Part shown: positions 1 through 32,000 of the stretch, piece after piece
Numbering within the stretch: position 1 is the stretch's first letter
Layout of the letters: every line of letters begins with the position of its first letter
Assembly (NCBI RefSeq): GCF_001735745.1
Contig: NZ_CP017260.1
Coordinates: forward strand, 1,260,001 to 1,292,000
DNA from: Formosa sp. Hel1_33_131
GTDB taxonomy: Bacteria; Bacteroidota; Bacteroidia; Flavobacteriales; Flavobacteriaceae
Direction of reading: 5' to 3'
DNA: 32,000 nt
Program-made: the position numbers and the translations under genes
The notes under the pieces: model-generated
Told to the model about the DNA's origin: nothing
Database searches by the model: none
Seen by the model: the letters and a program-made list of their open reading frames with translations, nothing else

Positions 1-327
1 TGTCGTGGTTGGCATAAAAATAGTGCCTTGTATTTTTAATAATTTACAAGACAATGCGACTCCTTGAGCGTGATTTCCAGCACTCGCACAGACCACGCCG
101 TTATCCAATTTTTCTTCAGATAAAGAAGACATTTTGTTATAAGCACCTCTAATTTTATAGGAACGAACGACTTGCAAATCTTCGCGTTTAAAACTAATGT
201 TACAATCATACACTGATGAATACTGCACATTTGGAATTAAAGGCGTCACGTTGGCAACGCCTTCTAAGTTTTTAGCAGCAGCTTCAACTGCTTCGATCGT
301 TGGAAAATAAGTAAGTGTTTCAGACAT
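1..327 (-). CDS. ilvA: threonine ammonia-lyase (threonine dehydratase), N-terminal 109 codons; gene runs off the left edge
   Basis: Absent from the ORF track because there is no stop in the window. A reverse-strand ATG at 327-325 opens a frame to position 1: MSETLTYFPTIEAVEAAAKNLEGVANVTPL...ISFKREDLQVVRSYKIRGAYNKM...VVCASAGNHAQGVALSCKLLKIQGTIFMPTTT. The SYKIRGAYN (PLP lysine context) and SAGNHAQGVA motifs are typical of IlvA. It starts 5 nt after the ilvC stop. Confidence 0.9.
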   Translation of the reverse strand, partial: MSETLTYFPTIEAVEAAAKNLEGVANVTPLIPNVQYSSVYDCNISFKREDLQVVRSYKIRGAYNKMSSLSEEKLDNGVVCASAGNHAQGVALSCKLLKIQGTIFMPTTT

Positions 328-332
328 TCGTT

Positions 333-1811
333 TTAGGCGTCTGTTTTTATAACTTTCATCGCCGTCATTGCAGAACGTAGTACTTTCCCCGTAGCTTCTA
401 TCGGGTGATTTCTGATCGCATCATTGACCTTAATCAACTCTTGGTTGTCCACATCGTTGCTTGTTGCAAAAGACGTTCCGATCACATCGGTTTCAACCGT
501 TTTCATAAAGTCTACTAATAATGGCTTGCACGCATGGTCAAATAAATAACATCCGTATTCTGCCGTATCAGAAATAATTCGATTCATTTCGAATAATTTT
601 TTTCGTGCAACTGTGTTTGCAATTAATGGCAATTCATGAAGCGATTCGTAGTAAGCCGACTCTTCAACAATTCCTGAATTTACCATTGTTTCAAATGCCA
701 ATTCAACGCCTGCTCTTACAAATGCAACCATCAACACACCGTGATCGAAATACTCTTGTTCAGAAATTTGGTCTGCGGTAGCTGTTGTTTTTTCAAACGC
801 CGTTTCACCTGTTGCAGCACGCCATTGTAATAAGTTTACATCGTCATTTGCCCAATCTTCCATCATTGTTTTTGAGAAATGTCCAGACATAATATCGTCC
901 ATGTGTTTTTCAAACAAGGGCTTCATAATCACTTTCAACGTTTCAGATAATTCAAACGCTTTAATCTTCGCTGGATTTGATAAACGGTCCATCATTGTGG
1001 TGATGCCTCCGTGTTTCAACGCTTCCGTGATGGTTTCCCAACCGTATTGAATCAGTTTAGATGCATAGCTGGCGTCGATTCCTTTTTCGACCATTTTGTC
1101 AAATGATAAAATAGAGGCTGTTTGCAACACCCCACATAAAATCGTTTGCTCGCCCATTAAATCACTTTTAACCTCCGCTACAAATGACGATTCTAAAACC
1201 CCCGCTTTGTGACCTCCAGTCGCCGCTGCATAGGCTTTGGCTTGTGCCCATCCTTTTCCTTCTGGATCATTTTCGGGGTGAACCGCTGTGAGTGTTGGCA
1301 CGCCAAATCCTCTTAAATATTCTTCGCGAACTTCACTTCCAGGACATTTTGGTGCAACCATAATAACCGTTAAATCTTCACGAATTTGTTTTCCTTCTTC
1401 TACAATATTAAAGCCATGAGAATACGCTAGGGTTGCGCCTTGTTTCATGATTGGCATAATCGTATCCACCACATTTGAGTGTTGCTTATCTGGAGTGAGG
1501 TTTAAAACCAAATCTGCCGTCGGAATGAGCTCTTCATACGTTCCAACGGTGAAGCCGTTTGAAGATGCATTTTTAAACGATTGACGTTGATCGTCGATCG
1601 CTTGTTGACGTAATGCATAAGAAATGTTCAATCCAGAATCTCTCATGTTGAGTCCTTGATTCAGTCCTTGCGCACCACAACCTACAATTACAATCGTTTT
1701 TCCAAGTAAAGCGGTTACACCTTCTTCAAACTCAGAAGATTCCATGAATCTACATTTCGAGAGTTGATTCAATTTTTGACTTAGTGATAAGGTGTTAAAA
1801 TAATTTGCCAT
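333..1811 (-). CDS. ilvC: ketol-acid reductoisomerase, class II (long form)
   Basis: 492-aa ORF with the N-terminal dinucleotide-binding motif [29 protein letters not shown]. Length and sequence are typical of class II KARI, and it lies inside the ilv operon. Confidence 0.95.
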
Positions 1812-1816
1812 TTTAG

Positions 1817-2347
1817 TTAGTTTTTGAATGCGTTTAGCATTTCAGTTATTTTTAGTTTTTCTTTAGTTATTGCGATGCGTCCCGATCGTACAAATTGCAT
1901 GATCCCGAAGGCATTTAATTCTCTGTGTAAAAGTTCTAATTCACTGCGACGTCCTGATTTTTCGAGTACAAAAAACTCTTTATTTACAGTAACGATTCGC
2001 GCATTGCTTTCTTTGATGATGTTTTGAATTTGACGCTCTTCAAATAATAAATCTGATTTAATTTTGAACAAGCATGATTCTTGATAAATCGTATCATCAT
2101 CGGTGTGGTAATAGGCTTTTATGACCTCCACTTGTTTTTCAATTTGACCTAGAATTTTTTTGATTTGGTCTTCGTCCATATTCACCAAAATAGTGAATCG
2201 TGATACGCCTTCAATTTCAGATACAGAGGTATTGATACTTTCAATATTGATGTGTCTTCTCTGAAAAATTGCTGAAATTCGATTGAGCAATCCGATATTA
2301 TTTTCGGTATATATCGAAATCGTATAAAGTTGTTTTTCTGTTCCCAT
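1817..2347 (-). CDS. ilvN: acetolactate synthase small (regulatory) subunit
   Basis: The ORF track extends to 2425, but that extension overlaps ilvB. The ATG at 2347 ([41 protein letters not shown]...) lies 2 nt after the ilvB stop. The N-terminus is ACT-domain-like, as in AHAS small subunits. Confidence 0.9.
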
Positions 2348-2349
2348 TC

Positions 2350-4083
2350 TTATTCTAATCTTATGTCTGAAACCGAAGCTCCCGAAGGAACCATTGGAAA
2401 TACATTGTTTTCTTTTTCTACACAAACCTCTAAGAAATACGGTTCATCACTGGCAATCATTTCTTTTACTGCCAATGCAAGGTCTTCTCGTTTGGTTACT
2501 TTTTGTGCTTCTATATAATAGCCTTGTGCGATGGCTACAAAATTAGGATTTACCATTTCGGTAGAGGCATAACGCTTGTCAAAAAACAATTGCTGCCATT
2601 GACGCACCATTCCTAAAAATTCATTGTTTAAAACGACTATTTTTACAGGTACTTTGTTCTGAAAAATAGTGCCTAATTCTTGGATGGTCATTTGATAACC
2701 GCCATCGCCAATAATCGCAACGACCTCTCTGTCTGGAGCCGCCATCTTCGCGCCAATCGCCGCGGGTAATGCAAAGCCCATAGTGCCAAGTCCACCAGAT
2801 GTGATGTTACTTTTACTCACGTTAAAGTCGGCATAACGACAGGCAATCATTTGGTGTTGTCCCACATCAGAAACAATGGCTGCTTCACCTTTGGTTTGAA
2901 TGTTTATTTCTTTAAGCACCTCGCCCATGGTAAGGCCTTCAGTGGTTGGATGAAGGTCATTTTTGATGACTTTATTGTATTCAATGGTATATAGATCCTT
3001 AAATTTCTGCAACCATTCTGGATGTGAATTGGTATTTAGTAAGGTCAATAATTTTGTCAAACTCGTTTTGGCATCGCCTAAAACTGCGACGTCTGTTTTT
3101 ACGTTTTTGTCTATTTCTGACGGATCAATTTCAAAATGAATGATTTTGGCTTGGGTCGCATACTCGTCCAATTTTCCTGTCACACGATCGTCAAATCGCA
3201 TTCCAATCGCAATCAATACATCGCATTCATTGGTGAGCACATTGGGAGCATAATTTCCATGCATTCCTACCATTCCAATATTTAATGGGTGTGACGTTGG
3301 AATTGCAGAAGCACCCAAAATAGTCCATGCTGCAGGGATTCCTGTTTTTTCTACCACAGCCTTTAATACTTCTTCGGCTTTACTAAGAATCACTCCTTGA
3401 CCCCAAACAATCATAGGTTTTTTAGCGGCATTAATAATGGCAGCAGCAGCAGCGACAGAGCCCTCTTCGGTTTCTGGAACTGGCACATAACTACGAACAC
3501 CTGTACATTTTTTGTATTGAAAATCAAATTCTTCAAACTGAGCATCTTTTGTGATGTCGACTAAAACAGGTCCTGGACGTCCGCTTCTTGCAATGTAAAA
3601 TGCACGCGCGATGATTTCAGGAATTTGAGATGCTTTTGTAATTTGGTGATTCCACTTGGTGACGGGTGTCGAAATTCCAACAATGTCGGTTTCTTGAAAT
3701 GCATCACTTCCCAATAAATGAGAGGGCACTTGCCCTGTGATACATACAATGGGTGTTGAATCTATTTGTGCATCTGCTATTCCTGTTATTAGATTGGTTG
3801 CGCCAGGTCCTGAAGTGGCCATGGCAACACCTACTTTTCCAGAAATACGTGCATAGCCTTGAGCGGCATGAGCTGCACATTGTTCGTGTCTTGTAAGGAC
3901 ATGATTTATTTCCCCTTCATATTTATAGAGCTCATCATAAACTGGCATAATAGCCCCACCAGGGTAGCCATATAAGATCTCTACACCTTCGGCTAATAAA
4001 CATCTTACAATGGCTTCGCTTCCTGAAATACGTTCTTTCGGTTGCTCCAAGTATTGCTTTTGTTTGGAGGTTAATATTTCCAT
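2350..4083 (-). CDS. ilvB: acetolactate synthase large (catalytic) subunit
   Basis: 577 aa with thiamine-diphosphate enzyme motifs GYPGGAIMPVYDEL and IGDGGYQMTIQELGT...VVLNN. Sits between ilvD and ilvN. Confidence 0.95.
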   Translation of the reverse strand: MEILTSKQKQYLEQPKERISGSEAIVRCLLAEGVEILYGYPGGAIMPVYDELYKYEGEINHVLTRHEQCAAHAAQGYARISGKVGVAMATSGPGATNLITGIADAQIDSTPIVCITGQVPSHLLGSDAFQETDIVGISTPVTKWNHQITKASQIPEIIARAFYIARSGRPGPVLVDITKDAQFEEFDFQYKKCTGVRSYVPVPETEEGSVAAAAAIINAAKKPMIVWGQGVILSKAEEVLKAVVEKTGIPAAWTILGASAIPTSHPLNIGMVGMHGNYAPNVLTNECDVLIAIGMRFDDRVTGKLDEYATQAKIIHFEIDPSEIDKNVKTDVAVLGDAKTSLTKLLTLLNTNSHPEWLQKFKDLYTIEYNKVIKNDLHPTTEGLTMGEVLKEINIQTKGEAAIVSDVGQHQMIACRYADFNVSKSNITSGGLGTMGFALPAAIGAKMAAPDREVVAIIGDGGYQMTIQELGTIFQNKVPVKIVVLNNEFLGMVRQWQQLFFDKRYASTEMVNPNFVAIAQGYYIEAQKVTKREDLALAVKEMIASDEPYFLEVCVEKENNVFPMVPSGASVSDIRLE

Positions 4084-4092
4084 AATTATAAT

Positions 4093-5772
4093 TTAAAATT
4101 CATCGGTTACACATCCTTCAGATGCCGATGAAACCGTTCTTGCATATTTATATAGTACGCCTCTTGATACTTTTAAGGCGGGTGCGTTCCACTGTGTTTT
4201 TCGTTCTTGAAGCTCTGTATCAGAAACTTCCAAAAGTATTGAGTTTGTTTCAGCGTCGATGGTGATTATATCCCCATCTTTTACCAAAGCAATTGCGCCA
4301 CCTTCTTGTGCTTCAGGCGTGATATGACCTACAACAAATCCGTGTGTCCCTCCTGAAAAACGTCCGTCGGTGATCAAAGCCACATCTTTTCCTAAACCAG
4401 CGCCCATAATAGCGGCAGTTGGTTTTAACATTTCTGGCATTCCAGGACCTCCTTTAGGACCTTCGTAACGAATGACAACGACATCTCCTTTATTGACTTT
4501 ACCATCTCTAATACCGTCATTGGCATTGTATTCGCCTTCAAAAACTTTGGCTGGACCTCTAAATTTTAACCCTTCTTTTCCTGTAATTTTAGCAACACTT
4601 CCTTCCGTGGCTAAATTTCCATAAAGCATGCGTAAGTGTCCTGAGGTTTTGATAGGTTCTTCAATGGTTCTGATCACATCTTGACCTTCTGATAAATCTT
4701 GTACTTCTGCTAAATTTTCAGCAATTGTTTTTCCGGTTACCGTTAAACAGTCTCCGTGAAGTAAGCCTTTATTTAATAAATATTTCATCACTGCTGGAAT
4801 TCCACCAACGTGGTGCACATCTTCCATTAAGTATTTCCCACTTGGTTTCAAGTCGGCTAAAAAAGGTGTGCTGTCACTGATTCTCTGAAAATCTTCAAGT
4901 GTGAATTTTATTTGAGCCGCTCTTGCAATCGCTAAAAAATGCAAAACTGCATTGGTAGAGCCTCCAAGAATTGTCACAAGTCGAATGGCGTTTTCAAGCG
5001 ATTTTTTTGTGATGACATCTGAGGGTTTGATATCTTTTTCTAGTAATAAGCGCATGGCTTCACCTGCTTTGACGGCTTCCTTCTTTTTTTCTTCACCCGT
5101 TGCTGGATTGGAAGAATTAAAAGGGAGGGTCATTCCGAGTGCTTCAATGGCTGATGCCATTGTATTGGCAGTGTACATACCTCCACAAGCACCGGCTCCT
5201 GGACAGGCTTTCTCCACAATTTGGTCAAATTCAGACTCAGACATGGTGCCTGCGACTTTACTTCCCCAAGCTTCAAATGCTGAAACAACATCTAATTTTT
5301 TTCCATTGTGACAACCTGAATCAATGGTGCCTCCATAGACCAAAATAGATGGTTTGTCCACACGAATCATTGCCATTAAAGCGCCTGGCATATTTTTATC
5401 ACAACCAACAACTGTAATCAATCCGTCATAGCTCATCGCTTGAACGACAGTTTCCATGGAATCTGCAATAATATCTCGAGAGGGTAAGGAAAAACGCATC
5501 CCTGGGGTTCCCATTGAAATTCCGTCACTCACTCCAATTGTATTGAAAATAAGTCCTATAACTTCTTTGTTTAGCGTGCCTTCTTTGACCAGCTTCGCTA
5601 AGTCGTTAAGGTGCATATTACAGGGGTTGCCTTCATAGCCTGTACTGGCAATCCCAACCAAGGGTTTTTCAAAGTCCTCTTTGGTCAGTCCGATCGCATG
5701 TAGCATGGCTTGTGCTGCAGGTTGCGTTGGGTCTTGAGTGACTGCTCGGCTGTATTTATTTAGTTGTTTCAT
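4093..5772 (-). CDS. ilvD: dihydroxy-acid dehydratase
   Basis: 559 aa with IlvD/Edd family motifs VGCDKNMPG and [22 protein letters not shown]. First gene of the ilv operon. Confidence 0.95.
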
Positions 5773-6028
5773 GTGTCTATATCTATTATTTTTAAAAGGT
5801 CACATGCTGATCGCTTTTAGTCATTCCATTGGGTGATAATAATTTTAGTATGCTCGTTTCATTATCGTTTTTATACCTTAGAAGTATCGAAATTATATTT
5901 TTACATATTTAGCGTGGAGAGTATCTCTTTAAATGGTCTAAACTCAACTGTTTAGAGTTGACGTTAAATCTTTGTTTTTTAGATAATTACCCCCCAAATT
6001 GTATGATGTTCAGTGCACAAAAATAATA

Positions 6029-7495
6029 TTAAACTCGTGGTAAATCACTGTCATCTTTTAAAGGCAATGCCGAACTGCCCATCAAATACGTATCTACATG
6101 GTGCGCTGCCTGTCTTCCCTCAGATATAGCCCACACAATTAAAGATTGTCCGCGACGCATGTCTCCAGCTGCAAATATGCCAGGCACATTAGTTACATAA
6201 TCTTTTGTGGTGGCTTTGATATTAGTTCTAAAATCCATTTCTAAACCAAATTGATCTGCCAATGTTTTTTCAGCTCCAGTAAATCCGAGTGCTAATAATA
6301 CCAAGTCACAGTCCCAAAGTTTTTCGGAGTTGGGAACTTCTTTTAATTCTGGACGTTCGCCTTTTCTAAAAATCCATTCGACCTCAACGGTTTTTAATGC
6401 TTTTAAGTTTCCTTTATCATCTCCAATAAATTCTTTGGTAGAAATACTAAAAAATCGTTCTACGCCTTCTTGGTGAGAAGAGGTTGTTTTAAGCTTCATC
6501 GGCCAATAAGGCCAAGGTTGATTTGCAGGACGTCCTTCAGATGGTTTCGTTAAAATTTCGAAATTCGTGACAGAGGTTGCGCCATGACGGTTGGACGTTC
6601 CAATACAATCGGAGCCTGTATCTCCTCCACCAATGACAATCACATTTTTTCCTTCAGCAGAAAGGATGTCTTTAAAATCTACTAAACCATCCACATATTG
6701 ATTGTTTAGTTTTAAAAATTCCATGGCTTGATATACACCTTTGAGATCCGCACCTGGAATTGGAATGTTTCGTTTGACGGTTGCACCCCCACATAATACC
6801 ACGGCATCAAAATCGGCTTTTAATTGATTTGCATCTAAATTTTTACCTACATGCGCGTCGGTTTTAAAGACAATGCCTTCTTCCTTTAAAACGTTCACAC
6901 GACGGTCGATAACATTTTTTTCCATCTTAAAATCCGGAATTCCATAGCGCAATAACCCACCCACTTTTTTATCACGTTCAAAAACAGTGACGGTATGACC
7001 AGCTCTATTTAGTTGTTGAGCTGCCGCGAGTCCCGCAGGGCCCGATCCAATAACAGCAACGGTTTTGTCGGTTCTTACTTTGGGTGGTTTTGCTGTAATC
7101 CAACCTTCTGTAAAGGCGGTTTCAACAATATTTTTTTCGATATTTTCGATGCTTACCGGATCTTCATTGATTCCTAAAACACACGCTTCTTCGCAAGGTG
7201 CTGGACATAATCTCCCTGTAAATTCTGGAAAATTATTGGTGGAATGTAAAATTTCAGCGGCTTCTTTCCATTTGCCTTTGTAAACTTTATCGTTAAAATC
7301 TGGAATTAAATTCCCCAAAGGACAGCCGCTATGACAAAACGGAATTCCGCAATCCATACATCGTGCACCTTGGTCTTTTAACTTTGATTCTTCTAATGGA
7401 ATTGTAAATTCCTTGTAATTTTTTATTCTTTCTTTTGGCGCTTCATAGGTTTCATCCTGACGCTCAAACTCTAAAAATCCTGTGATCTTTCCCAT
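6029..7495 (-). CDS. gltD: glutamate synthase (NADPH) small subunit
   Basis: 488 aa with N-terminal Cys clusters (CMDCGIPFC, CPLGNLIP, CPAPCEEAC) followed by VIGSGPAGLAAAQQL. Starts 2 nt after the gltB stop. Confidence 0.93.
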   Translation of the reverse strand: MGKITGFLEFERQDETYEAPKERIKNYKEFTIPLEESKLKDQGARCMDCGIPFCHSGCPLGNLIPDFNDKVYKGKWKEAAEILHSTNNFPEFTGRLCPAPCEEACVLGINEDPVSIENIEKNIVETAFTEGWITAKPPKVRTDKTVAVIGSGPAGLAAAQQLNRAGHTVTVFERDKKVGGLLRYGIPDFKMEKNVIDRRVNVLKEEGIVFKTDAHVGKNLDANQLKADFDAVVLCGGATVKRNIPIPGADLKGVYQAMEFLKLNNQYVDGLVDFKDILSAEGKNVIVIGGGDTGSDCIGTSNRHGATSVTNFEILTKPSEGRPANQPWPYWPMKLKTTSSHQEGVERFFSISTKEFIGDDKGNLKALKTVEVEWIFRKGERPELKEVPNSEKLWDCDLVLLALGFTGAEKTLADQFGLEMDFRTNIKATTKDYVTNVPGIFAAGDMRRGQSLIVWAISEGRQAAHHVDTYLMGSSALPLKDDSDLPRV

Positions 7496-7497
7496 CC

Positions 7498-10400
7498 TTA
7501 AACTGTTTCTAGTTGTTCTTTTTCTAATCTTAATAACGCCTGTCTGTATTCTTCTGGCAGTACTTTTTTGAATTTAGGAAGCGTTGCCTCCCAGTTTTCT
7601 AAAATGCGTTTTGCTAAAGGACTTGACGTCGCCACAAAATGATTTTCGATTAATGTTCGTAATTGATTCACATCTTCCTGAAGTTCGATCGGGTCGATAT
7701 TCAAATCTTCACCATTACAATTTTTAGTGAATGTATTGTCTGCATCTAAAACATAGGCAACACCACCACTCATTCCAGCTCCAAAATTTCTTCCGACACT
7801 TCCAAGAATCACCGCAACACCACCAGTCATGTACTCACAACCGTGGTCGCCAATGCCTTCTACAACGGCTTTGGCTCCTGAGTTACGTACACAAAAACGT
7901 TCGCCTGCTTTTCCGTTGATATAAACCTCTCCAGACGTCGCACCATAAAGCGTTACATTCCCTGTGATGATGTTATCTTCTGGAACAATGGTACTTGTTT
8001 CAGGAACTTTGATGATTAATTTTGCACCCGACAATCCTTTTCCGAGATAATCGTTTGTATTTCCATGAACCGTCATGGTCACTCCTTTAGTAGTAAAGGC
8101 TCCAAAACTTTGTCCTGCAGATCCGTTAAAGTCGATGTTTATGGTGTCTTGAGGCAAGCCATCGGCACCGTAAATTTTAGAAATTTCATTACTTAAAACC
8201 GCGCCTACTGCTCTGTCAATATTGGTGATTGGAAGTTTCAAATGTGTACGTTGTCTTCTGAAAATTCCTTGATGTGCTTGTTTGATTATTTTGAAATCTA
8301 AATGGACATCGAGGTTGTGATCTTGTTGCTCAGTGTTGTATAATTTTACATCTTCTGCTACATCTACTTTATGTAAGATTGGTGTTAAATCAATGCCTGA
8401 TGCTTTGTAATGCTCAATCGCTTTGTTGCGGTTTAATTTTTGAACCTGACCTACCATTTCATCCACGGTTTTAAACCCTAGTTGCGCCATGATCTCACGC
8501 AATTCTTGTGCAACGAAATACATATAGTTCACAACATGTTCTGGTTTGCCTTTGAATTTTTTACGCAGCTCTGGGTTTTGAGTTGCAATTCCTACGGGGC
8601 ATGTATTCAAATGACAGACACGCATCATAATACAACCCGAAGCGACTAAAGGTGCGGTTGCAAAACCAAATTCTTCAGCTCCTAAGAGACATGCAATCGC
8701 GACATCACGACCGGTTTTTAACTGGCCATCACATTCCAAAACAATTCGATTTCTCAGATTGTTCATCACCAGTGTTTGTTGTGCTTCTGCAATTCCAAGT
8801 TCCCAAGGAAGTCCACAGTGTTTCAAAGAGGTGAGTGGCGAAGCACCTGTTCCTCCATCAAAACCAGAAACCAATATAACATCTGCTTTGGCTTTTGCGA
8901 CTCCTGCAGCAACGGTTCCTACGCCAATTTCAGAGACTAATTTCACATTAATTCGCGCCGCTCTGTTGGCTGATTTTACGTCGTATATGAGTTGTGATAA
9001 ATCTTCGATCGAATAAATATCGTGGTGTGGTGGTGGAGATATCAATCCAACATAAGGTGTTGAATTTCTTGTTTTCGCGATTTCACGATTTACTTTTGGA
9101 CCGGGCAATTGACCGCCTTCACCGGGTTTAGCACCTTGCGCAATTTTTATTTGAATTTCATTGGCGCTTGTAAGGTAGTTGGAGGTGACTCCAAATCGTC
9201 CGGAAGCGACTTGTTTAATGGCCGAATTTCTCCAATCGCCTTGTGCATTTTTGTAGAAGCGATCTTCGTCTTCTCCGCCTTCACCTGAATTACTTTTTCC
9301 ACCAATTCTATTCATAGCTACCGCTAAGTTTTCATGGGCTTCTTTACTAATAGATCCATAAGACATGGCGCCTGTTTTGAATCGTTTTACGATTTCGGTC
9401 CAAGGTTCTACCTCATCAATCGAAATAGGATCAAATTGATCAAATTCAAACAGACCTCTAATGGTCATCAAGCGTTTTGACTGATCGTCAACAAGCTCTG
9501 AGTATTCTTTAAACGTGGATGCTTTATTGGTACGAACCGATTCTTGAAGCTTCGCGACGGTCAGTGGATTAAACATGTGTTTTTCCTGACCACGACGCCA
9601 TCTATATTCGCCGCCAATTTCAATGTCCGATTCAATGTTTGGGTTGAATGCTTTTTTGTGACGTTTGACAATTTCTTTTTCAATTTCCATCAAACCAATT
9701 CCTTGAATTCTGGTAGGCGTGTTTGGGAAATATTTTTCAACAGTATTCGTATTGATTCCAACACACTCAAATAGTTGAGACCCACGGTAGGAGTTTAAGG
9801 TAGAAATTCCGATTTTATTCATCACTTTCAAGATGCCTTTTCCGATGGCTTTGTTATAGTTCTTGATGGCTGTGAGGTATTCTAAATCTGTAATGTCAGA
9901 GTCTTTGATTTGTTTTTCAACAATTTCATTGACGATGTATGGGTTCACTGCGCTGGCTCCAAAACCAAATAAGAGGGCAAAATGATGCACTTCTCTTGGT
10001 TCTGCGGATTCAATTATCAAACTAATTCTTGAACGTTTGTTGAGTTTATGCAGTGCATGGTTCACGTAGGAACAGGCCAAAAGTGCTGGAATTGGTGCGT
10101 GATTTTCATCTACAAATCGATCGGATAGAATGATGATGTTGGCTCCTTCGTCAATTGCTTTAGATGCTTTGTCAACCAAGGCTTCGAGGGCACTTTCTAA
10201 TTCGTTTAATCCTCGATTGACTTCGTACAACATAGAAATGGATTCTACTTTGAAGTTCGGGTTGGTGTCGTAATTTCTGATTTTATCTAAATCGTGTTTT
10301 GAAATTACAGGGTTTTGAATTTTAAGCTTTTTACAGGCCTCGGAGTTGCAATCAAAAATATTGGTGTCGCTCCCTAGTGTTAAACTAATATCGGTGATTA

Positions 10401-11994
10401 ATTCTTCGCGAATTCCGTCCAAAGGAGGGTTGGTGACTTGCGCGAATATTTGCTTGAAATAATTGTAAATCAGTTGAGGTCGTTCAGACAAAATAGCGAT
10501 TGGCGTATCGCTTCCCATAGAACCAATCGGTTCTTTTCCGAGCTGAGCCATTGGGCGGATAATAGTGTTTATATCCTCTTTGGTATAGCCGAAAGCAACT
10601 TCTCGTTTCTTTAAATCTACTTCCTCATATTCAATAGGACCTTTTTTAGCTGAGATGTCTTTTAAGTGTACTAAGTTTTCGTTCAACCATTTTCTATAGG
10701 GTTGTTTGGCGGCAATCTTTTCTTTGATTTCTTCATCATTGACGATGCGTCCTTCATTCATATCTACCAAAAACATTTTCCCTGGCTCAAGTCGTCCGTG
10801 AAATTCTACTTCTTCTGGTTCAATATCAACCACCCCTGTTTCAGAAGACATGATGACATTTCCGTCTTTAGTTACTGTATAGCGGGAGGGTCTCAAGCCA
10901 TTTCGGTCTAATACGGCTCCAATGAAATTTCCATCGGTGAAGGGTATAGACGCAGGGCCATCCCACGGTTCCATTTGACAGGAGTTGTATTCGTAGAATG
11001 CCTTTTTAGAATCGGACATGTCTGGATTTTTCTCCCAAGCTTCAGGGACTAACATCATCATCACTTCAGGAAGTGAACGTCCCGTCATTAATAATAATTC
11101 AACGACCATGTCTAAGGTTGCTGAATCGGATTTCCCTTTCAGAATTGTAGGGATTATTTTTTTGATGTCATCGCCAAAGGCATCACTTTTTATGATTTCT
11201 TCTCTCGAAAACATACGAGAAACATTTCCTCTTAAGGTATTGATTTCTCCATTGTGACATATATATCGGAATGGCTGTGCCAAATCCCAAGTCGGAAAGG
11301 TATTGGTTGAAAAACGTTGATGTACCAATGCCAATCGGGTGTCTAAGTCCGTATTAAAAAGATCCAGATAATATTCATTGATATGCTCTGGTTTTAGCAA
11401 GCCTTTGAATATGATAATTTTGGTGGAAAGACTTGGAAGGTAAAAGAATTTTGACTCCGATAACTTTGAGTCATATATTGTATGTTCTGATATTTTTCGT
11501 GCAGCGAACAATTTGAGGTTAAAATCAAACTCTGTTTGTTTTGAGTCTGATTTGCCTATAAATACTTGCTTTACAAAAGGCTCAGTTGTTTTGGCAATTT
11601 CTCCTAAAACAGCGCTATTAACAGGGACATCTCTCCAGCCTAAAACATGTAATCCTTGCTTTTTAATTTCGGCTTCAAAAATCTCTATACAGTAGGTTCT
11701 TTGGTTTTCTTTTCGAGGTAAAAATACATTACTCACTGCATAGTCTCCAGCTTCTGGCAATTCAAATTCACAGAATGTTTTGAAAAATTTATGAGGAATG
11801 TCGATCAAAATTCCGGCACCATCACCAGTTACTCCATCGGAACTCACCGCACCTCTATGTTCTAGTTTTACTAAAATTTCTAATGCTTTGTGAATGATAT
11901 CATTCGAACGCTTCCCCGTCAAACTACATATAAATCCTGCACCACAATTATCGTGTTCAAATTCGGGTAAATAAAGTCCTTGCTTTTTTAACAT
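7498..11994 (-). CDS. gltB: glutamate synthase large subunit
   Basis: 1498 aa. It has an Ntn-amidotransferase start (...[10 protein letters not shown]), a central FMN/Fe-S region ([23 protein letters not shown]) and a C-terminal GXGXG-repeat domain ([25 protein letters not shown]). Confidence 0.96.
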   Translation of the reverse strand: [1498 protein letters not shown]

Positions 11995-12152
11995 ACTTAA
12001 AATTGTTTCTGGTTAACCTTAATAAGCATGTAATATAATTGGTAAAAGTCTATTTAGAAAAAAGCCAAGTCACTTTTTCGAAATTCCAATTTAGATTACC
12101 TATAAATGCATTTTGAACAATGAAAGGCATGTTAGACTATCGAATAATCAAC

Positions 12153-12202
12153 GGGGAAATTGGTGGTTTTTCTTTCCCGCGAACCTAGGGGTTCCAAACC
12201 AC
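12153..12202. other. GC-rich nested inverted repeats in the gltB/porin divergent intergenic region
   Basis: Three inverted-repeat pairs: GGGGAAA (12153-12159) with TTTCCC (12173-12178), GTGGTTT (12163-12169) with AAACCAC (12196-12202), and GAACC (12181-12185) with GGTTC (12190-12194). Function unknown. Confidence 0.3.
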
Positions 12203-12269
12203 AAAAAGTAATGATACAAAAGCAACGCACTATTGAAATATCAAAAATATTATAAATATAATTACAATA

Positions 12270-12287
12270 CCCCCAAAATAAAGGGGG
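12270..12287 (+). promoter_or_regulatory. distal C-run/AT-core/G-run box (CCCCCAAAATAAAGGGGG)
   Basis: Same architecture as the boxes at 12322 and 14898 but with an 8-nt core. Its centre is 53 bp upstream of the proximal box centre. Confidence 0.35.
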
Positions 12288-12321
12288 TTAAAATAATTAT
12301 TACATAAAAATGACGCTAATA

Positions 12322-12364
12322 CCCTTATTTTTTAAGGGGGGTATGTCATTTATTATTAGTTTTG
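12322..12364 (+). promoter_or_regulatory. porin-amt promoter candidate: 20-bp box CCCTTATTTTTTAAGGGGGG, 15-nt spacer, -7 box TAGTTTTG
   Basis: TAGTTTTG (12357-12364) matches the Bacteroidota -7 consensus TAnnTTTG, 40 nt before the porin ATG. The box (12322-12341) sits where a -33 element would be. The glnK-amtB promoter has the same layout. Confidence 0.5.
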
Positions 12365-12404
12365 AGCCGTTAACTAAAATTATTAACTACTAAAATTAAC
12401 TATT

Positions 12405-13382
12405 ATGAAAAAAATTATTTTAAGTGCTGTTGCATTCATCGGAGCTTTGTCTCTAAACGCACAGGATGAAGCCCCTAAATTATCCATATCGGGTACTGTT
12501 GATGCTTATTACCAAAGTTACTTGACTGCTTCAGATGATGCATCTGGTTCTTTTGGAACCTCGTTTGCTGATGAAACTGGATTTGCTTTAGGAATGGCCA
12601 ATGTTGTTCTTAGCTATGAAGGTGAAAAAACTGGAGTTGTTGCTGATGTCGTTTTCGGCCCAAGAGCTGATGCTGCTGTTGGAGGTTACAACCTCAACCA
12701 ATTGTATGCTTACTGGAATGTAAGTGAAAACACAACCTTAACAGTGGGTCGTTTTAATACTTTCTTAGGCTATGAAGTCATTTCAGCTGCTGGAAATTTT
12801 AACTACAGTACGTCTTACTTATTCTCAAGCGGTCCTTTTTCTCATGTTGGGTTAAAAGCTGATTTTGCTTTAGGTGAAGATTTTAGCTTGATGTTAGCCG
12901 TCATGAATCCTACAGATGTAAACAACAACGCAACTGGAGATTATGGGTTAGGTGCTCAATTGGGTTATGCTGGTCAATATTTAAACCTTTATTATGACAA
13001 TGATTCTGTATTAGGTTTCGAAATTGACTATACAGGTGGGTTTGATTTATCTGAATCTTTTTTCTTAGGAATCAATGGTGCTTACCAAGTTAGTGACGAT
13101 GCTGGTTTTTACGGCGCTGCACTTTACCCACAGTTAGCAACATCTGAATCTTTTTCTATAGGATTAAGAGGTGAACTTTTTGGACTTCATGCAAAAGATG
13201 TTGATGATTTACCAAGTGTTTTTGCTACGACCTTAACTGGAAGTTACACAGTTGAAAACTTAACAATTAAACCAGAAGTAAGATTAGATTCATGGTCTAA
13301 TGACGAGCCTTATGTTGATACTGACGGTGTTGCTTCTAAGAGCTTAGCAGCATTTACTGTTGCCGCTATTTATTCTTTCTAA
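12405..13382 (+). CDS. outer-membrane beta-barrel porin linked to the ammonium transporter
   Basis: 325 aa with signal peptide MKKIILSAVAFIGALSLNAQ. The sequence is Gly/aromatic-rich with alternating pattern and ends ...FTVAAIYSF, a terminal Phe typical of OM barrels. It lies 32 nt upstream of amt with no terminator between. Confidence 0.8.
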   Translation: MKKIILSAVAFIGALSLNAQDEAPKLSISGTVDAYYQSYLTASDDASGSFGTSFADETGFALGMANVVLSYEGEKTGVVADVVFGPRADAAVGGYNLNQLYAYWNVSENTTLTVGRFNTFLGYEVISAAGNFNYSTSYLFSSGPFSHVGLKADFALGEDFSLMLAVMNPTDVNNNATGDYGLGAQLGYAGQYLNLYYDNDSVLGFEIDYTGGFDLSESFFLGINGAYQVSDDAGFYGAALYPQLATSESFSIGLRGELFGLHAKDVDDLPSVFATTLTGSYTVENLTIKPEVRLDSWSNDEPYVDTDGVASKSLAAFTVAAIYSF

Positions 13383-13414
13383 GGTCAATATTAACCAATC
13401 AAAATATATAATTT

Positions 13415-14704
13415 ATGTCACATTTAATTAACAACTTACCTCTAGTAATTCAAGATGCCGCTGCGGTTGAGAATCTTGCTAGTGCTATCAAAGACGATAT
13501 GGGGATGTTATGGATGCTTATTGCAGGTATCTTAGTATTCTTCATGCAAGCAGGTTTTACTTTAGTAGAATCAGGAATGACACGTTCAAAAAATGCAGTG
13601 AATATCGCAATGAAAAACTTGCTTGATATTGCTGTAGGATCTCTTACCTACTGGTTTGTAGGATACTCTCTCATGTACGGAGACACAACCAATGGTTGGT
13701 TCTTCTGGAGTGGAATTATGCAAGGTGAAGGTGCTGATTTATTCTTCCAAACAATGTTTGCCGCCACTGCTGCAACGATTGTTTCTGGAGCAATTGCTGG
13801 AAGAACAAAGTACTCAACGTACATTATCTTTTCAATCGTAATGACTGCTATTATCTACCCAATTGCAGGTGGATGGCAATGGCAAGGATCAGGTTGGTTG
13901 ACTGAGCTCGGTTTTATTGACTTCGCTGGTTCTTCAATCGTGCATGCCGTCGGTGGTTTTGCTGCTTTAGTGGCTGCTTATATGGTAGGTCCTAGAATTG
14001 GAAAATACGTAAACGGAAAAGTAATGCCTATTCCAGGACACAACCAGATATTAGCAACCTTAGGGGTGTTTATCCTTTGGTTGGGATGGTTTGGTTTTAA
14101 CGGTGGATCTCAACTTGCTTGGGGTGGAGACGATGCGGTTGCCGCTTCAACAGTGGTGTTGATCACGAATCTTGCTGCTGCTGCAGGTGCGTTAGGCGCG
14201 CTTATTACGACTTGGATCTGGTACGGTAAGCCAAATTTAGCGCAATCTTTAAATGGAGCGTTAGCTGGATTGGTGAGTATTACTGCAGGTTGTGGAAACA
14301 TGACAGCTGGTGGTGCTGTATTGGCCGGACTCATTGGTGGTATCATTGTGGTGTTCTCTATCGAATTTATCGAAAAGAAACTTAAAATTGATGATGCTAT
14401 TGGTGCTGCTTCTGTTCACGGAATCGTTGGATTCTGGGGAACAATCGTGATTGGACTTTGGGGTGTTGACGGAGACGCTGGACTTGGAATCTTCAACGGT
14501 GGTGGATCTGCACAACTTGTTGCACAACTGACTGGAGGATTGGCATATGCTGTATGGGCTGTTGTTCTTTCTTTTGTAGTGTTTGGAATCCTTAAGTACA
14601 CTGTTGGATTAAGAGTTACTGAAGAAGAAGAAGTTGCTGGACTTGATATCTCTGAACACGGATCTATTGCATATCCTGGAAAAAGAGAAAGAGGTCAAGA
14701 CTAA
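13415..14704 (+). CDS. amt: ammonium transporter (Amt family), copy 1
   Basis: 429 aa with Amt motifs FFMQAGFTLVESG, DFAGSSIVHAVGG and AASVHGIVGFWGT (twin-His pore). Confidence 0.95.
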   Translation: MSHLINNLPLVIQDAAAVENLASAIKDDMGMLWMLIAGILVFFMQAGFTLVESGMTRSKNAVNIAMKNLLDIAVGSLTYWFVGYSLMYGDTTNGWFFWSGIMQGEGADLFFQTMFAATAATIVSGAIAGRTKYSTYIIFSIVMTAIIYPIAGGWQWQGSGWLTELGFIDFAGSSIVHAVGGFAALVAAYMVGPRIGKYVNGKVMPIPGHNQILATLGVFILWLGWFGFNGGSQLAWGGDDAVAASTVVLITNLAAAAGALGALITTWIWYGKPNLAQSLNGALAGLVSITAGCGNMTAGGAVLAGLIGGIIVVFSIEFIEKKLKIDDAIGAASVHGIVGFWGTIVIGLWGVDGDAGLGIFNGGGSAQLVAQLTGGLAYAVWAVVLSFVVFGILKYTVGLRVTEEEEVAGLDISEHGSIAYPGKRERGQD

Positions 14705-14776
14705 CTTCAATATAGTATTGAGCGTTTAAATGCTCTCAAAAAATTAAAAATAAGTTTGTGATTTTTAGTTTGTGTT

Positions 14777-14817
14777 AAAAACCCTAGGGGCTCGCGCTTC
14801 TGGGGTTTTTATTTTTT
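14777..14817 (+). terminator. rho-independent terminator after amt copy 1
   Basis: AAAAACCCTAG (14777-14787) pairs with CTGGGGTTTTT (14800-14810) with one mismatch, followed by ATTTTTT. Confidence 0.7.
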
Positions 14818-14897
14818 AATTATTTTAGACAACAAACCTGACATACCTTCATGATAAATGGGTTAATTTTATTAATATCATAAAAATATTACACACA

Positions 14898-14940
14898 CCC
14901 CTCTATTTATTAGGGGGATCTTTGTTTTTAATTACTTTTG
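14898..14940 (+). promoter_or_regulatory. glnK-amtB promoter candidate: 20-bp box CCCCTCTATTTATTAGGGGG, 15-nt spacer, -7 box TACTTTTG
   Basis: TACTTTTG (14933-14940) matches TAnnTTTG, 23 nt before the glnK ATG. The box (14898-14917) has the same length and offset as the one at 12322. Confidence 0.5.
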
Positions 14941-14963
14941 AGGACAAACTAAAAATTAATTCA

Positions 14964-15302
14964 ATGAAAAAAGTAGAGGCAATCATTAGAAAATCTAAGT
15001 TTTCTGGTGTCAAAAAAGCACTGCACGAAGTCGGTGTCAATTTCTTTTCCTATTGGGACGTTACTGGCCTAGGAAACGAAAAAGAAGGCCATGTGTACAG
15101 GGGTGTTTCTTATAGCACGAGTGATATTCAAAGACGTTATTTATCTATTGTCGTGAACGATGATTTTGAAGAGGCAACGATCAAAGCCATCCTAACAGCT
15201 GCCTCAACAGGTGAGGTTGGCGATGGGAAAATTTTTGTATCACAGGTCGATGAAGTATATAGAATTAGAACCGGCGAAAAAGGCGGAAACACATTAAAAT
15301 AA
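14964..15302 (+). CDS. glnK: nitrogen regulatory protein P-II
   Basis: The ORF track starts at a TTG (14922). The ATG at 14964 gives a 112-aa protein, MKKVEAIIRKSKFSGVKKALHEVGV...GHVYRGVSY...TGEVGDGKIFVSQVDEVYRIRTGE, with P-II T-loop YRG and B-loop GDGKIF motifs. It lies 5 nt upstream of amtB. Confidence 0.92.
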   Translation: MKKVEAIIRKSKFSGVKKALHEVGVNFFSYWDVTGLGNEKEGHVYRGVSYSTSDIQRRYLSIVVNDDFEEATIKAILTAASTGEVGDGKIFVSQVDEVYRIRTGEKGGNTLK

Positions 15303-15307
15303 CAACA

Positions 15308-16549
15308 ATGGAATTACTTACTATCAATAACGTATGGATGATGATCTGTACGGCACTCGTCTTTTTTATGCATACCGGATTTGCGTTTCTCGAAATCGGA
15401 CTCACACGTCAAAAAAACACGATTAATATTTTATTTAAAAACATCTTTATTATCACGGCAGGACTTTTACTTTATTATGTCGTCGGCTTTAACTTAATGT
15501 ACCCAGGTGATTTTAATGGCGTCCTTGGATTTGCAGGTTTTGGATTGGATGCACCTTTAGCAGACGGAGCTTTTGATTTAGCATATAGCGAAGGCTATAC
15601 CTATTGGACTGACTTTTTATTCCAAGGTATGTTTGCCGCAACGGCTGCTACCATTGTTTCAGGTGCTGTCGCAGAGCGCATGAAAATTGGTGCTTTTATG
15701 ATTTTCACGGTCTTCTATGTAGGATTCGTGTATCCAATTGCGGGATCTTGGCAATGGGGTGGTGGATTTTTATCCTCATTAACTATTGGAGAAGCCGAAG
15801 GCTTTTATGACTTTGCAGGATCTACACTTGTACACTCTGTGGGTGGATGGGCTGCTTTGGTGGCTGTTTACCTTCTCGGTTCACGTATTGGGAAATTTAA
15901 CAACGGAAAGCCACAGGCTATTCCTGGGCACAGCATTCCATTAGCAACGGCTGGGGTTCTTATTCTTTGGTTAGGATGGTTTGGTTTTAACGGAGGATCT
16001 GTACTCTCTGCTGATCCAGAAGCAACGTCCTTAACGTTGGTAACGACTTGTTTGGCTGCTGCTGCGGGTGGTGTCATCGCAATGATTACCTCAACACTTT
16101 TATACAAAAACTTAGATTTAACAATGTTCCTGAATGGAATTTTAGGAGGTCTTGTAGGAATTACGGCGGGTGCCGATCAGATGAGTCCAGGAGATGCAAT
16201 TCTGATTGGAGCGATCGCTGGAGCACTTATTGTATTTGCCGTGAGCTTGGTCGATAAAATAAAGTTAGACGATCCCGTAGGTGCCATTGCGGTACACCTT
16301 ATTTGTGGAATTTGGGGAACCTTAGCGGTGGGTCTTTTTGGAGCCAAAGCAGGCTTTGATCAATTTCTAGTTCAACTTGTAGGGGTTCTGTGTTACGGCG
16401 TATTTTGTGTCGCAACCTCTTTTATTATTATATACACCTTAAAGAAAACAGTGGGTATTAGAGTTTCGGAGCGTGAAGAGCTCGAAGGGCTTGATGCACA
16501 CGAACATAAAATGGATGCTTACCCCGATTTCAGGTTAAATGAGCACTAA
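15308..16549 (+). CDS. amtB: ammonium transporter (Amt family), copy 2
   Basis: 413 aa with motifs FFMHTGFAFLEIG, DFAGSTLVHSVGG and AIAVHLICGIWGT. Forms the classic glnK-amtB pair. Confidence 0.95.
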   Translation: MELLTINNVWMMICTALVFFMHTGFAFLEIGLTRQKNTINILFKNIFIITAGLLLYYVVGFNLMYPGDFNGVLGFAGFGLDAPLADGAFDLAYSEGYTYWTDFLFQGMFAATAATIVSGAVAERMKIGAFMIFTVFYVGFVYPIAGSWQWGGGFLSSLTIGEAEGFYDFAGSTLVHSVGGWAALVAVYLLGSRIGKFNNGKPQAIPGHSIPLATAGVLILWLGWFGFNGGSVLSADPEATSLTLVTTCLAAAAGGVIAMITSTLLYKNLDLTMFLNGILGGLVGITAGADQMSPGDAILIGAIAGALIVFAVSLVDKIKLDDPVGAIAVHLICGIWGTLAVGLFGAKAGFDQFLVQLVGVLCYGVFCVATSFIIIYTLKKTVGIRVSEREELEGLDAHEHKMDAYPDFRLNEH

Positions 16550-16572
16550 CCACTTATTTCAAATTAGTCAAC

Positions 16573-16605
16573 AAAAAGCCTCTAAAATAATTTTAGAGGC
16601 TTTTT
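16573..16605. terminator. bidirectional terminator between convergent amtB and ppc
   Basis: Perfect 15-bp palindrome AAAAAGCCTCTAAAA-TAA-TTTTAGAGGCTTTTT with A/T runs on both sides. Confidence 0.85.
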
Positions 16606-16626
16606 AATTTGATGTAAATTTTGATT

Positions 16627-19206
16627 TTATGCAGAGTTTCGACTCGCATTGATATTCCCAAATAAAGAGCGCATGACAATTTTCTCGTACGTTTCTATCT
16701 GAGCTTCGTCTCTAGGCTCTTCTTTTTCAAGTTCCTGAATTTTCTTTAAGGCATATTGTTGGATCGTTAATAACGGCAATACAATCGATTCTCTAACGGA
16801 GATAGAAGCCTTTCCAGCAGGTTCCTCTTCCATCAACTCCTCATAACCGGTTAGTTTTAATAACAATCGTTTTGTGGTGATGTATTCGCTATAAATGAGA
16901 TTCCAAAAAGCACCGTATTCAGGGTCTTCAGACATGTACTTTGTCAAATCAAAGAAGGATTTAGACAAGGACATCATGCTATTTTCAATCAGTGTTTTGA
17001 AAAAATCTGAGGTTTGAAACAAGTGTTGTGCTTTGTCAAACTCGCCAATGTCTTCATAATGTTTGAGGGCGGTTCCAACGCCAAAGAATCCAGGGACATT
17101 TTGTTTCAACTGACTCCAAGAACCTACAAATGGAATGGCGCGTAAATCTTCAAACACCAAGCCTTCTGCTTTTCCACGTTTTGAAGGACGACTCCCAATA
17201 TTGGTTTTCGCATAAAACTTCAAAGTACTCATGTGTTCTAAGTAAGAAATAAACTTAGGATGCGCTTTAAAATCTACATAGGCCTCATAACTCAATTTAG
17301 ACAACTGCGCCATGACCTCTCTATTTTCAGGCGTCATTCTAAGGTCTTTATCACTAAGACTGTTATGAATTCCAGAGCTGATCAATTGTTCAAGATTGTA
17401 TTGTGAGGAGTCTAAGGTTCCAAAATTTGAACTGATCGTTTGCCCTTGTATGGTAAGCTGCACTTCTTTATCCTCGATTGTAGGTCCTAAAGACGCATAA
17501 AAATTATGTGTTTTTCCACCCCCTCTTGCAGGCGGGCCGCCTCGACCGTCAAAGAAAATTACGGTGATGTCAAATTTTCTAGACATCTCCGTTAGCAATT
17601 CTTTTGCTTTATAAATAGCCCAATTGGCCATTAAATAGCCACCATCTTTTGTACCGTCACTAAACCCAAGCATTATGGTTTGTCTGTTGCCACGTGCTTT
17701 TAGATGTGCCATATAATTAGGATTCGAATACAAATCTTCCATTACGGAAGGTGCATTTTCTAAATCGGTGATCGTTTCAAAAAGAGGCGCCACATCAACC
17801 GTTAGTTTGTCGTGAAAAGCGACCAACTTAAGCATGGCATACAATTGCATCACATGAAGTGTTGTCTGGTTGTTGCTTATAATATAGCGGTTGGCTGCCT
17901 TCTCTCCATTGGTTTGTTGAATGGTTTTTATGGCCTCCATTGTCTTGAGAGCCTTCAATGTATCTTTGTCTGAAATTAATGACAAATCTACTGAGCCTTT
18001 AATTGTCGAAAGAATTTTAATTTGATCTTTTTCTGCTAAGCTGTGGTAGTTTTTAGGAAATACATCGCTACCACTTTCAATCGACACATTTACCATGTCA
18101 TTAAACACTTTGGCGTGTTCGCGACTGTCTTGACGGATGTCTAGAGTAGAAAAATGAAATCCAAATAAATGAATCTTATTTAACAGACTGTTCACTTCAG
18201 AAACATAGAGCGACTGGTGTTTTTCAATAATAGCCTCTTTAATTTCTTTTAACTCTGCGGTTAAATACTCGACTGTTAAGCTCGACTTTTTATGTGTTAT
18301 AATCTTGTAAAGCTCGACTTCCAATGCTGTTATACGCTCTTCGACGCCCGCAAAAGATAATTTTCTTTTTAGTCCGCGGATGTCTCGGTAGTAATTTTTA
18401 ATGATCGTTTCACGAAGTCTCGCCGCCACTTTGAGCGTGATTTCTGGGGTCACAAAAGGATTGCCATCTCTGTCGCCTCCGGGCCAAAAACCAATGTTAA
18501 TAATATCGTTATCAATATGCTTCCCATCAAAAATATTTTGTTGAATGTAATCATAAACGGTTCCAAAAGACTTGTAAAATACATGCTCTAAATACCAAAT
18601 TAGACTGACCGCTTCATCGTAGGGTGTTGGTTTGGTTTGTTTGAAAAAAGGTGTTTTACCGAGTTGTGCTAACAGTTCGTTGATGCGAAATAAATCATTT
18701 TCGCGGATGGCTTCCGTTAAATCGGTGATGATCCCCAATACAGAGCCGGGGTAAAATTGCGTGGGATGCGCCGTGAGCACAATACGCACTTTAAATTCTT
18801 CTAAATATTTTTGTAGAATTTCTAATTTATTTTCAGAGGTAGCGGTTTCTTTTAAACTTCTCAAGGTTCCAATTCCGTCCATATTGTTTACAATAGGAAA
18901 CGCAGCATCTTCAATGGCATCAAACAACACCACTTGACGTTCTATGTACTGTATAAAACGAAACAGTAAATTGATTTGACTTTTAGGCGAGCGTCGGGCT
19001 TGGTATTTTTTAAAAAATGAGTTTACAATTGTGGTAGGGTCTTCATTATTCGCAAATCCTTTTTGACAGGTCTCAAAAAAAAGTGGCAACAACGCGCCTG
19101 TTTTGGTAATGGAATCAAACGGCAAGGTCATAAATATACTGTTGTATATTTGATATTTGGATAATACGTTTTGATTGAACCTGGTAATTTTTGGCTGTGT
19201 GGACAT
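16627..19206 (-). CDS. ppc: phosphoenolpyruvate carboxylase
   Basis: 859 aa with VLTAHPTQF and FFDGRGGPPARGGGKTH motifs characteristic of PEPC. Confidence 0.93.
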   Translation of the reverse strand: MSTQPKITRFNQNVLSKYQIYNSIFMTLPFDSITKTGALLPLFFETCQKGFANNEDPTTIVNSFFKKYQARRSPKSQINLLFRFIQYIERQVVLFDAIEDAAFPIVNNMDGIGTLRSLKETATSENKLEILQKYLEEFKVRIVLTAHPTQFYPGSVLGIITDLTEAIRENDLFRINELLAQLGKTPFFKQTKPTPYDEAVSLIWYLEHVFYKSFGTVYDYIQQNIFDGKHIDNDIINIGFWPGGDRDGNPFVTPEITLKVAARLRETIIKNYYRDIRGLKRKLSFAGVEERITALEVELYKIITHKKSSLTVEYLTAELKEIKEAIIEKHQSLYVSEVNSLLNKIHLFGFHFSTLDIRQDSREHAKVFNDMVNVSIESGSDVFPKNYHSLAEKDQIKILSTIKGSVDLSLISDKDTLKALKTMEAIKTIQQTNGEKAANRYIISNNQTTLHVMQLYAMLKLVAFHDKLTVDVAPLFETITDLENAPSVMEDLYSNPNYMAHLKARGNRQTIMLGFSDGTKDGGYLMANWAIYKAKELLTEMSRKFDITVIFFDGRGGPPARGGGKTHNFYASLGPTIEDKEVQLTIQGQTISSNFGTLDSSQYNLEQLISSGIHNSLSDKDLRMTPENREVMAQLSKLSYEAYVDFKAHPKFISYLEHMSTLKFYAKTNIGSRPSKRGKAEGLVFEDLRAIPFVGSWSQLKQNVPGFFGVGTALKHYEDIGEFDKAQHLFQTSDFFKTLIENSMMSLSKSFFDLTKYMSEDPEYGAFWNLIYSEYITTKRLLLKLTGYEELMEEEPAGKASISVRESIVLPLLTIQQYALKKIQELEKEEPRDEAQIETYEKIVMRSLFGNINASRNSA

Positions 19207-19464
19207 TGCTTAAATACATTTAATTGCGCCCAAAATTACTAAAGCACCACCAATAGTCCTCTATCAAACTGTAATTTTTACGAATATTTATATATTGACT
19301 GACTTCTCAGGGTGAAATCTTAGCAAACCAGAGAAATCCTTCCATATTTTCTAGACATTTCTACAACGGTATTTAAGAATTTAAAAAAGTTGTTTGCTTT
19401 TTGGTATTGATAAATCGTTTGACTTACTGTAAATTTAGGGTTTCTAATTCCTATCTATTTTTTT

Positions 19465-19935
19465 ATGATTGAAATCGAACGTAAATTTTTGGTAAGCTCA
19501 GACGCCTATCGTGCACAAGCGACCTCAGTAATCACGATGACCCAAGGGTATCTAAATTCCGATCCCGAACGGTCTGTCAGGATTCGACTCACGGATCAAA
19601 GTGGTTTTATTACTGTCAAAGGAAAAAGCAATGAAAGCGGTCTCAGTCGGTTTGAGTGGGAAAAAGAAATTTCTAAAACAGAGGCGGAAGCACTTCTTAA
19701 ACTTTGTGAAAAAACCATTATTAGCAAAATCCGTTACGAGGTCGCGGTAGGAAATCAACTGTTTGAAGTCGATGAGTTTTTGGGAGACAACAAAGGCTTG
19801 GTAATGGCTGAAGTGGAGCTTGGCTCAGAGGATGAAAAATTCTCCAAACCCGATTGGCTCGGGGAAGAAGTGACGGGTGACCTAAAATATTATAATTCCA
19901 ATCTCAGTAACGCCCCCTTTTGCAATTGGAAATGA
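19465..19935 (+). CDS. CYTH-domain protein (triphosphate tunnel metalloenzyme / class IV adenylate cyclase-like)
   Basis: 156 aa beginning MIEIERKFLV, the ExExK signature of CYTH. Later acidic/basic strands (VRIRL, FEWEKEI, EVDEF, MAEVEL) fit the tunnel fold. Confidence 0.85.
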   Translation: MIEIERKFLVSSDAYRAQATSVITMTQGYLNSDPERSVRIRLTDQSGFITVKGKSNESGLSRFEWEKEISKTEAEALLKLCEKTIISKIRYEVAVGNQLFEVDEFLGDNKGLVMAEVELGSEDEKFSKPDWLGEEVTGDLKYYNSNLSNAPFCNWK

Positions 19936-20008
19936 TTGAATAATTAGCATAAAAGTGGGGGTAAAATTATTATATTCGCAACTTGAAACGACTTTAAAAA
20001 CGACACAA

Positions 20009-21562
20009 ATGAACACAAACTCAACTGATTTTAAAATCCAAGAAGCACTGGATGCTCTTGGTGTAAAAGACATAAATTTAGGAACGTCCACGGGCGCAAA
20101 TAGTTTTTCTAACGGGCCTAGTATCGACAGTTTTTCTCCTGTAGATGGTAAAAGAATTGGAAGTGTGGTTTGCACTTCTCAAGAAGATTATGAAGCAGTG
20201 ATGGCAGCGGCAACGGCTGCATACCCAGAGTGGCGAACCATGCCTGCACCTCAACGTGGCGAAATTGTGCGTCAGTTTGGAAACAAGCTAAGAGATTTAA
20301 AAGAACCCCTTGGGAAATTGGTGTCTTATGAAATGGGGAAATCCCTTCAGGAAGGCTATGGAGAGGTTCAAGAAATGATTGATATCTGTGATTTTGCGGT
20401 TGGATTGTCTCGACAGTTAAACGGACAGACGATTCCTTCTGAGCGTCCTGGCCACGTGATGCGAGAGCAATGGCATCCGATTGGTGTGGTGGGTATTATC
20501 TCTGCGTTTAATTTTCCAGTGGCTGTTTGGGCTTGGAATACGGCTTTGGCTTGGATCTGTGGCGATGTATGTGTGTGGAAAGGTTCTGAAAAAGCGCCTT
20601 TATGCTCTATTGCCTGTCAGAATATTATTGCTGAAATTTTAAAAGAAAATAACTTGCCTGAAGGAATTTCTTCAATCATCAATGGCGATTACAAAGTGGG
20701 TGAAATGATGACGACGGACACGAGAGTGCCTTTAGTGTCTGCGACCGGTTCTACAAGAATGGGAAGAATTGTTGGTGCCACGGTTGCTCAACGCTTTGGA
20801 AAATCGTTGTTGGAATTAGGAGGAAATAATGCGATTATTATCACGCCAACCGCCGATTTAAAAGTGGTGGTGCCTGGTGCTATTTTTGGTGCGGTAGGAA
20901 CTTGCGGACAACGTTGTACTTCTACACGACGACTCATTATTCACGAGTCTGTATATGATAAAGTAAGGGATGCGATTGTGGGTGCTTATGGGCAGTTAAC
21001 CATTGGAAATCCTTTGGATGAAAAAAACCATATTGGGCCCTTGATCGATCATGATTCTGTAAATACATATTTAGCGGCTATTGAAAAAGCAAAAGCTGAA
21101 GGCGGTACTGTATTGGTTGATGGTGGTGTTTTAGAAGGTGAAGGTTATGAAAGTGGCTGTTATGTGAAGCCAGCGATTATTGAAGCTGAAAACCATTTTG
21201 AGATTGTACAGCATGAAACGTTTGCGCCTATCTTATATTTAATGAAATATTCTGGGGCGGTAGAAAATGCCATCCAAAAACAAAACGGTGTTGCGCAAGG
21301 CTTGTCTTCTGCGATTATGACCAACGAGCTTAAAGAGGCTGAAAAGTTCTTGTCTTATGCAGGTTCTGACTGTGGAATTGCCAATGTAAATATTGGAACT
21401 TCTGGAGCAGAAATTGGCGGTGCTTTTGGTGGTGAAAAAGAAACAGGAGGCGGACGTGAGTCTGGTTCTGATGCATGGAAAGTGTATATGCGACGTCAAA
21501 CAAATACCATTAATTATTCGGATGAATTGCCTTTGGCACAAGGGATTAAGTTCGATTTGTAA
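20009..21562 (+). CDS. aldehyde dehydrogenase, ALDH7 / aminoadipate-semialdehyde (piperideine-6-carboxylate) dehydrogenase-like
   Basis: The ORF track starts at GTG 19955. The ATG at 20009 (MNTNSTDFKIQEALDALGV...) gives 517 aa. Catalytic motifs LELGGNNA and GAVGTCGQRCTSTRR are present. Confidence 0.88.
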   Translation: MNTNSTDFKIQEALDALGVKDINLGTSTGANSFSNGPSIDSFSPVDGKRIGSVVCTSQEDYEAVMAAATAAYPEWRTMPAPQRGEIVRQFGNKLRDLKEPLGKLVSYEMGKSLQEGYGEVQEMIDICDFAVGLSRQLNGQTIPSERPGHVMREQWHPIGVVGIISAFNFPVAVWAWNTALAWICGDVCVWKGSEKAPLCSIACQNIIAEILKENNLPEGISSIINGDYKVGEMMTTDTRVPLVSATGSTRMGRIVGATVAQRFGKSLLELGGNNAIIITPTADLKVVVPGAIFGAVGTCGQRCTSTRRLIIHESVYDKVRDAIVGAYGQLTIGNPLDEKNHIGPLIDHDSVNTYLAAIEKAKAEGGTVLVDGGVLEGEGYESGCYVKPAIIEAENHFEIVQHETFAPILYLMKYSGAVENAIQKQNGVAQGLSSAIMTNELKEAEKFLSYAGSDCGIANVNIGTSGAEIGGAFGGEKETGGGRESGSDAWKVYMRRQTNTINYSDELPLAQGIKFDL

Positions 21563-21600
21563 CTTCCGATTTACGAATAAACGTTAAACTATTCAATGAC

Positions 21601-21632
21601 AAAAGCCACCAGTTTTCACGGGTGGCTTTTTT
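21601..21632 (+). terminator. rho-independent terminator after the aldehyde dehydrogenase
   Basis: AAAAGCCACC (21601-21610), a 10-nt loop, GGTGGCTTTT (21621-21630), then TT. Confidence 0.8.
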
Positions 21633-21664
21633 GTTTCATTTTTTTTTTGTAGTTTGCAAACGCC

Positions 21665-22828
21665 ATGAATCTGATACAATATCCTACTATTTATCTTGAA
21701 CAAAAAACGCACAAAAAAGAAAGTCAGCTTTTACTGAAATTTTCTTTTGACAACACGTTAATAGGGCTTATTAAATCTATAAGAGGCACTCATTGGAGTA
21801 AAACCATGAATGCTTGGTACCTTAAAAATTCCGAAGAGAATTTATCACTTATTTTAGAATTATTTAAAGGTGTTACTAAGGTAGATACCTCAAAAGTTAT
21901 CAAAAAAACACACTTCAAAAGAAACTTAACAGAATCACAAAGAAAATTGTTAAATGCTTTTTATTTATTCTTGAAAGGTAAACGGTACAGCAAAAGCACC
22001 ATACAAACCTATACTTTTTTTATAGCAGACTTTATAAATTTTCATACAAAGACACCCATAGAAGAACTTACAAACAGAGATGTAGAACTATTTATAGAAA
22101 CCGTTTTTATAGAACGAAAGTATTCTGTTAGTTCGCAAAGACAATTTATAAGTGCCTTAAAGATATTTACTACTTTTTGTCCGCAAACAAAGATTAATGA
22201 TTTGTCTTTAGAGCGACCAAAAAAATCTAGAATACTTCCTAATATATTGTCTCAAGAAGAGGTGATAAGAATTATACAATACACACAAAACATAAAGCAT
22301 AGGGCTATTTTAACTTTAATATATTCTTGTGGATTGCGAATAGGAGAGCTTATCAATTTAAAATTAGTTGATTTTCATATTGAAAGAAAGCAACTTATTG
22401 TAAAAGAAGGAAAAGGCAGAAAAGACAGGTTTGTAAGTCTAGCAGATAGTTTTCTCCCGTTGTTATCTAACTATTATTCTTCTTATAAACCAACAATCTA
22501 TTTTGTTGAAGGACAAAATGGAGGTAAGTATAGTGCTGAAAGTATTCGAAGTTTTTTAAGAAAAAGCTGTAAAAAGGCAGGTATAAAAAAGCCTGTAACA
22601 CCACATACATTAAGGCATAGTTATGCTACACATTTGTTAGAAAATGGAGTAGATTTAAGATACATACAATCTTTATTGGGTCATTCAAAACCCGAAACTA
22701 CTATGATTTATACCCATGTACAAAGAAAAGATTTAATGGAAATACAAAATCCTTTGGATGTGGCATTACAAAAATTAAATAAAATAAATAATAACAAACA
22801 AAAAGTTGTGTTATCCCGTAATATATAA
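21665..22828 (+). CDS. tyrosine-type site-specific recombinase/integrase heading the accessory island
   Basis: 387 aa. Catalytic residues are all readable: R in CGLRIGELINL, K in EGKGRKDRFVSL, H-x-x-R in HTLRHSYATHL, H in LLGHSKPETT and Y in MIYTHV. An N-terminal SAM-like/core-binding region precedes them. Confidence 0.92.
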   Translation: MNLIQYPTIYLEQKTHKKESQLLLKFSFDNTLIGLIKSIRGTHWSKTMNAWYLKNSEENLSLILELFKGVTKVDTSKVIKKTHFKRNLTESQRKLLNAFYLFLKGKRYSKSTIQTYTFFIADFINFHTKTPIEELTNRDVELFIETVFIERKYSVSSQRQFISALKIFTTFCPQTKINDLSLERPKKSRILPNILSQEEVIRIIQYTQNIKHRAILTLIYSCGLRIGELINLKLVDFHIERKQLIVKEGKGRKDRFVSLADSFLPLLSNYYSSYKPTIYFVEGQNGGKYSAESIRSFLRKSCKKAGIKKPVTPHTLRHSYATHLLENGVDLRYIQSLLGHSKPETTMIYTHVQRKDLMEIQNPLDVALQKLNKINNNKQKVVLSRNI

Positions 22829-22838
22829 CCGTTAACAC
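22826..22838 (+). other. minimal TAAC-C-GTTA-ACAC junction overlapping the recombinase stop codon (attI-like candidate)
   Basis: TAACCGTTAACAC. TAAC/GTTA form an inverted pair around one base. The following TAACAC matches the first 6 nt of the left ends of the 188/189-bp elements. Confidence 0.35.
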
Positions 22839-22884
22839 ACCCTTTTGTTGACATATAACTAGTTACCCATCATTAAAAAAAACT

Positions 22885-23484
22885 ATGATTTGGAATAAAC
22901 TTCCACATTGCGATAAATTATTTGAGAAGTTTCTCAGTCCTTGGTATCCAGAAAACGAGAGACCAAAAATGACTCGTCCGGATATGTGTGTAATATCAGG
23001 GTATGAAGACAAAACCTTGGACATTGACAAAATCCAATATCTAACCAAAGAAGGCTTAAAGGAGACAAAAGATATTTTTAATACCATGAGAGAATCCTAT
23101 CAAAGAGACTTTCAAAATTTCAAAGAATTCAAAGAACTGGATTTGGACGTAATAGATTCAGTTGACAAAGCATTTGATAAAAAAGAAGTAAAAGAGCTCA
23201 TCAAAATGAGTGACCCTAAAGATTTCGGAAACGGGTACTTAGTTACTGTTTGTGAATTCGGTTTGGCTCTTGGTGACTTATTCGTCCAAACTGGAAAATT
23301 TAAATGGCTTTATTCATATCCATATTTTCATTCAATTGTTGTCAACCCTGAAACAGGACAAGGAATAACAGTGTTTGATTGGGCTGTTAAAAAATTCAGT
23401 TCTTATGGAATCGATGATGGCTATAAATGGAAGTTTATGAAAGTAATGGAATTGATAGAAGAAGACATTAAAAACGTTGGGTAA
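22885..23484 (+). CDS. hypothetical protein, first cassette-like ORF
   Basis: 199-aa ORF on the array strand with no family recognised by eye. Its TAA stop (23482-23484) is the first 3 nt of repeat element 23482-23669. Confidence 0.7.
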   Translation: MIWNKLPHCDKLFEKFLSPWYPENERPKMTRPDMCVISGYEDKTLDIDKIQYLTKEGLKETKDIFNTMRESYQRDFQNFKEFKELDLDVIDSVDKAFDKKEVKELIKMSDPKDFGNGYLVTVCEFGLALGDLFVQTGKFKWLYSYPYFHSIVVNPETGQGITVFDWAVKKFSSYGIDDGYKWKFMKVMELIEEDIKNVG

Positions 23485-23669
23485 CACTGTATATAGCAAA
23501 TAGGGCGTTCGGTGGTTTACGAGAGTTCATTGCTATTTACCAACACCACCAAATCGTTGATTTGGCTTTTAAAATGAATAAATTAAAAACAAAATACAAC
23601 GCTTTGGCTCAGTGCAAACTTGAAAGTTTATCACTTTCTACTGCCCTACATGCCTTATACTAAACGTTA
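23482..23669 (+). repeat. 188-bp element with imperfect terminal inverted repeats (attC-like candidate), copy 1
   Basis: Left end is TAACACTGTATATAGCAAATAGGGC (23482-23506) and right end is GCCCTACATGCCTTATACTAAACGTTA (23643-23669). It is homologous end to end with 30487-30675. Confidence 0.75.
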
Positions 23670-23837
23670 TACCCAATTCAAAAAATATTTTCCTAAGAGA
23701 TAAAACAATGATAGACTTTCTAAAGGGGAAATAGATTTGATTTTTTCTAAAACAAAAGAAGGAGGGATAATAGATTTCTCCGCTACCGCTTCGAAATGAA
23801 TAATTTTATAAATTTTTAATTTTTAACCTTAATTACT

Positions 23838-24440
23838 ATGATAAATATTTTTAATAAGTTTTTTGAAAAAAAATATATGCTTGAAAAAACAAGTAAAATG
23901 TTAGATGAGAATGTATTTTGGGATATCATTGATTTGTCTTTAAAAAATACAAATAATAAAGATAGTCAAGAAATTTTTTTAGTTAAAGAAATTCAAAAGT
24001 TAAGTCCAGAAGAAATAATTGGTTTTAGACTCAGGACTGATAAATTGTTATATGACACTTATAACTCAGAAATGTGGTGCGCAGGATATTTGATGAACGG
24101 AGGTTGTTCCGATGATGGGTTTGAATATTTTAGAAATTGGGTTATTTCAAGAGGAAAAGATACTTATTATAATGCTAAAAATAATTCTGATTCACTAATC
24201 AGTGAAATAGCAGATGAAGATGAATATGAATATGATTTTGAAAGTTTTTGGTATGTTGCATTAACTGCATTTGAAAACAAAACAGGAAAAGAATTATATG
24301 ATTATATATCAGATGACTTTAAAACAAATGAAGGAAATTATCCTCAATTTGAATTTAATTGGGAAGAAGAAAAACCTGAAACCATGAAGTCTATATGCCC
24401 CAAGTTATTTGAAAAGTTTTGGAATTTCAAATTAGTTTAA
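23838..24440 (+). CDS. DUF4240-like protein
   Basis: 200 aa. FWDIIDLS near the N-terminus and EMWCAGYLMNGGCSDDGFEYFRNWVISRGKDTYYNA match my memory of the DUF4240 signature. Confidence 0.8.
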   Translation: MINIFNKFFEKKYMLEKTSKMLDENVFWDIIDLSLKNTNNKDSQEIFLVKEIQKLSPEEIIGFRLRTDKLLYDTYNSEMWCAGYLMNGGCSDDGFEYFRNWVISRGKDTYYNAKNNSDSLISEIADEDEYEYDFESFWYVALTAFENKTGKELYDYISDDFKTNEGNYPQFEFNWEEEKPETMKSICPKLFEKFWNFKLV

Positions 24441-24450
24441 GTAAAATAAC

Positions 24451-24981
24451 ATGAGCAAGACAGCTGCTGAGCTAATGGCTGAATTAGCAAACAATAAAGA
24501 GTATCTAGATAAGAAAAAAAGGCAAGATGAGAAATTTGCTAATTTAGAAAAAATTTATACTGAAGATGAGCGTAAATTAGTTGCCGAATTAAGTAAATCG
24601 GGCTATCCAGTTCGATCGGTTTGGGATTTTGTTAATTCTGATAATTACTATTTAGGCGCAGTGCCTATTTTAATAAATCATTTGAAGGCTAAGCATCACC
24701 CTAAAATACTAGCTGGATTGGCGAGGTCATTGGCAGTTGCTGAGCTTTCAAGCAACGATGAACTTTGGGAGCTATTATTAAATCTTTATGATCAGACTCT
24801 TTCAGATTCTGAAATTAGTGTTCCAGAAGAACGTGGTGCGCAAGAATCCATCGCCGTAGCACTAGAATGCTTAGCTATCAGCTCCAGAGCTGATGGTCTT
24901 AAGAAACTTATAAGCAGAAATCCCAAAGGAGATGGAGTTCGCTGGCTTAAAGATAAATTAAAATATTTTTGTCAAAATTAA
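24451..24981 (+). CDS. hypothetical protein, helical-repeat-like
   Basis: 176-aa ORF, 10 nt after the previous stop on the same strand. No family recognised by eye. Confidence 0.7.
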   Translation: MSKTAAELMAELANNKEYLDKKKRQDEKFANLEKIYTEDERKLVAELSKSGYPVRSVWDFVNSDNYYLGAVPILINHLKAKHHPKILAGLARSLAVAELSSNDELWELLLNLYDQTLSDSEISVPEERGAQESIAVALECLAISSRADGLKKLISRNPKGDGVRWLKDKLKYFCQN

Positions 24982-24991
24982 CATTCAAATC

Positions 24992-25477
24992 ATGAACAAA
25001 AGAACTGTTACAAAAGTCGGTGATATTTTTGAAGTAGTAATCGAAGAGGGTTATAAAAAATATATTCAATTGGTTGCCATAGATAGCCATCAATTAAATA
25101 GTGATGTTATTTGTGTTTTTGAAACAAAATATCGTTTCGACGAAAAACCATCAATTGATTTAATCACTTCAGATAGAATGGATTTCTATACACATACAAC
25201 AGTTAGCGCAGGGGTAAAATGGCTGGATTGGGTAAAAATAGGAAGAAGTGATGAATTAGGGCGGTTAGATAATTTAATTTTTAAACACACAGATGACTAC
25301 GGACATGGAGTAGAGCAATCTAACTTTTGGAGAGTATGGGGAGTAAGTGGTAAAATTTATCGCATAGGAAATCTTACAGATCAATATCGAAAGACTGAGT
25401 ATGGCCTTATTTTCTCCCCGGAAAGTGTGGTCGAAAGAATGCGTACAGGAGAGGTTGACCCATACTACCCCGGCTGA
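24992..25477 (+). CDS. hypothetical protein, possible polymorphic-toxin immunity protein (K-x-GDIF N-terminus)
   Basis: 161-aa ORF, 10 nt after the previous stop. The N-terminal TKVGDIFEVVIEEG motif resembles PKKGDIFFINIDGVG in ORF 26907-27395. The Imm26-like assignment is from memory only. Confidence 0.7.
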   Translation: MNKRTVTKVGDIFEVVIEEGYKKYIQLVAIDSHQLNSDVICVFETKYRFDEKPSIDLITSDRMDFYTHTTVSAGVKWLDWVKIGRSDELGRLDNLIFKHTDDYGHGVEQSNFWRVWGVSGKIYRIGNLTDQYRKTEYGLIFSPESVVERMRTGEVDPYYPG

Positions 25478-25635
25478 TTGGTAATTTTTCCGTAAAATGA
25501 CTGATGTGAGATGCAAAAATTGCTCAAAGAAAATTTTATGAACTTAAAAGAGCTCGATATATGTTAAACTTTAATACTATTTATTTAGATGAGTCTGATA
25601 GAAAAACGAATAATTTCTAAAACCTATAAACAAGC

Positions 25636-26169
25636 ATGTTCAAAACAATACAATTCAAAGATGTTTTCCCAGAGCATTTTGGTTTCTTTCTGATGAGTCC
25701 TAAAAAACTGTCAACTTTTCATGATTTTGGTATAGAAGGTAAAAACCTTCTAGAAATTTACTCCAATTCAGACTTAGGGGATAAAGTAACTGAAGAGGGT
25801 ATTATCATTCCTATTTTGGAAGTTGAAGCTGATTATTATGATATAATTATTCATGATAAAGCAGAAGCAAGTTATATAGAAGACACCAAGAGAGCTTTCT
25901 CCTCACAAGGATGGATATTTTTTTCTACTGGAGAATTAATTTTTTCGAGTATTTCTCTTTTACTTAAGTGGGACTCAGACCATCCAAAGCTTTGTAATGC
26001 AAACCTTCCTAAAGGCTGGTACGAAGTATCTATTTATGGAGGGCTGGTTAAAGAAACCCCCACCTTTGAATTTGTATTTACTAAGTCTGATAAAAAACCT
26101 CAATACAATGGAAACTTAAATGAATTAAACCTCCGAGGTGTAGGAGTTTATAAAGTTAAAGAATTGTAA
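25636..26169 (+). CDS. hypothetical protein; weak resemblance to ComJ/Nin-type nuclease-inhibitor immunity proteins
   Basis: 177-aa ORF. The segments FPEHFGFFLM and LPKGWYEVSIYGG recall the ComJ pattern (QFTVF ... LPKGDYQL) as I remember it. This is unverified. Confidence 0.65.
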   Translation: MFKTIQFKDVFPEHFGFFLMSPKKLSTFHDFGIEGKNLLEIYSNSDLGDKVTEEGIIIPILEVEADYYDIIIHDKAEASYIEDTKRAFSSQGWIFFSTGELIFSSISLLLKWDSDHPKLCNANLPKGWYEVSIYGGLVKETPTFEFVFTKSDKKPQYNGNLNELNLRGVGVYKVKEL

Positions 26170-26195
26170 TTTATGTTAAAATTAATATTCAGATT

Positions 26196-26735
26196 ATGAA
26201 AAAAATCGACCCATTTAAAATACTTGGTACTGCTGTGAATAGTAAAAAGCAACAGCCACTAGAAGAAATTGTAATTATTGCAAGCCCTCAAACATTAAGA
26301 GAAATCGCCGTATTTCTGATTAATGCTGCTTATGAGATGGAGGTCAATGACTTTGATCATATGCATCTTCAGGATTCAATAGCTAATTTTTCATCGAAGA
26401 AGCATGCTGATATTATTGCTCACATAGATTACGATACGTCAAATCCAAAAAAATCTCTTGAGAAAAAAACTAATGAAAAATAAACAAAACAACTCATTAC
26501 ACATATTCGAGAGTCTTTATATAACCTAGGTTGGCTTATTAAAATAAATTTAGAAGATACTCAGTACAAAAATATTAAAATAAAAATTTTTGAAAGAGGT
26601 AACATAGATAATAAAGATGACTGGATTCATTGTAAGATTGAAAATAAAATATTCGAAGGTGCTTGTGGACCATTAAACCTAATCGAACTAATTCAATGTT
26701 TTAAGAATATAATAGAAGAACAAAAACTTGGTTAA
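26196..26735 (+). pseudogene. hypothetical gene split by a single in-frame TAA (95 codons, stop, then 83 open codons)
   Basis: ORF 26196-26483 ends in TAA (26481-26483). The same frame then stays open for 83 codons (TKQLITHIRESLYNLGWLIKINLEDTQYKNIKIKIFERGNIDNKDDWIHCKIENKIFEGACGPLNLIELIQCFKNIIEEQKLG) to the TAA at 26733-26735. No ATG/GTG/TTG occurs in that stretch. Confidence 0.55.
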
Positions 26736-26906
26736 AAAATTCATATTAACTAACGTAAGATTATTGCTATATTTAGTAGGTAGTCCAGCTTGTTTTGGTT
26801 TGTATCCTTGGGATGAATTTTATGATTCAAACTATTTTGATATGCTGCTTGTATCACTCAACAAAAAAATTTATGGAATAACTTATAAATAATAATTTTA
26901 ACATCT

Positions 26907-27395
26907 ATGAAACTAAGTGAATTACATTCTAAAATGAATGGCGGAAAACGAAGATTAAAACCCAAAAAAGGAGATATATTTTTCATTAACATTGATGGTG
27001 TTGGGCACATACCAGGGATGGTAGCCAAGGATGACATGAAATATGGCAGCACTCCATGTTTCTTGATATACATATATAATATTGTATTGAATCACAAGAA
27101 TGAGAAGTTTGAGATCAACAAAGGCGATTTGTTGATGCCTCCCTGCATGGTGCTAAGAAATAACTGGGAGCCAACTATTGGGTTTGAGCATCAATTTACT
27201 CTTGAAACTGATAAGATTGATGTTTTCCTCAACCACTGCTTTGGTGACGACGTACAGCCTGGAATTTATTTTGACGAATTTCAGAATCGATGCGAATATT
27301 TCGAACCATTCGCAGATAATTCGCTAGTTAACGTTACTGTGATTGCCTGGAAAATCATGAAAATAGTCAATGGAATAGAGGTTGAGAGGGATTGA
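26907..27395 (+). CDS. hypothetical protein, possible immunity protein (K-x-GDIF N-terminus)
   Basis: 162-aa ORF on the array strand. The N-terminal LKPKKGDIFFINIDGVGHIPGMV is shared with ORF 24992. Confidence 0.7.
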   Translation: MKLSELHSKMNGGKRRLKPKKGDIFFINIDGVGHIPGMVAKDDMKYGSTPCFLIYIYNIVLNHKNEKFEINKGDLLMPPCMVLRNNWEPTIGFEHQFTLETDKIDVFLNHCFGDDVQPGIYFDEFQNRCEYFEPFADNSLVNVTVIAWKIMKIVNGIEVERD

Positions 27396-27432
27396 ATTTT
27401 TTAAATAGAGGGTTATTTATCTTTCATTAAGA

Positions 27433-27630
27433 TTGAAAGGTTTGTACCAAGAAATAGGGTTACAGACAAAATCAAAATATTTTAGTAAATCAAAGTCTAA
27501 TTTTGCAGATTTAGCGGATTTCAAATTCGAGAAAATGACTACGGATTATTTAGATATTTACCATAAGATTAACGAGTCGGATATGAAAAGTATTTTGAAT
27601 TTTGCGATTTATTTATATCACATGAGATGA
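27433..27630 (+). CDS. small hypothetical ORF (TTG start), doubtful
   Basis: 65 aa, lysine-rich, with a non-ATG start. Its TGA stop lies 5 nt before the TAAC of the short site at 27636. Confidence 0.3.
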   Translation: MKGLYQEIGLQTKSKYFSKSKSNFADLADFKFEKMTTDYLDIYHKINESDMKSILNFAIYLYHMR

Positions 27631-27635
27631 AGGAA

Positions 27636-27652
27636 TAACGGCGCACAACACC
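27636..27652 (+). repeat. left part of a short TAACGG...CCGTTA site interrupted by the IS
   Basis: TAACGGCGCACAACACC. The partner half is at 29371-29424, and the 10-bp GCACAACACC is repeated on both sides of the IS. Confidence 0.45.
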
Positions 27653-27657
27653 GGTAA

Positions 27658-29370
27658 CCGTTGCACAAGCCCTCTAAAAAAGTAAAAAACCTTCCTTTTT
27701 AAGCCGATTTACAGGATGTATTATTAAAAAATGAGTGTGCTATTTTGTTTTTTTGAGGGGCTTACACAAGACCAAAACACCTTTATAAAGAGGGTTATTT
27801 CTAAAAAAACAACCCCAAGTGATTTCGCCTCACTTCTTGCCAGTTTCTGAGTGAATTTTAGATACTTTTTCAGGTTGTAAGCCATCGCAGATAAGTGCAT
27901 GACTTTGTTGGCTTGTTGTATGCCAAGGGTGTTGATCTTTCTCAGGCCCATAAACTGAGTGAGTGTTCCAAAAACAGGTTCTACGGTGCTTTGACGTTTG
28001 CGTTTCATAAAGCGTCCTTGTTTGCTGTGCACTCGGGCATTGTTTCGCTCATATTCCTCTCGGTAATAGGTCACTGAAAACTTCTTTTCTTTGGCTGTTT
28101 TCCCCAAGCATTGGAGTGCTATTGGACAGCCTTTGCATTGTTTGGTCGAACCGCGGTATTCTTTCTTTCTCGTGTGGGTTCTATAATCGTTAAATACTTT
28201 TTTGAAGGGAATCACTTCCCCTTGTGGACATACGTAATGATCCTCTTTTTTATGGTAAACAAATCCCTCGGGACCACCTTTGTAGGTGCCATGCGGAGGA
28301 ATGAAACTTTGTTTGTTGACGCCTTCTAAAAAGGCATAGTTCTCGCCACTGCTATATCCTGTGTCGGCGACACAGTTTTGCCATAGTAATCCTTGTTTCC
28401 ATAAACGCTTGTCTAATCGTTTTACGATATCTTGCAAGTATTGATTGTCTTTCTTATCGGCATGGTAGGCTTGGATGTCGGTGATGACATGATGGGCGGT
28501 GTCCACACTAAGTTGACTCATATAATTGAGCTTTCTGGCTTTGCCTGGTTTTACACTGATTCGGGCATCGGGGTCGGTGGGACTGTAATGGGTCTTATTA
28601 CTGGTGTATTTACTGCCTTTGTTCCCTGCACCGGGTCGCTGGTCTTGGTCGTTTGACCATTTCTTGTTGCGACTCTTTATTGCGCCTAGTTCTTGCTTAT
28701 TGGCACTAAGGGTTTGTTGGGTTTTAGGGGCTTTATTGTCTTTGGCTTGACGATGGGGCTTATCCATTCGGCTGATATGACGGAGCTGATGCAAGTGTGT
28801 TTCTAAGTCTTCTTTGGGAACTTTGAGCTCTAAACTGTCCATGGATGCATTGGCTTTTACTGGGGCTGAGTCGATGGTTTGGGTGTGACCGCTGACCATG
28901 CCTTTGGAAATACATAATTCTAACACTTTGGTAAAGGCCTCTTAAAACAGGCTTTCGGGAAACAACTGACGTGTACGACTGATCGTTGAATGCCATGGAA
29001 GTTCATCATCGATGTCATAGCCGAGGAAATACAAAATATCCATACGCATACTGCAATGGGATATCAATTTGCGATCGCTAATGATGTTTTCTAAATATCC
29101 GACCAAACACAGTTTGAAAAAAACTACGGGATCTACGCTTTTTTGTCCACTTGTCCCATAATAAGAACGCGTCAAGCGATACAAATATTCTAATTCTAAA
29201 ACGTTTCCTAACTGGCGATAAAAATTATCTTTTGGTATCCGTTCGCTCAAACTAAAGCAAGCAAACAGCTTTTCTTGGTAGGTCTTTTTTCCTTGCATCC
29301 ATAAATTTAAGAATTTTTATGAAAATTTAAAACTTATTTTGTAGTTTTATCATAAATAGTTGTGCAACAG
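27658..29370 (-). mobile_element. insertion sequence, IS1182/IS5-like, about 1.7 kb
   Basis: Terminal inverted repeats are CCGTTGCACAA (27658-27668) and TTGTGCAACAG (29360-29370; reverse complement CTGTTGCACAA). They enclose a DDE transposase gene. A direct repeat GCACAACACC lies just outside, at 27643-27652 and 29371-29380. Exact ends are uncertain by a few nt. Confidence 0.75.
27724..29298 (-). pseudogene. IS1182/IS5-family DDE transposase interrupted by one in-frame TAA
   Basis: ORFs 28942-29298 (InsH/DUF772-like N-terminus, ...HSTISRTRQLFPESLF) and 27724-28926 are in the same frame, separated only by the TAA at 28939-28941 (...ESLF*EAFTKVLELCISKG...). The C-terminus VEPVFGTLTQFMGLRKINTLG...AMAYNLKKYLKF is typical of this transposase group. 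Confidence 0.8.
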
Positions 29371-29424
29371 GCACAACACCTATACGCAATGCCCTTCGGG
29401 ACACTGCGCATAGCCAAACCGTTA
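29371..29424 (+). repeat. right part of the short TAACGG...CCGTTA site
   Basis: GCACAACACCTATACGCAATGCCCTTCGGGACACTGCGCATAGCCAAACCGTTA. The terminal CCGTTAT is the inverted complement of ATAACGG at 27635-27641. The trailing GTTATGCTCAATT resembles GTTATACCCAATT at 23666-23678. Confidence 0.45.
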
Positions 29425-29435
29425 TGCTCAATTAA

Positions 29436-29762
29436 ATGCAAAGACCAATAAAAAATATATGGATTGAGAGTGAAGACAAAGGAGCAATTATTGGCGGAAC
29501 TGAGGAAATAAATGACAATTCTGATGTAATTGTGACTTTTGATGATAAAAGTAAATATGTTGCTACATTCTTTACCTACGATAATATCGAGTATCTAAGA
29601 CAGAAGAATAGACAAACTGGTGAATGTCTAGATGGACGATTTTTCTGGGCTTCTGATATGATAATTATTGAAAGAATTAATAGAAAGGAAGTTGTAGAAA
29701 TTATTGAACACCTTATCAAAGAAAAAGAGTTTGAATCTATTTTTGACCAAATCACTGAATAA
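29436..29762 (+). CDS. hypothetical protein (108 aa)
   Basis: ORF begins 12 nt after the short site. No family recognised. It lies 3 nt upstream of the zinc-ribbon ORF. Confidence 0.65.
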   Translation: MQRPIKNIWIESEDKGAIIGGTEEINDNSDVIVTFDDKSKYVATFFTYDNIEYLRQKNRQTGECLDGRFFWASDMIIIERINRKEVVEIIEHLIKEKEFESIFDQITE

Positions 29763-29765
29763 TAA

Positions 29766-30002
29766 ATGGCTACTCAAATCTGTCCTAACTGCAAAAAAGA
29801 TTCATTTACTTGGAGCATAGATGAAGAAGAATCTCCTTTAACATACTGGGGATGCTACGAATGTAAATATGGAGCATACGAAGACGAATCTAAAGAAAGA
29901 ATCTGTAGTAATTGTGAAAAGAAAACAGAAAGTAGATTGAAAGATGAAGAGAAAGAATATTGGTGGTGTTCCAGCTGTAACTCTATATCAGAAATCAACT
30001 AA
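29766..30002 (+). CDS. small double zinc-ribbon protein
   Basis: 78 aa with four CxxC pairs (CPNCKK, CYECKY, CSNCEK, CSSCNS) in ribbon-like spacing. Confidence 0.65.
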   Translation: MATQICPNCKKDSFTWSIDEEESPLTYWGCYECKYGAYEDESKERICSNCEKKTESRLKDEEKEYWWCSSCNSISEIN

Positions 30003-30203
30003 CTTTTTCAAAGGAACTTCCAAAGCTTTAGCGATTTCCAAAAGTGAATAGATTGTTGGGTTGACTTTTCCATTCTCCAACTTTTCTAATGCCTGTCTAT
30101 CTTTATTGCAAGCACGAGCCAAATCTGACTGACTCCAGCCCTTCTGACTTCTTAACTCAATAATACGCTGACCGACTTTCTTTTTAAGTTGTTCTTTATC
30201 CAC
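29988..30203 (-). CDS. XRE-family helix-turn-helix transcriptional regulator (antitoxin/repressor candidate)
   Basis: HTH core IIELRSQKGWSQSDLARACNKDRQALEKLENGKVNPTIYSLLEIAKAL. The ORF track uses TTG 30245, but that extension would be encoded by the operator-like repeats. I prefer GTG 30203 (MDKEQLKKKVGQR...), though the start is uncertain. Confidence 0.8.
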   Translation of the reverse strand: MDKEQLKKKVGQRIIELRSQKGWSQSDLARACNKDRQALEKLENGKVNPTIYSLLEIAKALEVPLKKLVDF

Positions 30204-30210
30204 AAAACAA

Positions 30211-30299
30211 ATGTCATCTAATAATATGACATTTTTGTCATACAAAAGTTTGACAACTCAATTTGAATTACTATGTTTGTCATATAAATAGTTGACAAT
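30211..30299. promoter_or_regulatory. operator-like repeats between the divergent XRE and SymE-like genes
   Basis: Palindrome ATGTCAT-N8-ATGACAT (30211-30232), plus two about 24-nt direct repeats: TTTGTCATACAAAAGTTTGACAAC (30234-30257) and TTTGTCATATAAATAGTTGACAAT (30276-30299). Confidence 0.55.
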
Positions 30300-30499
30300 T
30301 GAGTAAATTCAGGATTTTAAAAATATACAGTAAGTTCCGTTATCGAACGTGGGACAATACAACTGTACCTGAAATAAGACTTGAAGGAAGATGGCTTGAG
30401 AAACTCGGATTTGAGCAAGGAAATGAAGTGTTAATTGAACAGAAAAAGAATAAGTTGATAATAACTGTGAAGAAAGAAAAAGAGCATAACACTGTATAA
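30299..30499 (+). CDS. SymE-like / AbrB-fold toxin-family protein
   Basis: 66 aa (TTG start). ...VPEIRLEGRWLEKLGFEQGNEVLIEQKKNKLIITV matches the SymE/SpoVT-AbrB pattern (IRL-G-WL---GF--G--V-----------L-I). Its stop lies inside the left end of repeat element 30487-30675. Confidence 0.7.
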   Translation: MSKFRILKIYSKFRYRTWDNTTVPEIRLEGRWLEKLGFEQGNEVLIEQKKNKLIITVKKEKEHNTV

Positions 30500-30675
30500 A
30501 AAAACATAGGGCATTTCTGCAAACCCGAAAGGTCAGTGAATAATACTAAGTCCGCCAAATATAAAATTTGACGTTTAAGACAAAAAAGATAAAAGCAAAA
30601 TATTATATTTGGCTAAGTACCAATTCGTAACGAAAGTGCTTTTAACCGCCCTACGTTTCTTATACGTAGACGTTG
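30487..30675 (+). repeat. 189-bp element with imperfect terminal inverted repeats (attC-like candidate), copy 2
   Basis: Left end is TAACACTGTATAAAAAAACATAGGGC (30487-30512) and right end is GCCCTACGTTTCTTATACGTAGACGTTG (30648-30675). Same orientation and length class as 23482-23669. Confidence 0.75.
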
Positions 30676-30724
30676 AAAAACAGCTAGTTTATAAATATAA
30701 ATTCTGCTATTATTTTTATTTTTT

Positions 30725-30767
30725 AGTAAACGTTTTTGTTTACTAATTAAATATTTTATATGTTTAC
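30725..30767 (+). promoter_or_regulatory. operator-like inverted repeat upstream of the HTH/nucleotidyltransferase pair
   Basis: AGTAAAC (30725-30731), 6 nt, GTTTACT (30738-30744), plus a third half-site GTTTAC at 30762-30767, 17 nt before the ATG. Confidence 0.4.
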
Positions 30768-30783
30768 ATGAAACAGCGGAATC

Positions 30784-31293
30784 ATGTTACCAAGATTAAA
30801 TAAAATTAAAGGAATACACCCAGGCACACTGTTAAGGTGGGAATTAAATAACCGAAATCTAAAAGGCAGTGAATTAGCGGATGCGATTGGCGAGCATAAA
30901 CAAACCATAAGTGCTATTCTTAATAAAAGGAGGGCCATAAACCCAAGTCTTTCTATTAAGTTATCAAAAGAGTTTAAAACAGACAACGATTACTTCATGT
31001 TATTACAAGCAAGTTATGACGTAAAATTAGTAGCGGAATCTGAAATAAAAAACACACCAAATCTCAATAATATAAGGAAAGTGCTTTTTTGGGATACTAA
31101 TTTTAATAACATTGATTGGAACAAAAATAAAAAAGCCGTCATACAGAGAATTTTAGAAAGAGGGAATAAAACTGAAATAAATGAACTCATTTTATTCTAT
31201 GGAAGAAAAACGATTTCCAAGGAAATTAAATCAATAAAGAAAAGCCACTTACCTTCTTTTGAGAAGAATATTATAGAGCATAATTTGAAATAA
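30784..31293 (+). CDS. HigA/VapI-like XRE HTH protein with a C-terminal extension (antitoxin candidate)
   Basis: 169 aa. The N-terminus IHPGTLLRWELNNRNLKGSELADAIGEHKQTISAILNKRRAINPSLSIKLSKEF is HigA-type. It is followed by about 80 extra residues (FWDTNFNNIDWNKNKKAVIQRILERGN...). It ends 4 nt before the next gene. Confidence 0.8.
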   Translation: MLPRLNKIKGIHPGTLLRWELNNRNLKGSELADAIGEHKQTISAILNKRRAINPSLSIKLSKEFKTDNDYFMLLQASYDVKLVAESEIKNTPNLNNIRKVLFWDTNFNNIDWNKNKKAVIQRILERGNKTEINELILFYGRKTISKEIKSIKKSHLPSFEKNIIEHNLK

Positions 31294-31297
31294 CAAA

Positions 31298-31945
31298 ATG
31301 GAGTTATTCTTAAATACTGTTTCCGATTTGCTTTGGAATTCTCTAAAACAATTAATGTCAATGGAGGTCTTTAATAGTTTTAGAATTGTTGGAGGCACCT
31401 CATTAAGTCTTCAACTAGGTCATAGAGAGTCCGTTGACATCGATTTATTTACAGATGCTGATTATGATAGTATCGCGTTTTCTTTACTTGAAACTAAATT
31501 GACTAAAACCTTTCCTTATGTAGATATATCACCCGTTGATTTGGTAGGAATGGGCAAGTCGTATTTTATTGGCAACAATGAAAATGAATGTGTAAAATTA
31601 GATTTATTTTACACAGATCCTTTTGTTTTCCCTTGTATTCTGGAACAAGGAGTTAGGTTTGCAAGTATTGAAGAAGTTGCGGCAATGAAATTTGAAGTAA
31701 TTGCTAATGGTGGCAGGAAAAAAGATTTTTGGGATGTCCACGAACTATTAGAAACTTACACGTTAGATGAAATGATAGACTTTTATCTCAAAAGAAGTCC
31801 ATATGGTTATTCAAAAGATGAATTACTCCTGAAAGTCGTTGATTTTTCTGATGCAGAAGACGATTTTACACCAAACTGCCTTAGAGGAAAAGTCTGGGAA
31901 TTAATTAAGTTAGATTTTGAAGTTAAAACCGATAAAATTATATGA
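31298..31945 (+). CDS. AbiEii/AbiGii-family nucleotidyltransferase (toxin candidate)
   Basis: 215 aa. FRIVGGTSLSLQLGHRESVDIDLFTD matches the GGTAL...HR-S-D-DLF nucleotidyltransferase motif of the AbiEii/DUF1814 family. Confidence 0.8.
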   Translation: MELFLNTVSDLLWNSLKQLMSMEVFNSFRIVGGTSLSLQLGHRESVDIDLFTDADYDSIAFSLLETKLTKTFPYVDISPVDLVGMGKSYFIGNNENECVKLDLFYTDPFVFPCILEQGVRFASIEEVAAMKFEVIANGGRKKDFWDVHELLETYTLDEMIDFYLKRSPYGYSKDELLLKVVDFSDAEDDFTPNCLRGKVWELIKLDFEVKTDKII

Positions 31946-32000
31946 ATCAAAGTCAATAAATTAGAGATTTGGTGGAACCAAAACACTCCTAACTATACTT

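Follow-up and report, generated by a model that had tools for sequence, protein, structure and literature searches.

A phased CCC-N11-GGG dyad upstream of nitrogen-assimilation genes in Flavobacteriales and Bacteroidales, a putative operator of an unidentified nitrogen regulator

Both ammonium-transporter operons in a 32,000-nucleotide stretch of the Formosa sp. Hel1_33_131 genome (hereafter the window) are preceded by copies of a short dyad, CCC-N11-GGG, which recurs with fixed geometry upstream of nitrogen-assimilation genes in other Flavobacteriales and in Bacteroidales. It is very probable that a nitrogen regulator docks at these boxes, although this conclusion is drawn from sequence comparison and there are no binding data. 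Taken as a whole, i.e. with its activator and repressor modes together, the interpretation of the boxes as protein operators is one in which we place high confidence, as both modes make use of one and the same operator. The more specific proposal, that the boxes are operators of a twofold-symmetric, sequence-specific regulator of nitrogen assimilation, most likely an activating one and common to Flavobacteriales and Bacteroidales, we regard as evenly poised between right and wrong.

The first of the two operons (12405-14704, + strand) comprises genes for a BBP2 (OmpL-like) porin (12405-13382) and an ammonium transporter (13415-14704), and the second (14964-16549, + strand) comprises glnK, encoding a P-II protein of 112 AA (14964-15302), and amtB (15308-16549). 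Divergent from the porin promoter, on the - strand, lie gltB (7498-11994) and gltD (6029-7495); all of these assignments are backed by Pfam. The closest relative found was an uncultured Dokdonia, whose GlnK shows 96% identity. The first-pass annotation had described a 20-bp box upstream of each operon, followed at exactly 15 nt by a TAnnTTTG sequence, and had counted 13 identical positions of 20 between the two boxes. Direct reading and a recount bore this out: upstream of glnK, 15 nt separate CCCCTCTATTTATTAGGGGG (14898-14917) from the downstream TACTTTTG (14933-14940), and upstream of the porin gene, the same number separates CCCTTATTTTTTAAGGGGGG (12322-12341) from the downstream TAGTTTTG (12357-12364), with 13/20 positions shared by the two 20-mers. 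Both boxes are thus real, but they are not the full set, as a scan for C-run/G-run pairs identified a third one that had been overlooked. This distal porin box, CCCCCAAAATAAAGGGGG (12270-12287, strandless, A-rich on the + strand), is located 51-52 bp upstream of the proximal porin box, with 34 nt in between.

The extent of the conserved unit was defined from 80 Flavobacteriales loci picked through GlnK alone. Upstream of glnK, many genera were found to carry one or two boxes of the type taCCCCTAAAATTTTAGGGGta, and the motif is likewise kept upstream of orthologous amt and porin genes across many Flavobacteriales genera, a lack of which would have spoken against the original observation. The pattern CCC-N11-GGG fits 91 of 94 related boxes, compared to 64 for an N10 and 61 for an N12 spacer, and what is truly conserved is a dyad of 17 bp, whose spacer is A/T almost throughout, rather than a box of 20 bp, even though the 20-mers are present where they had been placed. 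A gap between C-run and G-run that varied from 8 to 11 nt had at first hinted at a loose hairpin; when run length was corrected for, a single N11 frame was obtained. In the weight matrix, the CCC and GGG arms are invariant and carry the information, A/T accounts for at least 92% at spacer positions 6-13, and the flanks contribute weakly (A/C on the 5' side, G/T on the 3' side), the centres of the two arms being 14 bp apart. Within this frame, the proximal box of glnK-amtB has the core CCCTCTATTTATTAGGG at 14899-14915 (strandless, inside the 20-mer 14898-14917 and fitting CCC-N11-GGG), and that of porin-amt has the core CCCTTATTTTTTAAGGG at 12322-12338 (strandless, inside the 20-mer 12322-12341). 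Counted from the 17-mer, the -7 box is then offset by 17 nt (glnK) and 18 nt (porin gene), the most common and second most common values of the family; the earlier figure of exactly 15 nt holds only when counted from the ends of the 20-mers, and came about because these end in G-runs of unequal length.

Of 27 intervals between successive boxes, 25 measure 52-54 bp. The most frequent interval, 53 bp, amounts to five helical turns, so that the upstream copies face the same side of the helix; five loci (L051, L120, L132, L148 and L184) have arrays of three or four. The remainder of the promoter is similarly regular. Among 175 distinct promoters, 87 have an exact TAnnTTTG 15-19 nt after the 17-mer (at 17 nt in 49 and at 18 nt in 23), and in 89 a further element, ATAAAAAT with no more than one mismatch, begins 17-20 nt upstream of the proximal box. 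An alignment of 25 gltB/porin intergenic regions, which are otherwise divergent, shows the boxes, the midway ATAAAAAT and the -7 box as conserved islands, with ATAAAAAT being the most conserved 10-nt bin (0.86 column majority) and the porin proximal box and its -7 box both standing out as conserved blocks. In the window, ATAAAAAT is found at 14880-14887 (+ strand), 19 nt upstream of the proximal glnK box, and at 12304-12311 (+ strand), between both porin boxes and with 18 nt from it to the proximal one, both offsets being modal for the family. The element could represent a bend, a seat for the alpha subunit of RNA polymerase or a site for a second protein. Upstream of glnK, CCTTCATGATAAATGGG at 14846-14862 (strandless) is a possible degenerate distal box: it lies exactly 53 bp upstream of the proximal box, which is the mode of the family, yet its CCC arm deviates at one position, its spacer contains G/C, and taken alone it is weak.

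It could be argued that the boxes merely resemble one another by chance, or that they belong to a dispersed repeat (REP or MITE-like) without any link to nitrogen genes, given that the window is A/T-rich (37% G+C) and contains short C-runs and G-runs elsewhere. Counts within the window contradict this: CCCY-N11-RGGGG occurs at two sites against 0.11 expected, with none of 100 shuffles reaching the observed count, and CCCNNW7NNGGG occurs at three distinct sites, again against 0.11 expected. In the glnK-selected Flavobacteriales loci together with the window, we compared box density between DNA at most 250 nt upstream of glnK, amt or porin genes, other intergenic DNA, and coding DNA, and obtained 3.07, 0.033 (just three boxes in 92 kb) and 0.0025 boxes per kb, respectively. 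The motif is therefore not equally frequent in background sequence, the possibility that would have refuted the first-pass proposal; its density upstream of nitrogen genes exceeds that of the remaining intergenic DNA in these loci some 90-fold. Furthermore, public metagenome contigs were scanned in a context-blind manner, for two boxes 35-37 nt apart and without any gene information, which yielded at least 119 arrays; 101 of the 119 arrays listed have a nitrogen-gene target at most 260 nt downstream. With the site count, the enrichment and the metagenome scan all pointing the same way, chance or a dispersed repeat is effectively refuted and we attach next to no weight to it.

The 119 listed arrays also outline the predicted regulon. 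They lie upstream of glnK (45), the BBP2 porin gene (34), a small Gcw_chp-like porin gene (9), amt (5), the gene for glutamine synthetase type III (GSIII; 5), the alanine dehydrogenase gene ald (2) and a divergent GSII/GSIII pair (1); 15 are at a contig edge or have no gene within 260 nt, and 3 precede other genes. The identities of the GSIII, GSII and alanine dehydrogenase targets are backed by Pfam. By exact-sequence look-ups, the boxed GSIII genes were placed in Bacteroides (B. heparinolyticus cluster) and Paludibacteraceae, boxed amtB in Bacteroidales, ald in Flagellimonas/Muricauda and GSII in Tenacibaculum. In Bacteroides, the GSIII promoter follows the matching layout of a box, ATAAAAAA, a second box, 19 nt and TAATTTTG. 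With boxes upstream of GSIII and amtB genes on Bacteroidales contigs, the element spans at least Flavobacteriales and Bacteroidales. The glnN promoters of two Paludibacteraceae loci (L135, 4367-4437; L169, 770-840) are organized differently, in that the only exact TAnnTTTG lies between both boxes and no consensus -7 box follows the proximal box in either promoter. This TAnnTTTG occupies the place usually taken by ATAAAAAT, and may point to a different architecture or to a variant of the central A/T element. Of a separate nature is a gene of the isochorismatase family (cysteine hydrolase, by Pfam), which is divergent from or beside a boxed small-porin promoter in five loci (L081, L111, L114, L149 and L186); possibly it is an extra member of the regulon that releases ammonia from an amide.

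A GC stem enclosing an A/T loop is also what an RNA hairpin looks like, and the boxes might accordingly be terminators, attenuators, structures of the 5' UTR or, at the DNA level, cruciforms. A scan for terminator-like sequences did flag one box ('box A', + strand) as well as the distal porin box (- strand), and the predicted RNA folding energy averages -8.2 kcal/mol for the boxes and is -8.0 to -11.4 kcal/mol for the three in the window. However, the arms are invariant and hence devoid of compensatory variation, and the five inner symmetric pairs are complementary in proportions of 0.27-0.54 compared to 0.40-0.52 in column shuffles, i.e. no higher than expected and mostly lower. The rigid N11 frame is unlike a loop of free length, G/C is excluded from the spacer, and phasing at 53 bp belongs to duplex DNA. 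With respect to position, the boxes are found upstream of a conserved sigma-A -7 box, and those of the gltB/porin region are located between divergent genes where there is nothing to terminate. The actual intrinsic terminator of the porin-amt operon, a 16-pair stem followed by a T-run, is found separately at 14776-14811 (+ strand), where it sets the operon apart from the glnK promoter, so that the glnK box is not that terminator. Finally, Rfam gave no match at gathering thresholds over the whole window and none below E=0.4 for 11950-12450. The absence of stem covariation and of an Rfam match, together with the rigid frame, speaks for a site read by a protein and against an RNA hairpin; given the two flagged boxes and the non-trivial folding energies, we consider the hairpin highly unlikely but not impossible.

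The position of the boxes relative to the promoter is informative with respect to what kind of protein might read them. In Flavobacterium psychrophilum, the TAnnTTTG box covers -12 to -5 (PMC9723704), and applying this convention to the -7 boxes of the window, which both lie on the + strand, predicts a start at about 14945 for glnK-amtB, with a 19-nt leader to the ATG at 14964, and at about 12369 for porin-amt, with a 36-nt leader to the porin ATG at 12405. From these predicted starts, the proximal boxes would extend from about -47 to -30 with centres at approximately -38 (glnK) and -39 (porin), ATAAAAAT would be at about -62 and the distal porin box at about -91. Of the two hallmarks of a sigma-A promoter, the TAnnTTTG at -12 to -5 is thus present and a TTTG or TTG near -33 is not; as had been pointed out in the first-pass annotation, the usual TTTG is missing, and the window promoters instead have the T-tract/G-run junctions TTAG and TAAG at the expected place. 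The same is seen in the wider family, where TTG occurs at frame positions 13-15 in only 4 of 38 proximal boxes. Conceivably, the boxes are part of the promoter itself and are read by RNA polymerase, as an UP-like element or through an alternative sigma factor, without any separate regulator. The fixed distance to the -7 box and the richness of the -40 to -60 region in A/T and A-tracts would be in line with such an element, but the -7 box conforms to the sigma-A consensus (PMC9723704), and no -24/-12 pattern of sigma-54 is apparent in the two window promoters by reading, in the absence of a formal scan. Moreover, neither sigma nor alpha reads DNA in the form of a symmetric site that is repeated up to four times at 53-bp steps and, in its upstream copies, in either A/T orientation. 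A role as a pure polymerase element hence appears to us very improbable.

We therefore return to the protein operator. The boxes comply with what is expected of a dyad operator, namely a fixed geometry that is conserved across species and a restriction to the promoters of a coherent regulon. The suggestion that had been made at the outset, a dimeric regulator overlapping the -33 region as either a class II-type activator or a repressor, agrees with the 17-bp frame, the 53-bp phasing and the offset of 17-18 nt, all of which fit a protein bound to one face of the helix; binding, the dimer and the sign of regulation have not been demonstrated. According to the activating mode, the regulator would occupy the boxes under nitrogen limitation and, from the position of a class II activator, would recruit or stabilise RNA polymerase, with upstream copies acting cooperatively as in class III promoters. 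The outcome would be joint induction of porin-amt and glnK-amtB and, elsewhere, of the genes for GSIII, GSII, alanine dehydrogenase and small porins. Protein binding, start sites, direction of regulation and signal are all matters of inference in this scheme. Activation is favoured because most proximal boxes lack TTG at -33 and because the distance from box to -7 box is tight.

The same operator may, however, serve a repressor, which we consider a weaker but serious possibility. NrpR, AmtR and the GlnR of Bacillus are repressors that leave when nitrogen is scarce, and a protein of this kind would use the proximal copy to block sigma-A at -33, with the upstream in-phase copies stabilising the complex via cooperativity or via a short bent loop over the central A-tract. 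Several features could be taken in its support: the operator lies over roughly -47 to -30, the -7 box departs little from the consensus, and proximal boxes keep a TT[A/T]G junction at about -35 to -32, where sigma-A would read the -33 element. The proximal boxes are also T-rich on the gene strand (27 vs 9) and the distal ones are unbiased (25 vs 26), and this orientation, together with the TT[A/T]G, suggests a working core promoter underneath the operator. In the two Paludibacteraceae glnN promoters, one box even lies downstream of the only consensus -7 box. Conversely, TTAG and TAAG do not contain the TTG core of the -33 element, which makes the core promoters look weak, and a very tight distance between box and -7 box is more typical of activators that touch RNA polymerase. 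Activation thus remains the reading that we prefer, but it should be noted that the Paludibacteraceae promoters with TAnnTTTG between the boxes count against it and that the T-rich proximal boxes fit occlusion equally well. It also counts against our interpretation that the arms are 14 bp apart, which is unusual for helix-turn-helix dimers, as these typically use 10-12 bp between arm centres.

Comparison with known systems is instructive in this regard. NtcA, the CRP/FNR-family regulator of cyanobacteria, binds GTA-N8-TAC, a site at -41.5 that stands in for the -35 element, and in terms of function an NtcA-type class II promoter is the closest analogue: in both cases a dyad replaces the upstream hexamer of a housekeeping-sigma promoter at a fixed stereospecific distance to the downstream promoter element, and the regulon covers amt, glnA/GS and P-II genes. 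The boxes differ from NtcA sites in their CCC-N11-GGG sequence and in having arms 14 bp apart rather than about 11 bp, in their recurrence at 53 bp with an A-tract between them, in the -33/-7 type of promoter and in that the family of the regulator is unknown. The CCC/GGG weight matrix does not accommodate half-sites of NtcA or CRP type (GTA-N8-TAC or TGTGA-N6-TCACA), and the predicted box centre, with the start inferred from the -7 box, is at -38/-39, compared to about -41.5 for NtcA and CRP/FNR class II. Class III CRP/FNR promoters of E. coli, with sites near -41.5 and at about -91 to -93, are reminiscent of the boxes at about -38/-39 and -91, in that a second site lies in phase some five turns upstream, and by analogy the A/T element between the boxes could seat the alpha C-terminal domain, an inference for which there is no evidence of alpha contact. 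Unlike these promoters, the boxes lack CRP-type half-sites and form arrays of up to four copies. With respect to length and A/T centre, the nearest analogue is TnrA/GlnR of Bacillus, members of the MerR family that bind the 17-bp TGTNA-N7-TNACA, control amtB-glnK (nrgAB) and glutamine synthetase and have two sites at some promoters. The arm sequence, however, does not agree, TnrA-activated sites are centred near -49 to -51 without any 53-bp phasing, and the phylum is another one. For the repressor mode, the tandem operators of NrpR from methanogens (GGAA-N6-TTCC), from which the repressor is released by 2-oxoglutarate, provide the best model, as they have G/C-rich arms around an A/T-rich spacer and are found at nitrogen-assimilation promoters. 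NrpR sites nevertheless measure 14 bp as opposed to 17 bp, their arms differ in sequence and polarity, and they belong to archaeal promoters of the TATA/BRE type. G/C clamps 14 bp apart across an A-tract hence match none of the nitrogen regulators compared here (NtcA, TnrA/GlnR and NrpR), and are not known from NtrC, AmtR or actinobacterial GlnR either.

We found no published description of the motif and no named nitrogen regulator for Bacteroidota in the open-access full-text literature, searches for the literal motif strings included, in agreement with the statement of the first-pass annotation that no operator of this sequence has been described in the phylum; subscription papers and regulon databases such as RegPrecise were outside the scope of this search. 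A recent review on gut nitrogen assimilation and another on model Bacteroides likewise name no transcriptional nitrogen regulator of the phylum. We would give an even chance, and no more, to the idea that Bacteroidota have a master nitrogen regulator which has so far escaped identification, and that the boxes are its operator. Common to marine Flavobacteriales and to Bacteroidales of gut and rumen, this regulator would assemble as a phased multi-dimer complex at every five turns, and would point to a new family or to a known one put to a new use. As Bacteroidota are dominant degraders in the ocean and in the gut, it matters that the gap concerning their nitrogen regulator becomes a direct experiment, in which the 17-mer may be used as bait for the regulator in tractable Bacteroides or in Flavobacterium johnsoniae. 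Both the clarity of the signal and its breadth within the phylum are unusual, and one predicted regulon joins outer-membrane porins, ammonium transporters, P-II, GSIII/GSII and alanine dehydrogenase. This regulon can be predicted genome by genome, and the promoter may constitute a compact nitrogen-responsive part for genetic tools.

In search of the regulator itself, all ORFs of 199 loci were clustered to find recurrent neighbours of the boxes. In these loci, no DNA-binding gene recurs next to the boxes and none is located directly downstream of a box; recurrent neighbours encode CrcB, a PRA-PH-like protein and an aminotransferase-like protein, among others. Three candidates were considered and rejected. 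An AsnC/Lrp gene is present in 16 loci at a distance of about 5 kb, in the same synteny block and without a box, and a gene for a REC-AAA sigma-54 activator without a DNA-binding domain is present in eight, also without a box; both may reflect synteny only. A LacI-type gene, found in five loci, was likewise unconvincing. The sigma-54 AAA+ response regulator (387 AA; 10936-12099 in L196, and in seven further loci) is encoded within a few kb of glnK, and no evidence from these eight loci links it to the boxes. A scan of the remaining window ORFs brought up a single helix-turn-helix protein, which is paired with an AbiEii toxin. We also noted a 449-AA membrane protein encoded divergently from a boxed glnK promoter in four loci (L047, L060 and two more) on contigs of Schleiferiaceae and Cryomorphaceae type; its features are a signal sequence at the N terminus, a single predicted transmembrane segment and a C-terminal tail of about 90 AA, and it is without a Pfam match.

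Whether the boxes of the gltB/porin region also act on gltB is possible but unproven. Throughout the 25-locus alignment, there is no consistent minus-strand -7 box adjoining the distal box. Between distal box and gltB ATG there are 276 nt in the window and about 305-320 nt in most genera, a steadiness that suggests a long, length-constrained gltB leader or upstream region (11995-12270). In the gltB-proximal half of this intergenic region, a nested inverted repeat, GTGGTTT...GAACC-tagg-GGTTC...AAACCAC, is found at 12164-12202, and the palindrome CGAAAACGTTTTCG or a close variant recurs in the aligned gltB/porin region of several other genera; the repeat might serve gltBD as a second site of regulation.

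Downstream of the nitrogen genes, the window contains a stretch resembling a mobile element (21665-31945). In addition to several ORFs without a Pfam match, it encodes a tyrosine integrase (21665-22828), a DUF4240 protein, a DDE transposase (27724-28926) with a preceding DUF772 fragment (28942-29298), and an HTH_3/DUF6922 and AbiEii pair at 30784-31945.

Follow-up and report, generated by a model that had tools for sequence, protein, structure and literature searches.

[quoted passage not shown] 2019, bioRxiv 10.1101/471110). In these arrays, a XerD-family tyrosine recombinase heads at least two co-oriented, short, AT-rich genes (GC content <41%), which are separated by conserved repetitive intergenic motifs and serve mainly as orphan immunity genes. 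How rAID arrays are assembled was still called an open question in 2025.

In integrons, a fixed IntI-type integrase adjoins an attI site, the insertion point of cassettes, and the newest variation lies beside the integrase. The IntI-specific insertion of the integrase recognises extrahelical bases. The cassettes, toxin-antitoxin (TA) cassettes among them, end in imperfect palindromes (attC sites) with AAC…GTT cores, in which structure rather than sequence is conserved and the bottom strand folds better; the sites can be homogeneous within a lineage, as the VCRs of Vibrio are, and insertion sequences (IS) occur in the arrays. Canonical integrons have been reported to be almost absent from Bacteroidetes (IntegronFinder surveys).

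Here we analyze a window of 32,000 nucleotides from the marine flavobacterium Formosa sp. Hel1_33_131, the right-hand part of which an earlier note, made from the letters of the sequence, had read as a rAID-1-like acquired immunity or defence island. We consider it likely that the locus is a chromosomal integron-like gene-cassette platform, run by a tyrosine recombinase related to Xer and IntI, in which an N-terminal accessory module takes the place of the IntI insertion.

An AT-rich island headed by a tyrosine recombinase

The change of character that the earlier note had placed after the aldehyde dehydrogenase gene is visible in windowed GC content, which steps down at 21.6 kb from 0.39 to about 0.30 (0.394 over positions 1-21600, 0.289 in the recombinase gene and 0.319 in the array without its IS). 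The left edge of the island is a terminator-like hairpin, an inverted repeat with a T-run (21586..21645, + strand). The array 3′ of the recombinase holds 15 further ORFs of 65-215 aa, 14 of them on the + strand (the exception is HTH85), in line with the claim of at least 12 short AT-rich ORFs lying nearly all on the recombinase strand. Its right boundary, which the earlier note had placed outside the window, is put at about the window edge by sister contigs, as no further site follows the AbiEii gene; beyond that gene, GC content climbs again to 0.37-0.41 (continuation read in L041 and L044-46). The closest genomes are those of Flavobacteriaceae (Polaribacter and “Flavobacterium” SCGC AAA160-P02). 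Rather than being syntenic and invariant, the cargo of the window is shared with none of the other species, whereas the adjacency of the aldehyde dehydrogenase and recombinase genes is retained across them. The recombinase locus is constant while its content turns over.

The recombinase (387 aa; 21665..22828, + strand) matches Phage_integrase (2e−39) and Phage_int_SAM_4 (3.6e−21) and, as had been claimed, retains all catalytic residues (R225, K250, H314, R317, H340, and Y349). An N-terminal accessory beta/alpha module (about residues 8-77) precedes the SAM_4 core-binding domain and the catalytic domain. Its best relatives in the PDB are XerA (5hxy, 4a8e), followed by IntI4 (2a3v), and the NCBIfam model XerA_Arch scores 220.8 bits (cutoff 220). 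The IntI-specific insertion is absent: the alignment to IntI4 (VchIntIA, 2a3v) splits, and residues 181-246 of that protein align to residues 271-293 of the query only. Both integron integrase models stay under their cutoffs (TIGR02249, 210 versus 265 bits; PRK15417, 166 versus 435). The recombinase is 36% identical over 320 aa (E = 6e−58) to the rAID-type integrase of Bacteroides ovatus, a reference that heads an array fitting the rAID definition and is not BF9343_RS08045. In an NJ tree with E. coli as the source of its XerC/D sequences, the recombinase groups with rAID-type integrases, apart from E. coli XerC and XerD, and the Bacteroidota clade is joined with IntI1 (94%) while the E. coli proteins stay outside. 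On this placement relative to the E. coli proteins, and with NCBIfam XerD and XerC scores (193 and 186) far under cutoffs of about 330, we rejected a housekeeping XerC/XerD identity.

An attI-like site and a family of hairpin sites

The stop codon of the recombinase gene lies inside an attI-like site (22826..22864, + strand; ATATAAC-CGTTAACAC…GTTGAC-ATATAAC-TAGTT), which ends in AAC-N-A-GTT, with the crossover triplet GTT at 22862-22864, and which has only about 10 nt in common with the cassette sites. Ten metagenomic contigs, from assemblies that are possibly chimeric, have recombinase genes at least 99.8% identical in nucleotides; they are the same up to and including …CATATAACTAGTT, and exactly after the GTT they part into six or more unrelated continuations. 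One contig (L024) terminates at this GTT. The pattern of conservation up to GTT and divergence after it is also seen across Polaribacter, Gillisia and others.

Within the array, imperfect palindromes (AAC…CGTTR) overlap or adjoin the stop codons of upstream genes, much as had been claimed for TAAC…GTTA sites. A descriptor scan for AAC…GTT sites returned three on the + strand of the island, none on its − strand and none on either strand of the 21.6 kb of core sequence (shuffles, mean 0.2). The sites of the window, all on the + strand, are S1 (23483-23668; TAAC-ACT-GTATATAGCAAATAGGGCG … CTGCCCTACATGCCTTATAC-TAAAC-GTTA), the compact S3 (29374-29423; CAAC-ACC-TATACGCAATG-loop-CACTGCGCATA-GCCAAACC-GTT) and S4 (30488-30674; TAAC-ACT-GTATAAAAAAACATAGGGCA … CGCCCTACGTTTCTTATAC-GTAGAC-GTT). 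For S1, no alternative context was seen among the relatives’ contigs. The first bases of a cassette fit the box GTTR-N5-MATT; cassette 1, for example, opens with GTTA-CCCAT-CATT.

Sites of the relatives form a family of 135-138 nt, with the 135-nt copies 70-90% similar to each other, and show strong compensatory covariation. Compensatory double changes occur in 8 of 13 arm pairs (23 aligned copies), and 94.3% of arm cells are paired versus 27-40% with slid partners (none of 500 shuffles scored as high). The covarying arms indicate selection for the hairpin. Instead of being unlinked to the recombinase, all 51 matches of a covariance model (E < 0.2, in 336 kb) lie downstream of a recombinase gene and on its strand, and the descriptor found 38 sites in 83 kb of downstream + strand versus 5-8 in each of the other three compartments. 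The sites of the window are divergent: the Polaribacter-trained model gives E = 0.16 for S4 (match over 30481-30678) and about 1 for S3.

Of 52 sites, 50 have the more stable fold on the bottom strand, by an average of 2.9 kcal/mol over all sites (P = 3e−9). The folding energy of this strand is −29.3 versus −24.3 kcal/mol for the top strand of S1, and −13.9 (z = −3.6) versus −7.2 kcal/mol for that of S3. In 10 rAID sites, the bias is not significant. The sites are attC-like in having AAC…GTT cores, arms that covary and a bottom strand that folds better, and this strand may be the one that is used. No T-tracts of the kind found in terminators are present at the repeats, and they have no Rfam match.

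Cassettes, cargo and their exchange

Cassette 1 (22865..23668, + strand) is ORF o199 (22885-23484, no family match) with S1. Cassette 2 (23669..29423, + strand) is a seven-gene module that is broken by an IS and ends in S3. Its genes, all on the + strand, are a DUF4240 gene (23838-24440; Pfam, 5.9e−32), which had been anticipated, o176 (24451-24981), o161 (24992-25477), o177 (25636-26169), an Imm32 gene (26196-26483; 36.8 bits, cutoff 27), an Imm26-like gene (26907-27395; sub-threshold, 19.5 bits versus a cutoff of 23.3) and o65 (27433-27630). This 4-kb block of seven genes has no internal sites and is intact, with constant order, in about 40 contigs. The IS, of the IS1182 family (about 27653..29373, − strand; terminal repeats around GTTGCACAA), has landed at the left core of S3, between direct copies of CAACACC (27646-27652 and 29374-29380). 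Its transposase is split into ORFs of 118 aa and 400 aa by a nonsense change at 28944, and in sister contigs is intact (524 aa; 99.9% nucleotide identity). Both the Imm32 ORF and the IS had been overlooked in the first reading.

Cassette 3 (29424..30674, + strand) carries o108 (29436-29762, +), a Zn-ribbon gene (29766-30002, +), the HTH repressor gene HTH85 (29988-30245, −) and a SymE/AbrB-like gene (30299-30499, +; Pfam SymE_toxin/AbrB-like, 1.4e−10), followed by S4. The last cassette, cassette 4 (30675..32000, + strand), encodes a HigA-like HTH+DUF6922 protein (30784-31293, +) and an AbiEii nucleotidyltransferase (31298-31945, +; Pfam, 8.3e−17, 62.3 bits versus a cutoff of 22.5), and no recognisable 3′ site follows them in the window or its sister-contig continuation. 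The PADLOC match to AbiEii is weak (3e−4), and the upstream partner is the HigA-like protein, with no recognised AbiEi. Two modules of TA/Abi type, a cargo proposed earlier, are present, and no toxin domain was detected among the window ORFs, in agreement with the claim that no polymorphic toxin gene is adjacent. In contrast, two ORFs that had been paired as Imm26-type by a K-x-GDIF motif show no detectable relationship to each other (BLASTP E = 36), one of them being the sub-threshold Imm26 match, and at E ≤ 0.1 no window ORF matches ComJ or Nin, the families to which one had been likened.

In relatives, the 25 Pfam families listed as most frequent (of 63, from 73 cargo ORFs) are those of restriction-modification (R-M) methylases, GmrSD, HTH regulators, beta-lactamase-fold and flavodoxin-like proteins, oxidoreductases and DUFs, with no Imm family among them; because these are 25 of the 63, singleton Imm matches may occur in relatives.

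Cassettes are exchanged between genomes. Cassette 3 recurs in contig L042 (1254 nt, 99.76% identical) with different neighbours on either side and with both junctions at GTT, which proves the GTT junction of S3. The L042 recombinase gene is 84.5% identical to that of the window and itself looks chimeric. At the S4 junction, the two sequences diverge as early as the 5-6-nt spacer that precedes GTT, so the comparison does not pin down the exact point of cleavage. Contig L004 holds a perfect 1255-bp tandem duplication of a cassette, bounded by the GTT of attI and that of an attC-like site. Presence/absence differences among relatives break exactly at the GTT of the sites, both in the contigs compared at attI and in L042, which is the kind of breakpoint that the earlier note had proposed to look for.

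Discussion

We propose that the recombinase gene stays fixed after the aldehyde dehydrogenase gene and that each cassette comprises one to seven genes with a terminal attC-like imperfect palindrome (AAC-AC…arms…CGTTR). In the circular form, the start of the cassette, GTTR-N5-MATT, would complete its own attC-like site. Circular cassettes would enter beside the recombinase by attI × attC recombination at GTT and be excised by attC × attC recombination; the substrate would probably be the folded, single-stranded bottom strand, as in integrons, with the recombinase as the catalyst. Cassette genes would be expressed by read-through from the recombinase side. Such a platform would take up anything useful or selfish, from immunity proteins and TA/Abi modules to restriction systems and small genes of metabolism.

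The locus resembles integrons, sedentary chromosomal ones above all, in its fixed integrase with an adjoining attI, in cassettes that end in imperfect palindromes with AAC…GTT cores and a conserved structure rather than sequence, in the better fold of the bottom strand, in newest variation beside the integrase, in the TA cassettes and the IS in the array, and in sites that are homogeneous within a lineage. If it were a divergent true integron, with an IntI orthologue and genuine attC sites, then the cores, the bottom-strand bias, the attI beside the integrase and TA cassettes like those of sedentary chromosomal integrons would all be expected, and the TIGR02249 score and the 94% grouping with IntI1 against E. 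coli XerC/D agree with such an origin. However, the integrase has an N-terminal beta/alpha module in place of the IntI-specific insertion, falls under the 265-bit cutoff, is nearest in structure to XerA and is co-oriented with its often multi-gene cassettes, and surveys find almost no integrons in this phylum; we regard this explanation as highly improbable. Under IntI-based definitions, the system goes unrecognised. Xer recombinases (XerC/D-dif, archaeal XerA), together with the mobile elements that exploit them, share the fold and the catalytic residues, and XerA is the best match in both sequence and structure. Yet this is no chromosome-dimer resolution system: the recombinase always heads a variable array, has the extra N-terminal module, branches apart from the E. 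coli XerC/D proteins, and is accompanied by several oriented hairpin sites in place of a single dif. An ordinary flexible genomic island, that is, an integrase-bearing mobile element or hotspot whose content is replaced by homologous recombination via conserved flanks or repeats, the repeats being REP/MITE-like or RNA elements, is also improbable, if somewhat less so. Hypervariable islands at fixed loci are common in marine bacteria, the 135-nt repeats are long and similar enough for some homologous exchange, and an IS is present, left of which contig L048 differs from the window in a way that could reflect IS-mediated exchange. Against this reading speak breakpoints exactly at GTT, including at attI with its short shared sequence, covarying arms, and strict orientation and linkage to a recombinase that stays in place during turnover, as well as the lack of terminator-like T-tracts and of an Rfam match.

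A bona fide rAID-1 array, dedicated like those of gut Bacteroidales to orphan immunity genes that protect from contact-dependent toxins, is the strongest of these competitors, though still unlikely. The recombinase is homologous to the rAID-type integrases of B. ovatus and Parabacteroides distasonis. The site plan of the rAID arrays in Bacteroides and Parabacteroides (AAC-stem-loop-stem-CAAACC-[A/G]TTA) is shared, with hairpins opened by AAC in both systems, and our array is likewise AT-rich and co-oriented, with an Imm32 gene above the Pfam cutoff, an Imm26-like one near it and several small orphan ORFs without an adjacent toxin. Nevertheless, immunity-family matches account for only one or two of the 15 window ORFs, and the cargo is that of a generalist, with TA/Abi modules here and with R-M, other defence, regulatory and metabolic genes dominant in relatives, whereas the B. 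ovatus and P. distasonis arrays are annotated with SMI1/KNR4, Imm26, PoNi and Tdi1. The right core is GTT (GTTR) versus ATT (ATTA) in B. ovatus rAID sites; most sites are 135-190 nt long with conserved centres versus about 45-55 nt; the 36% recombinase identity is well under the >50% of rAID-context homologs; and the host belongs to the marine Flavobacteriaceae, of the order Flavobacteriales, with the array at a fixed chromosomal site. The match to rAID-1 suggested earlier stands for recombinase homology and site plan and does not extend to cargo or host order; measured against the B. ovatus integrase, the recombinase is homologous and not close. Similarly, the architecture behind the reading as an immunity/defence island is borne out, while that functional label, with one solid Imm match and one sub-threshold match in the window, is weakly supported.

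A more fitting description of the locus seems to be a generalist cassette platform of integron-like design, with rAID apparently its gut-specialised branch. A broader proposal, on which we are evenly divided, is that Bacteroidota have a phylum-wide integron analogue of their own, in which an Xer-like recombinase recombines folded bottom-strand AAC…GTT hairpins by means of its N-terminal accessory module rather than an IntI insertion; chromosomal versions would swap cassettes within single marine populations, versions in Chryseobacterium would be plasmid-borne, and gut rAID-1 would be one ecologically specialised branch. If so, cassette capture would have been solved a second time, by an independently elaborated route. 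Work on recombination mechanisms and genetic tools could profit from a recombinase able to act on folded hairpin sites in the absence of an IntI domain. The question of how rAID arrays are built gains testable parts: a defined attI-like site, a family of structured attC-like sites with crossover at GTT, and naturally occurring cases in which cassettes were inserted, exchanged or duplicated. Our observations suggest that the platform reaches beyond interbacterial immunity and beyond the gut. In abundant marine Flavobacteriaceae (Polaribacter and relatives), it seems to serve gene capture in general, and this bears on how these bloom-forming bacteria keep up strain-level diversity in defence and accessory functions.

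A fixed recombinase gene with a variable insertion point

The recombinase gene (int, 21665-22828, + strand) occupies a fixed place and has an insertion point next to it. Across 22 species-level genomes, recombinase identity ranges from 45 to 82%, and the closest five of these genomes share the synteny from the aldehyde dehydrogenase (ALDH) gene to int. The cargo ORFs of the window are absent from all 22, bar one weak HTH match. Immediately 3′ of the int stop codon, relatives share a conserved site of the form …ATATAAC-(palindrome)-ATATAAC-N-AGTT, and beyond it their sequences are unrelated. The change of sequence character that the earlier note had placed at 21.6 kb was borne out by GC content, which falls from 0.394 (positions 1-21600) to 0.289 in int and 0.319 in the array without its insertion sequence (IS). 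AT content within the island peaks in the int gene, although the locus is constant between species.

Variation at this attI-like site is also found within one population. Ten metagenomic contigs whose int genes have at least 99.8% nucleotide identity to that of the window are identical to it through …CATATAACTAGTT (GTT at 22862-22864) and then follow at least six different continuations; an eleventh pattern among such contigs is one whose sequence stops right at GTT. Therefore, as far as metagenome assemblies, the source of all of this population evidence, can tell, the first cassette varies within a single population, with the breakpoint at GTT.

Oriented hairpin sites linked to the recombinase

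The sites that separate the cassettes are hairpins, which are oriented, linked to the recombinase and under structural selection. A k-mer enrichment analysis of sequence downstream versus upstream of int yielded CAACACCGT (21 versus 0 occurrences), from which we traced an element of 135-138 nt with the plan CAAC-ACC-GTRYAW…ATTGC…(variable centre)…GCAAC…WTRYAC-AAMMAC-GTTR. Among 23 copies, compensatory double changes were found in 8 of 13 arm pairs, and one-sided changes were almost absent. The arms pair in 94.3% of cells, compared with 27-40% when partners are slid, and the observed score was reached in none of 500 shuffles. A covariance model returned 51 matches at E<0.2 on both strands of 336 kb, every one of them on the int strand and downstream of int, including about 20 new sites, four in Gillisia, and the window's site at 30481-30678. 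When folded as single-stranded DNA, the bottom strand is the better one in 50 of 52 sites, and the mean difference in its favour is 2.9 kcal/mol (p=3e-9). No Rfam family matched the repeats. The 5′ ends of cassettes carry a start box, GTT-R-N5-MATT, in which position +10 is A at all 47 junctions; the box mirrors AATAAC-N6-CAAC, a sequence frequent at the left end of sites.

The window's own sites, S1 (23483-23668), S3 (29374-29423) and S4 (30488-30674), all on the + strand, are attC-like and form a divergent subtype with arm ends TAGGGC/GCCCTA. Because the covariance model was trained on Polaribacter sites and is insensitive to this subtype (E=0.16 for S4 and about 1 for S3 and others), we used a model-free descriptor with controls instead. 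The descriptor located exactly S1, S3 and S4 on the + strand of the island (shuffle mean, 0.2), and no sites on the island's − strand or in the 21.6 kb of core sequence. The compact S3 folds at −13.9 kcal/mol on the bottom strand (z=−3.6) versus −7.2 on the top strand. No alternative upstream context of S1 was found among the contigs starting inside it. S1 also contains CAACACC-ACCAAAT-CGTTG (23541-23560), left and right cores without arms, which may be a chance occurrence or a relic. We do not count a "mini-site" at 27646-27666 (CAACACC-GGTAACC-GTTG) among the recombination sites; it does not fold and represents a second copy of CAACACC beside the IS end.

Exchange and duplication of cassettes

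Junctions are exact at GTT, and cassettes have been both exchanged and duplicated. Cassette 3 (29424-30674; the unnamed ORF o108, followed by Zn-ribbon, HTH and SymE-like genes) is also present in three other contigs (L042, L043 and L047), between an Mrr cassette and a restriction-modification (R-M) cassette. At its left junction, the window matches L042 rightwards from the GTT that precedes ATGCTCAATT and is unrelated to it leftwards; at its right junction, the two match through the site and are unrelated past GTT. The cassette copies have 99.76% identity over 1254 nt and the int genes 84.5%; this comparison points to a discrete module that has recently been exchanged horizontally. Since the spacer before GTT already differs between the window and L042 at the S4 junction, the cleavage point is bracketed only to the spacer-GTT segment. 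The L042 recombinase (L042 158-1327) itself looks chimeric, with an N-terminal half identical to the window's and a C-terminal half resembling the lineage of another contig, L012, which reflects either natural recombination or a chimeric metagenome assembly. Contig L004 (11189-13698), from an uncultured Polaribacter MAG, has a cassette of 1255 bp perfectly duplicated in tandem (100% identity), with unit borders that fall precisely on the attI GTT and the site GTT.

Cassette 2 (23669-29423, from the DUF4240 gene to the unnamed ORF o65, plus the IS) was intact in every case, in about 40 contigs, and therefore behaves as a single seven-gene module. Its interior includes 423 nt (26484-26906) holding just one dubious 54-aa ORF with a TTG start, and two 37-nt direct repeats (25535-25571 and 26147-26183) with 3′ ends ATGTTAAA; the stretch and the repeats may be what is left of former cassette boundaries, or a decayed gene. 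The IS, an IS1182-family element on the − strand (about 27653-29373), lies at the left core of S3 with 7-bp CAACACC copies on both sides. In the window, its transposase is split by one nonsense change, at 28944; in sister contigs L041, L048 and L049, the gene is intact (524 aa, 99.9% identity). In L048, the sequence to the left of the IS (CAACAAT…) differs from that of the window.

In sister contigs, AbiEii is followed by AlbA_2 and aldo-keto reductase genes (− strand) and then MoxR/DUF58, with GC content rising to 0.37-0.41. As a terminal site past AbiEii was looked for in these contigs and not found, and as GC content rises there, the end of the array falls at about the edge of the window.

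Cargo of the array

Downstream of int we found 15 additional ORFs of 65-215 aa, all on the + strand except that of the HTH repressor HTH85. Pfam and NCBIfam profiles identified DUF4240 (23838-24440), which had been listed in the earlier inventory of the island, as well as an Imm32 gene (26196-26483; 36.8 bits, cutoff 27) that the inventory had overlooked along with the IS. An Imm26 match at 26907-27395 is sub-threshold (19.5 bits versus a cutoff of 23.3). The pair of Imm26-type proteins proposed from a common K-x-GDIF start dissolved into two proteins without detectable similarity to each other (BLASTP E=36), and no ORF matched the ComJ or Nin family in the profile searches, contrary to the weak resemblance suggested before. 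Cassette 3 encodes the Zn-ribbon protein (+) and HTH85 (−), the latter divergent from the SymE/AbrB-like gene; between these divergent genes lie two 26-nt direct repeats, ATTTTTGTCATACAAAAGTTTGACAA and ATGTTTGTCATATAAATAGTTGACAA (30231-30298), which are likely operator sites for the repressor. The last cassette encodes a HigA-like HTH+DUF6922 protein and then AbiEii, both on the + strand. PADLOC matches in the window were limited to HTH proteins of a generic kind and a weak AbiEii. Scans for sigma-70 promoters, with a model that is not valid for Bacteroidota promoters, and for terminators were at background.

In relatives, the 73 ORFs downstream of int, part of which may lie past array ends, vary widely in kind. 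Among them are DNA methylases/R-M, GmrSD, PD-T4-1/AAA_5, S_4TM and HTH regulators, and also beta-lactamase-fold, flavodoxin-like, HxlR and oxidoreductase proteins, IS110 and many DUFs. Imm families are absent from the 25 most frequent of the 63 families matched, a result that allows for singleton Imm matches.

Affiliation of the recombinase

The 387-aa tyrosine recombinase (Phage_integrase, 2e−39; Phage_int_SAM_4, 3.6e−21) has all the catalytic residues that had been read from the sequence (R225, K250, H314, R317, H340 and Y349), and by sequence it is a member of the Xer/IntI group. It scores 220.8 bits with NCBIfam XerA_Arch (cutoff 220) and far under the cutoffs of XerC and XerD. The nearest solved structures are archaeal XerA (5hxy, 4a8e), followed by VchIntIA. 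In a small neighbor-joining tree (280 columns, 200 bootstraps), in which XerC and XerD are represented by E. coli and not by Bacteroidota, the Flavobacteriaceae family of the window is a clade with 99% support. At 66% it joins rAID-type integrases, a long subfamily and a recombinase from a Chryseobacterium plasmid, and this Bacteroidota clade pairs with IntI1 at 94%, with E. coli XerC and XerD left outside; the recombinase thus did not cluster with these housekeeping proteins.

The N-terminal part of the protein (about residues 8-77) is a module with the predicted order β-β-α-β-β-α-β (pLDDT of about 70-80), which is kept throughout the recombinase family. A search with the module gave 345 representative clusters (E≤0.001), and most of the matches listed have it at the N-terminal end or close to it. 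The long subfamily (540-550 aa; environmental Bacteroidales/Bacteroidota; L019, L020, P0121-P0240) has about three tandem copies of the module, and its genes are followed by co-oriented small genes, including PD-(D/E)XK nucleases, a methyltransferase, Mrr_N and IS110. We rejected L019 and L020 as a bridge to the B. fragilis rAID, as they belong to this separate subfamily with mixed cargo and reached no named Bacteroides protein.

Relation to known systems

[quoted passage not shown] Two arrays in a plasmid collection, one of B. ovatus (NZ_CP081918) and one of P. distasonis (NZ_OY725747), fit this definition, with the integrase followed by SMI1/KNR4, Imm26, PoNi, Tdi1 and others. The B. ovatus integrase is homologous to the window's recombinase (36% identity). 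Its intergenic sites are 44-57-nt hairpins (TAAC-…-CAAACC-ATTA) on the same plan as S3 (…GCCAAACC-GTTA), and AAACCATTA occurs there in six copies, downstream and on the + strand only; a bottom-strand folding bias was not significant in the rAID sites. The cargo of the window and its relatives contradicts a dedicated immunity array, or strict rAID-1. The platform also exists on a plasmid (L063; Chryseobacterium sp. SNU WT5 plasmid NZ_CP041688, 8974-18960), where a homologous recombinase (43% identity) is followed by generalist cargo: Crp/Fnr, RidA, metallophosphoesterase, IS110, group II intron and SRPBCC genes. In L063, three GTTG junctions are each followed directly by an element of about 170 nt (GGAAAAATCGCCCTTTGGGACGATTTTTCCC…).

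A true IntI integron is contradicted by the recombinase, which lacks the IntI-specific domain: in the alignment with VchIntIA, IntI residues 181-246 match just residues 271-293 of the query; the integron-integrase model TIGR02249 gives 210 bits, under its cutoff of 265. Turnover by homologous recombination and repeats of the REP or terminator type are at odds with the exact GTT junctions at attI, with the covariation of the arms, with the orientation of the sites and with their lack of T-tracts. IntegronFinder 2.0 reported a single complete integron in Bacteroidetes, our literature search found no description of such a system in Flavobacteriia or Polaribacter, and rAID biogenesis was still termed an open question in 2025 (PMC12247911).

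Proposed mechanism

We propose that the recombinase catalyses insertion by attI x attC recombination and excision by attC x attC recombination, via circular cassettes that would carry a reconstituted site in which …CTTATACGTAGACGTT is joined directly to ATGCTCAATT. The substrate would be the folded bottom strand, with the N-terminal module probably serving in place of the IntI insertion in the recognition of folded sites, and cassettes would be transcribed from the recombinase side. In chromosomal integrons, toxin-antitoxin (TA) cassettes act as array stabilisers, and by analogy the TA/Abi cassettes may stabilise this array.

Follow-up and report, generated by a model that had tools for sequence, protein, structure and literature searches.

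Putative attC-like sites behind a Xer-like recombinase gene: a probable integron-like cassette platform in marine Flavobacteriaceae

In textbooks, the gathering and reshuffling of individual genes by bacteria is ascribed to integrons, which are rare in Bacteroidota. To our knowledge, all known integrons depend on the integrase IntI with its special insertion. The role of Xer proteins is to resolve dimeric chromosomes, for which they act at one dif site.

The system that comes closest to the one reported here has been described in gut Bacteroidales under the name rAID-1, for recombinase-associated acquired interbacterial defence clusters (Ross et al. 2019, bioRxiv 10.1101/471110; PMC12247911, 2025). 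Such a cluster is defined by a 5' recombinase of XerD type whose identity to B. fragilis BF9343_RS08045 is at least 44%, at least two co-directional downstream genes with a GC content of at most 41%, orphan immunity genes in the array and repetitive intergenic motifs (10.1101/471110). The authors called the intergenic repeats "reminiscent of integrons" and regarded the way in which the arrays are built as unknown (10.1101/471110). Our literature search for integron-like systems in Flavobacteriia or Bacteroidota, or for the mechanism of rAID, found nothing beyond rAID-1.

We analysed 32,000 nt of the chromosome of Formosa sp. Hel1_33_131 (NZ_CP017260.1, positions 1,260,001 to 1,292,000; hereafter, the window). 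The initial annotation had described two homologous elements (23482-23669 and 30487-30675) ending in inverted repeats and had attributed them to an attC-like family served by the recombinase encoded at 21665-22828. The distribution of the sites, their structure and the rule obeyed by their cassettes support this attribution, with the reservation that the recombinase is not an IntI. We consider the elements, with a probability of about 0.85, to be attC-like recombination sites of an integron-like gene-cassette platform on a marine Flavobacteriaceae chromosome (Polaribacter relatives).

This system is related to rAID-1, which the initial annotation had not named. Both have a XerD-like tyrosine recombinase at the 5' end, followed by short co-oriented genes of low GC content, and in both, some genes code for polymorphic-toxin immunity proteins (here Imm32, Imm26-like and DUF4240). 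In gene number and GC content, the array of the window (more than 10 co-oriented ORFs) falls within the rAID-1 definition, and it also contains immunity genes and repetitive motifs. An annotated rAID-type immunity-gene array from B. ovatus (L034), taken from a plasmid collection, obeys the cassette rule described below and has an AAACC spacer in common with the system here. The hosts, however, differ (gut Bacteroidales versus marine Flavobacteriaceae). With the integrase of the B. ovatus array as a proxy for BF9343_RS08045, the identity of the recombinase amounts to 37.8% (residues 73-363), so that it probably falls short of the 44% of the rAID-1 definition. The rAID-type sites are about 60 nt long with ATT as their R' box, whereas those here have 124-190 nt and GTT. 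Finally, the cassettes here go beyond immunity genes (RM, McrBC, GmrSD, SMODS, AbiE, TonB receptor with FUR, enzymes).

The recombinase and the attI-like junction

The gene at 21665-22828 (plus strand) codes for a Xer-like tyrosine recombinase of 387 aa, with Pfam matches to Phage_integrase (2e-39) and Phage_int_SAM_4. Its N-terminal domain, about 75 aa long, is followed by a SAM-like core-binding domain and a catalytic domain. At 21.6 kb, the GC content drops from about 40% to about 30%. Xer proteins (archaeal XerA, XerC/D) are the best sequence matches and have the core-binding and catalytic architecture in common with the recombinase. The NCBIfam model XerA_Arch scores 220.8 bits (cutoff 220), while the integron integrase model TIGR02249 scores 210 bits, under its cutoff of 265, and PRK15417 reaches 166 against a cutoff of 435. 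XerA (5hxy) is also a better match than IntI (160 vs 130 bits). When aligned to VchIntIA (2a3v), the recombinase has 23 aa (residues 271-293) where IntI has 66 (residues 181-246); the IntI-specific insertion is thus absent, and therefore the system is not a true integron. Since the recombinase is not an IntI, "attC-like" refers to how the sites work and not to membership in the integron family. From Xer proteins, the recombinase differs in its extra N-terminal domain and in that its gene is tied to an array in which hypervariable cassettes alternate with hairpin sites, of which there are dozens.

The N-terminal domain is a candidate HARP-like domain, as suggested by three matches, each of them weak (E 0.015-0.07). 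In an AlphaFold model of the full-length protein (mean pLDDT 57), for which the relatives available as input were all at least 82% identical, the N-terminal and core-binding domains are the only parts that are not poor for this reason; the catalytic domain of the model was not used.

Downstream of the recombinase stop codon is a motif, TATAAC-NN-GTT, which is conserved in 19 loci. In the window, this attI-like junction (22829-22864, plus strand) ends at 22864, and the first cassette starts at GTT 22862-22864 (layout TATAAC-NN-G|TT), 34 nt 3' of the recombinase gene.

The site family

With a covariance model, we detected 63 sites in 17 related loci. All 63 are downstream of, and co-oriented with, a homolog of the 21665-22828 recombinase, and there is no site in the 10 kb upstream of the recombinase in these 17 loci. 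Another 138 sites are found in marine metagenome data, on 61 contigs that do not include the recombinase, and their orientation is never mixed. At least 119 metagenome contigs match one exact left-end motif. A strict regular expression (GTATA...TATAC) retrieved only 25 sites, since it missed the short class and L boxes of the type GTGTATA or GTGCATA.

Each site is composed of an R'' box (N4-7 AAC), 3 nt, one strand of a 16-bp L stem, an interior, the other strand of the stem, 6 nt and an R' box (GTT N4-7). The stem (GTATA..TAGGGC / GCCCTA..TATAC) is thus bordered by AAC and GTT, neither of which varies in any of the 63 sites, and the sites have both R and L boxes. The interior is variable (about 10, 75 or 140 nt). 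The sites extend from 44 to 190 nt, with conservation only at the ends. In the 124-nt class, the interior has a hairpin followed by a T-run. Compensatory changes occur at 15 of the 16 stem pairs, and 98.3% of the cells are paired, compared to 28-52% in slid controls.

The sites are asymmetric. One G.T wobble is invariant in all 63 sites, and the alignment of the long class shows two invariant G.T pairs in its 16-bp stem. The internal loop has a side of 3 nt in 63/63 sites and a side of 6 nt in 56/63; this is what the initial annotation had perceived as an arm with 2-3 unpaired bases. Bulged extrahelical bases are absent, and the R' consensus is GTT-R-NNN. It is the wobbles together with the 3/6-nt loop that make up the asymmetry. 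The bottom strand folds more stably in 61 of the 63 sites (Wilcoxon p 1e-11).

The window contains three copies, all on the plus strand. Site 1 (23477-23674 including R boxes; AAC 23483 to GTT 23668, 186 nt) and site 3 (30482-30680 including R boxes; AAC 30488 to GTT 30674) belong to the long class and correspond to the two elements first reported, which are about 65% identical over their full length (pairwise alignment, blastn). A model built only from sites of other genomes scores site 1 at 49.1 bits (E about 1e-8) and site 3 at 45.9 bits (E about 1e-7). A generic repeat finder left this pair unreported because its alignment needs gaps. The copy that had escaped notice, site 2, is of the short class (29369-29429; AAC 29375 to GTT 29423; 22.3 bits, E 0.004 within the window), and its left edge is disrupted by an IS element. 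As ssDNA, the bottom strand of site 1 folds with -29.6 kcal/mol (z -4.5) and the top strand with -24.3 (z -2.4); for site 2, the values are -13.9 kcal/mol (z -3.9) and -7.2 (z -0.8).

The inverted repeats described by the initial annotation are thus real, as is the absence of a target-site duplication at either copy. Its positions for the element ends were right, even if the functional unit reaches a few bases further outward on each side, into the R boxes. It had also seen that the elements start on stop codons. In the window, the TAA of ORF 22885-23484 does lie within TAAC 23482-23485, and the stop of ORF 30299-30499 lies within GTATAA, but this is no family rule: the stop codon is typically 8-14 nt before AAC.

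Searches for known RNA and transcription signals gave no matches. With Rfam 15, there were none at the gathering threshold in the whole window and none at E<=1 in 22800-31000. A terminator scan predicted none in the site copies of the window. A sigma-70 promoter scan identified no promoter and no enrichment, the sigma-70 model being uninformative for Bacteroidota.

The cassette rule and strain-specific cargo

The bases past a GTT boundary are the reverse complement of those ahead of the AAC of the next site. For 62 adjacent boundary-site pairs, this complementarity is 6/6 in 51 cases and 5/6 in 9, so that 60/62 pair at 5 or more positions; random pairings reach 6/6 in 2%. Therefore, each unit looks like a once-circular cassette. 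As judged from the sequences, cassette boundaries are at GTT and the first bases pair with the cassette's own R'' box, and each unit thus has the ends expected of a circle with one fully paired site. The cassettes are compact (median 736 bp), and 75 of 94 ORFs are co-oriented. In relatives, as many as 10 sites follow one another, the cassettes being 0.4-1.4 kb long, and some cassettes are multigene units of 4-7 kb. Polaribacter filamentus ATCC 700397 (L019) has at least 8 cassettes. The same logic holds in Bacteroidales MAGs.

In the window, cassette 1 (22862-23668, plus strand) consists of a single 199-aa ORF (22885-23484), which has no match in Pfam, and its own site. Its start, GTTACCC, is the reverse complement of GGGTAAC, the left end of site 1.

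Cassette 2 (23666-29423, plus strand) contains seven co-oriented ORFs. These code for DUF4240, proteins of 176, 161 and 177 aa, Imm32 (3.7e-9), an Imm26-like protein (a weak match) and a protein of 65 aa (Pfam). The cassette is broken by an IS element with a DDE_Tnp_1/DUF772 transposase (27653-29370, minus strand), which was inserted in the left edge of site 2. The IS is flanked by a 10-bp direct repeat, GCACAACACC (at 27643 and 29371), and has the terminal inverted repeats GTTGCACAA; a seeming R-box complement at 27660/29361 turned out to be these inverted repeats. Its transposase is intact (524 aa) in a related locus (L003). In the present sequence, the R boxes of cassette 2 match at 3/6 positions by Watson-Crick pairing and at 6/6 if G.T on the bottom strand is allowed. 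If the R'' box is restored to its state prior to IS insertion, 8/9 positions pair when G.T is counted (by hand). Since there are seven ORFs and the pairing rule holds only with G.T, at least one site has possibly been lost, and cassette 2 may be a fusion of several cassettes.

Cassette 3 (29421-30674, plus strand) has ORFs for a 108-aa protein, a zinc-ribbon protein, a 66-aa protein (putative SymE-like) and, on the minus strand, an HTH protein. Its start, GTTATGCTC, is the exact reverse complement (9/9) of GAGCATAAC at the left end of site 3. Cassette 4 (30672-32000, plus strand), which is open at the window end, carries HTH_3/DUF6922 and AbiEii genes. In a related locus (L001), this unit comes after a different cassette and a different site, and the match to the window runs from GAAAAACAG onward, past the right ends of the sites (CGTT in both). 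No closing site was seen in L001 for this last (AbiEii) unit.

Gain and loss of whole cassettes, as expected by the initial annotation for such a site family, is directly visible between near-identical strains. These strains have one and the same recombinase protein and an upstream flank that is 99.1-99.8% identical over 11.2 kb, yet past the attI-like GTT their cassettes are different. Five contigs whose flanks are 99% identical do not differ up to GTT 22862-22864 and diverge directly after it. The strain-specific cargo is an RM system, McrBC, an immunity-gene array or a TonB receptor with FUR. One and the same cassette was found in different array contexts. Related arrays also carry GmrSD, SMODS, AbiE and enzymes, and the arrays of sister strains and related species mostly have functions other than immunity. 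Among these sequences, we saw no excised circle and no empty attI-like site.

Alternative readings and biological meaning

The resemblance to integrons is extensive, with the sedentary chromosomal integrons of Vibrio as the obvious comparison. A recombinase, an attI-like site and an array are found together. Mostly single, promoter-less-looking ORFs are each followed by an imperfect palindromic site with AAC...GTT, and the terminal structure varies in length. The cassettes are circularisable units with boundaries at G|TT, the crossover position, and the bottom strand folds preferentially. Integrons, too, carry defence systems as cassettes (10.1101/2024.07.02.601686). Given the 210 bits for TIGR02249 and the alignment to VchIntIA, one might thus take the recombinase for a divergent IntI and the sites for true attC. 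We consider this highly unlikely. The score is below the cutoff, the IntI insertion, which binds extrahelical bases, is absent and XerA matches better. The 3/6-nt spacers and G.T wobbles replace the extrahelical bases of attC, and the R' box is not GTTRRRY. Moreover, the recombinase gene is co-oriented with the array and has the attI-like site at its 3' side. The extra N-terminal domain and the multigene units of 4-7 kb are two more differences from integrons. Slightly less improbable, though still very unlikely, is the reading as structured RNA (3'-UTR stabilisers, terminators or antisense RNAs) instead of DNA recombination sites. The strongly conserved, covarying stem and the place directly after ORF stop codons would fit a terminator or stabiliser, as would the hairpin and T-run of the 124-nt class. 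The conserved G.U pairs, however, would form in the antisense strand of the cassette genes; in the mRNA strand, A.C mismatches stand in their place. There is no Rfam match even at E<=1 and no terminator predicted in the copies of the window, and both the R-box rule and the strain breakpoints at GTT would be left unexplained. The sites may nevertheless have a secondary role as RNA.

Direct repeats around 7 kb of low-GC DNA beside a tyrosine recombinase could also be attL and attR of one island (23.5-30.7 kb), inserted by the neighbouring integrase. This we regard as extremely improbable: the two copies are only about 65% identical and have a third site in between, relatives have long rows of sites with short cassettes, and variation between strains begins at the attI-like GTT 22862 and not at copy 1. 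Least credible of all are MITEs mobilised in trans by a transposase, even though terminal inverted repeats, a length of about 190 bp and multiple diverged copies are typical features. Target-site duplications are lacking, and random dispersal was not seen: all 201 detected copies are one-oriented within their arrays and, in the recombinase-anchored loci, lie only downstream of the recombinase. Transposition would not produce flanks that follow the cassette complementarity rule, and only the ends of the 44-190 nt are conserved.

We thus favour attC-like recombination sites. By analogy with integrons, the recombinase would recombine one site with the next, release the cassette as a circle and insert such circles at the attI-like site, acting on the folded bottom strand of the cassette site. 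Because folding is strand-biased, we infer that single-stranded DNA is used; a double-stranded mechanism with an asymmetric core may be an alternative. The invariant G.T wobbles (A.C mismatches in the top strand) and the fixed 3/6-nt loop would mark the strand to be recombined. The N-terminal HARP-like domain could possibly read strand and structure, replacing the IntI insertion.

We lean towards a wider view, which we hold with less confidence. Bacteroidota, from Polaribacter-like flavobacteria of the sea to Bacteroides of the gut, would have a second, IntI-independent kind of integron. In this kind, circular cassettes would be captured via folded bottom-strand hairpins by a Xer-like recombinase that has, at its N-terminus, one to three HARP-like domains (for structure-specific DNA binding), with polarity provided by the invariant G.T and the 3/6-nt loop. 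rAID-1 would be the immunity-rich gut branch, while the system as a whole would also hold genes for anti-phage defence and metabolism.

The cassette logic of integrons would here be run by a recombinase that lacks the IntI insertion. Explicit and testable definitions can now be given for where insertion and crossover take place, for how the sites are built, for the strand that is likely to be active and for a candidate structure-recognition domain. The platform is abundant in marine flavobacteria. Its cassettes carry complete defence systems (RM, McrBC, Abi), by which strains can differ even when the rest of their sequence is 99% identical.

Site architecture and strand bias

The two elements at 23482-23669 (copy 1) and 30487-30675 (copy 2) are present as read in the initial annotation, and align end to end with ~65% identity. 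Each has an outer imperfect inverted repeat (GTATA-N7/8-TAGGGC ... GCCCTA-N4/5-(C)TTATAC), with AAC at its left edge and GTT at its right. The reported stop codon overlaps are also found: the stop codon of ORF 22885-23484 shares bases with TAAC of copy 1, which is the tight end of the family's range of stop-to-AAC distances, and GTATAA of copy 2 holds the stop of ORF 30299-30499. Neither copy is flanked by a target-site duplication, in agreement with the first reading. When folded as single-stranded DNA, both copies form the terminal stem on both strands, with greater stability on the bottom strand (copy 1: -29.6 kcal/mol, z -4.5, versus -24.3, z -2.4, for the top strand; copy 2: -22.5 kcal/mol, z -2.9, versus -21.0, z -2.3). 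The asymmetry of the arms had been described as 2-3 unpaired bases on one arm. The asymmetry is real, but it is a fixed internal loop between the R and L boxes, with 3 nt on one side and 6 nt on the other.

Relatives of the adjacent recombinase (ORF 21665-22828) were sought in one genome per species. They occur in Polaribacter species, "Flavobacterium sp. SCGC AAA160-P02" and Gillisia lutea (49% identity), and also in a Paludibacteraceae MAG (45%) and a Bacteroidales MAG (37%). A covariance model, trained on the bottom strands of 16 sites from such genomes and on none from the window, detected 63 sites in 17 loci (E<0.01). All are downstream of the recombinase and in the same orientation. The model found no site in the 10-kb upstream flanks of the 17 recombinase loci. 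In the loci examined, the sites are linked exclusively to the recombinase.

In the alignment of the 63 sites, which is fitted to the covariance model, 98.3% of the pair cells hold standard pairs, and both partners vary in 15 of the 16 L-stem pairs. The observed pairing and covariation values are not attained by any shuffle; when the partner is slid by 1-3 columns, pairing falls to 28-52% and the score for covariation from 0.52 to 0.03-0.07. The same stem was obtained independently by MAFFT/RNAalifold from 16 sites (7 compensatory pairs) and in a separate run on seven long-class sites (9 compensatory pairs). G.U occupies one stem position in 63/63 sites and a second one in 50/63, the top strand having A.C mismatches there. 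Under DNA parameters, 61 of the 63 sites fold more stably on the bottom strand (mean 2.55 kcal/mol, p 1e-11). The asymmetric loop between the R and L boxes has 3 nt on one side in 63/63 sites and 6 nt on the other in 56/63. Site interiors fall into three size classes of about 10, 75 and 140 nt. Members of the long class, which is rarer and includes copies 1 and 2, have a second hairpin in common (GCCAAAT...ATTTGGC). The 124-nt class is the commonest, and its interior is 85-95% conserved across species (related loci L012, L019, L022, L024 and L028; e.g., L024 13271-13394). On the coding strand, a T-rich run comes after a GAAAATCC-TCGC-GGATTTTC hairpin in this interior, which, judged from its sequence, looks terminator-like.

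One exact long-class left-end pattern matched at least 119 marine metagenome contigs. On contigs from those matches, the covariance model detected 138 sites on 61 contigs, with orientation never mixed. These arrays span whole 13-kb contigs, with long and medium sites interspersed. No recombinase gene was found on the 61 contigs with sites, as is expected if they are internal pieces of long arrays; arrays devoid of any recombinase are possible. Many genome and MAG assemblies (L011, L015, L016, L018, L020, L021, L025 and L026) stop 0.1-1.5 kb past the recombinase gene, which suggests that arrays are systematically under-assembled and thus under-counted in draft genomes.

The cassette array and its replacement between strains

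ORF 21665-22828 codes for a tyrosine recombinase (Pfam Phage_integrase, 2e-39; SAM-like core-binding domain). At this gene, the G+C content drops from ~40% to ~30% and remains at the lower level for the rest of the window. Small co-directional ORFs follow, including DUF4240, Imm32 and a weak match to Imm26 (Pfam), families associated with polymorphic-toxin immunity. A third, short site (29369-29429, plus strand; 22.3 bits, E 0.004) was found between the long copies; folding energies are -13.9 kcal/mol (z -3.9) for its bottom strand and -7.2 (z -0.8) for the top strand. The window therefore contains four cassettes, all on the plus strand. Cassette 1 (22862-23668) starts with GTTACCC and is closed by copy 1 (R'' GGGTAAC). 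Cassette 2 (23666-29423) is atypical, with seven ORFs, and is closed by the short site. Cassette 3 (29421-30674) is closed by copy 2, and its start GTTATGCTC at 29421 is complementary at 9/9 positions to the left flank of copy 2, GAGCATAAC. Cassette 4 (30672 onward) carries an HTH_3/DUF6922 and AbiEii unit (window 30672-32000; 18110-19440 in L001, a related contig) and starts as a normal cassette, with GTTGAAAAAC. A closing site for this unit was looked for in L001 and none was found; an oppositely oriented SLFN/AlbA_2 gene comes after it there.

An insertion sequence with a DDE_Tnp_1/DUF772 transposase (27653-29370, minus strand; GTTGCACAA terminal inverted repeats) is inserted exactly at the R''/spacer (left) edge of the short site and is bracketed by a 10-bp direct repeat, GCACAACACC (27643-27652 and 29371-29380). 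The transposase reading frame is broken into two parts in the window (400 + 118 aa) and intact in the metagenome assembly L003 (524 aa); L003 and a further assembly, L009, end at or within this insertion sequence. The R boxes of cassette 2 match at 3/6 Watson-Crick positions in the present sequence (6/6 when bottom-strand G.T is counted) and at 8/9, including G.T, when the R'' box is restored to its state before the insertion (hand count). Cassette 2 may have lost an internal site.

The array obeys a simple rule: the bases after GTT are the reverse complement of those left of the closing site's AAC. This applies to the first blocks of the window (GTTACCC and GGGTAAC), L001 (GTTACCTG and CAGGTAAC), L004 (GTTGTGCAT and ATGCACAAC) and L002 (GTTGGCACC and GGTGCCAAC). 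The six bases beyond GTT/AAC are fully complementary in 51 of 62 adjacent boundary-site pairs, and 5/6 are in nine more. Among the controls, complementarity of 6/6 occurs in 2% of random pairings and for 3/63 sites with their own right-hand flank, which is part of the next cassette. The rule holds along chains of up to 10 consecutive cassettes (L028, L024, L019 and L027). Such pairing between cassette start and R'' box is a signature of integron cassettes. Each unit has the ends that a circle with a single, fully paired site would show once opened at GTT.

Cassettes have a median length of 736 bp and mostly a single ORF along the array direction (75/94 ORFs co-oriented), which starts 20-45 nt past GTT and stops 8-14 nt ahead of AAC. 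Their contents are diverse: serine hydrolases, methyltransferases, GmrSD, SMODS, HEPN, Fic, HAD, flavodoxin-like proteins, LigB and AraC regulators. Homologous cassettes on different contigs are rare, and their neighbours may differ (window/L001, L070/L110, L043/L111). Tandem duplications occur in L014 (whole) and L002 (partial). The L014 units (11186-12441 and 12441-13696) have equal length, ORF pattern and R boxes (GTTGTGTAC / GTACACAAC). In L002, the McrBC cassette's initial ~140 nt, with the mcrB start, recur (11198-11340 versus 15302-15445) directly 3' of that cassette's own site, yielding a 69-aa ORF with the McrB N-terminus; the arrangement resembles a tandem duplication of part of the cassette, or an older copy with a deletion.

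The identical recombinase protein is encoded on at least 21 metagenome contigs. In five sequences (window, L001, L002, L003 and L004), the upstream 11.2 kb (gltB, amt, PII, PEP carboxylase, CYTH, aldehyde dehydrogenase) are 99.1-99.8% identical. This identity stops exactly at the attI-like GTT (22862-22864), 34 nt 3' of the stop codon of the recombinase gene. Past it, L003 and L009 have the window's array, L001 has an HTH gene, two methyltransferases and a DEAD helicase, L002 has McrBC and a Gp49/HTH pair, and L004 has DUF6660, a TonB-dependent receptor, FUR and DUF1295. The first block is closed by a site of the same family in L001 (at 17929, 184 nt), L002 (15261, 44 nt) and L004 (15196, 189 nt). 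The DUF6922/AbiEii unit comes after copy 2 in the window and after another site in L001; from GTTGAAAAACAG on, which is at the site's right-hand GTT, the window and L001 are identical. Cassettes are replaced at the attI-like GTT at strain level. Within the flank, the PII gene lies between paralogous, diverged ammonium-transporter genes (13710-14320 and 15609-16090; direct repeats D1, D2 and D10 at 71-79% identity), an ordinary gene duplication unconnected with the cassette sites.

Alternatives and relation to integrons and rAID-1

The interpretation as an attC-like site family, as initially proposed, is supported by structure, strand bias, recombinase linkage, the cassette rule and strain-level replacement. 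The elements are not MITEs, which is excluded by their single orientation and array location, the lack of target-site duplications, and flanks that follow the complementarity rule. Nor are the two copies attL and attR of one island, given the third site in the window and the arrays in relatives. A purely RNA-level role is unlikely: the wobble pairs are on the antisense strand, Rfam gave no match, and the cassette boundaries would be left unexplained. The elements may in addition have a secondary role in terminating or stabilising transcripts. For the attC-like sites, the recombinase from ORF 21665-22828 would catalyse cassette recombination, cassettes would pass through circular intermediates, and folded single-stranded DNA would be the substrate used; the N-terminal domain of the recombinase may play a part in the process.

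The recombinase rules out a canonical integron. It matches archaeal XerA best, both among structures (5hxy, 160 bits) and as the NCBIfam XerA model (220.8 bits, cutoff 220), and it scores 210 bits, under the cutoff of 265, with the integron-integrase model. The extra domain is the defining feature of the integron integrase IntI. Upon alignment with VchIntIA (2a3v), only 23 residues are found where IntI has 66, and this feature is therefore absent. The core-binding domain is preceded by an N-terminal domain of ~75 residues with a conserved W-x6-W (21665-21900, aa 1-78), which occurs three times in tandem in a Bacteroidales MAG homologue (L030 10022-10800). It weakly matches Pfam HARP (E 0.015) and, in a profile search of PDB sequences, 4o66 (E 0.066). 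With an AlphaFold model of this domain (core pLDDT 62-77), Foldseek ranked 4o66 first among 350,542 chains, also weakly (probability 0.91, E 0.054). HARP is the fork/junction-binding, structure-specific domain of SMARCAL1. We regard a HARP fold as a lead, not a finding.

Recombinase-associated acquired interbacterial defence clusters (rAID-1) were described in Bacteroidales, to which close homologues of their recombinase are confined according to the authors (Ross et al., bioRxiv 10.1101/471110). An annotated immunity-gene array (SMI1/KNR4, Imm26, PoNe, PoNi-like, Tdi1) in B. ovatus BFG-107 (NZ_CP081918, 11010-22828) has an integrase 38% identical to that of the window. Its rAID-type sites (~60 nt) share the cassette rule and the AAACC spacer, fold better on the bottom strand, and have an R' box ATT, which again gives G.T on the bottom strand. 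A TetR/AcrR regulator gene lies ahead of the array, and the record is a 190-kb "plasmid" with otherwise housekeeping-looking genes. Two Bacteroidales MAGs obey the cassette rule with sites of ~128 nt. A plasmid of Chryseobacterium sp. SNU WT5 (NZ_CP041688, 11974-21000) codes for a recombinase with 42% identity, annotated as "tyrosine recombinase/integron integrase". This plasmid, which may be a mobile form of the platform, has an attI-like CATATAAACAAGTT, three repeats of a different site type (R'' TTTTCCCAAC), and an IS110 element and a group II intron inside its array.

In the literature searched (with Ross et al. as a preprint), neither this site architecture nor the presence of the system in Flavobacteriia is described. 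The B. ovatus array, the Bacteroidales MAGs and the Chryseobacterium plasmid thus make the window's system a relative of rAID-1 in flavobacteria. The two systems are integron-like in their working, but by the IntI criterion neither of them is an integron. The system is a variant of the rAID-1/integron-like kind, not reported for Flavobacteriia in the literature searched.
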